Assembly (NCBI GenBank): GCA_038087875.1
Contig: CM075987.1
Span: 22,942,001-23,006,000, forward strand
Origin: Malacoraja senta
Taxonomy: Eukaryota
Reading direction: 5' to 3'
DNA: 64,000 bases
Both the position numbers and the translations under genes were made by a program. The notes below the pieces were generated by a model. The model was given only the letters and a program-made list of their open reading frames with translations, searched no databases and had not been told where the DNA came from. Below, piece after piece: positions 1 to 64,000 of this stretch (positions are counted from its first letter, which is position 1; each line of letters starts with the position of its first letter).

Positions 1-179
1 TTTATTATACAGATTGATGTTGTTGCTTTTGTATGTCCATCCAACAATCTATACCCTGTCTGTTTTCTATCATGCGCTCTGTCTGAGTTTGGTTGGTTGG
101 GCCACCGCTTGCCTCGTGCTGGCGTCTGACCGATTACACTGTTAAGTCTCCCATGACTCTCCCTAAACCTTTTCTGAAG

Positions 180-356
180 ATGGCGGTACAAGTCTGAATC
201 GTGCAGCATGCCATGCGGAGGAGGGGTGAGGCGCAGGCTCCTGTATTGCACAAAGGTACTACCTGACCGAGAAGAGCTGACATCAGACCACGAATGTCTT
301 CACTTGAACCGCCCCGAGGACCTTGAATTTTGCAATCTCCATCCTTGCCCGCCAAG
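180..356 (+). CDS. ADAMTS13: ADAMTS13 internal exon, TSP1 repeat (gene continues upstream of window)
   Basis: AG|...|GT, 177 nt, phase 2/2; RWRYKSESCSMPCGGGVRRRLLYC...EFCNLHPCPPR resembles the human repeat [24 protein letters not shown]...CSLEPCPPR. Confidence 0.9.
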
Positions 357-815
357 GTTGGTGAACTGTGTACACTTTAACTTACCTTTTTCTTTGAAGA
401 CTCTCATTCTCGCTAGGTTATAAATGCAGTGAACAATACAACACGGGAGCAGGCCCTTCAGCCCACTGTATCTGTGCCAACCGTCATCCCATCCTCATTC
501 CATCTGCCCTTCCATGGTCTCTACCCTTCTACTCCCTGCCTGTCCATATGCTTCTCTAAATGCATTTCAAATGTTACTCCTGTGTTTAGCTTCTGCCACC
601 TCCCCTTGTAATGCATTCCAAGCACCTACCGCCATTTTGATGTGATAAACCTGACTTCCCAAATCTCCTTCTCCGCTTCCCCTTCTCTCTTTAAACCTAT
701 GTCCTTGAGTATTTGACATCTCCACCCTGGGGGGGGGGGGGGGAAGATTCTAACCATCTCCCTCTCATGATTTTATATACTTCTATCAGGTCGCCCCTCA
801 GCTGCAGAGAAAGCT

Positions 816-1100
816 GGGCGGCACGGTGGCGCAGCGGTAGAGTTGCTGCCTTACAGCACCAGAGACCCGTGTTCGATCCTGATTATAGGTGCTGTCTGTA
901 CGGAGTTTATACGTGTGGGTTTTCTCTGGGTGCTCCGGATTTCCCCCACACTCCAAAGACATATGTAGAGGTTTGTAGGTTAAATGGCTTGGTATAATTG
1001 TAAATTGGCCCTAGTGTGTGTGTGATAGTGTAAGTGTGCGTGGATCGCTGGTCGGCGCGGACTCGGTGGGACAAAGGGCCTGTTTCTGCGCTGTATCTAA
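816..1100 (+). mobile_element. tRNA-derived V-SINE (HE1-like)
   Basis: GGCACGGTGGCGCAGCGG A box, GTTCGATCC B box, central GGGTGCTCCGG domain, tail GGGCCTGTTTC..CTGTATCT. Confidence 0.85.
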
Positions 1101-1636
1101 AAAAAAAACAATCCAAATGTGTCCAATCTCTCGTTAAAGCGAATACCCTCCAATCCAGGAAACATCCCGTTGAACCTCTCTCTTCTGCATCCTCTCCAAA
1201 GCCTCCGCATCCTTCCTGCAGCGTAGTGACCAGAAATGCACACAATACTCCAAACCAAAGTTTTACACAGCTGCAGCATGAACTGAGTTGAAGGGAGACT
1301 AAATGTCATTGAGTGAGGAGTTCCACAGGCATTGATTCTAACAGCGATACAACATCCCTGAGCAATCACTGTCCCGTCACAACAAGCAAACCTCAGCCTG
1401 ATACGGAAGCTCCTGGTTAAAAGGAGTCTGGACAGCAATGCTCTCTGATCAAGAGGCTGGTTTCAACTAAGCCCTGCATGATGGACCAGAAATGTAATGT
1501 TACTTTGTGTATCAGAGCGATGGGTTGGTTAAGGGAGTTAGGAGGCACAGGTCTCGAAGTGCAACTATGAGATTCATAGTGAGAGGCAGAGGGCTGGAGT
1601 GGGGACGCTTTTTAAATCTGTGATTCTGGCTGACAG

Positions 1637-1838
1637 GTGGCAGGTTTCGGAGCCGGGTCGGTGCTCGGTGCTCTGTGGGGCCGGTCTGGCGGAGAGGAGG
1701 GTGATCTGCGTGCAGCTTCACAACGGGACGGATGTGGAGGTGAAGAGAGGCCGCTGCTCGGGACAGGAGGAGCCGATGACACTGGTCCCGTGCGTGGTCA
1801 GCTGCCCCTTTGGTTGGACTCCCCAGAACTGGTCCGAG
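1637..1838 (+). CDS. ADAMTS13: ADAMTS13 exon, TSP1 repeat plus start of last TSP1 repeat
   Basis: tgacag|G TGG CAG...TCC GAG|gttagt; WQVSEPGRCSVLCGAGLAERRVICVQ...CPFGWTPQNWSE; phase continues from previous exon. Confidence 0.9.
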
Positions 1839-2559
1839 GTTAGTGGCCTTGCCTGGGGAGAGGGTGGGCACGATAACAACATGGGAACACGGCGGGGGCA
1901 TTCTACGTGCTTGATATCTCATCAAAGTAATGTGGTGAATATCTGAAGTCACAGCGTATATCCTTGGAGTAATATCACTTATTCCTAGCATTTATCATTT
2001 GCATAATGAGATGAGGAAGAATTTCTTTGGTCAGAAGGTGGTGAATCAGTGGAATTCATTGCCACAGAAGGACACGGAGGCCAAGTCAATGGATACAGTA
2101 TCTTTAAGGCAGAGATAGATTCTTGATTAGTACGGGTGTCAGGGATTATGGGGAGAAGGCAGGAGAATGGGCTTGAGAGGGAAAGATAAATCAGCCATAA
2201 TTGAATGGCAGAGTAGACTTGATGGGCCTAATGGCCTAATTCTGATCCTATCACTTCTCAACTTATGAATATTTCATTTGAATTAGTGGTCTCTGACATG
2301 GAATTTTATTGAACGACACCAGGAAGTCCACAATAAATGATAATCAGTGACATTCCCTGTCTACTAATAGAGTCCTTGCAAAAATTAAATGAAAGGGGTA
2401 GCTAGTAGAGCATCAGTGACCAGGTTATCACCCTGACCTCCGGACCTGTCTGAGTGGAGTTTTCATGTACTCTCTGCGTTTCTCCCACATCCCAAATATT
2501 TATGTGCTGGTACGTTAACTGGCTACTGTACGTTTAGATGGTGTTAGACTGGAGCTTTC

Positions 2560-3030
2560 AAAAGTGGATTGGTGGAGGCTGCTTGTAGGTAATGGGATGG
2601 TCGGATTGAGAAGGTGGGAGTGGGAGGGAGTGGATGGTGCGGTTGGGAGAGAGTGGGTGGGTGAGGGTGGGGGGGAGTGGGTGAGTGAGGTTGGGGGTGG
2701 AGTGGGTGGGTGAGGTTGGGGGAGAGAGTGAATGGTGAGGGTGGGGGAGAATGTGTATGGATGGGGTTGGAGTGGGTGGGTGAGGGTGAGGGGGAGAGTG
2801 AATGGTGAGGGTGGGGGTGAGAGTGGATGAGTGATGTTGGGGGGGTGGGTGGGTGAGGGTGGGGGGGAGTGGGTGGGGGGCGAGTGAAAGGTCGAGGGTG
2901 GGGGGGGAGTGGATGAGTGATGTTGGGGGGAGTGGGTGGGTGAGGGGGGGAAGAGTGGGTGAGTGATGTGGGGGGGGGAGTGGGTGGGTGAGGGTGGGGG
3001 GAGAGTGAATGGGTGATGTTTGGGGAGATG
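2560..3030 (+). repeat. G-rich degenerate tandem repeat
   Basis: Approximately 20-24 nt units GAGTGGGTGGGTGAGGGTGGGGG; source of the spurious Pro/His/Ser ORF on the minus strand. Confidence 0.9.
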
Positions 3031-3054
3031 TCGGAAAGGTAGAGATAAAGGAAA

Positions 3055-3275
3055 GTATGTAGGAGGAAGCTGCAAATGTTGGTTTAAACCAAAGATAGAC
3101 ACAAAATGCTGGAGTAACTCAGTGGGACAGGCAGCATCTCTGGACAGAAGGAATGGGTGACGTTTCGGGTTGAGACAGTCTGGAGAAGGGTCTAGACCTG
3201 AAACGTCACCCTTCCCTTCTCTTCCGAGATGCTGCCTGTCCCGCTGAGGTACTCCAGCATTTTGTGTCTATCTGA
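3055..3275. mobile_element. Penelope-derived fold-back repeat
   Basis: GACACAAAATGCTGGAGTAACTCAG...CTGAG.TACTCCAGCATTTTGTGTC inverted arms. Confidence 0.75.
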
Positions 3276-3448
3276 AGGAAAGGATGATTTGAGCGGGTGA
3301 TGTTCTGAATGAGGTTGAAGATTGGGTGGTTTTGATAGGAGCGGGATCAGTTCAAGAGAGATGGTGGGTGGTTAAGATTGAGGAGGGAGTTTGGGTTGAT
3401 TTGAGGACATACAATGTACAGTGTCCCTGATTCTTCTTCTGTTCCCAG

Positions 3449-3707
3449 TGTTCAGTTTCCTGTGGGCATGGTACACGTACCAGGCAGCTGCTCTGTGTCA
3501 ACCTCGACTCCACGGAGGTTGTGCTCGATGCCTCCTGTGACGAGCTGACGAAGCCTGCTACACAGGAGCCCTGTGACGTTGGACCCTGCTCAACCCAGTC
3601 AGCTCTTCAGCCTGTAGCTCCGACACCAGCTCCCACAGGGGCAACCGCAGCAACACCACATCCCAGAACAGAATCAACGACACAGGCTAAAAGCTCAAAG
3701 AACCAAG
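3449..3707 (+). CDS. ADAMTS13: ADAMTS13 exon, last TSP1 repeat plus Pro/Thr-rich linker
   Basis: ttcccag|TGT TCA GTT TCC TGT GGG (CSVSCGHGTRTRQLLC...EPCDVGPC); donor CAAG|gtacaa in phase 1 fits next exon. Confidence 0.85.
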
Positions 3708-3789
3708 GTACAAGGAACAGGGCTATGTATTTCCAGCACCTCAATAACCCATTCTAATACATGGTCCAGCAATGAGGCGTACAGCAAGG

Positions 3790-4114
3790 GTTTAGTCTAG
3801 TTTGGTTTACATATACTGCGCGGAAACAGGCCCTTCGGCCCACCGAGTCCGCGCCGACCAATGATCCCCACACACTAACACTTTCCTGCGCACACAATGC
3901 ACAATTTTTACATTTACCAAGCCAATTAACCTACAAACCTGTACGTCTTTGGAGTGTGGGAGGAAACCGACGATCTCGGAGAAAACCCACACAGATCACG
4001 GGGAGAACGTACAAACGCCGTATGGACAGCACCCGGAGTCAGGATCGAACCCGGGTCTCCGGCGCTGCATTCGCTGTACGGCAGCAACTCTATCGTTGCG
4101 CCACCGTGATCGCC
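3790..4114 (-). mobile_element. HE1-like V-SINE
   Basis: Reverse complement of the 816-1100 family, near full length. Confidence 0.85.
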
Positions 4115-4944
4115 CAAAGTTGACAAGGCTACCTTCATAATCTATCAAATACATCCACAGGGAAGGTCCAGTACAAGTCAGATTACACAATGTGCTGGAG
4201 TAATTCAGCGGGTCAGGCAGCATCTCTGGACGAATATGGTTCAGTGACACTTTATGTGTCACATGATGCACCAAGGTACAGTGAAATTAATTTTTATATA
4301 TGGTTCAGCACAAGGTCTACTACATAAGCACTTAGATACATCTTAGATAAGCATCTCCAATACAGTACAAGTGTACAGTAGTCTTCTTCTTCTTACGTAT
4401 GGCTTGTACAGCCTAAAGTTGGAGGTCAACTTGTTCTATTTGATCTAATTGTTTGTGCACGTCGGGTTGATTGCATTAGTCGAACAAGGTGGACCACGTG
4501 AAGGTTGCAATCTCCCACCCCAGTGTACACTGAGACAGTAGACAGAGTCACGAGATTTGGCACCATTTTCACGTGACATGGGTAGGAGGTAACTTTTCGG
4601 GTCGGGCCCTTCTTCAGAATAAACTGACCCGAAATATCACCTATCCACGTCCTCCAGAAATGATGCCTGACCCACAGAATTACTCCAGCATCCTGTGACT
4701 TTTTTTCTGGTAATCCAGCATCTGCAGTTCCTTGTGCCTCCAAGCCAGGCTGTGGGTACATTATCTAAAAGGGTTTTTTTTTCCAAAAGATTTCATCAGT
4801 TTGTTGAAAAGTTCACAATATGGAAACACAGAAAGTGGTGTTTTAATTAGTTCACTGTTGGAAACTTCTTACATGAACTTTTTATGAAGGCAAGTTATGT
4901 ACTCTGGACTGAATGCCATCAGGACAAACTGGAAGTCATTTGAC

Positions 4945-5391
4945 CATGGGCGGAAATCCTGGGGGGGGACGGGTGGGACACCTCCCCTTCATGCTTTGAG
5001 AGGTGGGGGACAATCCCCCCCATGTTTTGTAATCTGGACTTTATCAGACGCTTTCTAAGGGCCGAATCGGCCCGTTCGCGGGGCCTTTCAGCGCCCGGCG
5101 CGGCTTAAAATCAAACTGCTGCATCGAGGCGATCGAGGCGATCGAGGCTCCCGATGTTGAAGCCCCCGTCGGCCGATGAAAGGCCCCGCAAACGGGCCGT
5201 TTCAAGCCCCACAATTCGGGGCGGACGAAGCTGCTGTTGCTGGAGTTCGGAGTCGGTCACCAATCAGGTCAGCTTCCAATGTTACCGTCCACAGGGCCCA
5301 TGGCCGAAACCTTGCGTGTGTGCGCATGCGCACGCGCGGCCGGCAGGAAATTGTGTCCCCCCCCATGTTTTGATAGCGATTTCCATGCCTG
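4945..5391. mobile_element. Non-autonomous hAT-type DNA transposon, 447 bp
   Basis: 8-bp TSD CATTTGAC at 4937-4944 and 5392-5399; imperfect TIRs CATGGGCGGAAATC / GATTTCCATGCCTG. Confidence 0.8.
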
Positions 5392-5545
5392 CATTTGACG
5401 TTTGGATTTTTATCAGGCCTAGAAACATGCATTCCAACAGACTGAGATGCGTTTAAAGCCCGAGGACTGGAGATAAATGGGTGTTGTCCATCTCACTTGT
5501 CCTTGAAGTGTGTACTGACACTGATGGGGTGTTGTTTTATTGCAG

Positions 5546-5692
5546 GTTTCTGCGGGAAGCTGCTGCTGAGTAAATCAGGGATGCTGAACCTGACTGAGTT
5601 GCAGCTCAGGGAGTGCACGTTCAGCATTGTACGTCCGCTGGATGAAGTCATCACAGTCCACGTTCTGTCCAGCACCTTAAACTGCAGCAGGA
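5546..5692 (+). CDS. ADAMTS13: ADAMTS13 exon, CUB1 N-terminal half
   Basis: ttgcag|GT TTC TGC GGG...AGG A|gtaaga, 147 nt; FCGKLLLSKSG...RPLDEVITVHVLSSTLNCS resembles human RPLGEVVTLRVLESSLNCS. Confidence 0.9.
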
Positions 5693-6169
5693 GTAAGAGT
5701 CCTGTTACACATCACTCCGTGCTGAATTACAGCTTCTAGAGGCTGCCGACTAAAAGGGTGGCATGCTGGAGTGAAGGGGAAGGGGCGCTATCATAGGCTG
5801 CTAATGGTACTGTGTTTCACAACAAAGAATTTAAAGCAAGAGCTTGAGGCAAAGAGAGCTGTTTACTCTCAAGAATGAGTCCTGGCATAACCTGTACCCT
5901 AACTGGGACTCAGTGGCTATGGAACCATCTTTCAGTAAGATTCAGTGTTATGGATCCTGTACCATAATGGTAGAGTCTTGGTCAGGACATGGGTCAGTGT
6001 TTCTAGATATTGTGTGTAAACTCCCAAGTGAGAGTTCGGGCCCGTGTTATTTGTAGTGACTGTCAGTGTGTGTGTGGCCCGTACCCCAGTGAGGGTCAGT
6101 GTGTATGGGACCCGTACCCCAGTGAGGGTCAGTGTGTGTGGGGCCTGTATCTCAGTAATAATCAGTGTC

Positions 6170-6565
6170 AATAGACAATAGACAATAGGTGCAGGACTAG
6201 GCCATTCGGCCCTTCGAGCCAGCACCGCCATTCAATGTGATCTTGGCTGATCATCCCCAATCAGTACCCCGTTCCTGCCTTCTCCCCATATCCCCTGACT
6301 CTGCTATTTTTAAGAGCCCTATCTAGCTCTCTCTTTGAAAGCATCCAGAGAACCTGCCTCCACCGCCCTCGGAGGCAGAGAATTCCACAGACTCACCACT
6401 CTCTGTGAGAAAAAGTGTTTCCTCGTCTCCGTTCTAAATGGCTTACTCCTTATTCTTAAACTGTGGCCCCTGGTTCTGGACTCCCCCAACATCGGGAACA
6501 TGTTTCCTGCCTCTAGCGTGTTCAAGCCCTTAATATGTTTCAATGAGATCCCCTCTCACCCTTCT
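6170..6565 (-). mobile_element. CR1-clade LINE 3' fragment
   Basis: ESRTRGHSLRIRSKPFRTETRKHFFSQRVVSLWNSLP; (TATTGTC)n tail. Confidence 0.88.
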
Positions 6566-6835
6566 AAGGAATTAGGAGCCTTCTAAGGAATTGGAGCAAT
6601 CATCCTGTCAAAGGAATTAGAGACAGCATGATTGAGATCTGCAACCAAGACTGAGTTGGGGCCAGTGAATGCCATTTCCCCTGAGATTTGGAAATTATGT
6701 AACCAGCATACCTGCGGGTGTCAACATTGTGAGGGACAGGGGAACAATTGTCATGTAAACTCAAGGAATTGAAATAATGACTATAAATAATGGTATAGAT
6801 TCTGGATCTTTCAGATGCCTTTACTCTTTCACCAG

Positions 6836-7012
6836 GGGACACTTTGTCATTTTGTGGGCGACGACTGTTTTGGAAGACCTGCTCCCCACTGAAAGGGTTC
6901 ACACTCACATCTACCACCAACACACTAACAGTCAGGCAGCGGAGCGGCTCCAAGGGCAGTGGAACTGTCCTTCAATACTCCAGCAGCCTCTCGTCCCGGC
7001 AGTACCTTAACG
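6836..7012 (+). CDS. ADAMTS13: ADAMTS13 exon, CUB1 C-terminal half
   Basis: accag|GG GAC...AAC G|gtaggt, 177 nt; DTLSFCGRRLFWKTC...TNTLTVRQR...VLQYSS. Confidence 0.88.
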
Positions 7013-7515
7013 GTAGGTGCTCAGATGGTTGGGTATCAGGTTGATGGCTTTCTAAGGAGCATTGTGGCTCTGTGAGTTACCTGAAGCGATGGGCTTGAAT
7101 TTAACCCCATACTGGAACCCAAAATGTAGTTTGACACCACCAGTGCCATTAGAAGGAGAACTGCTCTGCTGTAGGTGCTGCCCTTAGGAAGAGATGTCAA
7201 GCCTGTGCCTTGTCCTCCATCTCAGATGAATTTAAACAATCTCAACATATTATTGTTTGAAGTCCACGGATCCTCCTTGGTGTCCTGACCAATATCAGTG
7301 AGAGATATCTGCAATTCCTTCCTAAAGAAAAGATTGTTGTTCGTTATGGTTAAAAAACAAGCATGGAGTAAAGATGAATAAAACTGAGAGTTGTGATTAA
7401 AAAGTGCAACCACTCCAGGTGTCACTACTTCAGTCAATAACATGTCTGAGTAGATAATTTACCATGGATTGAACTCCAGTATTCACTCACTGAACTGATG
7501 TTTTCCTTTTTGCAG

Positions 7516-7694
7516 AATGTGATGTCCAGCTACATGGCCCCTGGGGTATAATAAAAAGCCCCATGCAGTCCTACAGGGAGGGCCACGTCTGCCGTACATT
7601 TATCAATGTATCTCCCATGGACAGGATCATAATCAGAGTCCTGCACCTGAAGTTTAACATCAGGGTGAATACTACCACATCTGACTACATTCTG
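7516..7694 (+). CDS. ADAMTS13: ADAMTS13 exon, CUB2 N-terminal half
   Basis: ttgcag|AA TGT GAT...ATT CTG|gtgagt; ECDVQLHGPWGIIKSP...CRTFINVSP...DYIL resembles human ECDMQLFGPWGEIVSP...CRLFINVAP...SYIL. Confidence 0.92.
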
Positions 7695-9019
7695 GTGAGT
7701 TGGACTCGGTATTCTCATTATATTAGTCTGTTAGAGTCACAAGGAACTGCAAGTGCTGGAATCATGCTCAAAACACAAACTGCTGAAGGATCAGGCTGGA
7801 GAACATGCATAGGTGTTGTTTCAGGTCAGGACCCTTCTTCAGACTGGGAATTATTCTTATTCTGTTAGCTCTTCTGAGAACTCTCAATGATGTATGGTTT
7901 CAGGACTAGACTTTAGAGATACAGCATGGAAACTGGGCCTTCAGCCCGACGAGTCTGTGCGGACCGTCGATCACCTTGTACACTAGCACTATCCTACACA
8001 CTAGGGACAATTTACAATTTACAGAAGCCAATTAACCTACAAACCTGCACATCTTTGGAACGTGGGAGGAAACCAGAGGACCCGGAGAAAACCAAGGCGG
8101 TCACAGGGAGAATGTCTCTGTAAGGTTTCAAGGTTTCAAGGTCAGTTTATTCTCACATGTACCAATTAAGGTACAGTGAAATTCGATTTAGACATACTAA
8201 AAAAAAAGCAACAAGACACACAACTACATAAAAGTTAACATAAACATCCACCACAGCGGATTCCCAACATTCCTCACTGTGATGGAAGGTTATAAAGTCC
8301 AATCTCCTTCCTCTTTATTAGGCAGCAGCTCTACCGCTTTGCAGCCCCTATCATTATTAGTTTTTGTTTTAACAATTTTTAAAAACAAAACCAGCACTTT
8401 TATTTGCATTTTATTAGTAGATGCAAAGGCAAAGTAATCTATAGCAAAGAAGACAAGACAAAATGCTTTAGATACTTAGAGGGAAGAAAATTAATATTAG
8501 AGAATAAACAGAAAAACAGGTCTTGCAGCTGTAAATTGGAAATTGGAGCAATTGTTATTTAGTGCAGTGTATTGCTTTCCAGTTCTCTATTTAATATAAT
8601 TCTCTGATCTATTACCATTGCCTTACGTCATGTAAATGTGTTTTGTCAAAATGAAAAATCCAGGATTGTAAAAGAAATAAATGGGCAAAGATTTAGCAAA
8701 CATAGCACTAATATTGGGCCTTTTAAAGCAAAATTCAAGGAATATTTCACCACAATCAGGACCAAAAGTTGAGAAAACTTGATCAAACTTGGCATATGAT
8801 AAACATTTGTACCTCAGGTACAATGAAAAAAAACTCCATGCAAACTCCTTGAGAATGCCATAGACTCAAGGCTTGTAAAACTGACATTCACTGGGATCTA
8901 GCATCCATGGACATGTCACGAGGATATGGATACCACAGATTCTGACGTACTTTATTAGACCTTGAAGCACATGTTTTGACCAGGTGGTGCCTATTTCATT
9001 TTTAGTATGTTGTGTAGTT

Positions 9020-9325
9020 TAGTTTAGAGATACAGGCGCGAAAAAAGACCCTTCGACCCACCGAGGCCACACCGACCAGCGATCCCCGCACACTAGCACT
9101 ATCATACACAAAAGGGACAATTCTTTTACAATTTTACCGAAGCTAATTAACCTGCAAACCTGTACGTCTTTGGAATGTGGGAGGAAACCGTAGTACCCGG
9201 AGAAAACCCACGCGGTCAAGGGGAGAGCATACAAACTCCGTACAAACCGCACCCGTAGTCAGGATGGAACCCGGGTCTCTGGCGCTGCAAGGCAGCAACT
9301 CTACCGCTGCGCCACCATGCCACCC
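9020..9325 (-). mobile_element. HE1-like V-SINE
   Basis: Same family, with A/B boxes and tail. Confidence 0.85.
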
Positions 9326-9535
9326 CATGTTTTTTTAAGGCAAAGATTCATAAATTCATGATTAGTATGGGTGTCAGGGGTTATGGGATGAAGGCAGGAG
9401 AGTGGGGTTGTGAGGGAAAGATAGATCAGCCTTGATTGAATGGCCGAGTAGACTCGATGGACCGAATGCCCTAATTATGCTCCATCACTTGTGAACTTAC
9501 GTTGTCTTTAATGGTTAAACTCATTGTGCTTTCAG

Positions 9536-9712
9536 ATAAAGGATGTCAGTACCCAGAGGTATTCTGCATATCGCGGTAGCAGCCTGTTCTTCTGGCAGTC
9601 ACTGGGAAGCTCTGTTGAAATTGAATTCCATGGAGATTTCCAATTCCGGGCCTTGTACAGAGCCACACCATCCTTAAATGTGAGGGGTGTCCACCAACTG
9701 AACTGTGGGTAG
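9536..9712 (+). CDS. ADAMTS13: ADAMTS13 last coding exon, CUB2 C-terminal half and stop
   Basis: tttcag|ATA AAG GAT; IKDVSTQRYSAYRGSSLFFWQSLGSSVEIEF resembles human [31 protein letters not shown]; TAG ends at 9712. Confidence 0.9.
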   Translation: MKDVSTQRYSAYRGSSLFFWQSLGSSVEIEFHGDFQFRALYRATPSLNVRGVHQLNCG

Positions 9713-10069
9713 TGAAAACTGTGGCAGATTCCCCATTTCTGGAATGTTCTCCCGCTGACCGGATATCCAGGCAGCAGCTGATCATGTCTTGCCCAAGCTG
9801 TAGCTGTAAGGACTTGGCATTCTCCGAACTACATGTAGACTGTCTCCTTCCCATGTTCCCACCATTGGAAACCAACCCTTCCTTGACCTATTGCTGTAAC
9901 TGTCCGTTTAAAGAATCTGCTTCCAGACACGACTGAGAGATTATATGCTCAAGTGAGACATGAGCCCACTAATTACTGACCCAGTAAGGAAAGTGCTTCC
10001 CACTTAGCAAAGGATGATGGTTTGTTCCACTGAGTGAAGGCTCATGTCCACAGCAATTGGCATCGCCAA

Positions 10070-10512
10070 CTGGAGTCACGTTGACGCCAGCTACACTTCA
10101 CGCTGCCTCGGAAAAGTGGTCAACCCAACCAAAGATTTGTCATTCCCCAGTCATTCCTTCTCTTCCTCGCCAACTGAAGCTACAAAAGCTTGAAATCGAG
10201 CACTGTCAGACTCAGGAACAGCTTCTTCCCCTCCGTTATCAGGCTTCTGAACCATCCTTCTGCAAGCCAGGGTATTGTCCAATTCACCTCTATCCCAAAG
10301 AAAGCATTGGACTGTCTATGGAACTGTTGCGCTACAATGCTGAGAACTATATTCTTTTTGGTAATTGGTATCTTCCCCTTTGCTCTCCCCATTGTACTTG
10401 AAATTGACTTGATTATTTTAATGTATAGCATCATCTGATCTGATTTGATATCAAAACAAAGCTTTTCATTGCACCTCGGTACACGTGACAATAATAAACC
10501 TAAACCTAAATA
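10070..10512 (+). mobile_element. Degenerate Rex1/Babar-like LINE 3' end in ADAMTS13 3' region
   Basis: TVRLRNSFFPSVIRLLN matches the C-terminus of the element at 50690-51350; tail CACGTGACAATAATAAACCTAAACCTAAA. Confidence 0.7.
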
Positions 10513-10799
10513 AAAAGCAAGGAATGGCTTACTTGTACCATCAGTGTTGATGTGGACCAGTGAGGTGAAGCTGTTTATATTTACGCTCTTGGCCCAATAT
10601 AATTTGTTTATGTTATGGGGAGAAGGCAGGAGAATGGGATTAGGAGAGAAAGATAGATCAGCCATGATTGAAAGGCGGAGTGGACTTGATGGGCCGAATG
10701 GCCTCATTCTACTCCTATCATTTATCATCTTATGAATTCTGAGAAAAACATTTAGTTAAACATCATTTTTTAAACTGCAAGAATTAAATGAAGTGCAGT

Positions 10800-10978
10800 G
10801 GACTGACTGATGACGTTTGGGGGTCGTGACCCGTGGCGACCACCCGTCGGCCCCGCCCATTGAGGTCTGACGCCCGGGCGGTGACGTAGAAATGGTCATG
10901 ACGTCGGCGCGTGGAGGGACCGCGGCGCGTGACGTGGCGGCTGTCAGTCGAAGGGGGGGAGCGAGCGGCGGGAGGAGG

Positions 10979-11012
<34 letters not shown>

Positions 11013-11086
11013 GGGGGAGAGGAGAGGCGAGGCCGGACAGGGCCGGACAGGGCCGGACAGCGAGTGCCCCCTCCCCCGTGTCCACA
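10800..11086 (+). promoter_or_regulatory. CpG-rich promoter/5'UTR of CACFD1 with four TGACGT cores, a GC box and a (GA)n tract
   Basis: TGACGT at 10811, 10882, 10899, 10930; CCCCGCCC at 10851; (GA)n at about 10979-11012; directly upstream of ATG 11087. Confidence 0.65.
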
Positions 11087-11231
11087 ATGCCGAGCTCGGA
11101 GGACGCCAGCGCCGAGCCCGGGGCCGAGGATGCGGCCGTGGCCGGTTCGGCGCAGGGCGGCGGCGGCGGCGACGGGATGACCTGGTGGTATCGCTGGCTG
11201 TGCCGGTTCGCGGCTGTGATCGGCGGGGTGT
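11087..11231 (+). CDS. CACFD1: CACFD1 (Flower) exon 1, copy A
   Basis: MPSSEDASAEPG...DGMTWWYRWLCRFAAVIGGV carries the Flower motif MTWWYRWLCR; donor GTG T|gtgagt, phase 1. Confidence 0.9.
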
Positions 11232-12550
11232 GTGAGTACCCGGGGCCGGTGCGGGAGCGGGGTGTGTGAGTACCCGGGGCCGGTGCGGGAGCGGGGTGTG
11301 TGAGTACCCGGGGCCGGTGCGGGAGCGGGGTGTGAGTACCCGGGGCCGGTGCGGGAGCGGGGTGTGAGTACCCGGGGCCGGTGCGGGAGCGGGGTGTGTG
11401 AGTACCCGGGGCCGGTGCGGGAGCGGTGCGGGGTGTGTGAGTACCCGGGGCCGGTGCGGGAGCGGGGTGTGAGTACCCGGGGCCGGTGCGGGAGCGGGGT
11501 GTGTGAGTACCCGGGGCCGGTGCGGGAGCGGGGTGTGTGAGTACCCGGGGCCGGTGCGGGAGCGGTGCGGGGTGTGTGAGTACCCGGGGCCGGTGCGGGA
11601 GCGGTGCGGGGTGTGTGAGTACCCGGGGCCGGTGCGGGAGCGGGGTGTGTGAGTACCCGGGGCCGGTGCGGGAGCGGTGCGGGGTGTGTGAGTACCCGGG
11701 GCCGGTGCGGGAGCGGTGCGGGGTGTGTGAGTACCCGGGGCCGGTGCGGGAGCGGGGTGTGTGAGTACCCGGGGCCGGTGCGGGAGCGGTGCGGGGTGTG
11801 TGAGTACCCGGGGCCGGTGCGGGAGCGGTGCGGGGTGTGTGAGTACCCGGGGCACGGGGCCGGTGTGGGGTGTGTGAGTACCCGGGGCCGGTGCGGGAGC
11901 GGTGCGGGGTGTGTGAGTACACGGGGCCGGTGCGGGAGCGGTGCGGGGTGTGTGAGTACCCGGGGCCGGTGCGGGAGCAGTGCGGGGTGTGTGAGTACAC
12001 GGGGCCGGTGCGGGAGCGGTGTGGGGTGTGTGAGTACCCGGGGCCGGTGCGGGAGCGGTGCGGGGTGTGTGAGTACACGGGGCCGGTGCGGGAGCGGTGC
12101 GGGGTGTGTGAGTACCCGGGGCCGGTGCGGGAGCGGTGCGGGGTGTGTGAGTACACGGGGCACGGGGCCGGTGTGGGGTGTGTGAGTACCCGGGGCCGGT
12201 GCGGGAGCGGTGCGGGGTGTGTGAGTACCCGGGCCGGTGCGGGAGCGGTGCGGGGTGTGTGAGTACACGGGGCACGGGGCCGGTGTGGGGTGTGTGAGTA
12301 CCCGGGGCCGGTGCGGGAGCGGTGCGGGGTGTGTGAGTACCCGGGGCCGGTGCGGGAGCGGGGTGTGTGAGTACCCGGGGCCGGTGCGGGAGCGGTGCGG
12401 GGTGTGTGAGTACACGGGGCACGGGGCTGGTGTGGGGTGTGTGAGTACCCGGGGCCGGTGCGGGAGCGGTGCGGGGTGTGTGAGTACACGGGGCCGGTGC
12501 GGGAGCGGTGCGGGGTGTGTGAGTACCCGGGGCTGAGGCCGGTGTGGGGG
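11224..12550 (+). repeat. GC-rich minisatellite (32-39 nt units) at start of CACFD1 intron 1, copy A
   Basis: Roughly 35 units of GTGAGTACCCGGGGCCGGTGCGGGAGCGG(TGCGG)GGTGT. Confidence 0.97.
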
Positions 12551-14210
12551 GTTCCTGTCTACAGGCTGGAGCTTGACCAGTTGGCTGATTGCACCAAAGA
12601 GCGAGTGTTAAACTTGTTCCCTGCACTGTGATCAAACCAACATGTCCCATGGGCTGTCTAGAAACATAGAAACATAGAAAATAGGTGCAGGAATAGGCCA
12701 TTCGGCCCTTCGAGCCTGCACCGCCATTCAATATGATCATGGCTGATCATCCAACTCAGTATCCTGTACCTGCCTTCTCTCCATACCCCCTTATCCCTTT
12801 AGCCACAAGGGCCACATCTAACTCCTTCTTAAATATAGCTAGATCCAGTGTGTCAAGTCAAATTACTTTTATTTATATAGCACATTTAAAATTTAAAAAA
12901 CAACTCTCGTTGGCCAAAGTGCTTTACATTGGTGTAATAATAGTGTGCCCAGCTCAGATTGAAGCACCTTTCTCTGGCAGTCCCCAAGAAGGTGTGTTCA
13001 AGAAGGAACTGCAGATGCTGGAAAATCGAAGGTAGACAAAAGTGCTGGAGAAACTCAGCGGGTGCGGCAGCATCTATGGAGCGAAGGAAATGGGCAACGT
13101 TTCTATTTCCTTCGCTCCATAGATGCTGCCGCACCCGCTGAGCTTCTCCAGCACTTTTGTCTACCCCTGAGAAGGTGTGTTGGATAGCCAGTATTTCCGT
13201 GCTTAGCGAGGGAGATGCTGATCAGCACCTTATTTCTTATTATTTAAAACCCTCAGTGTGTAGCAGAGGTTCATGTTTAGATGGGACCGTGTTGCTGTAA
13301 CGATGTCATAACTGTTTCCGTTTATTTCTGAGCTGCTTATTTCACCCCGGGTTTATTACAGTCTACTGATTGTTGCACTGTCTAGTCGTCTGTGCATGTG
13401 CCCACTTGCAAAATTAACTGTTTTTTTTAATCCTCAATGGAGTTGCGTACACTATTAGACTATCAATGCACACTGGATGATTGTATTTGCAGATCTTGGG
13501 CATGTATTCAATGCCTCAAACTACCTCGTTTTTGTACAAACAGGGCCTGTTTCCATACTGTATCTCTCTGACACTGCTGCCATTCATTGGATTGCTACCT
13601 AGAGTTTAGTGTGTTGAAAAGTGCAGCTATAGTTACTGGCAAAAATCTGTTTAGAAAATTACCTGATTAAATTGAAAGCAAATTGCATACAATTGATTTG
13701 ACAGATAGTGGAATTTATTGCTCTACTATTGTCATGTTTACCAAGGTTGGGATCACTCTTGTTTTATCCAGGCAGATCACCTCATGAGTAGAACAGGTTT
13801 TGCAAGAGAGGAAAATAGAATGCAGCATATAAAGTCAGGGCTGCAGAGAAAGTGCAGATAAAAATAAAGTGCAAGGAGTGCAGTGATGTAGATTGGAAGA
13901 TCAGGAATAGATACATAGCGCATGACCATTCAAGAGTCTGATAATAGTAAGGGAAAATCTTTCTGAATCTGGTGATATGTGCTTTCATCATTTAGTATCC
14001 TCCACACATGATAATTTACATTTATACCAAGCCAATTAACCTACAAACCTGTACGTCTTTGGAATGTGGGAGGAAACCAAAGATCTCGGAGATCTTTGGA
14101 AAATCCACGCGGTCACCCAAACCCATACAGACAGCACCGGCAGTCGGGATCTGGCAACTGTAAGGCAGCAACTCTGCCGCTGCGCCACCGTGCCGCCCGA
14201 CCAAGGGAAG

Positions 14211-14410
14211 NNNNNNNNNNNNNNNNNNNNNNNNNNNNNNNNNNNNNNNNNNNNNNNNNNNNNNNNNNNNNNNNNNNNNNNNNNNNNNNNNNNNNNNNNN
14301 NNNNNNNNNNNNNNNNNNNNNNNNNNNNNNNNNNNNNNNNNNNNNNNNNNNNNNNNNNNNNNNNNNNNNNNNNNNNNNNNNNNNNNNNNNNNNNNNNNNN
14401 NNNNNNNNNN
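14211..14410. other. Assembly gap (200 N)
   Basis: Run of exactly 200 n. Confidence 1.
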
Positions 14411-14463
14411 GGACAGGGCCCGGACAAGGCCGGACAGCGAGTGCCCCCTCCCCCGTGTCCACA

Positions 14464-14608
14464 ATGCCGAGCTCGGAGGACGCCAGCGCCGAGCCCGGGG
14501 CCGAGGATGCGGCCGTGGCCGGTTCGGCGCAGGGCGGCGGCGGCGGCGACGGGATGACCTGGTGGTATCGCTGGCTGTGCCGGTTCGCGGCTGTGATCGG
14601 CGGGGTGT
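14464..14608 (+). CDS. CACFD1: CACFD1 exon 1, copy B
   Basis: Same sequence as 11087-11231. Confidence 0.85.
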
Positions 14609-15600
14609 GTGAGTACCCGGGGCCGGTGCGGGATGGGAGCGGGGTGTGTGAGTACCCGGGGCCGGTGCGGGATGGGAGCGGGGTGTGTGAGTACCCGGGG
14701 CCGGTGCGGGGTGTGTGAGTACCCGGGGCCGGTGCGGGGTGTGTGAGTACCCGGGGCCGGTGCGGGATGGGAGCGGGGTGTGTGAGTACCCGGGGCCGGT
14801 GCGGGGTGTGTGAGTACCCGGGGCCGGTGCGGGGTGTGTGAGTACCCGGGGCCGGTGCGGGAGCGGTGCGGGGTGTGTGAGTACACGGGGCACGGGGCCG
14901 GTGTGGGGTGTGTGAGTACCCGGGGCCGGTGCGGGAGCGGTGCGGGGTGTGTGAGTACCCGGGGCCGGTGCGGGATGGGAGCGGGGTGTGTGAGTACCCG
15001 GGGCCGGTGCGGGAGCGGGGTGTGTGAGTACCCGGGGCCGGTGCGGGATGGGAGCGGGGTGTGTGAGTACCCGGGGCCGGTGCGGGGGTGGTGTGAGTAC
15101 CCGGGGCCGGTGCGGGATGGGGAGCGGGGTGTGTGAGTACCCGGGGCCGGTGTGGGGTGTGTGAGTACCCGGGGCCGGTGCGGGATGGGAGCGGGGTGTG
15201 TGAGTACCCGGGGCACGGGGCCGGTGTGGGGTGTGTGAGTACCCGGGGCCGGTGCGGGAGCGGTGCGGGGTGTGTGAGTACCCGGGGCCGGTGTGGGGTG
15301 TGTGAGTACCCGGGCCGGTGCGGGAGCGGGGTGTGTGAGTACCCGGGGCCGGTGCGGGAGCGGTGCGGGGTGTGTGAGTACCCGGGGCCGGTGCGGGATG
15401 GGAGCGGGGTGTGTGAGTACCCGGGGCCGGTGCGGGAGCGGTGCGGGGTGTGTGAGTACCCGGGGCCGGTGCGGGAGCGGTGCGGGGTGTGTGAGTACCC
15501 GGGGCCGGTGCGGGATGGGAGCGGGGTGTGTGAGTACCCGGGGCCGGTGCGGGAGCGGTGCGGGGTGTGTGAGTACCCGGGGCCGGGGACGGTGTGGGGG
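14601..15600 (+). repeat. Minisatellite copy B (different VNTR allele)
   Basis: Same core but shorter; contains GCGGGATGGGAGCGG and 29-nt unit variants that I did not see in copy A. Confidence 0.95.
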
Positions 15601-18600
15601 GTTCCTGTCTATAGGCTGGAGCTTGACCAGTTGGCTGATTGCACCAAAGAGCGAGTGTTAAACTTGTTCCCTGCACTGTGATCAAACCAACATGTCCCAT
15701 GGGCTGTCTAGAAACATAGAAAAATAGAAAATAGGTGCAGGAGTAGGCCATTCGGCCCTTCGAGCCTGCACCGCCATTCAATATGATCATGGCTGATCAT
15801 CCAACTCAGTATCCTGTACCTGCCTTCTCTCCATACCCCCTTATCCCTTTAGCCACAAGGGCCACATCTAACTCCCTCTTAAATATAGCTAGATCCAGTG
15901 TGTCAAGTCAAATTACTTTTATTTATATAGCACATTTAAAATTTAAAAAACAACTCTCGTTGGCCAAAGTGCTTTACATTGGTGTAATAATAGTGTGCCC
16001 AGCTCAGATTGAAGCACCTTTCTCTGGCAGTCCCCAAGAAGGTGTGTTCAAGAAGGAACTGCAGATGCTGGAAAATCGAAGGTAGACAAAAGTGCTGGAG
16101 AAACTCAGCGGGTGCGGCAGCATCTATGGAGCGAAGGAAATGGGCAACGTTTCTATTTCCTTCGCTCCATAGATGCTGCCGCACCCGCTGAGCTTCTCCA
16201 GCACTTTTGTCTACCCCTGAGAAGGTGTGTTGGATAGCCAGTATTTCCGTGCTTAGCGAGGGAGATGCTGATCAGCACCTTATTTCTTATTATTTAAAAC
16301 CCTCAGTGTGTAGCAGAGGTTCATGTTTAGATGGGACCGTGTTGCTGTAACGATGTCATAACTGTTTCCGTTTATTTCTGAGCTGCTTATTTCACCCCGG
16401 GTTTGATTACAGTCTACTGATTGTTGCACTGTCTAGTCGTCTGTGCATGTGCCCACTTGCAAAATTAACTGTTTTTTTTAATCCTCAATGGAGTTGCGTA
16501 CACTATTAGACTATCAATGCACACTGGATGATTGTATTTGCAGATCTTGGGCATGTATTCAATGCCTCAAACTACCTCGTTTTTGTACAAACAGGGCCTG
16601 TTTCCATACTGTATCTCTCTGACACTGCTGCCATTCATTGGATTGCTACCTAGAGTTTTAGTGTGTTGAAAAGTGCAGCTATAGTTACTGGCAAAAATCT
16701 GTTTAGAAAATTACCTGATTAAATTGAAAGCAAATTGCATACAATTGATTTGACAGATAGTGGAATTTATTGCTCTACTATTGTCATGTTTACCAAGGTT
16801 GGGATCACTCTTGTTTTATCCAGGCAGATCACCTCATGAGTAGAACAGGTTTTGCAAGAGAGGAAAATAGAATGCAGCATATAAAGTCAGGGCTGCAGAG
16901 AAAGTGCAGATAAAAATAAAGTGCAAGGAGTGCAGTGATGTAGATTGGAAGATCAGGAATAGATACATAGCGCATGACCATTCAAGAGTCTGATAATAGT
17001 AAGGGAAAATCTTTCTGAATCTGGTGATATGTGCTTTCATCACCACACATGATAATTTACATTTATACCAAGCCAATTAACCTACAAACCTGTACGTCTT
17101 TGGAATGTGGGAGGAAACCAAAGATCTCGGAGATCTTTGGAAAATCCACGCGGTCACCCAAACTCCATACAGACAGCACCGGCAGTCGGGATCTGGCAAC
17201 TGTAAGGCAGCAACTCTGCCGCTGCGCCACCGTGCCGCCCGACCAAGGGAAGATGCTATGGAACTAGTAAAGGACGATCCAGCAGACAATCTCAACAGGC
17301 TCTTCCTGCACCCTTGCTCTACTGTTAAGAATTCCCACATGGAGCAGTGCATGGAGAACCAAGGTGAAAGGGTAGGCCACGTTGGTAGTCTCAGTATCCA
17401 GGAACATTGCTGTTAGCTAAGATCCTTCAGAAAAACCATTTTAGTCAGCTGTGTTAGTACAGCTAGTAAGGCTTGGACTTGTAATGCATCCAAAAAGACC
17501 TGCCTTCGACTTGAAGGATCAAATGGCTGCCTCCTGGTATATTATTATGAGAGGTATATTCATGTCTTGAATAGATTAGAGAGGGTAGTCAGCTAATGCT
17601 GAATGTAGGTTAGCAACTCTTGTGGGGGTGAGGGAGATAGATGAGGGAGGGGGTGGTAGGGGAGGGAAGGGATAGTTGGGGGCAAGGTGGGGAGGAGAGG
17701 GAAGTGTGCAACTTGTTGTGTCCTCAAGAAAAATGGCTCACAATGATACCACTGGTCCTCAATCATTGATTTTTAACCACAGAATTGAGCTGCGGAAGTA
17801 TTATCTGTTGTTGTTGTTGTGCTTGGAGCCACCGTTCTCTGAATTATATGCGTTGTTTTCACCTCTTTTTGCGCAAAGTTAAGGTAACAGGATAATTCTG
17901 GAACGTATTGGATCATTCTTGGTGCTGGGCTCTTTACACAAAGGAACGTCACTAAAATGGAGCATTCAAATATGTTTAAATGTTTTATTGGCCATTGCAC
18001 TCTTATCATTTTTGCTCAAATTCTGAAGAGAAAGGTGTGATTAAGGACAGGCTGTAACACGGCAAGAATATGTTGGATTGGGGGAGGTAACTGGGGAACT
18101 GATGGCTGACTCATTGCCCTGTGTTAAAGGTATTCCACCAGCTATTCCTTGGACTATGATACTCAACCTTGGGGACAGGCAGCTTGTGCATATTTAACAA
18201 GATGTTTTTCTATAATTCAGTAGCGGTAATTGGATCCAAATATACACAGTGGATGAGTAGTGGATTTTACCATGTAGGTGGATAGGATTCTTCTTCTTCC
18301 CTCGTCCTTCTGAGTTATGTAACACAAATTAAAGATAGTAAATATTTTTCTCAATTATTTAGTGTACTTAGGAGAACATACAATGCAGAAACACGCCATG
18401 GAAGTAATTGTCAACACTTGACCAACCTGTTCCACATATTTTGCACCTATTCCTTCAATATATTCATTGAACAGTACAGCACAGCAACTGGCCCTTCAAC
18501 CCACAACATCCACACTGAATATGATGCCTAGTTAAACTAATTTCTGCCTACACATGATCCCTATTCCTCCCCCCCCCCCCCCCCCCCCCCCCCCATTCCT

Positions 18601-20388
18601 TGAATTTCCATGTGCCAATCCAAAAGCCTCTTAACTGCCACTATCATATCTGCCTCCACCACCACCCCTAGCAGTGTGTTCTAGGCACCCACCACCCTTT
18701 GTGTGAACAACTTGTCCCACGCATCTCCTTCACATCATGAACTTGTTTAATTTGCCCTCAAAAGAAAGCAGGAGATAGACGTCCCAAAATCAAGCAAGCA
18801 GTTTGTTGAAATGTCATAACACTTGTAATGTGGGTAATGCAGGTATCCTGGTAACTTGTTCAGTCACATTGAATGAGTGATTAATGATGGTCTGAGCCCC
18901 TGTCGAAAGTCCAGCAGAGCCAGTGGATTTTTAATGTCCAGCTGTAAAGTCCATCTCAGCCACAAAGTGTAGTTCCACATTTTCACTACGCCAAGTATTG
19001 ATGTCAATCTAGGAAAGATAAGATTGGATTAATTCCCTCGGTTATTGGTCAACTTTATTTTGGTTGTTACGGCACCTCTGTTTAGACTTTAGAGATACAG
19101 TGTGAAAACGGGCCCTTTGGCTCACTGAGACCATGCAAACCAACGATCACCCTGTACACTAACACTATCCTGCACTAAGGACAATTTACAGAAGCCAATT
19201 AACCTACAAACCTGTATGTCTTTGGAGTGTGGGAGGAAACTGGAGCCAGGGGAGAAGGTACAAACTCCATTCAGACAGCACCCATAGACGGGATTGATCC
19301 CGAGTCTCATCACTGTGTGCCACTGTGCCACTCTGTTAAGCACATTGCCCATAAATGAACAAGAAGACACTGGATAGTAACCAGAGAGACTAATACACAG
19401 GACAGCACAAACAATAGGAGGAGCCGCTTTCTTTTACATCTGGTGCCCACCAAGGATCTGCTCTTGGACTCTGGTCTTTCATTGCCATACCTGCTCTCTG
19501 CAGGTGGGACCTTCTGAGAATTGAATCTTGAGTCTTGAATCAATAATTGAGAATCAACACTCTAACCCCAAATGAGATCTATTTTATTGCAACTGAAATG
19601 TGGTGCAGGCCACAACTGGTGGGGGAGATGTTAGGACTGTCAGAGATTATAACAGCTGGCTGGGAGAGTACTTTTACTAGCTTTAAGGTTGTGAAGGAAA
19701 GACTGGCTGCATCTGTACAACTCACCACATGTCCTTGAAGGCCCATATTATTCCAGCCAACGATGCCCATGTGAAATTTGAACATTACTGGAAGGAAAAA
19801 AAAATACATTGCAGCTAATTAGCAAACAGCAATCTCTTACAAACAGCACCCTGTGTGTGAAGTTGGTTAAAAGATAAGTAGAAGAAACACTCCTGCTCTT
19901 CATGTTAAGTGTTTGCATGTGCCAGTGACAGCAGTCGTGGCCATCGTTTAATGTCAGAAGAAGGGTCCCAACCCCAAACGTCATGTGTCATTCGCTTCGT
20001 AGATACTGCCTGACCCGCTGAGTTCTTCCAGCACTTTGTGTTTTGCTGAAGATTCCAGCATCTGCAGTTCCTTGTGCCTTCGTGGTTTGACGTCTCCTGC
20101 ATGAGCTCGCCTCCAGTAAGCACCATTATCTCGGTGTTGTCCCCTGGGGTTATTCATATTATGGGCAGTGTGTGGTGTTTTGAGCCCATGAGCTTCTGTC
20201 TCTGTGTTAGGAGCCACATGGATAGCTCTCTGCAGTGAGTCTGGAACTAAACATAACTGGGAGGAGAGGACTAATGGATATTTGTAATTGATGGTTACAT
20301 GACCTAGAAAGTGCAGTGGTGTTCTAGTGATAATCCTACGTGACAACAGAGGCTGGGATCGGTTTTATTATCCTCCTGTCACAACTGA

Positions 20389-20487
<99 letters not shown>

Positions 20488-21341
20488 TAAGTACCTGCAC
20501 GCAGCAGCCCTGCTCACTGTGGAAAGAATACCTTGAGGTCTTGTTTTGGGAGTGGGTTTATGTGCGCGGTTGAGCTTGTGTAATCCCCCACCCCACCACC
20601 TTGCAGGAAACTATCAGATTGGTTCTTATTCTCTATTACACTTAAAAGAAAAGATTGATCAATGTGCCAAAGAACAATATCAGAGCACCCATTCCCTGCT
20701 TCACCAACTGGGCCATTTTTGCCAATACCCAACTCCCTTCATGTGTTGTCCCCAATTAATCCCTTGGCTTCTCAAGTTCTTCTCTTACCCTAATGTTTCT
20801 TACTCCTCTTCCAATCGCAAGCTTTTTCCCCTGTCTGTTTGCTACCATCTGTATAATAAAAATACATGCAAAGAGTCTACGTTTACTTTTGGAATACATG
20901 ACTTTTGGAGTCTGTTTCATATGCTGTAGAAATTGCACTATCCTTGTAATAGTTTTACCTGTGATTTGTTTCGGAACCCTGCTCTCCATTTCCAGAGAGG
21001 AACCGTTTATAAAGTGTCTCTGAGGCAAGTTGCCTTGCGTCCTTTAGATTGGAAACGCAAGGAACTGTAGATGCTGGAATCTTGAGTAATTCAATGGGCC
21101 AGGCAGCAGGACATGGATGGGTGACATGTTGGGACCCTTCTTCAGACTGGGTGATGTTTCGGGTCAGAACCTTATTCAGACTCTGGCGACGTTTCAAGTC
21201 AGGACTCTTCTTCAGACCGTTCAAAGTGTCTTGGGCCCCGCCCTGAAACATCACCTCTCCTTGTCCTCCAGAGATGCTGGCTGATCCACTGAGTTACTCC
21301 AGCACTTTGTCTTTTACCTTCGATTAGGTGCGCCTTTAAGG

Positions 21342-22120
21342 TAATAATAATAATAATAATAACTTTATTTATAGAGCACTTTAAAAACAACCACAGTTGC
21401 AACAAAGTGCTGTACATGACTAATCATGGACAAGAAATTATTACATAACAATAAAAACATTAAACGAAAGAGTAAAAACAATAAAATTAAAAACATTAAA
21501 AGCACTAAAAACAGGAGCAAAGTCTCAAGCAGTGTCAAAAGCCAAGGAATATAAATGTGTTTTAATACTGGTTTTGAAGATGGACAGTGAGGGGGCCTGG
21601 CTGATGTGCAACGGCAGGGTGTTCCAGAGTGCCGGAGCAGCAACAGAGAAGACTCTATCCCCTCTGAGCTTCCGCTTAGACCTCGGTACCTCCAGGAGCA
21701 GCTGATCAGCTGACCTGAGGCACCGGGCAGGAGCGTATGGGTGGGGCAGTTCAGAGAGGTAAGGCAGGGCGAGTCCATTTAGAGATTTAAAAGCAAATAA
21801 AAGAATTTTTAAATGAACTCGAAAGTGCACCGGGAGCCAGTGGAGGGAGGCCAGAATTGGCGTTATGTGCTCCCTCTTTCGTGTTCCAGTTAAAAGGTGA
21901 GCAGCAGCATTTTGAACCAACTGGAGACGAGCCAGTGAAGATCGTGCAACTCCAAAATAGAGTGCGTTACAGTAATCCAGCCTAGATGTAATAAAGGCAT
22001 GGATTACTGTTTCAAAATGCTGCCGCTCGAGAATGGGCTTCACCTTTGCCAGCTTCCTTAGGTGAAAGAAGCTGGACTTAACCACCGCGCCTATTTGATG
22101 ATCTAATTTAAAATCATCGT
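21342..22120 (-). mobile_element. L2-clade LINE, 5'-truncated
   Basis: 186-aa open frame SRLDYCNAL...LQLVQNAAA...HITPILASLHWLPV...GDRVFSVAAPALWNTLP; (TTA)n tail. Confidence 0.9.
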
Positions 22121-22347
22121 GTTGCCAAAAAAATGATGATACTGGTTCTGGAAATATACAAGATCTGTAAAGGTCACTTGGCTATCTCCACTGCAAGAAC
22201 AGGAATGGTGAATATATGCTACCTGGTGTTTTAGTGCCCTGACAACCTTTGCTACATTTTATTGAAGATGGCATTCTGTGTGCCAAATTAATCACAATGT
22301 TTCACACTCCTTGACAAAAGACATCTCTTATTTTCTGCATTTCATAG

Positions 22348-22737
<390 letters not shown>

Positions 22738-23904
22738 TAAGTGTACCGTGGGAGAGCTTTGTGGCAGCAGTCAATGACATTTGTATTGCTCATTGGTGTT
22801 GTAATTCATGTTTATCCTCATTGCGCTGTAACTCAGCGGGACAGGCAGCATCTCTGGAGAGAAGGGATGGGTGATGTTTCGGGTCGAGTTCCTTCAGAGA
22901 GTAATGTGTAACTGACCTATTGAGGTGATGATGGGTTTGGGGAATTAGCTGGTAGATGCTGTGGAGATTAGTCATGGACAGGATTGAAATTCGCCAGGTT
23001 ATAATCGCGTTCCAATAACCTACCAATACTCTGTCTTTTGTTCACAAATGGTTCAGCAACCTGCTGAAGGATCTATATGGCACTCGGCTTCCTTGAAATT
23101 CTTTGGTCTACCCCTCAAGTCTGGGTCACGGGTCAGAAAAAAAGCATGGCTTCATCAGTGTAATCTGTGGAACATTATTCTCCTTTCTTCTTTTTGAAAA
23201 GCAGTTGTTCGCCTAGTGCCACTTTATCAGTTACTTAATATAAATTGTATCAGCAGAGGGCATCAGTGCCCTCTTTATGCCCGATGCTTCAACCTTGTGG
23301 AGAAGTCTGTTGTGTGGCACTTTATCAAAAGCCTTCTGGAAGTCTGTGTGCACCACATTGCCTGTGGCTCTCATCAATTCTGACCATTATCTCATTTTTA
23401 AAAACTCTTTATCAAATTCGTTAAACACAATCTCCTTTTATAAACCTGTGCTAGCTTCCCATTTTCCTTTTATCTCCCAGGTAATGATTAATCCTTCTCT
23501 AGCTCAGTGTTTTTAAATGCGTTCCCACCTCAGAGGTGAACTTGTCTCAGCTGTTGTCGCTGGGGTTACTCAGAACAATGGAGTAAGTAACATTTACTTT
23601 CCAGTCCTCTGGCATCACTCCTCCCCATTGTTCTCTGCTTATTGAACACTATTTTGTTTTCTCTCGCCTAATTTTGAGGAGGGTCTCTCTCAGACCAGAA
23701 CTGCTAACTGTTTCTCTTCCCACAGGCGCTGCCTGATCCGAATGTTTCCAGCATTTTCTGTTATTATTTTAGATTTCCAGCATCGATAGTTTTTCCTGAT
23801 TTTCAATGTGTCTGTGGGACTTCTTCCAGAACTTAAGTGAAATATTCCACCCATCCTGGTTTCCAGAATGTCAAGTGAATCTTTATTTTTCTCTTCCCCC
23901 ACAG

Positions 23905-24014
23905 GATAGCAATATTCCCCAGTTTTACTGCGATTTTCATTCACTACGCTCTTTGGGGAATGCAATTGCTTTTGCTTCAGGTGTGCTCTATGGACTTGCA
24001 TCGCTTGGCAAAAA
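23905..24014 (+). CDS. CACFD1: CACFD1 exon 4 (two apparent +1 homopolymer indels as assembled)
   Basis: cacag|G ATA GCA...AAA AA|gtgagt, 110 nt; removing one C (ttcccc) and one T/G (tttgggg) gives IAIFPVLLRFSFTTL[L/F]GNAIAFASGVLYGLASLGKK. Confidence 0.88.
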
Positions 24015-25649
24015 GTGAGTCTTCACTGGCATTCAACGTCTGTTTATTGTGTGACTTGAGGGCAGATTGAATTCACTGGATTGAACGATTACGTAATCCT
24101 AAAAGGACACGGTTCAGTTCCTCGCTTGCTGGTTTTTCTTAAAGCTCGGAGAATAGCACAAAGGATGCCTGCCAATAGATGGGTGCAGTTGTTAAGCATC
24201 GCCATTGAGTAGTTAAGCTTAAGTGATACTGTGTGATACTGTGAATGTCCCACAGATTCAGTGCTGATTCTGCTAATAAAAACAGAATCACTGATCAGTC
24301 TATTTCAATCAGGCCTGCAATCTTGAAAAAGATAATTTCTTCAGAAAAATGCAGCGAGGAGGAGGATACTTACATTCGACGTCTCTCCCAGACATTTGCA
24401 AAAAAACATTCAACCTTTTCCAAGTATTAGTAAAGATTCGCATCTTAAGATTCAAGATTCAATGTAATTGTCACCATATGCACCGTTAGTATGTAACAAG
24501 TTGTACTTGATCACTTAATTGGTTGTTCAGTGACAATCTTGATATAATATCCCCCATGACCAATTGTGCCGAAGGGTTTATTGCTGTAAATGACTGGGAT
24601 TGAGTTTTTACGTGTATATAATGTGAATGTCTTCCTCTCACTGCATTTTACTGCAGCAGTAATGATTTTAAGAGGTTGGTTTCTGTTGTGCATGTGAACT
24701 ATGTTGATGGTGTTTTCAATATTGAATTTATTAAAACAGTCACTGCAGCCTGTTTGCAGTAGCAAGGTGTTTTAAAAGGGCTCGGCTGGGGAAAGCTGCT
24801 TATTTGGAGTCCCACTATAAGCCCTGTTACACTATGGCTGGCACTGCCACTGTATTGATGACCAAAAGTGGTCGGAAAAATCCATAGACATGCATGCAGA
24901 TTTGTATTCCATTTACAATAGGGTAGAATTGCTTACAATAGCTTGTGGAAAACGTCCAGATTGTTCTGATGTTGAAAACGGCTGTAAATTTATGCAATAT
25001 CGTGTGAACGAGAATGGACTTTGAATTAAGAATGGAAATTGTATCCTGGATCCATGGGATCAAAGTTTTGGAAGTTATTATTCCTACAGAGAATTTGTTA
25101 ACATGTTTGGTGTATTTGTGTCAAGTTGGCTTGAGAAGAAGCTGCTGCTAAACCTTGCATGAAGAATTGGTTGCTTGCTGGAGTATTGCCAATTCTAAGC
25201 ATGGCCGAGGAGGATGTGAAGCATTTGGGAAGGTGATTTACTGGAGTGGGACAAGGCATGAGGGTCGTCATTATGCACGTGGTCTGGTGAAGTGGATGGG
25301 CCTATTCTTGGAGCAGGGAAGATTAAGGTGTTTTAAAGGAAGAATTCAAAGTTATGCAGGCTTTTGAGGGAGTAAATAAGACTAGCCCTTTAATGATCGG
25401 TAAAAGGTGCAGAGGTGAGCTGAAGAAAAAATGTTTTTGTTGCAACAATTGGTTAAGATTTGGATTAAACTGCTTGGTGATTCAAGTCAAGGCTTTCAGA
25501 ATATTTGAAGTAGAAAAACCAAGTATCCAGCAAAAGAGCTAATGGGGCAATGGAGTGAAAGATGGCTACTTTTCGTTATTTTTCTATTTTCTAATGGTGC
25601 CCCTTTCTCCTCCCTTCCCCTCCCCCCACTTCCACAACGGACCACGAAG

Positions 25650-25746
25650 GGGTGATGCTGTTTCGTACGCCAAGCTCAAAGACAAGAAGCTGGCCGATGA
25701 AGAAAAGTTGACGGGATCGGTCACCAATGAGACGGCAATGCAGTGA
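25650..25746 (+). CDS. CACFD1: CACFD1 last coding exon
   Basis: cgaag|G GGT GAT GCT; GDAVSYAKLKDKKLADEEKL resembles human [21 protein letters not shown]; TGA ends at 25746. Confidence 0.9.
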
Positions 25747-25894
25747 AAGACAGACACCGTGTTTACCTCGTGCAACCGCAGATCAACAAACTAGCGGGAC
25801 TTTATATTTATATGCGTACAATTTATATACTGCAGAGAGGGTCAGCTCTTGGTATGATGTGCAATTGGTTCTTTAAAGGAATAGTAAAAAACAG

Positions 25895-26120
25895 TGTAGA
25901 TGGACACAAAATGGTGGAGTAACTCAGCGGGTCAGGCAGCATGTCTAGAGAGAAGGAATGCGTGATATTTCAGGTCGAAACCCTTCTTCAGCCTGAAGAA
26001 GAGTCTTGACTCAAAACGTCACCTATTCCTTCTCTACAGAGATGCCGCCTGACCCGCTGAGTTACTCCACCATTTTGTGTCTATCGTCGGTGTAAACTAA
26101 CATCTGCAGTTCCTTCCTAC
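25895..26120. mobile_element. Penelope-derived fold-back repeat in CACFD1 3' region
   Basis: Inverted arms centred at CTTCTTCAGCCTGAAGAAG. Confidence 0.75.
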
Positions 26121-26776
26121 AGTAAAAACACTGCTGGAGTCACTCAGCAGGTCAGGCAGCATCTCTGAATGACATAGATGCTGCCCGACCCTTTGAGTTG
26201 CTACAAAACTTTGAGATTTTTTTTACAAACCAGCATCTGCAGTTCCTTGTGTTTTTAAAAAGAATCGAATCCCTCTCTTTTTAAATATGTGACTTTTATA
26301 TCTTTGCTGCATTTCTAGGGATTTTGACTTTCAAACTTTCTTTAAATCAGTTACTGATTCTAAATCTCAGGGGTTTGACAGCCTTTTAATATTCTATTGA
26401 TGTGATTACAGATCAAATGATGTTGATTACATTGAGATAGGCTGCACTTGAATTCACTATCAGTTGCTGCTGGCAGCTATGCACCACCCATTGGGATAAT
26501 TAAATGACAACAATAATGGGATACAGGTTGCTGCTCAGTAATACCATATGTTTCTTAAAGCTCAGTTTAATACAAATCTAGGCGTTTTTGTTTGGGCTAT
26601 CCTTCATGGAAAATATCACTGCTCTGGAATTATTTTCTGCAAATCTCCAACCAAGCTTTCTAAAGTAGAATTTACTCGTACTCTTGGTGGCACAGTGATC
26701 AAACCCCACATTCACCATCTGCATCCTCTGGCTTAGGTGCTCCCTCACCTTTATCAAGGTATCAATGACCATCCAA

Positions 26777-27065
26777 GGGTAGCACGATGGCACAGCAGGT
26801 AGAGCTGGTAGAACCACTGCCTCACAGCGCCAGAGACACAGGTTCGACCCTGACCTCCGGTGCTGGCTGTGTGCAGTTTGTGGGCTCACCCTATGACTGC
26901 TCGCACATCCCAATAACGTGCGGGTTTGTAGGTTAATTGGCCCCTAGTGTGCAGAGAGAGGATGCGAGAGTGGGATAACATAGAACTAATGTGAACAGAT
27001 GATCAAAGGTCAGTGTGGACTCATTGGGCCCGAAGGGCCTGTTTCCATACTGTACCTCTGTATCT
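26777..27065 (+). mobile_element. Diverged V-SINE
   Basis: GGTAGCACGATGGCACAGC...GGTTCGACCC...GGGCCTGTTTCC. Confidence 0.75.
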
Positions 27066-30000
27066 ATCAACTGCCTATACCGATGCTGCAAAGTTCTGAC
27101 TCTGTACCAGTTTCCATCCTGCTCTGTTTTCTATGCTCCATCACTGACACTTCCCCTCCCTAGCTGTTTCAGGAGTTAGGTGAACAAACAATATTCACCG
27201 CGGTGCTAATGTGAGGTCACTGATTTCTTCATGAGTACCGGCTGACCCGCTAAATATTTACATATTTTCTGTTCACTTCAGAATTGATTCTCCAGCAATA
27301 TTTAATTCAATTCTTGAATTTCTTCAGGGAAAAGGTCATGTAACATGTACAGACCCGACTGCACCGGGAGATCCGAATGCACCTTTATACAGATGACTTA
27401 TAACTCAGTTCCATTGAATATCCAACACACTATCAAGATCTAGATTTGTTCCAGGATATCTCCCTCAACACCAGCAGTGATAACTCGCCAATCCTTTACA
27501 TGCTGTCATCTTCCTCTACAAACATAATCTGGAGTATCTTTGGATTGTACAGGAAAGGGAAAAAGACACACACACAATCTTTTGGAGTATGAGTGAGTTT
27601 TTATTAGGAAAAGCGAAACAATTCTTATCTAGAGGATAGTTTGGTTTGGCCGTGATACAACCCATAGTACACTAGCTGCTGCCATCTTTAGGGCAGTGGC
27701 CAGTTGATTAAAATACAGGGTTTGAAGTAAGGTGTTTTTTAGGAGAATAGCTTGAAGCCGTACAAGCTGATTTTGTTTTTTTCAAGGTCCAGTAATTCTG
27801 GATCATTGTGTATGTTAAAGAATGCATGCTGGATGTGACTAACATGACTTGAGACGAGTCAAAGCTTGACTTGTGCTCTGTGCGTGCTAGCACAACTTAT
27901 AAGGGAATTCTCCAGCTCCTCCATTGCACAGCTGACAAACATTTGTCCAACATTCTGTGACTTTGTTCCACGTGTTAATTTGTTTCTCCCCTCGGATGGC
28001 AATAATTTACTCAATGTCACCACTACATGTTAGCACCACTCCTTAGCCTTTCCTTTGTCTATCTGAACTTTTGTCTTTGCCTCAACCATAAATCCTGGGA
28101 ACAGATAACACCGAAGACAGACACAAAATGTTGGAGTAACTCAGTGGGTCAGGCAGCATCTCTGGAGGAAAATGAATAGGTGAAGTTTTGGGTCAAGACC
28201 CTTCTTCAGACTGATTCCTTTTCTTCAGAGATGCTGCCTATCCTGCTGAGTTACTCCAGCATTTTATAAACAATATGTGCAGGAGTAGGCCATTTGGCCC
28301 TTTGGGCCAGCACTGCCATTCAATGTGATCATGGCTGATCATCCACAATGATGTCTGTCAAAGACATATCTTTTGTGTCTGTCTTCGATGCAAACCAGCA
28401 TCTGCAGTTTCTTCCGACACAGAATAGATAACACTGTCCGTTTTATAACGGTTTCCTGTGTTCTAAACCTCTTGGGTTTAACCAATAGCCCCGGAATTAC
28501 TGGGAGTTGTCTATTGTCCTCTTATACGGGTGTCATAAGCAAAACCAAGGCAAAATCTTAACGGGCAGCGTTCTGGGGAATCAGTGCTGGACTCTCATTC
28601 CTCTTATGTTTTACATTATGGAGCTCAAAATTGCACACAGTCCTTCAACTTGAGCCTCAGTTTTGTACACCTGCCTCATTTATTTATATTCTGCTCCTTT
28701 TATTTGTGACGAGTCCTCCACAAAGGCATGCTGATGCTGCGTTTGCTGTGGTATACTTAGGGTTAAGCAGAGCTGTGGACACTGGCCTCACTGGGAATTA
28801 CTTCACACACAAAATCTGCCGGGTTTGGCTGGGCCGTCTCTAGTGCGATGTTTAGTGTTGGCCGATTGTTCAATGCCGGTTTCACCTCTCAGGTTTTTTT
28901 TAGCGCAAGTTCTATTCTTCTGAGCATTACCATTGGGGATATCAGGAGGCTATGGGCCCCTTAATTGATGCTGACTTTAAATAGACCAGGACTGATCAGA
29001 ATGGTTTCCTTAGACCTGGCCGATAAGAGTGGATACATCCGGTGCTTGGGAAGGGGATAAAATTGGCCAGCGCTCTGGTTCCTAATTGTGTGAGTGAGGG
29101 ATGCAAATCACACCCCGAACAACACTTTGCAAAGATTTTGTTTGGAAAAGCACAAAGACAGTGCTTCTATTAATCCATTCTTGGACACATCTTGCAACCT
29201 GAAGGAATGGAGAGGCAAATGTTGGCCAGATGGGTAATAGTCTTTGGGATTTGGTCAGATTCTGGGTCAGCAATAATTGGAAACCGATCATAAATAGTTG
29301 TACATTTTAGAGTTTTAGTTTGTATTGGCATGTGTCTATTTAAATACAATGGATATTTTATATATTTTGTCCATTTCTGACCATTTACTGTGAAATAAAA
29401 AATGTTACTGCACTCTTGTTATAGTCATAAAATACGGAAACTGGCACTTGAGCCCACTACGCCTATTAGCCAACCATCGGCACTAACCGGCCTCTATGGC
29501 GTGAGAATTTGGATGCTCAAAAAGATGTGGAAATGTTCTGAGCGCACCTGGCCCCATCACCTTCTCAGGCTGTGCATTCCACATCGCAGGTTTACAAATA
29601 AAATCCTCAGATTCCCTCTAACCCCTGTATTCCTACCTTACATCTGCACCCTCTGATTTTAGACATATCTGCTATTGAAGGAAGGTTCCCACTATCCATC
29701 CTGTCTATGCCATCCATAAGTGACATGGTTAATTCAGAGACTAAGGTCCTGAACGTGAATAAAGGACATTTTGAAGGTATGAAGAGATGGGAATTGGCTC
29801 GGATAGACTGGCAAATTATACTTAAAGGGTTGACAGTGGAGATGCAATGGCGAAGCTTTAAGGAGTCGCATGAATGAACTCCAGAAATTGTTCATCCCTG
29901 TCTGGTGGAAAAATAAAACTGGGAAGGCGGCCATCACTGAACAGCAATCGCCCCATATGCTAACACTATCTTACACATGAGGGATAATTTTACAATTTCC

Positions 30001-30573
30001 AGAAGCCAATGAACCTACAAACCTCTATGCTTTCGGAGTGTGGAAGAAATCCGGAGTACCCGGAGAAAACCCACACGGTCACAGAAAGAACGTATAAACT
30101 CCGCACAGACAGCACCCGTAGTCGGGATCGAACCCGGGACTGTGGATCTGTAAGGCAGAAACTCTACCACTGTGCTGCCCAACACTTGCTCCCTCCAGAG
30201 GTTGTGAAATCTCAACAGACTATACCCCAACACTACCTTCATTGGAGGTATTTGTGAAAAAACACAGTAAGTTTAACATCTCATGAGCAGGTGCCCATGC
30301 TGTACCTCGAGTGTGATGGGTCAAGGTGGAGGGAGTTTTACTCCGTATATCTAACCTGCTCCCTACCAGCCCTGAGAGTGTGTGACGTGTGGAGGTACGC
30401 AAAGAGGAACCACCCCTGCATCACCAGCTCTTTGTAACAAAAGCAGGTGATGATAAAATGCACCAAATTAATTTTTGCTCTGGGATGGGGTTTCCCTCTC
30501 ATCGGATGGACAGGAAGAGCAGCTTATCAGAGCAAGTCTTTAACTTCCAGCTCTTCAACATCGAGGGTCCACG

Positions 30574-30738
30574 TCAACTGTTGTCATCGTCGCGGGGAGT
30601 CCTCAAGTTCCTGAACTCGTCTTCAATTTGCTCCAAGGTTTTCCCTTTGGTTTCCGGCACGCAGAGAACGGTGAATATTATTCCCAGGGCGGAGATCACA
30701 CAGAAGAACAAGAAGGGCACAGCTAGTCCAAAGGTATC
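30574..30738 (-). CDS. SLC2A6: SLC2A6 (GLUT6) exon 10, last coding exon
   Basis: ttcag|GAT ACC; DTFGLAVPFLFF...CVPETKGKTLEQIE, sugar-porter PETKG motif, then stop. Confidence 0.93.
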   Translation of the reverse strand, partial: DTFGLAVPFLFFCVISALGIIFTVLCVPETKGKTLEQIEDEFRNLRTPRDDDNS

Positions 30739-31896
30739 CTGAACAAGAACAAAGCGTTTAAACTCTTTTAAACAAAAACTTCCCCAGATGCATGGACTCA
30801 TTTGTAGATACTGTAACACTCCAACTTTAACCATGACTAAAATTATTAAATTATAAGAAAGAGGTGTGTGTGATGATCTTTAGTGAAGCATGCCATACTT
30901 GATATTATGACGATCTAAACACAATGAACTGCAGATGCTGGCTTACAAACAAAGACACAAAGTACTGGAGTAACTCATTGAATCTGGCAGCATCTCTGGA
31001 GAACATGGATAGGCGATGTTTCGAAGAAGAGTCCTGACATGAAACGTCGCCTATCCATATTCTCCATAGATGCTGCCTGACCCGTTGAGCTACTCCAGGA
31101 ACTTTGTGTTTTAATCCGCAGAAGGTTCATGTTCAGGCTAGGCGGCTGTGACTTGTGGATGCCACAAGGATCAGTACAGGGAGTCCAGCTGCTCACAGTC
31201 CAGAGCAGTGACTTGTGAGGAAGGACCAGTCGTATTTTGCTACAACTAAGTGGCAATGTGGGCTTGAGGAGAATGCAGAAAGGCTTCAGAGGAATACAGA
31301 CAGGCTAAGAATATGGCGGGTGTAATTTACTGTGGAACAATTTAAAGTCATCCTCTTTGGAAGCAAAATTGAGTCATAGAGTCATACAGAGTGGTAACAG
31401 GCCCTTTGGCCCAACTTGCCCACACCGACCAAGATGTCCCATCTACACTAGTCCCACCAACCTGCATTTGCCCCATATCCGTCTAAACCTATCCTATCCA
31501 TTTACCTGCCCAAATGTTTCTTAAATGTTGTGATAGTCCCTGACCTAACTACCTCCTTTGGCAGCTGGTTCCATACACCCACACTGACTTTGTGTGAAAA
31601 CGTTATCCCTCAGATTCGTATTAAATCTTTCCCACTTCACCTTAAACCTTTGTCCTCTAGTTCTCGATTCCCCATACTCTGGGCAAGAGGCTCTGAGCGT
31701 CTACCCGATCTATTTCTCTCACGAATGGAAGAGAAAAAATAGAAAAATGGAGTGTTGTTTTACATAGTGAAAGATTGAAAGCTGTTGTTGCATGGAGAGA
31801 TATGGGTATCCTCATACATAAATGATTACAATCTAATGGGCAGGTAAAACAATGGTATGTTGGCCCACCCTGCAAGAGGATCTGTGTGCAACACCA

Positions 31897-32077
31897 AGGG
31901 CCTGTCCCACTTGGCCATCATTTGTGCGTAATTTACGCGACATCATTTACGCGTCACGACGCGCGTCGTGACACGCACATGGTGCGCGATGACATAGGCA
32001 GTGATGCGCGGTGATGTACAAAATCTTCGCGCGCCATCTGCGTGACGCGCAAATGACGGCCAAGTGGAACAGGCCCT
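31897..32077. mobile_element. PIF/Harbinger-like MITE, about 180 bp
   Basis: TIR AGGGCCTGTCCCACTTGGCC / GGCCAAGTGGAACAGGCCCT followed by TAA; TIR related to the element at 56101; interrupts a CR1 fragment. Confidence 0.75.
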
Positions 32078-32131
32078 TAAAGACATCATACAGAGCCCTG
32101 GGGAGACCACACCTTTGGACTAGGGCAACAC

Positions 32132-32167
32132 CAAAGATCCTATAGCAAGCTTGCTATAGGATCTTTG
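32132..32167. mobile_element. 36-bp palindromic hAT mini-element
   Basis: CAAAGATCCTATAGCAAGCTTGCTATAGGATCTTTG flanked by GGCAACAC on both sides. Confidence 0.88.
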
Positions 32168-32786
32168 GGCAACACATTGCTGCATTTGGTAGAGCTTTCC
32201 ACCACTCAGCGCTGGAGAGCTGGGATCGATCCTGACCTCCGTTGCTGCCTGTGTGGAGTTTTCACGTTCTATCTGTGACTGCGTGCATTTCCTACGGTTG
32301 ATCCAGTGTCCGCCCACGTTCCAAAGGCGTGCAGAAGGGTCTCTACCTGGAATGTCACGTATTCCTTTTCTCCAGAGATGCTGCCTGGCCTGCTGGAGTT
32401 ACCCCAGCATTTTGTGTCTATCTTCAGGTTCGTATGTTGATTGGCCTCTGTAAATTGCCACTGGTGTGTAGGGAGTGTATGAGATAGTGGGATAACATAG
32501 AACTAGTGTGAACAGTTAATCAATAGTCGGCGTGGACTCCGTGGTCTGAAGAGTCTGTTTCCATTCTGTATCTGAACATCAAACTGAACTAAACTAAATT
32601 AAACCTGGAACTTTATGGACAGGTCCAGTCTCTCTACCTAAGGTAGGGTATACTTGCAATAGAGGGAATGAAACAAAGGTTCATCAGATTAAATTCAGGA
32701 TGGTAGAGATGATCTCATTGAAAAGTACGGAGCTTGTGCAGGGTTTGATGATTCACTTGGCTGGCATGTCACATCTCAAGATAAGG

Positions 32787-33292
32787 GTATGGTCCCCTAA
32801 TTTGAGGAAGGACATTCTTGCTATTGAGGGAGTGCAGCGTAGGTTTACAAGGTTAATCCCCGGGATGGCGGGACTGTCATATGCTGAGAGAATGGAGCAG
32901 CTGGGCTTGTACACTCTGGAGTTTAGAAGGATGAGAGGGTATCTCATTGAAACATATAAGATTGTTAAGGGCTTGACACGCTAGAGGCAGGAAACATGTT
33001 CCGATGTTGGGGGAGCCCAGAACCAGGGGTCACAGTTTAAGAATAAGGAGTAAGCCATTTAGAACGGAGACGAGGAAACACTTTTTCTCACTCAGAGGGC
33101 GTGGAGGCAAGTTCTCTGGATGCTTTCAAGAGAGAGCTAGATAGGGGTCTTAAAAATAGCGGAGTCAGGGGATATGGGGAGAAGGCAGGAACGGGGTACT
33201 GATTGGGGATGATCAGCCATGATCACATTAAATGGCGGTGCTGGCTCAAAGGGCCGAATGGCCTACACCTGCACCTATTGTCTATTGTCTAT
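32787..33292 (+). mobile_element. CR1-clade LINE 3' fragment
   Basis: WSPNLRKDILAIEGVQRRFTRLIPGMAGLSY...; TATTGTC tail. Confidence 0.9.
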
Positions 33293-33522
33293 CATTCAGG
33301 ACTGGGAAGAGAAGATATTTCCTCATGCAACACCTCATGAAACTTCTGCATTCACTTCCCCGGGGGGGGGGGGGGGGGGGGGGGAGAGGAGGCTGACTGA
33401 CTGGCAGAGGATTTGGGGATATTTAGGGGACCAAGAGATGGAATTTTTTTACCCCAGAGAGAAAACAAATCCTTGAGACCTGTGGGGCAAAAGAGAAGGA
33501 GAATTCATTAAGAGGAACAAAC

Positions 33523-33668
33523 CTTCACGAACAGGAAGCACTCTGTTAGGATGAAGCCTGTGATCCAGCTGACAATGACACACAGGCCTGACATCAGGCC
33601 CCGCACTTTAAGGGGAAGGATTTCCGACATCAACAGCCACGTGATTGGGCCCCAGCCCAGGGCGTAGC
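33523..33668 (-). CDS. SLC2A6: SLC2A6 exon 9
   Basis: 146 nt, [28 protein letters not shown]. Confidence 0.95.
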
Positions 33669-34541
33669 CTGCAAACAGGACAAGAAGAGACGATGTCTTC
33701 AACCACATTGAGACAACTGGCTTAGTGACCACATGAGGGCAAGAGATCCGACGACAAAGCAAAAACATATCTCAGGAACAACTAAAGGTCCATTAGGCCC
33801 AACGAGACCCCTCGGAATACAGGGGTTAGAGGGAACCCGATCATTTTATTCTTAAACCCAGCGGCAAGCTGCGATGTGGAATGAATGCACTGCCTGACAA
33901 GGTGACGGGGCCTGGTACAGCAGCACCTTTCCCTTTCTGCACTGCCTGCTTCACACTGACTCCGCACCATGACGTGAGAAAATTCCCCTCAACTTATTCG
34001 GGTTATTGATTCCACCTTTGCTTCAGTGCAGTGCTCTGCAAATGTAACCCCTCTGTTCCAGGTACACCGACACTGCCTATTGTGTTCACCGTCATGTGTA
34101 CCAAGGCTTTGTTTCAAGCACGATCCATTCAAATCAGGTGGTACTATACGGTCAATCCCAACTCAAGCACAATGAGAAAGGTACAGAATATAGTGGTCAA
34201 CATTATAGCGTAACAGTTCCAAAAACAGTCCAATGTCCGCAATGGGGTAGAGGTGAATTGGACAGTACCTTAGCTTATGAAAGGGCCATTTGGAAGCCTG
34301 ATAAGGGAAGGGAACAAGCTGTCCCTAAGTGTGATGATTTCTCACTATTCCACCAAGCACTTCCAGGGTAGGTACAATATTAGGGCCCCGACCCAAAACG
34401 TCGCCTATCCTTTTTCTCCAGAGATGCTGTTTGACCCGCTAACCCCAGCACTTTGTGTCTATCTTAGATCCAATATTAGTTTGGCATAAAGTAAAGCTTC
34501 CTCAATAGTCCCCCTAACCAAACTCTTGAAGTAGGACTTAC

Positions 34542-34736
34542 CAAATATGTAAACAGTGACACTGAGCAGAGGTAGGATGGTTAGCCATTTTGCTATGTTG
34601 TGTTGAGGCAGATGCGCAAGGGTTAAGTTGTCACTACCTACATTAGAAAGGTTAGGCATGCTTGTGTTGTGTTTTTTGATCTCATCCAGCCTGATGTAGA
34701 CTCCAAGGGTCAATGTAGACAGAAACATAATTATAC
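34542..34736 (-). CDS. SLC2A6: SLC2A6 exon 8 (large TM9-10 loop with N-glycosylation sequons)
   Basis: 195 nt, phase 1/1; IIMFLSTLTLGVYI...NTS..NLS...NLT...LTILPLLSVTVYIF; glycosylated loop 9 is typical of class III GLUTs. Confidence 0.92.
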
Positions 34737-35559
34737 CTGGTGGGAAAAATGAAAGAAAAATGTGAATTTCCGTGCTCGAAGACTGTTTTGAAATGACCCC
34801 AAACCTAGCGGTATAGTGATACAATGGTTAGAAAATTGGGTGCTGAGATGGCATAGAAACCACGGAATGTTAGCTCAAGTCCCACTGTAAGAAATGGAAT
34901 GTAGAGGAGACTTTCAGGGGGAGGAACTGCAAAACTGATGGATTATTGTAAAAATCCAACTGATGCACAAATCTCCAAAAGGGAAGGAAATATGTTTAGT
35001 TTAGTTTATTGTCATGTGTACGGAGGTACAATGTAAAGCTTCTGATGCGTGCTAACCATTCAGCGGGTAGACAATACATGATTACAATCAAGTTATTTAC
35101 AGTGTACAGATACATGATAAAGGGAATAACGTTTAGTGCAAGGTAAAGTTCGATTATAGATAGTCCGAGGGTCTCCAATGAGGTAGATCGTACACATGGA
35201 TTATACCCATTTGAATGTCCAGACCCACACTAGTACTGTTGGTTCAGATGCACCTCTAAGTTACTCCAGCGTTTCATATACTTTGTGTAAGCCTACATCA
35301 GCAGTTCCTTGTTTCTACATTTTAAAGTTTGGTTTTCCAGGGACTCTCAATGATCCCACTCCAGGTCTAAAACCACCAACACTCTGTTCTTCAACAACTT
35401 TGGCCCAAGACCCAGTCAGATCCATTAGACCATGGGAATCACGCAGAAGCCGATCTTCACAGAGACTCCACTTGGCGATCAGGATTGGAAAGTGAGCAGG
35501 TTTGATCCTTTCCATATCGTGAGTTTGAAGGAGGTGGTCAATAGACAATAGGTGTATAC

Positions 35560-36032
35560 TTGGGGTTTGTATACTCTGGAATTTAGAAGGATGAGAGGCG
35601 ATCTTATTAAAACATATAAGATTATTAAGGGTTTTATTAAGAGGGGATCTTATTCAAACATATAAGATTATTAAGGGTTTGGACACGCTAGAGGCAGGAA
35701 ACATGTTCCCGATGTTGGGGTAGTCCAGAACCAGGGGCCACAATTTAAGAATAAGGGGTAAGGCATTTGGAACGGAGACGAGGAAACACTTTTTCACACA
35801 GAGAGTTGTGAGTCTGTGGAATTCTCTGCCTCAGAGGGCGGTGGAGACCGGTTTTCTGGATACTTTCAAGAGAGAGCTAGATAGGGCGCTTAAAGATAAC
35901 GGAGTCAGGGGATATGGGAGAAGGCAGGAACGGGGTACTGATTGGGGATGATCAGCCATGATCACATTAAATGGCGGTGCTGGCTCGAAGGGCCGAATGC
36001 CCTACTCCTGCACCTATTGTCTATTGTCTATT
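35560..36032 (+). mobile_element. CR1-clade LINE 3' fragment
   Basis: Same family as 32787; small internal tandem duplication near 35600-35680. Confidence 0.88.
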
Positions 36033-36149
36033 GAAACAAGACTAAGTTTATCATGCCCTTTCCATCCCTGGCTTTGTCAGTGCAGACCAATGATGGAATT
36101 AGGCTCCCTGCTCAGTAGCTCGCTCCCACTGCATCTAATTTCATTTTAC

Positions 36150-36258
36150 CTGAAGCAAAGAGAAGTTTCCGCCTTCCAGCTTTGTCCATAACCCAGGCCG
36201 CAATGGACACAGACAACAAGCGAACGAGTCCAACCAGCACTGCATCATAGGAACCTGG
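36150..36258 (-). CDS. SLC2A6: SLC2A6 exon 7
   Basis: 109 nt; PGSYDAVLVGLVRLLSVSIAAWVMDKAGRRKLLFAS (not shown in this frame by the ORF track). Confidence 0.94.
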
Positions 36259-36671
36259 CTACAAAACAAACCTCCGTCAGTCTGCAGAACTGAAAGTGAG
36301 TGAGAGGGGGAAGGAGATGGGAGATACGCTAAATATGAAGGACCCATTACCGTCAGCAGAGGGTAACGTTTTAAAGTAATTAGTAGAAGTTGTAGAGGAG
36401 AGACGTTTAGTTCATTTTAGAGATACAGCGTGGAAATAAGCCCTTTGACCCAGTGAGTCCACGCCAACCATCGATCGCCCCGTACACTGGTTCCACACTT
36501 TCGCATCCTACACACTAGGGGCAATTTACAGAGGGCCGATTAACCGACAAACCCGTGCGTCTTTGGGATGTGAGAGGAAACCGGAGCACCCGGAGGAAAC
36601 CCACGCAGGACCCCGGGAACAGCAGACTGGTTTATTGTTGGATGGCAATAGTGTGTGATGTTGGTACTTAC

Positions 36672-36824
36672 TAGGATCACGGATGTACTGTCAAAGATGA
36701 GCTGCATGTTGACCAGGATGACCGTGATGCCACTCAGCTGTTGAAACACTCTCATGGAGAGAGTAATCAGCATGGGCTTGCAGATGAAGGGCTGCCGCAG
36801 GTCCATGCATGACAATCGTTTGAC
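36672..36824 (-). CDS. SLC2A6: SLC2A6 exon 6
   Basis: 153 nt; KPMLITLSMRVFQQLSGITVILVNMQLIFDST, QQLSGI motif. Confidence 0.94.
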
Positions 36825-37946
36825 CTGGCAGGGAGACAGAGCCACAAGCTCACGTTGGAAGAACAGGGAAAGACAGAGAGCTTGGCTTTTATACACCACC
36901 GAGGCACTAGGAACTGCAGATGCTGGAGTCGTGAGCAAAGGATGAAGCGCTGGAGGAACTCAATGGGTCAGGCAGGGTCTTTGGAGGGAATGGGGTAGGC
37001 GGATCAGGACTCTTCTTCAAACTGGTTGGCGCTGGGGGGGGGGGGGGAGAGAAACTGGAAGAGAGGTGAGGGTGGGACAAATCCTGGCAAGTGGTAGTTA
37101 GGTGGGTACAGGTGAGGCTGCCAGGCTTTGTCCTGCCCCCACCTCTTCTTCAGCTTCTCCCTCCCCCAACTAAAACCAGTCTGAAGATGGGTCCCGACCC
37201 GCCAGTCCATTCCCTCCACAGATGCTGCCTGACCCGCTGAGATCCTCCAGTTTCACTTTATGCAACAATGAAGTACTTCCACAGCGTAGAATGCGGAACA
37301 AGCGGCCAACACTGACAAGGATCCACAAGCAGTGATGGGAGAACTGTTCAGATGATCCATGTAGCCATCGTGTTCCATGGAGACATCGAAGCCCCTTATT
37401 GCTTCCTAAAATGGTCGCTTCGGAACCCAGATCGGCCTTCATTCACAGGCTTCATTCACATACAGTGGTATTCCCCCTGTGTACAACATCATCTGTCCCC
37501 AGTGTGCAGGGAGTGGATGGGAAAGTGCGATAACACAGAACATAAAGCTTTTTTTTCACCGTACCTCGGTGCACGTGAGAATAATAACCCAAACTATACT
37601 AAACTAGTGTGAACGGGGTGATCGATGGCCAGCATGGACTCGGTGGGCCAAAGGACCTGTTTTCATGCTGCATCTTTCAATTAATCAATCATTTATGCTC
37701 ACAGATCACCCACGAAACTCTTTGAATGTCAGAGACTAATGACCCGAACTTTGTTTCTTGATGCTTCTGTTTGCTCTGGGCTGTGTGCAGTGGGAGTGGA
37801 TGTGAAGGGGTTTGGTACACGAGGAGTCTATTGACATGGATGGTGGTTTGGGGGAAGATGGCAGGGCTGCTGATTCCCTTCGCTATCCGTGCTTCACCCG
37901 GCAATTCAGGAAAGGAAGCCCTTCCCAACGGGCCATTCCCACTTAC

Positions 37947-38158
37947 GTCCTTGTTCAGGGATTCAGCGATCTTCCTGTACTCCTGCAGGTAATCGGAATC
38001 CGATCCTCGAAGCCACATGAGGGCTTGGAGGGCTTCGTAATCGCGCTCTTTGGAGATTAAATAGCGAGGAGTCTCCGGCATGAAGCACATGACGATAATT
38101 AATACTGCCGGTATAATTGCCCCGACAGTAGCTAGCCAACGCCATGACAAGACCAAGT
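37947..38158 (-). CDS. SLC2A6: SLC2A6 exon 5
   Basis: 212 nt; LSWRWLA...FMPETPRYLISK...ALQALMWLRG. Confidence 0.94.
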
Positions 38159-38239
38159 CTGAAAAACAACAACAGATCTCAGGTCAGTTTTACACTTGAA
38201 TCTCTGATCTCCTTTCCCCATTACTAACACAAACTGCAG

Positions 38240-38572
38240 AGGGTTACATATTGCGCTTGGGCAGCTAACACCCCAGCGGTATGAATATTGACTCCTCTAA
38301 CTTCAAATAACTCTTGCTTTCCATCTCTCCCCCTTCCTAGATCGCCGACAGTCTTAACTGTCCCCGATTACATTTTATCTTTGTATGTGTCCTTATCACA
38401 ATCATCTATTCTACATCTTCCTCGATCTACATTGTCTTTGATGTCTATGTGTCTCCCTCTCCCCTGACTCTCAGTCTGACGAAGGGCCTCGACCTGAAAC
38501 GTCACCCATTCCTTCTCTCCAGAGATGCTGCTGCCTGCCCCGCTGTTACTCCAGCATTTATGTGTCTATCTT
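38240..38572 (+). mobile_element. Penelope-like element 3' end (ORF C-terminus, UTR, hammerhead motif)
   Basis: RLGS*HPSGMNIDSSNFK* followed by CTGACGA...GAAACGTC at about 38476. Confidence 0.7.
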
Positions 38573-39036
38573 GGGTTACAATTAAATAGTTTTTCACATG
38601 CTTTGCTCTTTGCTCCCAGTGTAGAACAACCCTTAGAACACTTTACTTTGCCTCAGGAAAGCAGCCACAAAATCAAGGACCCTTTACACACCAGTTATCC
38701 CCTCTTCTCCCCTCGCCATTTGGGCAGAATATACAAAAGCTTGAAAGCACATATCACCGCTTCCCTTTTATGTTCAGACTTCTGAAGGGAGCTCCCCAAA
38801 ACTGGGCTGTAATCCCCATCTCCCAGCCAACCTCATTGCAGTCGTCGCACTTTTAAAAAAAAAATCTGCACTTTCCCTGTAGCTGTAACACTATATTCTG
38901 CCTTCTGGTGCTTTTCTGTTGGCTGTGCCTGTTGCACTTGTGCGTGGCTTGATATACGGTATGATTTGGCTGGATAGCACACAAATATCTCGACGCATCT
39001 CAATACTAAGCAACACCAATGTGCAGAATTCCTCAC

Positions 39037-39136
39037 CCAGTGCGTAGAGCAGAAGTGATCCACAGACAAGCATGAACTGGGGAGTAGATCCCAGCCTCCC
39101 TCTCAGCTTGGCCACTGATTTCTCCGAAATATACAC
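39037..39136 (-). CDS. SLC2A6: SLC2A6 exon 4
   Basis: 100 nt; VYISEKSVAKLRGRLGSTPQFMLVCGSLLLYAL. Confidence 0.94.
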
Positions 39137-39169
39137 CTGGAGAAGAGGAACAGTACACTGAGCATGTGT

Positions 39170-39605
39170 AGGAAGCAACTGTGGATGCTGCTTTACACCG
39201 AAGACGGACACAAAGTGCTGGAGTAACTCAGCGGGTCAGGCAGCATCTCTGGAGAAAGGGAATAGGTGACGTTTCGGGTAGAGACCCTTCTTCAGATTGA
39301 GAGAGAAACTAGAGCTATTAAAAAGTACAGAACAGATAAGAGTCGGCACCAATGGCCCAGGAGCCCACAATGGTCCATTGTTCCCTGTGAAGGAGGTGAT
39401 AACAAAGAGATATGAACAGTGAAACTAGCAGGACAACTAGGTTGGGGGATGGACGGAGAGAGAGGGAATACAACGGGAACTGGAAATTAGAGAAATCAAT
39501 ATTCATACTGCTTCCTCCAATTTGCATTGGGCCACACTCTGACAGTGGAGGAGGCCCAGGACAGAAAAATCAGTATGAGAATGGGAAGGGGAATTGGCAA
39601 CCAGG
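39170..39605 (-). mobile_element. Penelope-like element 3' end
   Basis: MNIDFSNF C-terminal motif followed by hammerhead-like motif and the shared terminal repeat. Confidence 0.7.
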
Positions 39606-40995
39606 AGATCGCGTTCACTTAGCAACCTGGTGTCCAGCAGGGGTTAGTGGGAGCTGCCACCATTTTGGGTTGGAACCATCGGTGTCACAGGTGGGCAGCA
39701 TGTAGCATAGAGGGCAGGAGCCGCACAGCTCGTATAAACCCAGTTGCTCTGCAGATATTCCAAGTTATTGTTCTCAACATATCTGGTGTTCCCCATGGTT
39801 CAGTGACCTGAGATATAGTCTACTCGAGAGACCTGAAAGCAAAATCCAGGCTGGTAGACCAAATACAGTTCAGAGGGAACTATCTTTAATCGGACTTTAT
39901 CAGACTTTAATGTTATATCTTGCACTAAACATTCTACCCTTTATCCTTTAACTGTGCACTGTGGATGGCTTAATTGTATTCATGGGTGGTCTTCTTCACT
40001 GGATAGCACACAGTCAAAGGCTTTTCACTGCACCTTGGTGCACTAAGCTAAACCTATTGAGGGGTGGCATATACAGCAGACTGCACAAACAGTGGGGCAG
40101 TACTGAGGGAGTGCCACAGAGGGGCAGTACTGAGGGAGTGCCTCACTGATTTACCTCAGCTGGTAGAGCCTCTGCCTCACAGCACCAGAGACCTGGGTTC
40201 AATCCCGACCTCGGGTGCAGTCTGCGAGGAGTTTGCATGTTCTTCCAGTGACTGCACGGGTTTCCTCCCACATCCCCAATAGTGTAGGTCGGTCGGTTAA
40301 TTGCCACTAAAAACTGCCCCTGGTGTGCAGGCAAGTGGATATTGTTATAGCTACAGAGAAAGTGCAGATTAAAAAAGTGCGTGGACCTTAATGAGGTAGG
40401 TTGGGAGATGGGGATTACAGCCCAGTTTATGAGAGTTTCCTTCAGAAGTATGATGGGTAAGTAAATGCAGGTCTCGCTGAAAATGTTGGGAGCAAAATAA
40501 TGGGATGAATGGAGGATTCAATGTTTGGCATGGACTCAGTTCCATACAGGCCTGCTTCTATATCTCACTATGCATCTAACCTGGTATCTAACTCTGGAGA
40601 GATGGGCGGCATGATGATGCAGTGGTAGAGTTGCTGCCTCACAGCGCCAGATACCAGGTTCGATCCTGATTACGGGTGCTGTCTGAAGGGAGTTTGTACG
40701 TTCTCTCTGTGACCTGTGTGGGTTTTCTCTGAGATTTCCGATTTCCTCCCACACTCCAAAAGCGTACAGGTTTGTAAGTTAATTGTCTTGGTATAATTGT
40801 AAATTGTCCCTAGTGTGGGTAGGGTAGCGTTAGAGTGCGGGGATGGCTGGTCGGCGCGGACTTGTGGGCCAGGTTCCGCGCTGTATCTCTCAACTAAACT
40901 GTAAACTAAACCCTCTCAGGCTGGCCGCTCCCCAACATTGCACGAGATCGCAAGGCAAGCTTGGATCCATGTTTCTCAGGGATTTAGCGACTTAC

Positions 40996-41202
40996 CGGGA
41001 TAGAACTGGCAGACATTCCCCCTGCGAAACCGGTCAAGGCACGGCCCAGTTCAAGCATCCATCTTGTCTTGGCGCCGCCCATCAAGGCAAAGCCCAAAGC
41101 AGAGGGCATGGCAGACACCATAATGGTCAACTTGCGACCCAACAGGTCATTGAACAACATGGCGCTGAGTCCACCCAGGACGGCCCCCAGGTTGAAGACA
41201 GA
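40996..41202 (-). CDS. SLC2A6: SLC2A6 exon 3
   Basis: 207 nt; SVFNLGAVLGGLSAMLFNDLLGRKLTIM...GRALTGFAGGMSASSIP. Confidence 0.95.
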
Positions 41203-41504
41203 CTGTAAAACAAATAGACACAAGGAACTGCAGATGCTGGTTCATGAAAAAAGACACAAAATGCTGGAGTGGAAGAGGTTGAGCAGGCTGGGAATCCATT
41301 TCTTGGAGCGCAAGAAGATGAGGGGTGATCTTATAGAGGTGTACACAATCATGAGAGGAATAGATCGGGTAGATACACAGAGTCTCTTGCCCAGAGTAGG
41401 GGAATCGAGAACCAAAGTTTAAGGTGAGAGGGGAAAGATTTAATAGGAACCTGAGGGATAACCTTTTCACACAGAGGGAGGTGGGTGTACATTAATACAT
41501 AGAC

Positions 41505-42020
41505 ACATAGACAATAGGTGCAGGAGTAGGCCTTTCGGCCCTTCGAGCCAGCACCGCCATTCAATGTGATCATGGCTGATCATCCACAATCAGTACCCCG
41601 TTCCTGCCTTCTCCCCATATCCCTTGATTCCGCTAGCCCTAATAGCTCTATCTAACTCTCTTTTGAACGCATCCAGTGAATCGGCTTCCACTGCCTTCTG
41701 AGGCAGAGAATTCCACAGATTCCCAACTCTGTGTGAAAAAAGGGTTTTCATCTCAGTTCTAAATGGCCAATCCCTTATTCTTAAACTGTGGCCCGTGGCT
41801 CTGGACTCCCCCCAACAACGGGAACATGTTTCCTCCATCTAGCGTGTCCAATCCCTTAATAATTTTATATGTTTCTATAAGATCCTCTCTCATCCTACAT
41901 CCAAATGAATACAAGCCCAGTCGCTCCATTCTTTCATCATATGACAGTCCCGCCATCCCAGGAATTAACCTGGTGAACCTACGCTGCACTCCCTCAATAG
42001 CAAGAATGCCCTTCCTCAAT
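41505..42020 (-). mobile_element. CR1-clade LINE 3' fragment
   Basis: ILAIEGVQRRFTRLIPGMAGLSYDERMERLGLYS. Confidence 0.9.
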
Positions 42021-42521
42021 GGAATGAGCTGCCGGAGGAGGTAGTTGAGGCATTGTTCCGATCCGTCCCGACGCCGGAGTTTCGATCATCCCGACGAGAG
42101 GGCTTGAAGAGCAGACTGTCGGCAACGGCCCCGTTCAAAGGCCCCGACCACGGGTGAACAAAGGAGGAAGATGACTGAACTTTATTGCCTTCCATCACAG
42201 TGAGGAATGTTGATTCCACTGTGGTGGAAGTTTATGTTAAACTTTATTTTCTGTGCTGTGTGTATTTTTGCTTTTTTACTTAGTATGGCTGTATGGTAAC
42301 TCAAATTTCACTGTACCTTAATTGGTACATGTGACAATTAAATGGAATCTTCAATCTTGAGTAAATCTTCCTCAACTCTGTCCCAATGATAATTCCCATG
42401 GCAATTATAGCCTGGGCTGGGCACAGATGAATGATCTTCTGCCTTGTCCCATCAACCATCCCCACGATGCAGGGTGAATATGATATATCATCATTATATA
42501 ATAATCATCAAAAGTGCCTAC

Positions 42522-42684
42522 CTCAAACCATGCTCCAGAACGGTCATTAAGTTGGAGGTCAGGGTCTAGAGAGTGTTCCAGTTCTGGGACCACAGGCGAA
42601 GTGTACACCAAGGCATAACCAAAGCTTAGGTTTCCCAGCACAGCGGTGAAGACGGCCAGGATCATCCATCTGTTATTCACCGGC
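42522..42684 (-). CDS. SLC2A6: SLC2A6 exon 2
   Basis: 163 nt; AVLGNLSFGYALVYTSPVVPELEHSLDPDLQL closely resembles human AVLGNFSFGYALVYTSPVIPALERSLDPDLHL. Confidence 0.94.
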
Positions 42685-42755
42685 CTCCAATCAAAATGTG
42701 GATTGGCCTCTCAGTCAGCTAGACCCTCGAGCCTTCGCACTCCAGTCCAGGGTCA

Positions 42756-42787
42756 GTCTGAAGAAGGGTCTCGACCCGAAACGTCAC
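42756..42787 (+). ncRNA. Putative minimal type I hammerhead ribozyme within Penelope-derived repeat
   Basis: GT-CTGAAGA-A-GGGTC-TC-GACCC-GAAA-C-GTC-AC: CUGANGA and GAAA cores, helix II, palindromic ACGT, GUC cleavage triplet. Confidence 0.65.
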
Positions 42788-43899
42788 CCATTCTTTCTCT
42801 CCACAGATGCTGCCCGTCCCGCTGAGTTACTCCAGCATTTTTGTGTCCATCCAGGATTTACACCGCCCTCTCCCTCGTTTATGGAGACACAAGGAACTGC
42901 AGATGCTGGAATTCTGCGTTAAAACTCAAAAGTGCTGGAGGAACTCAGCGGGGCAGACAGCGATGGTCAGGCAACGTTTCGGGTCGGGACCTTAGATCTA
43001 CTGTGTTGAGGCCAGGCACCAGCTCTCAGACACCTCCTCATATCTACCCCTCCTCCTTTGTTATGGTTGCTCATCTTTTACTCATGTGCGTCCAAGTCCA
43101 TTGTTTCAGCCACTCCCCATGGCCGTGAGTTTGTTTCTCATCACTATCCAGTAAAAACATTTCTCCTTCACTCCCTGGTAGAATATTGATGACTATCATC
43201 TATTCACTGCCTCTTGTATTACATTCCCACAATGTTTCTACATCTACCCTGTTGACATTTTTAATGACCATGACGATCTCCACTAGATGATTCAGTGGCC
43301 TTTTATTGAGGAAGCGTGCTCATTATCTGCATTCCTTTCTAATCTCTCAGTTCCTGTCACAATTGCACAAGTATTTTTTAAATACAGCTTCTCAAAAGCC
43401 TCCCCAATCCGTTTTTAATATCAAAACTAGAACTGTGCACATGGTTAACGTCTCTGCTCTTCAATGTGACTTTTCTCGATATAGACCCAATGGTTTAGGT
43501 GTGTGGTTGAAGGGTTTATTTAACTTAGTTATTACTTTCAGCAACTTGGGAATCTGTGCCCCGCGATCCTCTTCCCCATTTGCACAGAGCTCTTGAGTTA
43601 TGTGTGGTGTCCCTGTTCCTGCTGCTGTAGACATCACCTCACCCTCACTTGCACTGCACACCATAACCATGTGAACATTTCATTATTGCCTATCTTCCTT
43701 CACCGTAGAACATAGAAGAGTAGAGCACAGGAACAGGCCCTTTGACCCAAACGTGTGCGCTGAACTTGATCCCAGGTTAACCTAATCTCCCCACCCTCAC
43801 GTGATCCGTATCCCTCCCTTCTCTGCATATCCATGTGCCTATCCAAGAATGCCACCATCGTATCTGCCTCCCTCACCACCTGAAGTAGGATGTTCCAGG

Positions 43900-44284
43900 C
43901 AAAGATCCTAGATAGTCCACTCGACGAAAAAGACGTAGTACGGCCATGGGCAGATTCATGGGTAAATTAGGGCCCCATTTCCGTAACCGGCTTCCGTCTC
44001 CGCACCAAAGATCCCATAGGATACTAGTGCGGAGACGGAAGCCGGTTACGGAAACATCCTCGTAAAAATAAAAGTTATTTGGGAAAAATCTTCTCCTCAT
44101 TTTCAGAACTTTAATTTATTGACACAAACTGATCCCCCCCAACGTTGATTACACTGCGGGTCGGGTCGGGTCGGGTTACGGAAATGGATGAAAAAAAGGC
44201 CCACGTTCCGTTCCGTTGCGTACTACACGTCAGCCCATTGCATTTAGCAGGAGTGGTCTATCTTGCTCCGCTATAGGATCTTTG
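43900..44284. mobile_element. Non-autonomous hAT element, 385 bp, same TIR family as the 36-bp element
   Basis: TIR CAAAGATCCTA / TAGGATCTTTG; 8-bp TSD GTTCCAGG at 43892-43899 and 44285-44292. Confidence 0.88.
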
Positions 44285-44399
44285 GTTCCAGGTATTCACT
44301 ACTCTCTGTGTAAAAAAACATGCCCCCTTCATCTCCTTCAAATTTTGCACCTCTCACCTTAAGGATATGCCACCTAGTCTTTGACATTTATTACATTCT

Positions 44400-44930
44400 G
44401 GCAAGCAAGTTCTGACTGTCTACCCTATCTTTGTCTCATAATTTTATGTTCCGTACTTCTATCGGGTCTCTCTTCAGCTTCCAGAGAAAACAATCTAAGT
44501 TTGTACAATTTGACCTTACAGCTAATGCTCTCTAAACCAGGCAGCGTTCTGGTAAACATCTGCACTCTCTCCAAAGCCTCCACACCATTCCCATGATGAA
44601 GTGACCAGAACGGCACACATTACCTCAAACATGACCTAACCAAAGTCTTATAAGGCTGCAACATGAATTCCTGGCTGGTATACTCGATACCTGACCGATG
44701 AAGGCAAGCATGTCCCATTGTATAATTTAATAACCTTCCTCGCAGTCCACAACGCCATCAATTTCCGTGTCGTCAGCAAACTCACTAACCAACCTGCCTA
44801 CATTTACTTCCAAGTCATTTATATATATCACAAACAGCAGAGGTCCCAGCACAGATCCCTGCGGAAGTCCACTGGTCACAGGCCACCAGCCAGAACAACA
44901 CCCTTCCGCCACAACCTTCTGCCTTCGACA
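44400..44930 (-). mobile_element. CR1 reverse transcriptase fragment
   Basis: [21 protein letters not shown]...FADDT. Confidence 0.88.
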
Positions 44931-45644
44931 ATCGTATCTTATTTATTAATTATCATATTTTTAAATTATGTGAACCGAAAAAAAAAGAAAATGCAGCTTT
45001 CAACTGTGCCTCTATGCCATACATCTTTACAACTTACATACAAGGAGTAACTTACCCTTGGAGCCTACGCCAGCTATTATCTCAAAATGTTTTATAGTCA
45101 ATTAATTATTTTGGAACACAGCGATCAAACTTTCATACAGCAAAATCCCAACAATGTTCTGGTGCTGGCCTGAGCCATTTCTTCTCCCCACAGATACAAT
45201 ACGATATGATAGAACTTTATTTATCTCAGAAGGGAAATTGATCTGCCAACAGTCATAAAAGCACAAAATGCTGCCAGGTCAGTTGTTTCCTGCATTTTCT
45301 GTTTATAATTCAGATTTTCAGCATCAGTAATCCTTTACTCCAATATCTACCATAAGTGAGTCAATATTGATTTTTATCTGGTGCTGCTTATGTAAAAGTA
45401 CTCTAGGACATTTTACACTGATCCAAGATGGTGTCCAAACCCAGGCGACTCTTTGTGTGCTGGTCACAGAAGTAAATCTGCAATCACCCATTACAATCAC
45501 TCCACTCTCTTAAATCCACCCGTACACTGTGGACGGCTCGATTGTAATGATGTGTTGTCTTTCCGCCGACTGGTTAGCACGCCACAAAAGTGTTTCACTG
45601 TACCGCGGTACACGTGACAATAAACTAAACTCAACGCGACTCAA

Positions 45645-46005
45645 TAGACAATAAGCAATAGACCATAGGTGTAGGAGTAGGCCATTTGGCCCTTTGAGCC
45701 AGCACCGCCATTCAATGTGATCATGGCTGATCATCCCCAATCAGTACCCCGTTCCTGCCTTCTCCCCATACCCCCTGACTCCGCTATCTTTAAGAGCCCT
45801 ATCTAGCTCTCTCTTGAAAGCATCCAGAGAACCTGCCTCCACCACCCTCTGAGGCAGAGAATTCCACAGACTCACCACTCTCTGTGAGAAGAAGTGTTTC
45901 CTCGTCTCCGTTTTAAATGGCTTACTCCTTATTCTTAAACTGTGGCCCCTGGTTCTGGACTCCCCCAACATCGGGAACATGTTTCCTGCCTCTAGCGTGT
46001 CCAAC
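45645..46005 (-). mobile_element. CR1-clade LINE 3' fragment
   Basis: Near-identical to 6170-6565. Confidence 0.88.
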
Positions 46006-46272
46006 TCAACATCAAAAGCGCAAAACAAAAAACTTTCTTGATATACCTTGATATACAGTATACCTTCAGTCTGAAGTAGGGTCTCGGCCTGAAACGTTAC
46101 CCATTCCTTCTCTCCAGAGATGCAGCCTGTCCCGCTGTTACTCCAGCATTTTGTGTCTAACTTTCTTGATATATCTAGTTTTTTTGAAAGCATTACATTT
46201 ATGAGGTACTTTAAAAAAAATTCAGTCGTTCCTAATTTCATCTGATTTTGAAAGGCTGTTTCTAGTTCTTAC

Positions 46273-46358
46273 CTTGCCTGAGGCTCCTGCTGCTTTATAA
46301 GACCACTGAAGGTGTTATACTGTTGACCATTAGCATCATTGATCAATGTGTTCCTCAT
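46273..46358 (-). CDS. SLC2A6: SLC2A6 exon 1 coding part (below ORF-track threshold)
   Basis: ATG...GCA AG|gtaaga, phase 2 matching exon 2; MRNTLINDANGQQYNTFSG aligns with human MQEPLLGAEGPDYDTF; spliced CDS totals 1536 nt (511 aa). Confidence 0.8.
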
Positions 46359-46574
46359 GATAGGACAGAGTGAGGTTCCTCTTGATCCAGCATTGGACTT
46401 TTATTCCCTCATCATCTCTTTACAGAAGTCCCCTCTGCAGAATTTCGCCACTTGTGGAAGTGAGTCATCTTGAAGAGCTGCTGTAGAATTCACTGCCCGG
46501 AATTTTCTTGTCACCGGGTCACCAGGAATTTCAAGTAGATGTTAGCCAATACTGGGAGGAACAAAAATAGAAAG

Positions 46575-47310
46575 TGAAACATAGAAAATAGGTGCAGGAG
46601 GAGGCCATTTGGCCCTTCGAGCCTGCACCGCCATTCATTGTGATTATGGCTGATTGTCCACCTGCCTTCCTTCACGTGACTGCCTTCTCCCCATATCCCT
46701 TGATTCCGCTAGCCCCTAGAGCTCCATCTAACTCTCTTTTAAATTCATCCAGTGAATTGGCCTCTACTGCCTTCTGTGGCAGAGAATTCTACAATTTCAC
46801 AACTCTCTGGGTGAAAACGTTTTTTCTCATCTCAGTTTTAAATGGCATCAACTTTATTCTTAGACTGTGGCCCCTGGTTCTGGACGCCCTCAACATTGGG
46901 GTGAAAAAATTCTGCATCTAGCTTATCCAGTCCTTTTATAATTTTATACGTTTCTATAAGGTCCCCTCTCGTCCTTCTAAATTCCAGTGAATACAAGCCC
47001 AGTCTTTCCAATCTCTTCTCATATGATAGTCCTGCCATCCCAGGGATTAACCTTGTGAACCTACGCTGCACTGCCTCAATAGCAAGGATGTCCTTCCTCA
47101 AATTAGGAGACCAAAACTGCACACAATACTCCAGATGTGGTCTCACCAGGGCCCTGTACAACTGCAGAAGGACATCTTTACTCCTATACTCAAATCCTCT
47201 CGCAATGAAGGCCAACGTGCCATTAGCTTTCTCCACTGCCTGCTGTACCTGCATGTTTACTTTCAGTGACTGGTGTACAAGGACACCCAGATCTTGTTGC
47301 ACTTCCCAGA
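46575..47310 (-). mobile_element. CR1-clade LINE 3' fragment
   Basis: QDLGVLVHQSLKVNMQVQQAV...LYRALVRPHLEYCVQFWSP. Confidence 0.92.
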
Positions 47311-48669
47311 GAACCTCCCAGGGAATTAATAGAAGCAACATGGGATGTTGTAGGTGGGAATTGGTCAACTTGAAGAATCAACGATCTATACTGTGCAGTA
47401 AAAATAGTTTCAAGCCATTGAGCCGTTGATGAACCTGGCAGAAAATTACATCCTCCCTTGCTCTCCTCCGCTACATGAGACCCTCCACTTTATACTGATG
47501 CTAACAAGGGAAAAGTCCGATGTGTAGAGAAGCCTCGTATAGTGAGATAGTTCCCGTGGGTCAGGTGAGTACAGGAAAAGTCACAGTAGGTACTCAAGTG
47601 ATCCATCATTTACTGACTACAAGAACTGGAGAGGGGGAGTCACTGACCCTCCAACACATGCGGCAGCAGTTTCCTCACGACATCCACGGGCGAGGACACA
47701 CTTCTTAGCACGTTCAGAGTCACAAGCCAGTGTCCAGCAGCCGGGCCCAGTCACACCACAAGCATGCCCCAGTGAACTGGAAGATCATCTTCCATGGAAG
47801 GGTGTTGTGGAGAGGATGTTTCCACCAGAGTCTAGGACCAGAGTGCACAGCCTCAGACTAAAAGGACACACCTTTAGAAAGGAGATGAGGATTTAGTCTG
47901 GTGACGGTGAATCTGGGGAATTCATTGCCACAGACGGCTGTGGGGGTCAAGACATTGGCTATTGTATCGTTGACCCTGTGTTAACCTACATATGACAAAT
48001 AAAACTGAACTGAATTGAACTGACTAATCGGAGATGGACAGATTCTTGAATAGTAATGGTGTCAGAGGTTATCGTTAGAAAGCAGGAAAATGGGGTTGAG
48101 AAACAAGGCACCGCAGATACTGTTTTTTTATGTTGGAAGGAGAATAGGATGGAGTCATAAGGTCATACGTGATAGGAGTAGAATTAGGCCATTTGGCACA
48201 TCAAGTCTACTCCACCATTCAATCATGGCTGATCTATCTTTCCTTCCTAACCCCATTCTCCTGCCTTCTCCCCATAACTTCTGACACCCTTACTATCTAT
48301 CTATCTCTGCCTTAAAAATATCCACTGACTTGGCCTCTACAGCCTTCTGTGGCAAAGAATTCCACACATTCACCAACCTCTGACTAGAGAAATTTCTCCT
48401 CATCTCCTTCCTAAAAGAACGTCCTTTAATTCTGAGGCTGTGACCTCTAGTCCTAGACTCTCCCACTAGTGGAAGAATCCTCTCCACATCCCCTCGATCC
48501 AAGCCTTTCACCATTCTGTGTTTCAATGAGGTCCCCCCTCATTCTTCTAAACTCCAGCGAGTACAGGCCAGTGCCGACAAACGCTCATCATAGGTTAACC
48601 TACTCATTCCGTTATAAACATTATAGAAACTCCTGACACACACATGTTCTAGGAATGCAAACACATATA

Positions 48670-48860
48670 TGTCAAGTATGTAGAGGTGAGTTCAGCAGGT
48701 AATAAACAATGGGACTGTCGTAGTTTGTGGATTTTGGGGAGGAGATAGAGTCGGGCAGTGCGGTACTGGGGAAGGATAAGGTTGGAAGCTGTGGAAGGCA
48801 GATCGCCAGAGGTGATGACATTTTTTGTGGGAAGGGACTGGACAAAGAGGAATAGGATGG
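48670..48860 (-). mobile_element. Penelope-like RT fragment
   Basis: ITSGDLPSTASNLILPQYRTARLYLLPKIHK (LPKIHK is a Penelope RT motif). Confidence 0.75.
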
Positions 48861-50689
48861 AATCAAAGTACTGTAGGTGGAGAGGATCCTTCTGAAGATG
48901 GGGTCCCAAGCCGAATCTATCATCTATCCATGTTCTCCTGGGATGCTGCCTAACCCGCTGAGTTACTCCTGCATTCAACATCTTCCATCTTTCCTTGGTA
49001 ATAGAAGATGTTGACTTGGGAATAAAGTTACATCAAACTAAACAGGATCCCCAGGAAGATCAAGAAAGATGCTGGAATCGTGAGTGGGCTACAAAGTGCT
49101 GGAGTAACTCAGCAGGTCAGGCAGTATCCGTGGAGGGAATGGACAGCTGGCTTTTTGGGTTGGTACCCTTCTTCCTCTCGAGATGCTGTCTGACCTCCTG
49201 AGTCACTCCAGATCCCCGTGAATGTCCCAACGCGTTCAGGAACCATTTGTATAGAAATTATAACATGTCAACCCTGCTCAGAATAAAAACAGGGTTTTTT
49301 TTCTCTTTCCCAGTCCCAAGACCATATTTCCATTCATATTCTCTTGATGTTATGATACTTTGTGTTTTCAATTAATAAATGTTGTTATCTGAATTAATCT
49401 GTGAAGAGATAGTAATAAGTTACTGGAATTCCCAGTTGCTGCACAACTCTGGTTAAGATTGTGAGTTACATGGGAATTTCTAATTCACACATATGTTTAA
49501 TTAGTGAATAATTTGAATTGGCATTTTGTGAAATAGTTTGAGAACACATTCAATGATACTTTGTGCCTAGGTACAGCGAAATGCTTTGATTTGCATAATA
49601 CCTGATAAAGATCGTACAACAGACCTCACCTAGGCAGCCACATGTCTGGCGAAGTTACAAAAGTTCACTAAAGGTTGGCTTGCCCTGCATCACCCACCTG
49701 TGTGGCATCATCCGGGGGGTGGCACAGTGACTGCGCAGAACTGATTAGATGTGAATGAGCCAACCTACCGTGGACACACATGGGCAAGTGGCACAGGCAT
49801 GTCTCTCGATGTCTGAAGAAGGGTCTCGACCCGAAATGTCACCCATTCCTTCTCTCCGGAGATGCTGCCATACTCCCGCTGAGATACTCCGGCATTTTGT
49901 GTCTACCTGTCTCTCGAGCATATACATTGTGCAAAGGTTGATGTGGCCAAGAGAGAGACATCTGTTTGTGCCGTCAATGTCCTGACAGAAGCCTAAAAGA
50001 GAAGCCGGCTTTAAAATGATAACATTTGTCAAAATATATGGCTATTCTTCGGTCGGGAGTAACGAAAAGGGATGGAGATTTGGGATTGACACGGTTGAAG
50101 ACAAAAGAGAAGCAATACTACACAATGAACGTCTCGGAGGTAGAAATGTTTAGAAAAAAAACAACAACAAATAGTCATTTATGACTGTGTATTTTGGGAC
50201 CTTATGATTTTCTTTGTTGGCATAGTATTTACAGTATATTTAATTGAGAAACTAAGGAAGTAACCATATGCTCCAGAAATGGCTAATCTCCGAGGAGCAA
50301 CCATTCCATCACTCACCAAGGTTGCAGTGACCAGTACATCCTTGCGATGTGGGAGGAACCCAGGACAACCTGAAGCACTGGGAGAAAATGTCAACTCCAC
50401 ACAAACTGAACCAAGGTGGGGACTTGAATCTGGGTTACTGGAGCCCTGAGGCAGTAGCTCTACAAGGTGTACCTTTATTGCAGCTCGTAGATCAATCTTG
50501 TGATTACATTTACTTGTGATCTTCTTTGGTGCATCTTGTGCCTCAGTGACATGTGTTGTGTCAATAATTGTGAAACTATTGTACTCCTGGGGAAACGTAC
50601 CATGTGTTTCCTCGTGTCTCACCATTTTATGTATTTATTATTGCCAAAGAAGAACTATTTCTTCTGCAAGATCTTGAAGATATGGTGCC

Positions 50690-51530
50690 TGGTGATGGTG
50701 GTGATGAGTCAGAGTATAGAAGAGAGATCGAGCAACTGTCCATATGGTGCCAGCACAACAACTTGGCCCTCAACACCAGCAAAACCAAGGAACTGATTGT
50801 GGACTTTGGAAGGAGTAGGATGGGGACCCACAGTCCCGTTTATATCAATGGGTCGATGGTTGTAAGGGTCAAGAGCTTCAAATTCCTGGGCGTGCACATC
50901 TCTGAAGATCTTTCCTGGTCCGAGAACAATGATGCCATTATTAAGAAAGCACATCAGCGCCTCTACTTCCTGAGAAGATTACGGAGAGTCGGTTTGTCAA
51001 GGAGGACTCTCTCTAACTTCTACAGGTGCACAGTAGAGAGCATGCTGACCGGTTGCATCGTGGCTTGGTTCGGCAACTTGAGTGCCCTGGAGAGGAAAAG
51101 ACTACAAAAAGTAGTAAACACTGCCCAGTCCATCATCGGCTCTGACCTCCCTTCCATCGAGGGGATCTACCACAGTCGCTGCCTCAAAAAGGCTGGCAGC
51201 ATCATCAAGGACCCACACCATCCTGGCCACACACTCATCTCCCTACTACCTTCAGGTAGAAGGTACAGGAGCCTGAAGACTGCAACGACCAGGTTCAGGA
51301 ACAGCTACTTCCCCACAGCCATCAGGCTATTAAACCTGGCTCGGACATAACACTGAACTTTACTAGCCAATACTGTTATTTGCACTTTATCAGTATATTG
51401 ACCATTGTGTATATATTTATAGAATGCCTTGTAGTAAATGCCTGCTATGTTCTGTTGTGCTCAAGCAAAGCAAGAATTTCATTGTCCTACCAGGGACACA
51501 TGACAATAAACTCACTTGACTTGACTTGAG
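50690..51530 (+). mobile_element. Rex1/Babar-like LINE, 5'-truncated, open C-terminal frame
   Basis: WCQHNNLALNTSKTKELIVDF...FKFLGVHISEDLSW...KKAHQRLYFLRRL...FYRCTVESMLTGCI...TTRFRNSYFPTAIRLLN; AATAAA followed by (CTTGA)n tail. Confidence 0.9.
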
Positions 51531-51564
51531 ATCAAGTATTTGACTGAGCTCTGTTCAGCCAAAA

Positions 51565-51780
51565 TGTGTAGGAAGGAACAGGTGCTGGTTTAAACCAAAG
51601 AAAGACACAAAACGCTGGAGTAACTCAGCAGGTCAGGCAGCATCTCTGGAGAGAAGAAATGTGACATTTCGGGTCGAGACCCTTCTAGGTCTGAAGAAGG
51701 GTCTCGACCCGAAACCTCACCTATTCCTTTTCTCCAGAGATGCTGCCTGACCTGCTGAGTTACTCCAGCTTTTTGTGGCA
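51565..51780. mobile_element. Penelope-derived fold-back repeat
   Basis: Inverted arms centred near 51688. Confidence 0.75.
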
Positions 51781-51829
51781 GGACACAAGGAAACACATGG
51801 TACATATAATCTGCAAATCTTAATGTTGT

Positions 51830-52318
51830 CAAGCTGGAAAGGGTACAGAGAAGATTTATGCAGATGTTGCCAGGACTAGAGGGTCTGAGCTGTAGGGAGA
51901 GGTTGAGTAGGTTGGGACTCTATTCCTTGGAGCGCAGGAGGATGAGGGGTGACCTAATAGCAGTGTATAGAATCATGAGAGGAATAGATTGGATAGATGC
52001 ACAGAGTCTCTTGCCCAAAGTAGGTGAATCGAGGACCAGAGGACAAATGTTTAAGGTGAAGGGGAAAAGATTTAGTAGGAATCTGAGGGGTAACGTTTTC
52101 ACACAAAGTGGTGGGTGTATGGAACGAGCTGTCAGAGGAGGTAGTTGAGGGAGGGACTATCCCAAAGTTTAAGAAACAGTTAGGCAGGTACATGGATAGG
52201 ACAGGTTTGGAGGGATATGAGCCAAATGCAGGCAGGTGGGACTAGTGTAGCTGGGACATGTAGATCGGTGTGGGCAAGTTGGGCCGAAGGGCCTGTTTCC
52301 ACACCGTATGACTCTATG
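51830..52318 (+). mobile_element. CR1-clade (HER1-like) LINE 3' fragment sharing its tail with the SINE
   Basis: LPGLEGLSCRERLSRLGLYSLERRRMRGDL; tail GGGCCGAAGGGCCTGTTTCC. Confidence 0.85.
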
Positions 52319-54699
52319 CATTTTGAGTAACAGTGGACTGATATCCACTCACGTCGCCATGGAGAACAACATCCACCAGACGTATCACAACAAGGTCAAG
52401 ACCAGCATGGCTGGGTACAGACTTAAGCTGCTTCTACACGATCCCACCAAGAACCCCCAGGGTCACCTGGACATCGAAATAATAGTAAAGTCAAAGAACA
52501 TTAACATTCTAAAAATAGAATATTGCAGACTGCATTTCTGGAAAGAGGTGTTGTGAAATGTTGTGAGAGTTCAGAAACAGCGGTGACCACAGCAAACTTT
52601 TCTGACATTGCATCAGCCAGATACATTAAGAAAGTTGAAATCAGCAACTAATGTTCTGATGAGCTTGGAAAAGAAAAATCAATGCAAGTAAGCAGATATT
52701 GGGTAGGGTGGGGTTTAGTTCAAGTTTAGAGATGCAGCGCAGAAAAGGCCCTTCGGCCCAACCAGTCCGCGCTGACCAACGATCACTCACTCGTACACGA
52801 GTTCTATTCAACACAATAGGGACAATTTGCAGCAGCCAATTAACCAACAATCCTGCTCGTCTTTGGAGCTTGGGAGGAAACTGAAGCACCCGGAGAAAAC
52901 CCACGCGGTCACAGGGAGAATGTGGTAACTCCGTGCAGTTAGCACCCGGAGTTGGAGTTGGAATTGGCCCTGTGCCTCTGGCATTAATTCTACCACTGCG
53001 CCACTGTGCAGCACAAGTTGCTTTCCCTGGTGTGGAAGAGGCTGAGGAAAGGCTGATAAAATGATGAGCTGGATGGAGAGGGTCGACAGAGGGGCCATCG
53101 GAGAAGGCATTGGCTTCAGGTGAGAGGCAGGAGGTTAAGAAGAGATGTCAGGGAGAATATTTATTTAAACAGAGTGATTGGAATCCAGAACATGTTGCCT
53201 GAAGAGATGGGGGAGCAGGCACTCTGACTAAAATTAAAGCATCTACATGGGCATTTAAATCAAAAAGTCATTAGAACATTCCTGAATTAATAGGCCGGAC
53301 AATGGACCTGGTTCAGCATGGTCGTTAAGGGCTTGAGGACCTGTTTCTGTGCTGTACTGTTCAATGTTAATGCTGGTGAATGGGGACTAGTATAAATGGG
53401 TGCAATGTTCGGCATGCATGGACACAGTGGGCCAAAGGGCCTCTTTCTGTGATATATAACATTAGTACTATTGATGTGGGACTGGAAGAGCAACAAAGAT
53501 GTCCATCACAGTGGTCTTGGGGTTCCAGCGTGGAACCTGTTCATCCAATGGCCAGATGTTCACTCTCCATTTGCAAAAGCCTCACTAAAGACTTCCGAAG
53601 ACAATCAAGTTGCCGATCCAACCTTGGGAACAACAGGCAGCAGAATTCCATGGGTGCAATGGATCCAGCAGTGCTGGACATTAGCTTAGTTTAGTTTTTA
53701 GTTTAGAGATACAGGGTGGTAACAGGCCTTTCGGCCCACCAAGTCTGCACCGACCAGCAATCACCCCGTACATTAACACCACCACATGCACACACACTGG
53801 GGACAATTTACCATTTTACTGAAGCCAATTCACCTACAAACTCTGGAGTCTTTGGATTGTGGGAGCAAACCGGAGCAACCCACATGGTCACAGGGAGAAC
53901 GTATAAACTCCGTACATACTGCACCCATTGTCAGGATTAAACCTGGGTCTCTGGTGCTGCGAGGTAGCAACTCTACCGCTGCGCCACTGTGCCGCCCAGC
54001 ATCAGGACCAGGAATAAACATTTATTATAGCACAAGAGTGCAGTTGCTGTAAGTAAATGCTCTGCCTCTGCTCACTGGCATTACCATCAGAGGGAAGAAT
54101 GATGGATAGAAGTATCATAGTAGCTACTTTTATACATAAAATATAGGCATGCATAAAATCCATGATGTTATTGAGCAAACATACATCTCCAGCTGGTGTG
54201 GCAATGTCCAGTATATGTTCTCTTGGCAGGCAGAGGGCCGAGCTGCTTCCTCAAGACTCTGGAAGCAACTGGGGAGACTTTGGTGAGTCAAGCAACAGCA
54301 CAGAAGTGAAAGGAGGAAGTTTAATTTAGTTTGGAGAGACAGCATGGAATCAGGCCCTTCGCCCCATTGAGTCCACACCGACCATTGATCACCCATCCAC
54401 ACTAGTTCCATGTTATCCCGCTTTCCCATCCACTCACTACACATTGAGGCCGATTACAGAGGCTGGTTCGACCACCAACCCGCACGTCTTCGAGGAAACC
54501 GGAGCACCCGGAGGAAAACCGAGCGGCCACAGGGAGAAGGTGCAAACTCCACACAGGCAGCAACCAAGGTCAGGATTGAACACAGGTCTCCGGTGCAGTG
54601 GGGGCAGCAGCTCTGCCAGCTGCACCACCGTGCTGCCCTTATGTCCTGGGAAATGTTGTAGGGCTCGCATCTCACAGAGAATTAAAGCAACTTCAGTGG

Positions 54700-54810
54700 G
54701 GTTCAGTGTGTGTGGGACCCGTACCCCAGTGAGGGTCAGTGTGTGTGTGTGGGACCCGGACCCCAGTGTGGGTCAGTGTGTGTGGGGGACCCAGACCCCA
54801 GTGTGGGTCA

Positions 54811-54841
<31 letters not shown>

Positions 54842-55410
54842 GGACCCAGACCCCAGTGAGGGTCAGTGTGTGTGGGGGACCCAGACCCCAGTGTGGGTCA
54901 GTGTGTGTGTGTGTGGGACCCAGACCCCAGTGTGGGTCAGTGTGTGTGGGGGACCCAGACCCCAGTGTGGGTCAGTGTATGTGGGGGACCCAGACCCCAG
55001 TGTGGGTCAGTGTGTGTGGGGGACCCAGACCCCAGTGTGGGTCAGTGTGTGTGGGGGACCCAGACCCCAGTGTGGGTCAGTGTGTACTGTGGGGGACCCA
55101 GACCCCAGTGAGGGTCAGTGTGTGTGTGTGTGTGTGTGTGTGGGACCCAGACCCCAGTGAAGGTCAGTGTGTATGTGTGTGTGTGTGTGTGTGTGGGGGG
55201 GGACCCAGACCCCAGTGAGGGTCAGTGTGTGTGTGTGTGTGGGGGGGGGGGACCCAGACCCCAGTGAGGGTCAGTGTGTGTGTGTGTGTGTGTGTGTGGG
55301 ACCGACCCCAGTGAGGGTCAGTGTGTGTGGGGGACCCAGACCCCAGTTTGGGTCAGTGTGTGTGGGGGACCCAGACCCCAGTGAGGGTCAGTGTGTGTGG
55401 GGGACCCCCA
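54700..55410 (+). repeat. Minisatellite GGGACCCAGACCCCAGTG(A/T)GGGTCAGT(GT)n
   Basis: About 18 units with variable (GT)n spacer; same family at 6060-6170 and 63590-63960. Confidence 0.95.
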
Positions 55411-55449
55411 GAAGAGGGAGCCTCAGGTCCTCCATCAGACACTGCCTGT

Positions 55450-55543
55450 CCCATTGGGAGGTTCTCCGCTTCCTGTTTACAGTCCATGTTGCGTTGCCTG
55501 GCGCGTTGCCTGGCGACGGGCCGCTGTTGCAGTTTCTCCCGCC
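55450..55543 (+). promoter_or_regulatory. PIERCE1 proximal promoter: reverse CCAAT, ETS/forkhead site, RFX X-box
   Basis: ATTGG 55453, CTTCCTGTTTAC 55469-55480, GTTGCCTGGCG 55493, GTTGCCTGGCGAC 55505-55517; Kozak gccATGg at 55544. Confidence 0.65.
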
Positions 55544-55698
55544 ATGGATCTGTGCGGGGTGAAGGAGCCCACGGTGAAATACTTGGAGCCGAAGCCGGAG
55601 CCGGAGCCTCCTCCCTCGCCACGGACCAGCCATTATTACCGGGTCAAACCGGGCGTCCCCGACAGATTCGAGCATCCCAACGTGTTCCAGGGTTACAG
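55544..55698 (+). CDS. PIERCE1: PIERCE1 (C9orf116, ciliary microtubule inner protein) exon 1
   Basis: MDLCG...PRTSHYYRVKPGVPDRFEHPNVFQGYR resembles human ERTSDYYRVSADLPGRFNNPGWFRGYR; donor AG|gtagcg, phase 2. Confidence 0.88.
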
Positions 55699-56100
55699 GT
55701 AGCGGGGAAGCAACCGGCCGAGGGGGTTCCCCGTGTGGATGGCTGGGCTACCCGGCTGGTCCATCTGGCGAGGCTTGGGGCGTTATCCAGGGAAAGCGAT
55801 CCAGACCCTGGGATCTAGTCTGGGATCAAACGAACGGGATGCAGTGAGAGAGATCCAGAGTGGTGTTGAAATGGGATTAAAAAGAATGGGATCCACGGTG
55901 CTTGCTTATTCAAGGAAGGAAGTTAATATGTGGAATGGGGCTACATCGATTGTACACAGGGAAAGAAATGTGATACATATGCGATAGAATTAAGGGGAAA
56001 GAAGCATGGAAGTGAATTTTGGGAAATGGGGTGTGGAAATAGGCAACCAGTGTGTATCATCTCAGGGATAGATACTGGGAGTGGGTGATCCAAATAGTAA

Positions 56101-58012
56101 AAGCCCTGTCTCACTGTGCGAGTTGACCCACGAGTGATCCCAGAGTGAAAGACTCGTGGTTGCGTACGAGACTCCCAAGTTTATGATCAAGAGTTTAACC
56201 GAGTTCCCACGGGTATGTCTAAGTTTGCCGTTTACTTCTCATTTCTACGATGTTCCAAGTTCGTCTCCCGAGTGTACCAAGTTCCTCTCCCGTTAATCTT
56301 GAGGCAACAATGTATACCGACGTGTTGAAAAATCATCACATGTTAAAAAAATGATGCCATGCTTTTTTTTTTTTACATACTATAAAAAGCCTGCCTTGTT
56401 TAAATTGGCTCATTTGGAATAAAATGTCTGCAAGGAGGCTATTGGAGTCCAGGATGGTGATGTTTTTTGTTCGAGTGCTGTATGCAGCAGCCCTTTATGT
56501 GATGCAAGGACGCTTGTGTAATGAAGGCAGAAGAGAGAGAGTAAAGAGGAAAATTAAGAAGAGGTCTCAGTGGGTGAAGCCCCTGTTTCAAAGGAGATCT
56601 CTCTTGGACAGTATGAAAAGCTGCTTAATGTGCTGTGCGAAGAGGATAAATCTGCATTTAAAACTTTCATTAGAATTTCACCTGAGCTCTTTAATGAGCT
56701 GAAGAATTACAAGGTGGATGTGAAATCTCACCTACCTCAGTGACAGGCACCCGCAGCCAGTGAATGAAGACACCCCCATCTGTCTCCCCCTCCTCTCCCT
56801 CCACTCTCCACCCTCTCTCCTCCACCCCCCCCCCCCCAATTTGGAAATGTCATCCCATCACCCATTCCTTCTCTCCAGAGATGCTGCCTGCCCGCTGAGT
56901 TAAAGAGTTCCCACTTGCAGCAGCATAACAGGCCAGTAAACACAATACTCATAGATGATGTACTAAACAAAGAAAATATATATTAAAAAATCCAGTATTA
57001 TTGCAAAAATCCCAAAGTCCTTAGTGCAACCAAGGCAGTTTGTAGTTCATAGTTTAGTTAGCATTTGTAGCGTTCAAGAGCCCGATGGTTGTTGGGAAGA
57101 AGCTGTTCTTGAACCTGGAGGTCATGGTTTTCAGATTCTTATACCTTCTGCTCAGCAGGAATGAAATGAGAGCATGGCCAGGGTAGTGTGGGTCCATGAC
57201 AATGCTGGCTGCCTTTTTGAGGCAGCACCTCCTATAGAACCCTTTGCTTCAGTAAAGTTCAGTAAAGAGATCGGGAATCTGGCATCATGGCTTGAGAATA
57301 AAACCCAGCCTTTAACATCCGCATAATGAAAAGAGTTGGTGTTGTCCTACGGAACAGGGGTGCAGGAGAGGTGAACACAACCCTGTCTTCTTCAACAGCA
57401 CTGGTAGAGATGGCTTCTGGACGTGACTGGCAAACCTCAGATTAGGCTGCCATGAAGTGTCATAAAATGTTCTCACGCTGTTCCTCAATACTGGTTTGTC
57501 TTAAGGTTGTGAGCTCAGTCCCAAATACACAAAATCAATATATAAACTTCAAGCAATTTTTTCTTTTCAACCCACTCTGTCACCTTATCAATAACTTGCT
57601 TAACTTTGTTAAGCAGAATTTGTCTTTAAAAAGTCTATGTTGGTGTTCCTTAACTGATCCATACTTATCCAAGTAACTGATATTTCTGTCCCTGATTCTA
57701 AAAAGAGTTCCCACGGTAGACTCACGAGTCACAAAGGTAAACGCCCGGGCCACTACGTTCTTACAACGAGTTTAAATGTTTCAAATTTTAACCTCAAGAG
57801 TACATTTTACTCGTGGAAAAGTTTAAACATGTTTGAACTTTTTCAAGAGTTAACAAGTTTCACGGGTACCTGCCGTTAGCGCCAAGAGTCGCTAAGTTGC
57901 GTCCACGAGTTCCGACGTTCCCGCTACGTTAATTGTACCTGATTACCACGAGTTAAATTTGTTTTAAACTCGGGGTACCTCGTGGGTCAGCTCGCACCGT
58001 GAGACAGGGGTT
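56101..58012 (+). mobile_element. Defective PIF/Harbinger transposon with transposase N-terminal remnant and nested insertions
   Basis: Approximately 34-bp TIRs AAGCCCTGTCTCACTGTGCGAGTTGACCCACGAG / CTCGTGGGTCAGCTCGCACCGTGAGACAGGGGTT; TAA TSD on both sides; RSQWVKPLFQRR then frameshifted GQYEKLLNVLCEEDKSAFKTFIRISPELFNELK. Confidence 0.82.
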
Positions 58013-59144
58013 TAAGTGAGATCAGAGAACATAGAACAGTACAGCACAGACACGGGCCCCTTCATCCCACAATGTTTGTATCAAATATGATGCCCAGTTA
58101 AACTGATCTCACCTGCCTGTTCATGATCCTTATCCCTCTATTCCCTGCACTTCCAAGTTCATAATTTAGTGGGGCAGAATTAGCCATTCGGCCCATCAAG
58201 TCTACTCCGCCATTCAATCATGGCTCATCTATCTTTCCCTCTCAACCCCATTCTCCAGCTTTCTCCCCAAAACCCCTGACACCCGTAGCAATCAAGAACC
58301 TATCAATCTCCACCTTAAATGTATCCACTGCCTTGGCCTCCGCAGCCTTCAATGGCAATGAATTTCATGTGCCCGTCTAAAAGCCCCTTAAACACCACTA
58401 TCGTATTTGCATGCACCACCATGCATTCCACCCCTCCACTAGCTTCAGTGCAAAAAAAAAACTTGCCTCACACATCTCCATTAAACTTTCCTTCCCCCTT
58501 CTCACCTTATAGCTGTGGCCTCTGGAGTTGGACGTTCTCACCTTGGAAAACAAGGTTCTGACCGTCAGATCCCTGGGAAGGGGATCCAAGGAATTTGGTT
58601 CAGGGGAAGGAATCTCAAGAATATGTCAACAAAAATGACAACATAAAATGCTGGAAAACACTGTGCAGGTCAGACAACATCTGTGGAAAGAGAAAAGAAG
58701 GGCCGTTGCATCTCCCGCAGTTGCATTGGAAAGTCCATTAAAAAGGGAAGTCGTTGGTGGGGATGGAAGGGCAGACCAGGGAGTCTCGAGGAGAGGTGAT
58801 TGAATCTTAATGGCGGTGCTAGAAATGGCAAACCCAGAGGCTGGTAAGATGCAAAAGTAACATCCAGCAAATATGGATCAGGCTCCACTCTGGAGGTAAA
58901 GGGGTGAGAGACTTGGTGCTGTGGTCAAGTCCTGATGAAGGGTCTCTGAACATGGAACAGCACAGCACAGGAACAGGCCCATCGGCCCACAATGTCTCTG
59001 ACTTGAAACGTTACCTGTTTCTCTTTACGCATATGCCGGATGACCTGCTGAGTGGTTCCAACACTTTCTGTTTTTACTTCAGATTTCCAGTATCTGCAGT
59101 ATTTTTTATTTTATTTTATTTTTTGCAGACAAGTTGTTTACAAC

Positions 59145-61096
59145 TAGAGCCAGGATTTTACCATGTGCCTTTTCGTGCCTTTTTTGATGATTTCACCAAG
59201 ATAATGCCTTTTTCACGATCGAGTGCCTAAATCAGCCTTTTTTTGCCGTTTTGCTAAAAGGTCGTGCTATTTTCTCTAGTTGCACCGTGATTACAATGAA
59301 GTTTTCGATGTTAACACGTTAATATTAATGTCATTATTAACGTGTTAACATAGTATCTTGCAAGAAAATTTCCACCACCGGGGCAAAATCAGGGGCGCCA
59401 CCGTCGGTCGTTCATTCGTTCGTGCCGCTGCCCGCTGGTTCAGTCTTCTCCAAGATCTATTTAAGAAAGAACTGCAGATATTGGAAAAATCTAAGGTATA
59501 CATAATATGCTGGAGAAACTCAACAGGTGAGGCAGCATCTATGGAGAGAAGGAATAGGCGACGTTTCAGGTCGAGACCCTTCTTCAGACTGATGTGGGGG
59601 AGGGGTGGGGGGCAGGAAAAAGAAAGGAAAAGCGGAGACAGTAGGACTAGAAGGAGAGCTGGGAAAAGTGAGGGGGAGGGGGGAAGAAGACAAGGGCTAT
59701 CTAAAATTAGAGAAGTCAATGTTGATACCGCTGGGGTGCAGACTACCCAAGCGAAATACCCAAGCTTGTCTCCTCACTACATTTACTGCTGGCTCCAGTC
59801 GCAAATCTGAGTTTTCGAGTGATCTTTGCAAGGCATTCATTGATGCTGGAATTCCACTGTGGAAATTGGAAAACAATTCTCTCACAGGTTTTTTTGAGAA
59901 ATACACAGAGGAACATAGACCAAGCAAGTCGTCATTACGGAAAAATTATGTTGACAGCAACTTCAACATTGTTGTGCAGAAAATTAGAGATGAAGTTGCA
60001 TGCAAGTATTTGTTGACATCAGACGAATTGGAGAAGTCAAACAGCTCAACTATTGCTCAGTTGTTTACATCTTCACTTGCTGTATTTTGGCCAAAAGGTA
60101 TAAAACACGATAATGTTCTTCTCTTTGTGACTGATGCAGCTCCGTACATGAAAAAAGCTGCTCATGCTCTTAAAGTTTTATTCCCCAAAATATTGCATTT
60201 GACATGCTTAGCTCAAGGACTTCATAGAATTGCCAAGCACATACGTAGCTTGTTTCCAAATGTCGATCGCCTAGTTTCCAATGTCAAGAAAATCTTCTTC
60301 AAAGCACCGTGACGTGTGCATTTGTTCAAGGAAATGGCACCCGAGATTCCGCTACCTCCTCAGCCTGTTTTGACTAGGTGGGGTACATGGCTCTCTGCTG
60401 TACTCTACTATGCTGCAAATTTTGAAAAGATAAAAGAAATCGTCAACTGTTTTGAAGAAAAATCTGCTGCAGTCAGGATCGTGCAGTGAAATCGTGCAGA
60501 AAAAGTCCCTCCTCCGCGACCTTGTGGTTATTGCTTCCAATTTTGCAAACTTCCCACAAGTTATCACTTCCCTTGAGAAACGTGGCGAAACATTAATGAA
60601 TAATTTGCAGGTTTTCAACAAAGTAACTGACGATATCCGTAAAATTCCTTGCGATGTAGGTAAAGATATGCAAGGAAAATGTGAGAGGGGGATTTTAGCT
60701 AACAAAGATCTTGAAGAAATACAAAACATAGCTAAAGTTCTCAAAGGTAATTGTTATGCACAAGATATCGATATAAATATAGAGTCTGTAGCTTGTTTCG
60801 GGTATGCACCAGTGACCTCAGCTGAGGTAGAAATAAGTTTTTCACAACTGAAGCATATTCTGTCTGACAGATGGCATAGTTTAACACCAGATAATTTGAT
60901 AAAAAATTATGTGCAACCAGACAACTTTGGTCATTTAATGTAGTATACCTTTATATTATCATTTTTAACCATATTTTGGTGGAAATAAATGCCTTTTTAT
61001 GCCTTTTTGGGTCAATAAATGCCCTTTTCGTAATTTTATTATGCCTTTTTGCCTGCCTATTTCAGAGTTTTTTAGCGCCTAAACATCCTGGCTCTA
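59145..61096 (+). mobile_element. Defective hAT transposon (DUF659/CGGBP-like transposase pseudogene at about 59760-60940)
   Basis: TIR TAGAGCCAGGAT / ATCCTGGCTCTA; degenerate 8-bp TSD TTTACAAC/TTTCTAAC; VTDAAPYM...TCLAQGLH...TRWGTWL...PVTSAEVEISFS; stop at 60310 and frameshift near 60480. Confidence 0.88.
59460..59760 (-). mobile_element. Penelope-like 3' end nested in the hAT element, with hammerhead motif
   Basis: VFRLGSLHPSGINIDFSNFR*, then on the minus strand CTGAAGAAGGGTCTCGACCTGAAACGTC. Confidence 0.75.
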
Positions 61097-61124
61097 TTTC
61101 TAACACAATGATAAGACACGTAAA

Positions 61125-61340
61125 ATAGACACAAAGTCCTGGAGTAACTCAGCAGGCCAGGCAGCATCTCCGGAGAAGGAATGGATGACGTTTCTGATCA
61201 AGACGCTTATTCAGACTGAAGAAAGGTCTCGACCCGAAACGTCACCCGTTCCTTCTCTCCAGAGATGCTGCCTGTCCCGCTGAGTTACTCCAGCATTTTG
61301 TTTCTATCTTCGGTGTGAACCAGCATCTGCAGTTCCTTCC
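61125..61340. mobile_element. Penelope-derived fold-back repeat
   Basis: Inverted arms centred on TTCAGACTGAA at about 61215. Confidence 0.75.
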
Positions 61341-63403
61341 GAAACGATAAGACAGGTAAAGCAGGTTCTGCAGGGATTCAAATAGGGGCTGTTATTCCGT
61401 AGATCCCAGTGCTTTAAGTGTGTGTTGATCATGGACTTGTCTGCGTTCCCCTGTTTGCAGCTGGATATGAACATTGGCATTTCCCTTGCGGGTGTTTGAA
61501 GCAAATACTGCAACTGTGATATTAAACTCTCACACCCTACAGCAGCACAGGGTTGCCGAGCTGATGGTATTTATATCCTATCCCTGTGACTGTGACAGTG
61601 ACTGTAGGAGGTTCCCAGGAGTGTGTCAATATTCACTGGGAATCTCCAGAAGGCTGACGGTATCTATGCAGGGACTTCCCTGTGGGTGACAACACATGAA
61701 GAGTCTCCTGAAGACTTGCAGAATGTAAATGGATCAGCAGGGGGCAGAGATATCAATATTTGTAGGAGCTTCTGCATTCCCTCTCTCTCTCTCTCTCTCT
61801 CTCCCTCCCCCACCCAAGTCCCACTAGCTTCTCGTTTCACCCTACAAACAGCTAACAATGGTCTACTTCCTCTATCATCGTTACTTTTTTGCATATATTT
61901 GATTCATTGTTCTTTATCTCTCCACATCGTCGTCTATATCTCTCGTTTCCCGTATCCCTAACCAGACTGAAGGGTCTCGACCCGAAACGTCACCCATTCC
62001 TTCTTTCCAGAGATGCCTGTCCCGCTGAGTTACTCCAGCTTTTTGTGTCTATCTTATGGTCATGTCCCCCCCCCCCCCCCCCCCGAATATGAGTCAATAT
62101 AGAACAGTACAGCACAGGAACAGGCCCTGTGACTCACACTGTCTGTCCTGAACATGATGCCAAGTTTTATAGATTATATCCTGCATTACCACTGCAGTCG
62201 AAGACCCCCAGAATCCTCACAGCACAATAATTTAATAACAAGGAACTGCAGATGCTGGTTTACCAAAGAAAGACACAACATGCTGGAGTAACTCAACGGG
62301 TCAGGCAGCATCTTTGGAGAACAGGGCTAAGTGATGACCCCCAAATGTCAACAATATTAACATAAAACAGTACAGCACAGGAACGGGCTCGTCGACCCAA
62401 GATGCCTAGTTCAGCTGATCTATATCCCTCTATTCCCTGCACTTCCATTGCCTATCTAAAAACCTCTTAACCACCACTATGGTACCTGCCTCCACCACCA
62501 CCCTCTGTGTAAAAGAACTTGCCCCACACTTCCCCATTAAACTTTCCCTCTCTCACCTTACAGCTACACCCTCTAGTGTAGACATTTCCATCTTGGAACA
62601 AAAATGATTCTGAGTGTCTACCCTATCTATCCCTCTCATGATTTTAATTACTTCTATCGGGTATCCCCTCAACCTCTGACGTTCCAGAGATGCTGCCTGA
62701 CCTGCCGAGTTATTCCAGCATTTTGTTTCTTCCTTGCCTCCAATAATTTCTGCCCCAAGTCCTTTCTCAGTTCCGTTGAAACGTTCTGGGCTAAGATCCT
62801 TTGGCTCTGCTGCCTTTATCCCGTTCTTTATTATCTGGGCCACCCCATCCTTCCTCTTCCATTTTGCCCTTTTCTTATAAGAGTTAAATATGCAAGAATT
62901 GCCACAGAAAGCTGTGGAGGCAAAGTCAGTGGATATATTTAAGGCAGAGACAGGTAGATTCTTGATTAGAACAGGTGTCAGAGGCTATGGGAGAAGGTAG
63001 GAGAATGGGGTTAGGTTGGAGAGATAGATCAGCCTTGATTGAATGGCAGAGCAGACTTGATGGGCGGAATGGTCTAATTCTGCTCCCATCACTTATGAAC
63101 TTTTAATTACCAACAATGGTCACATCTGGTGACAACCACATCTGTAACAGCTGGTTGAACATTTATGCACAACTTCCCGTCCAATCCTTATCTCCCACAC
63201 TGCTCCCACCAGTACACACTGCAGACAGGGCAGGAACCCAGGGATCACCCTAGGACAATGTACAGTCTGAGAGGAGATGGGTGGGCAGGATGGGCTGAAT
63301 AACCATTAGCTTCAGTAATGGGCTTAATATTAAGTAGATATTTAATGTTTTACAATCGTTTCCAATAAGTTTCATTTTTGTTGCCTGACAACGTACACTG
63401 TAG

Positions 63404-63482
63404 ATCCCGACCTCTTAATCCGATATATCGTACAACCAACCAAATCTATGGGAGTCAGCAGCCGACTGTTCATGAAATGCCG
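63404..63482 (+). CDS. PIERCE1: PIERCE1 exon 2 (remaining exon lies beyond window)
   Basis: ctgtag|A TCC CGA...ATG CCG|gtaagc; [22 protein letters not shown] resembles human VYRTSNQAYGSRAPTVHEMP; not in ORF track. Confidence 0.9.
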
Positions 63483-63589
63483 GTAAGCAAAGTAATCTCT
63501 GACATTAGCTGCTTTACTGTGGTGTCTGGTAATGTTTTAATAATCTATTGAAGTCAACTGTCCAATTTCAGATTCATAATTTATCGAAC

Positions 63590-63960
63590 GGATACCCCAG
63601 TGAGGGTCAGTGTGTGTGTGGGACCTGTACCCCAGTGAGGGTCAGTGTGCGAGTGTGTGGGACCTGTACCCCAGTGAGGGTCAGTCAGTGTGTGTGTGGG
63701 ATCTGTACCCCAGTGAGGGTCAGTGTGTGTGTGGGACCCGTACCCCAGTGAGGGTCAGTGTGTGTGGGACCTGTACCCCAGTGAGGGTCAGTGTGTGTGG
63801 GACCTGTACCCCAGTGAGGGTCAGTCAGTGTGTGTGTGGGACCTGTACCTCAGCGAGGGTCAGTGTGTGTGGGACCTGTACCCCAGTGAGGGTCAGTGTG
63901 TGTGTGGGACCCTTACCCCAGCGAGCGTCAGTCAGCGTGTGTGTGGGACTCTAACCCAAT
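63590..63960 (+). repeat. Minisatellite GGGACCTGTACCCCAGTGAGGGTCAGT(GT)n in PIERCE1 intron 2
   Basis: About 10 tandem units of 33-39 nt. Confidence 0.95.
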
Positions 63961-64000
63961 GCCCATGAAACCCATACTTGGGTAACAATCCAATACTGTA

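What the first reader, a model, noticed from the sequence alone, without database searches (positions are those of the whole stretch)
42756..42787. Minimal hammerhead-ribozyme motifs dispersed through the window in Penelope-derived repeats
Seen: an abundant repeat family carries CTGA(A/C)GA-A-[helix II]-GAAA-C-GTC. The best copy is here; variants occur near 3180, 25993, 31025, 38476, 46071, 49813, 51691 and 61216 (+) and 21185, 39266 and 59560 (-). Helix II shows paired changes (GGGTC/GACCC, GAGTC/GACTC, GAGTC/GACTT). At 38240, 39170 and 59460 the motif lies downstream of a Penelope ORF C-terminus (NIDFSNF). Established: Penelope-like elements carry minimal type I hammerheads whose palindromic helix III is thought to require dimerisation. 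Inference: this genome holds very many such motifs, several in sense orientation within host introns.
Basis: partly seen in the sequence, partly recalled or inferred. Interest (0 to 1): 0.75.

Follow-up and report, generated by a model that had tools for sequence, protein, structure and literature searches.

The report
Minimal hammerheads in Penelope-like repeats
The window is peppered with short, mostly dead tail-end copies of a Penelope-like jumping gene, each carrying the small self-cutting-RNA (hammerhead) motif typical of such elements, so the catch is correct but of an already described kind.

Summary
The motif is real. Window 42758-42785 (+) reads CTGAAGA-A-GGGTCTCGACCC-GAAA-CGTC. The loose pattern hits 6 times against 0 in 100 shuffles. 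The genome (1.94 Gb) holds 34,187 matches against 0 for the reversed control.

It opens a ~95-100-nt module with 47 copies in the window, 22 of them in head-to-head pairs. Three window copies, and many copies elsewhere in the genome, continue upstream into the end of an ORF (…NIDFSNFR*). [quoted passage not shown]

The motif meets the published marks of the Penelope "minimal hammerhead": full core, extra base after A9, G10.1-C11.1, and a loop-less palindromic ACGU stem III. Helix I is only 2 bp.

Cleavage is untested, and the predicted fold disfavours the active dimer.

This is a new member of a known kind. The scan noted the same kind before on other DNA.

In passing, the same genome holds a second, telomere-embedded GIY-YIG Penelope-like family with a complete monomeric hammerhead.

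The parts
42758..42785 (+). Best copy of the minimal hammerhead: C3-A9 CUGAAGA, extra A, helix II GGGU/ACCC with loop CUCG, G12-A14 GAA, A15.1-C15.2-G16.2-U16.1 (ACGU), C17. The predicted cut lies between 42785 and 42786.
42753..42853 (+). Whole ~100-nt tail module of this copy: hammerhead plus downstream hairpin AUGCUG..CAGCAU. The flanks are unique.
   Evidence: Public contigs of 4 runs cover 42753-42841 only.
38247..38573 (+). Longer 5'-truncated PLE fragment: last ~20 codons of the ORF (…MNIDSSNFK*, stop at 38308-38310), 3'UTR, and an intact motif at 38476-38503.
39200..39596 (-). Longer PLE fragment with the ORF end (NIDFSNF at 39503-39483) and an intact motif at 39295-39268. It lies in an intron of the minus-strand sugar-transporter gene, in sense orientation.
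59486..59758 (-). Longer PLE fragment with the ORF end (…GINIDFSNFR*, 59723-59697), a C-rich tract and an intact motif at 59587-59560. It is embedded in a larger repeat that also holds hAT-like ORFs.
61122..61312 (.). Head-to-head inverted pair of modules joined at TTCAG-A-CTGAA. The right arm has an intact motif at 61216-61243.
21081..21312 (.). An inverted arm (21233-21312, +) followed on the minus strand by three tandem ~35-nt hammerhead units (about 21217-21115) and the tail. Only the first unit (21215-21188) has an intact core.
25897..26088 (.). Head-to-head inverted pair. The + arm carries GAGUC/GACUC in helix II but also G12>A.
51598..51780 (.). Head-to-head inverted pair. The + arm motif at 51691-51718 has G16.2>C.
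3091..3275 (.). Head-to-head inverted pair. The + arm motif at 3180-3207 has A6>G.
28112..28267 (.). Head-to-head inverted pair. The minus-arm motif at 28209-28182 has G12>A and G16.2>T.
49810..49908 (+). Solo module. The motif at 49813-49840 has C15.2>T.
46066..46163 (+). Solo module with a damaged core (A9>T).
37689..38183 (-). Open frame holding a host exon. It matches Pfam Sugar_tr profile positions 169-238.
40984..41241 (-). Open frame holding a host exon. It matches Pfam Sugar_tr profile positions 50-125, upstream exon of the same gene.

Best explanation
The motif is the minimal type I hammerhead (min-HHR) carried in the 3' tail (pseudo-LTR region) of an endonuclease-positive Penelope-like retroelement (PLE) with a Neptune-type CX4CX2C linker.

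Shown:
- The window holds 47 copies of the ~100-nt tail module. They are overwhelmingly dead-on-arrival 5'-truncated copies.
- About half are joined head to head with a second truncated copy, as is usual for PLE insertions.
- A few copies reach back into the ORF end.

Inferred from the family and not shown here:
- In the source elements, the hammerhead of one tail pairs with a second copy through the palindromic ACGU. The second copy comes from a tandem pseudo-LTR, a neighbouring tandem unit or a second RNA.
- That pairing builds a shared helix III and two active sites.
- Each site cuts 3' of GUC (here after 42785) and so trims PLE transcripts.

The dispersed copies themselves are under no detectable selection. 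About half of those listed have lost a core base.
For: Motif and abundance. The exact 28-mer occurs 18,728 times in the genome; the looser pattern 34,187 times against 0 for the reversed control.

Carrier element:
- A GIY-YIG Pfam search of the genome finds ORFs ending …FRLGSLHPSGMNID(FSNFR)*, with the motif ~100 nt downstream.
- The 541-aa open frame P0002 hits RVT_1 (E 2.3e-5) and GIY-YIG (E 3.5e-4).
- P0002 aligns over 519 residues (29% identity, E 5e-64) with the 759-aa RT-GIY-YIG ORF P0004.
- The linker CNRRKCYTC and the block LIYCIRCSRCQLLYIGET…H…H are read directly.

PLE insertion habits described by Craig et al. 2021 (PMC8557442, passages) are all seen:
- 5' truncation.
- Inverted 5'-truncated partners: 11 pairs, 22 of 47 hits.
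- An optional ~35-nt tail extension.

Min-HHR marks from Cervera & de la Pena 2014 are present:
- An extra base between A9 and 10.1.
- G10.1-C11.1.
- Palindromic 15.2-16.2 with no loop 3.
- The published vertebrate alignment shows the same CUGAAGAA…CGUC layout.

Conservation: across 143 copies, the 12 non-CpG core columns average 0.942 identity and none is below 0.90. The other 60 non-CpG module columns average 0.867, with 11 below 0.80 (Mann-Whitney one-sided p 0.003).

Other families: a second, unrelated-looking PLE family of the same genome has a complete hammerhead with different helices at the analogous place. A metagenomic relative has a min-HHR with GCCA/UGGC and a 5-bp helix I.
Against: - There is no covariation. 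Genome-wide counts for pair 10.2-11.2 are G-C 18,728, A.C 604, G.U 552 and A-U 17, against 17.8 expected from independence. In 78 gap-free sampled copies, most helix II changes break pairs or are CpG decay.
- Helix I has only 2 contiguous pairs (GU/AC, or GU/GC in the CpG-intact form). All vertebrate examples I saw in the 2014 alignment have 3 or more.
- Nearest-neighbour folding prefers another pairing, GAAGAAGGGU with ACCCAUUCUU. The monomer MFE is -10.2 and the dimer MFE -29.5 kcal/mol, against -6.1 for the double-hammerhead fold.
- Rfam 15 gives no hammerhead hit at gathering score or at E<=10. It also misses the complete hammerhead of the second family, so this weighs little.
- No copy starts at the predicted cleavage product: 0 of 47 blastn hits begin at query positions 457-461.
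- Among the 150 best-scoring ORF-end matches, the longest open frame is 541 aa. No intact full-length source copy was seen.
Confidence: 0.8

Rival explanations
1. The ~95-nt units are not random truncations. They are a discrete non-autonomous retroposon, a solo-tail 'mini-retrozyme' made of hammerhead plus 3' hairpin, copied by the PLE enzyme from a short RNA. That RNA's 5' end lies 5 nt upstream of CUGA, at an initiator-like TCAGTC.
For: - In 104 kb chosen without regard to the motif (window plus L057-L060), 17 of 47 hits to a 551-nt ORF-end-plus-tail query start at query positions 425-430, just before C3 at 431. Only 4 reach further upstream into the ORF end.
- In 5 of 9 distinct inverted pairs, at least one arm runs exactly to this boundary. 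That is what a snap-back at the 5' end of an RNA template would give.
- Contigs of four public runs show the same left edge at 42753-42756.
- Tandem 35-38-nt hammerhead units exist.
- Li et al. 2026 (bioRxiv 10.64898/2026.07.22.740005; abstract and passages) derive animal retrozymes from PLE pseudo-LTRs.
Against: - A variable C-tract lies just upstream in full tails. It could stall reverse transcription or break alignments at that point.
- No transcript start was observed.
- This reading is compatible with the best explanation and is not exclusive of it.
Confidence: 0.35
2. The sequence is a structured piece of the PLE tail that serves recognition or priming by the reverse transcriptase. It keeps hammerhead-like letters by descent but no longer cleaves.
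For: - A competing stem is predicted to be far more stable than the active fold.
- Helix I is 2 bp, and there is no covariation.
- Cervera & de la Pena 2014 report very low in vitro activity of min-HHRs.
- Craig et al. 2021 note that PLE clades without hammerheads proliferate well.
Against: - All 13 core and cleavage-site letters, the bulged A, G10.1-C11.1 and the ACGU palindrome are kept.
- Core columns are the least variable of the module.
- The second PLE family of the genome keeps a textbook three-way junction.
Confidence: 0.15
3. The hammerhead consensus arose by chance in an abundant repeat unrelated to ribozymes.
For: Only about 13 fixed letters plus a 4-bp hairpin are needed. Rfam models do not see the motif.
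Against: - The repeat is the tail of a PLE, the one class of retroelement known to carry exactly this variant.
- It has the class-specific extras (bulged base, loop-less palindromic stem III).
- Related PLEs carry the same core with other helices.
Confidence: 0.03

Closest known systems
Minimal hammerheads (min-HHR) in the pseudo-LTRs of metazoan Penelope-like elements (Cervera & de la Pena 2014, PMC4209133; main-text parts 1-2 and supplementary file 2 read)
   Same: - CUGAAGA core with an extra base before helix II.
- G10.1-C11.1.
- GAAA followed directly by CGUC, with no loop 3 and palindromic ACGU.
- Location behind the RT-GIY-YIG ORF.
- Thousands of mostly solo copies, some on opposite strands 100-700 bp apart.
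- Low expected monomer activity.
   Different: - Helix I is 2 bp here. It is 3-6 bp in the vertebrate rows of the published alignment.
- Helix II is 4 bp with a CUCG/UUCG loop, shorter than the 6-8 bp called typical. 4-bp examples such as Nematostella (2) are in the alignment.
- The family is very uniform, unlike the 'extreme variability' reported.
- No cartilaginous-fish or similar entry was found in the supplementary file I could search. File 1 was not searchable.
Small hammerhead variants of PLEs that cleave as dimers (Lunse, Weinberg & Breaker, RNA Biol; not held; known to me only through the review PMC6765202, passages)
   Same: Very short palindromic stem III, type I layout, and a dimer requirement linked to the tandem arrangement of PLEs.
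   Different: The paper was not read, so I cannot say whether this sequence family is among their variants.
Drosophila virilis Penelope hammerhead variant (Cervera & de la Pena 2014)
   Same: [quoted passage not shown]
   Different: The D. virilis motif has a bulge inside helix II, a 2-nt insertion in helix III and an adjacent intron end. None of these is seen here.
Non-LTR retrozymes of animals (PMC7229834, abstract only; Li et al. 2026 bioRxiv, abstract and passages)
   Same: Non-autonomous hammerhead-bearing repeats related to PLE pseudo-LTRs. One Chondrichthyes genome in that survey has them.
   Different: Retrozymes are tandem arrays of longer units (51-972 bp consensus, mean 363 bp in the Chondrichthyes genome) with classical type I hammerheads, and they give circular RNAs. 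Here the units are dispersed solo or inverted copies, with only occasional 35-38-nt tandem units.

Membership tests
PLE minimal hammerhead (min-HHR) | Catalytic core C3-U4-G5-A6-N7-G8-A9 … G12-A13-A14, A15.1-U16.1, H17 | tested here: met
PLE minimal hammerhead (min-HHR) | One unpaired nucleotide between A9 and 10.1 | tested here: met
   There is an A at 42765. Alignment column 14 is 0.96 conserved.
PLE minimal hammerhead (min-HHR) | G10.1-C11.1 closing pair of helix II | tested here: met
   G42766 pairs with C42777. In 78 gap-free copies the pair is G-C in 46 and G-U in 18, the latter from CpG decay of C11.1.
PLE minimal hammerhead (min-HHR) | No loop 3, with palindromic 15.2-16.2 so that helix III forms only between two copies | tested here: met
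   GAAA is followed directly by CGUC, and ACGU is self-complementary.
PLE minimal hammerhead (min-HHR) | Helix I of about 4-5 bp next to the core | tested here: not met
   Only U2.1-A1.1 (or U.G) and G2.2-C1.2 are contiguous. Two more pairs follow after a 2x2 mismatch. The published vertebrate rows have 3 or more pairs; the D. virilis variant has 2.
PLE minimal hammerhead (min-HHR) | [quoted passage not shown] | tested here: not met
   Within this family there are 17 double mutants against 17.8 expected. Different helices appear only in other PLE families.
PLE minimal hammerhead (min-HHR) | Location in the pseudo-LTR or tail of a PLE | tested here: met
   The motif lies ~100 nt after the stop codon of RT-GIY-YIG ORFs and 77-110 nt before the element's end.
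PLE minimal hammerhead (min-HHR) | Self-cleavage 3' of H17, as a dimer | not testable with these tools
   No raw RNA reads were on offer, and contigs cannot show ends. The energy model disfavours the active fold.
Endonuclease-positive Penelope-like element (carrier) | Reverse transcriptase followed by a C-terminal GIY-YIG nuclease, with CCHH cysteines between GIY and YIG | tested here: met
   - P0002 scores RVT_1 24.6 bits and GIY-YIG 21.3 bits, both just under the Pfam cut-offs.
- GIY-YIG scores 32.1 bits, over the cut-off, at L013.
- LIYCIRCSRCQLLYIGET…H…H is read.
- P0002 aligns with P0004 at E 5e-64.
Endonuclease-positive Penelope-like element (carrier) | CX2-5CxxC linker before the nuclease (Neptune/Nematis type, as summarised in PMC8557442) | tested here: met
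   CNRRKCYTC in P0001, P0002 and P0003. The clade was not placed by a tree.
Endonuclease-positive Penelope-like element (carrier) | Insertion units with 5' truncation, an inverted 5'-truncated partner and a 30-40-bp tail extension | tested here: met
   11 head-to-head pairs in the window, and two classes of 3' end that differ by ~35 nt.
Endonuclease-positive Penelope-like element (carrier) | Partial tandem (pseudo-LTR) in front of full-length copies | not tested
   No full-length copy was found among the 14 ORF-bearing loci read (L031-L044).
Rfam hammerhead families | Score at or above the family's gathering threshold | tested here: not met
   There are 0 matches in the whole window, and no hammerhead family at E<=10 in 42650-42900.
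Non-LTR retrozyme | Head-to-tail arrays of hammerhead-bearing units that give circular RNAs | tested here: inconclusive
   Only short arrays of 35-38-nt units were seen. Most copies are solo or inverted. RNA was not examined.

The most novel reading that the evidence does not exclude
The dispersed ~95-nt units may be a discrete vertebrate 'mini-retrozyme'. On this reading, a self-contained RNA made only of a dimer-dependent hammerhead and a 3' hairpin starts exactly at helix I, is copied by the Penelope-like enzyme, snaps back into inverted pairs, and has been amplified to tens of thousands of copies.

Beside it, the same genome keeps a telomere-embedded, endonuclease-positive Penelope-like lineage with a complete monomeric hammerhead. 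Together these would show both ribozyme grades and both lifestyles of the superfamily in one vertebrate.
Probability: 0.3. Interest if true: 0.55.

Novelty: new member of a known kind. Interest (0 to 1): 0.3.

Why it matters
It adds one more vertebrate genome, and a very large and uniform family (at least 34,000 intact motifs), to the known link between Penelope-like elements and minimal hammerheads.

It also gives a clean negative control. In dead copies, paired-looking helix changes arise at exactly the rate expected by chance, so they should not be read as covariation.

The sharp 5' edge of the units and the telomeric sister family are the parts worth a specialist's time.

Tried and rejected
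- **Rfam.** The gathering scan of the window and the E<=10 scans of 42650-42900 and of the second family's hammerhead gave no hammerhead family. I judge this uninformative, because the textbook-shaped second hammerhead is missed too.
- **RNA evidence.** No RNA holder was listed. The four runs laid are contigs and cannot show starts, ends or cleavage. They only show that the module 42753-42841 occurs in thousands of contigs of four coded organisms, and that a 38-nt tandem joint exists.
- **Helix II covariation.** Rejected as evidence.
- **Dimer fold by energy model.** Rejected as support.
- **Larger random genome sample.** Smaller ones were answered, so the unbiased sample is only the window plus 40 kb.
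- **Lunse et al.** The paper is not held.
- **Earlier scan notes.** Look-ups by sequence and by place gave nothing.
- **SINE/LINE origin.** My first thought, a tail shared between a SINE and a LINE, was dropped once the ORF proved to be RT-GIY-YIG.
- **Literature.** Searches for cartilaginous-fish PLE hammerheads and for telomeric endonuclease-positive PLEs of vertebrates found no paper describing either. One sturgeon paper saw such elements without interpreting them.

Full report
**Observation.** Window 42758-42785 (+) reads CTGAAGA-A-GGGTCTCGACCC-GAAA-CGTC.
- The loose pattern CTGANGAN{6,30}GAAACGTC matches 6 times in the 64-kb window, on both strands, against none in 100 dinucleotide-preserving shuffles.
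- Nine sites lie within 3 mismatches of the best copy.
- The other 6 carry a change at a core or stem III position: 3180 A6>G, 25996 G12>A, 31024 CUGA lost, 46074 A9>T, 49813 C15.2>T, 51691 G16.2>C.
- In the whole 1.94-Gb assembly, the family pattern CTGANGAAGNGTYYYGACNYGAAACGTC occurs 17,118 + 17,069 times. The reversed control occurs 0 + 0 times.
- The exact 28-mer of the best copy occurs 18,728 times.

**What the repeat is.** The motif opens a module of about 95-100 nt.
- nhmmer with a profile of 14 window copies finds 47 copies in the window (26 on +, 21 on -). It finds 150 in the 356,848 bases then held, that is the window plus 60 loci.
- Twenty-two of the 47 window copies form 11 head-to-head pairs, for example 3091-3275, 25897-26088, 51598-51780 and 61122-61312. 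One arm is usually truncated at a variable point.
- At 21217-21115 (-), three ~35-nt hammerhead units stand in tandem.
- Three window copies (38247-38573 +, 39596-39200 -, 59758-59486 -) continue upstream through a 3'UTR into the last codons of an ORF, …(M/I)NID(F/S)SNF(K/Q/R)*.

**The carrier is a Penelope-like element.**
- A search of the genome with Pfam GIY-YIG gave 137 matches. One class ends …FRLGSLHPSGMNIDFSNFR* and has the motif about 100 nt downstream.
- A protein search with such an ORF end gave 105,766 first-look candidates. The 150 that were scored all had E <= 1.8e-93, and their longest open frame is 541 aa.
- That frame (P0002) and a 490-aa one (P0003) hit RVT_1 (E 2.3e-5 and 1.5e-5, under the curated cut-off). 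P0002 also hits GIY-YIG (E 3.5e-4).
- P0002 aligns over 519 residues with the intact 759-aa RT-GIY-YIG ORF P0004 of a second family (29% identity, E 5e-64).
- The linker CNRRKCYTC (CX4CX2C) and the nuclease block LIYCIRCSRCQLLYIGET…H…H can be read directly. Passages of Craig et al. 2021 (PMC8557442) give these as marks of the Neptune/Nematis linker and of PLE nucleases.
- No tree was built, so "Neptune-like" rests on the linker alone.
- The same paper describes PLE insertions as strongly 5'-truncated, often with an adjacent inverted 5'-truncated copy and an optional 30-40-bp tail extension. All three are seen here. The extension is the ~35-nt CGATTTTTCCAGCATCTGCAGTTC… piece, present at some 3' ends only.

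**Anatomy as a hammerhead.** In standard numbering:
- CUGAAGA is C3-A9.
- One extra A follows.
- Helix II is GGGU/ACCC (G10.1-C11.1), closed by CUCG, or by UUCG in a subfamily.
- GAA is G12-A14.
- ACGU supplies A15.1, C15.2, G16.2 and U16.1 with no loop, so it can pair only with a second copy.
- C17 is the cleavage nucleotide.
- The next base is G in the least decayed copies (GTC|GCC, a CpG). It has become A (GTCACC, as at 42786), or the C has become T (GTTGCC), in others.

Cervera & de la Pena 2014 (main-text parts 1-2 and supplementary file 2 read) name these as class marks of PLE minimal hammerheads: the extra base, G10.1-C11.1 and the palindromic 15.2-16.2. Their vertebrate alignment rows (Takifugu, Xenopus, Latimeria, lamprey) have the same CUGAAGAA … CGUC layout.

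Two differences stand out:
- Helix I here has only two contiguous pairs (GU with AC or GC), against 3 or more in those rows.
- Helix II is 4 bp, at the short end of the published range.

**Tests bearing on function.**
1. *Conservation.* In 143 non-redundant copies, the 12 non-CpG core columns average 0.942 agreement with the majority base, and none is under 0.90. The other 60 non-CpG columns of the module average 0.867, and 11 are under 0.80 (one-sided Mann-Whitney p 0.003). The positions that differ between subfamilies avoid the core. The excess is modest, and the downstream hairpin (AUGCUG…CAGCAU) is about as well kept.
2. *Covariation.* For pair 10.2-11.2, the genome holds 18,728 G-C, 604 A.C, 552 G.U and 17 A-U copies in an otherwise identical 28-mer. 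Independence predicts 17.8. The 78 gap-free sampled copies say the same.
3. *Energy model.* The monomer prefers GAAGAAGGGU paired with ACCCAUUCUU (-10.2 kcal/mol). Two strands reach -29.5, while the double-hammerhead fold evaluates at -6.1. This argues against easy folding. It agrees with the very low in vitro activity reported for min-HHRs, and the model ignores the tertiary core.
4. *Rfam.* No hammerhead hit.
5. *RNA.* No raw RNA reads were available.
6. *Ends.* With a 551-nt ORF-end-plus-tail query on 104 kb not chosen by the motif, 17 of 47 hits start at query positions 425-430, one to six bases before C3. Four reach further upstream into the ORF end. None starts at 457-461, where a cleavage product would begin.

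**Other families.** A second PLE family of the same genome carries, between its units, a complete type I hammerhead at L051 2897-2962.
- Its ORFs are a 759-aa RT-GIY-YIG ORF (P0004) and an upstream 597-aa ORF (P0005).
- Helix I is 8 bp, the core is CUGACGA plus an extra A, helix II is GCUA/UAGC, helix III is 5 bp, and the site is GUC|G.
- The minimum-energy fold is exactly this three-way junction.
- A metagenomic relative of P0004 (48% identity, L062) has a minimal hammerhead with GCCA/UGGC, ACGU and a 5-bp helix I.

So the core, the extra A and G10.1-C11.1 recur with different helices across PLE lineages. This is the only compensatory evidence I have, and it is between families, not within the finding's family.

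**Mechanism.**
- Shown: the sequence, its abundance, its place in a PLE tail, and its insertion architecture.
- Inferred from the family (Cervera & de la Pena 2014; review PMC6765202, passages): two copies pair through ACGU, each active site cuts after C17, and this trims PLE transcripts that start in an upstream pseudo-LTR.
- Open: whether this 2-bp-helix-I variant cuts at all, and what makes the sharp 5' edge of the solo units.

For that edge, a short RNA beginning at the initiator-like TCAGTC would explain both the edge and the snap-back pairs. A stall at the upstream C-tract is the dull alternative.

**Comparison and verdict.** This is a member of the PLE min-HHR class in a genome and family that I did not find in print.
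- Searches.
- The 2014 supplementary file 2 has no shark, skate or Callorhinchus entry. File 1 could not be searched.
- A 2026 preprint reports retrozymes in one Chondrichthyes genome.
- That the animal may be a cartilaginous fish is my recollection of this repeat, plus earlier scan notes on similar DNA. It is not a result here.
- The scan has reported the same kind before on other genomes.

Its covariation argument fails, and its novelty is low.

Noticed in passing
L051 (G000:C5550:29000-37000) 115-7076; also L012, L014-L030, L048, L050, L052, L065 (G000:C17:1-3000): A second Penelope-like family sits in tandem arrays embedded in telomeric repeats.
- The unit is ~4.7 kb. It holds ORF-A (597 aa, weak GDSL-lipase hit, E 0.0025) and ORF-B (759 aa: RT, CX4CX2C linker, GIY-YIG at 27.2 bits, over the cut-off).
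- About 200 nt after ORF-B comes (CCCTAA)n on the sense strand, from 15 to more than 300 repeats. About 68 nt further on is a complete monomeric type I hammerhead.
- One array starts within 2 kb of the (CCCTAA)51 that opens a 12.4-Mb contig.
- Three of 4 metagenomic relatives carry (CCCTAA)2 on the sense strand, in two of them just after the ORF.
- Passages of Craig et al. 2021 place only endonuclease-deficient PLEs at telomeres. My searches found no paper describing a telomeric endonuclease-positive PLE of vertebrates. A sturgeon herpesvirus paper (PMC12031113, passages) saw GIY-YIG PLEs bounded by telomere-like repeats without interpreting them.
- Source calls: 18, 20, 38, 45, 47, 48, 67, 70-75, 80, 81.
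   Followed up: partly
window 42753-42756 and the same edge in other copies: The 5' ends of the tail module pile up 1-6 nt before the CUGA box, at an initiator-like TCAGTC. Inverted pairs are joined at this same edge.
   Followed up: partly
window 59593-60943 (+): hAT-like transposase remnants: DUF659 at E 3e-8 and the hAT dimerisation domain at E 0.004. The neighbouring PLE fragment and the antisense of these ORFs are part of one larger repeat. All 40 scored genome matches are 89-100% identical over ~300 nt, out of 5,998 first-look candidates.
   Followed up: partly
window 11223-12533 and 14600-15586: A G-rich 39-bp minisatellite (about 31 and 28 copies) lies on both sides of a 200-N assembly gap at 14211-14410. 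The flanking segments 13.0-13.2 kb and 16.05-16.2 kb are duplicated, including an inverted pair of the PLE module. Long open frames in several frames there are an effect of the repeat.
   Followed up: partly
window 37689-38183 (-) and 40984-41241 (-): Two exons of a sugar-transporter (Sugar_tr/MFS) gene lie on the minus strand. The rest of the gene was not mapped.
   Followed up: no
window 50574-51350 (+): An open frame with a Pfam ALKBH8_N match (E 1.2e-12). It was not examined further and may belong to another retroelement.
   Followed up: no
full tails, e.g. L039-L042 just upstream of the motif; window 59600-59640 (-): A C-tract of roughly 10-25 bases, variable in length, lies between the 3'UTR and the hammerhead in the longer copies. 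Its role is unknown.
   Followed up: no
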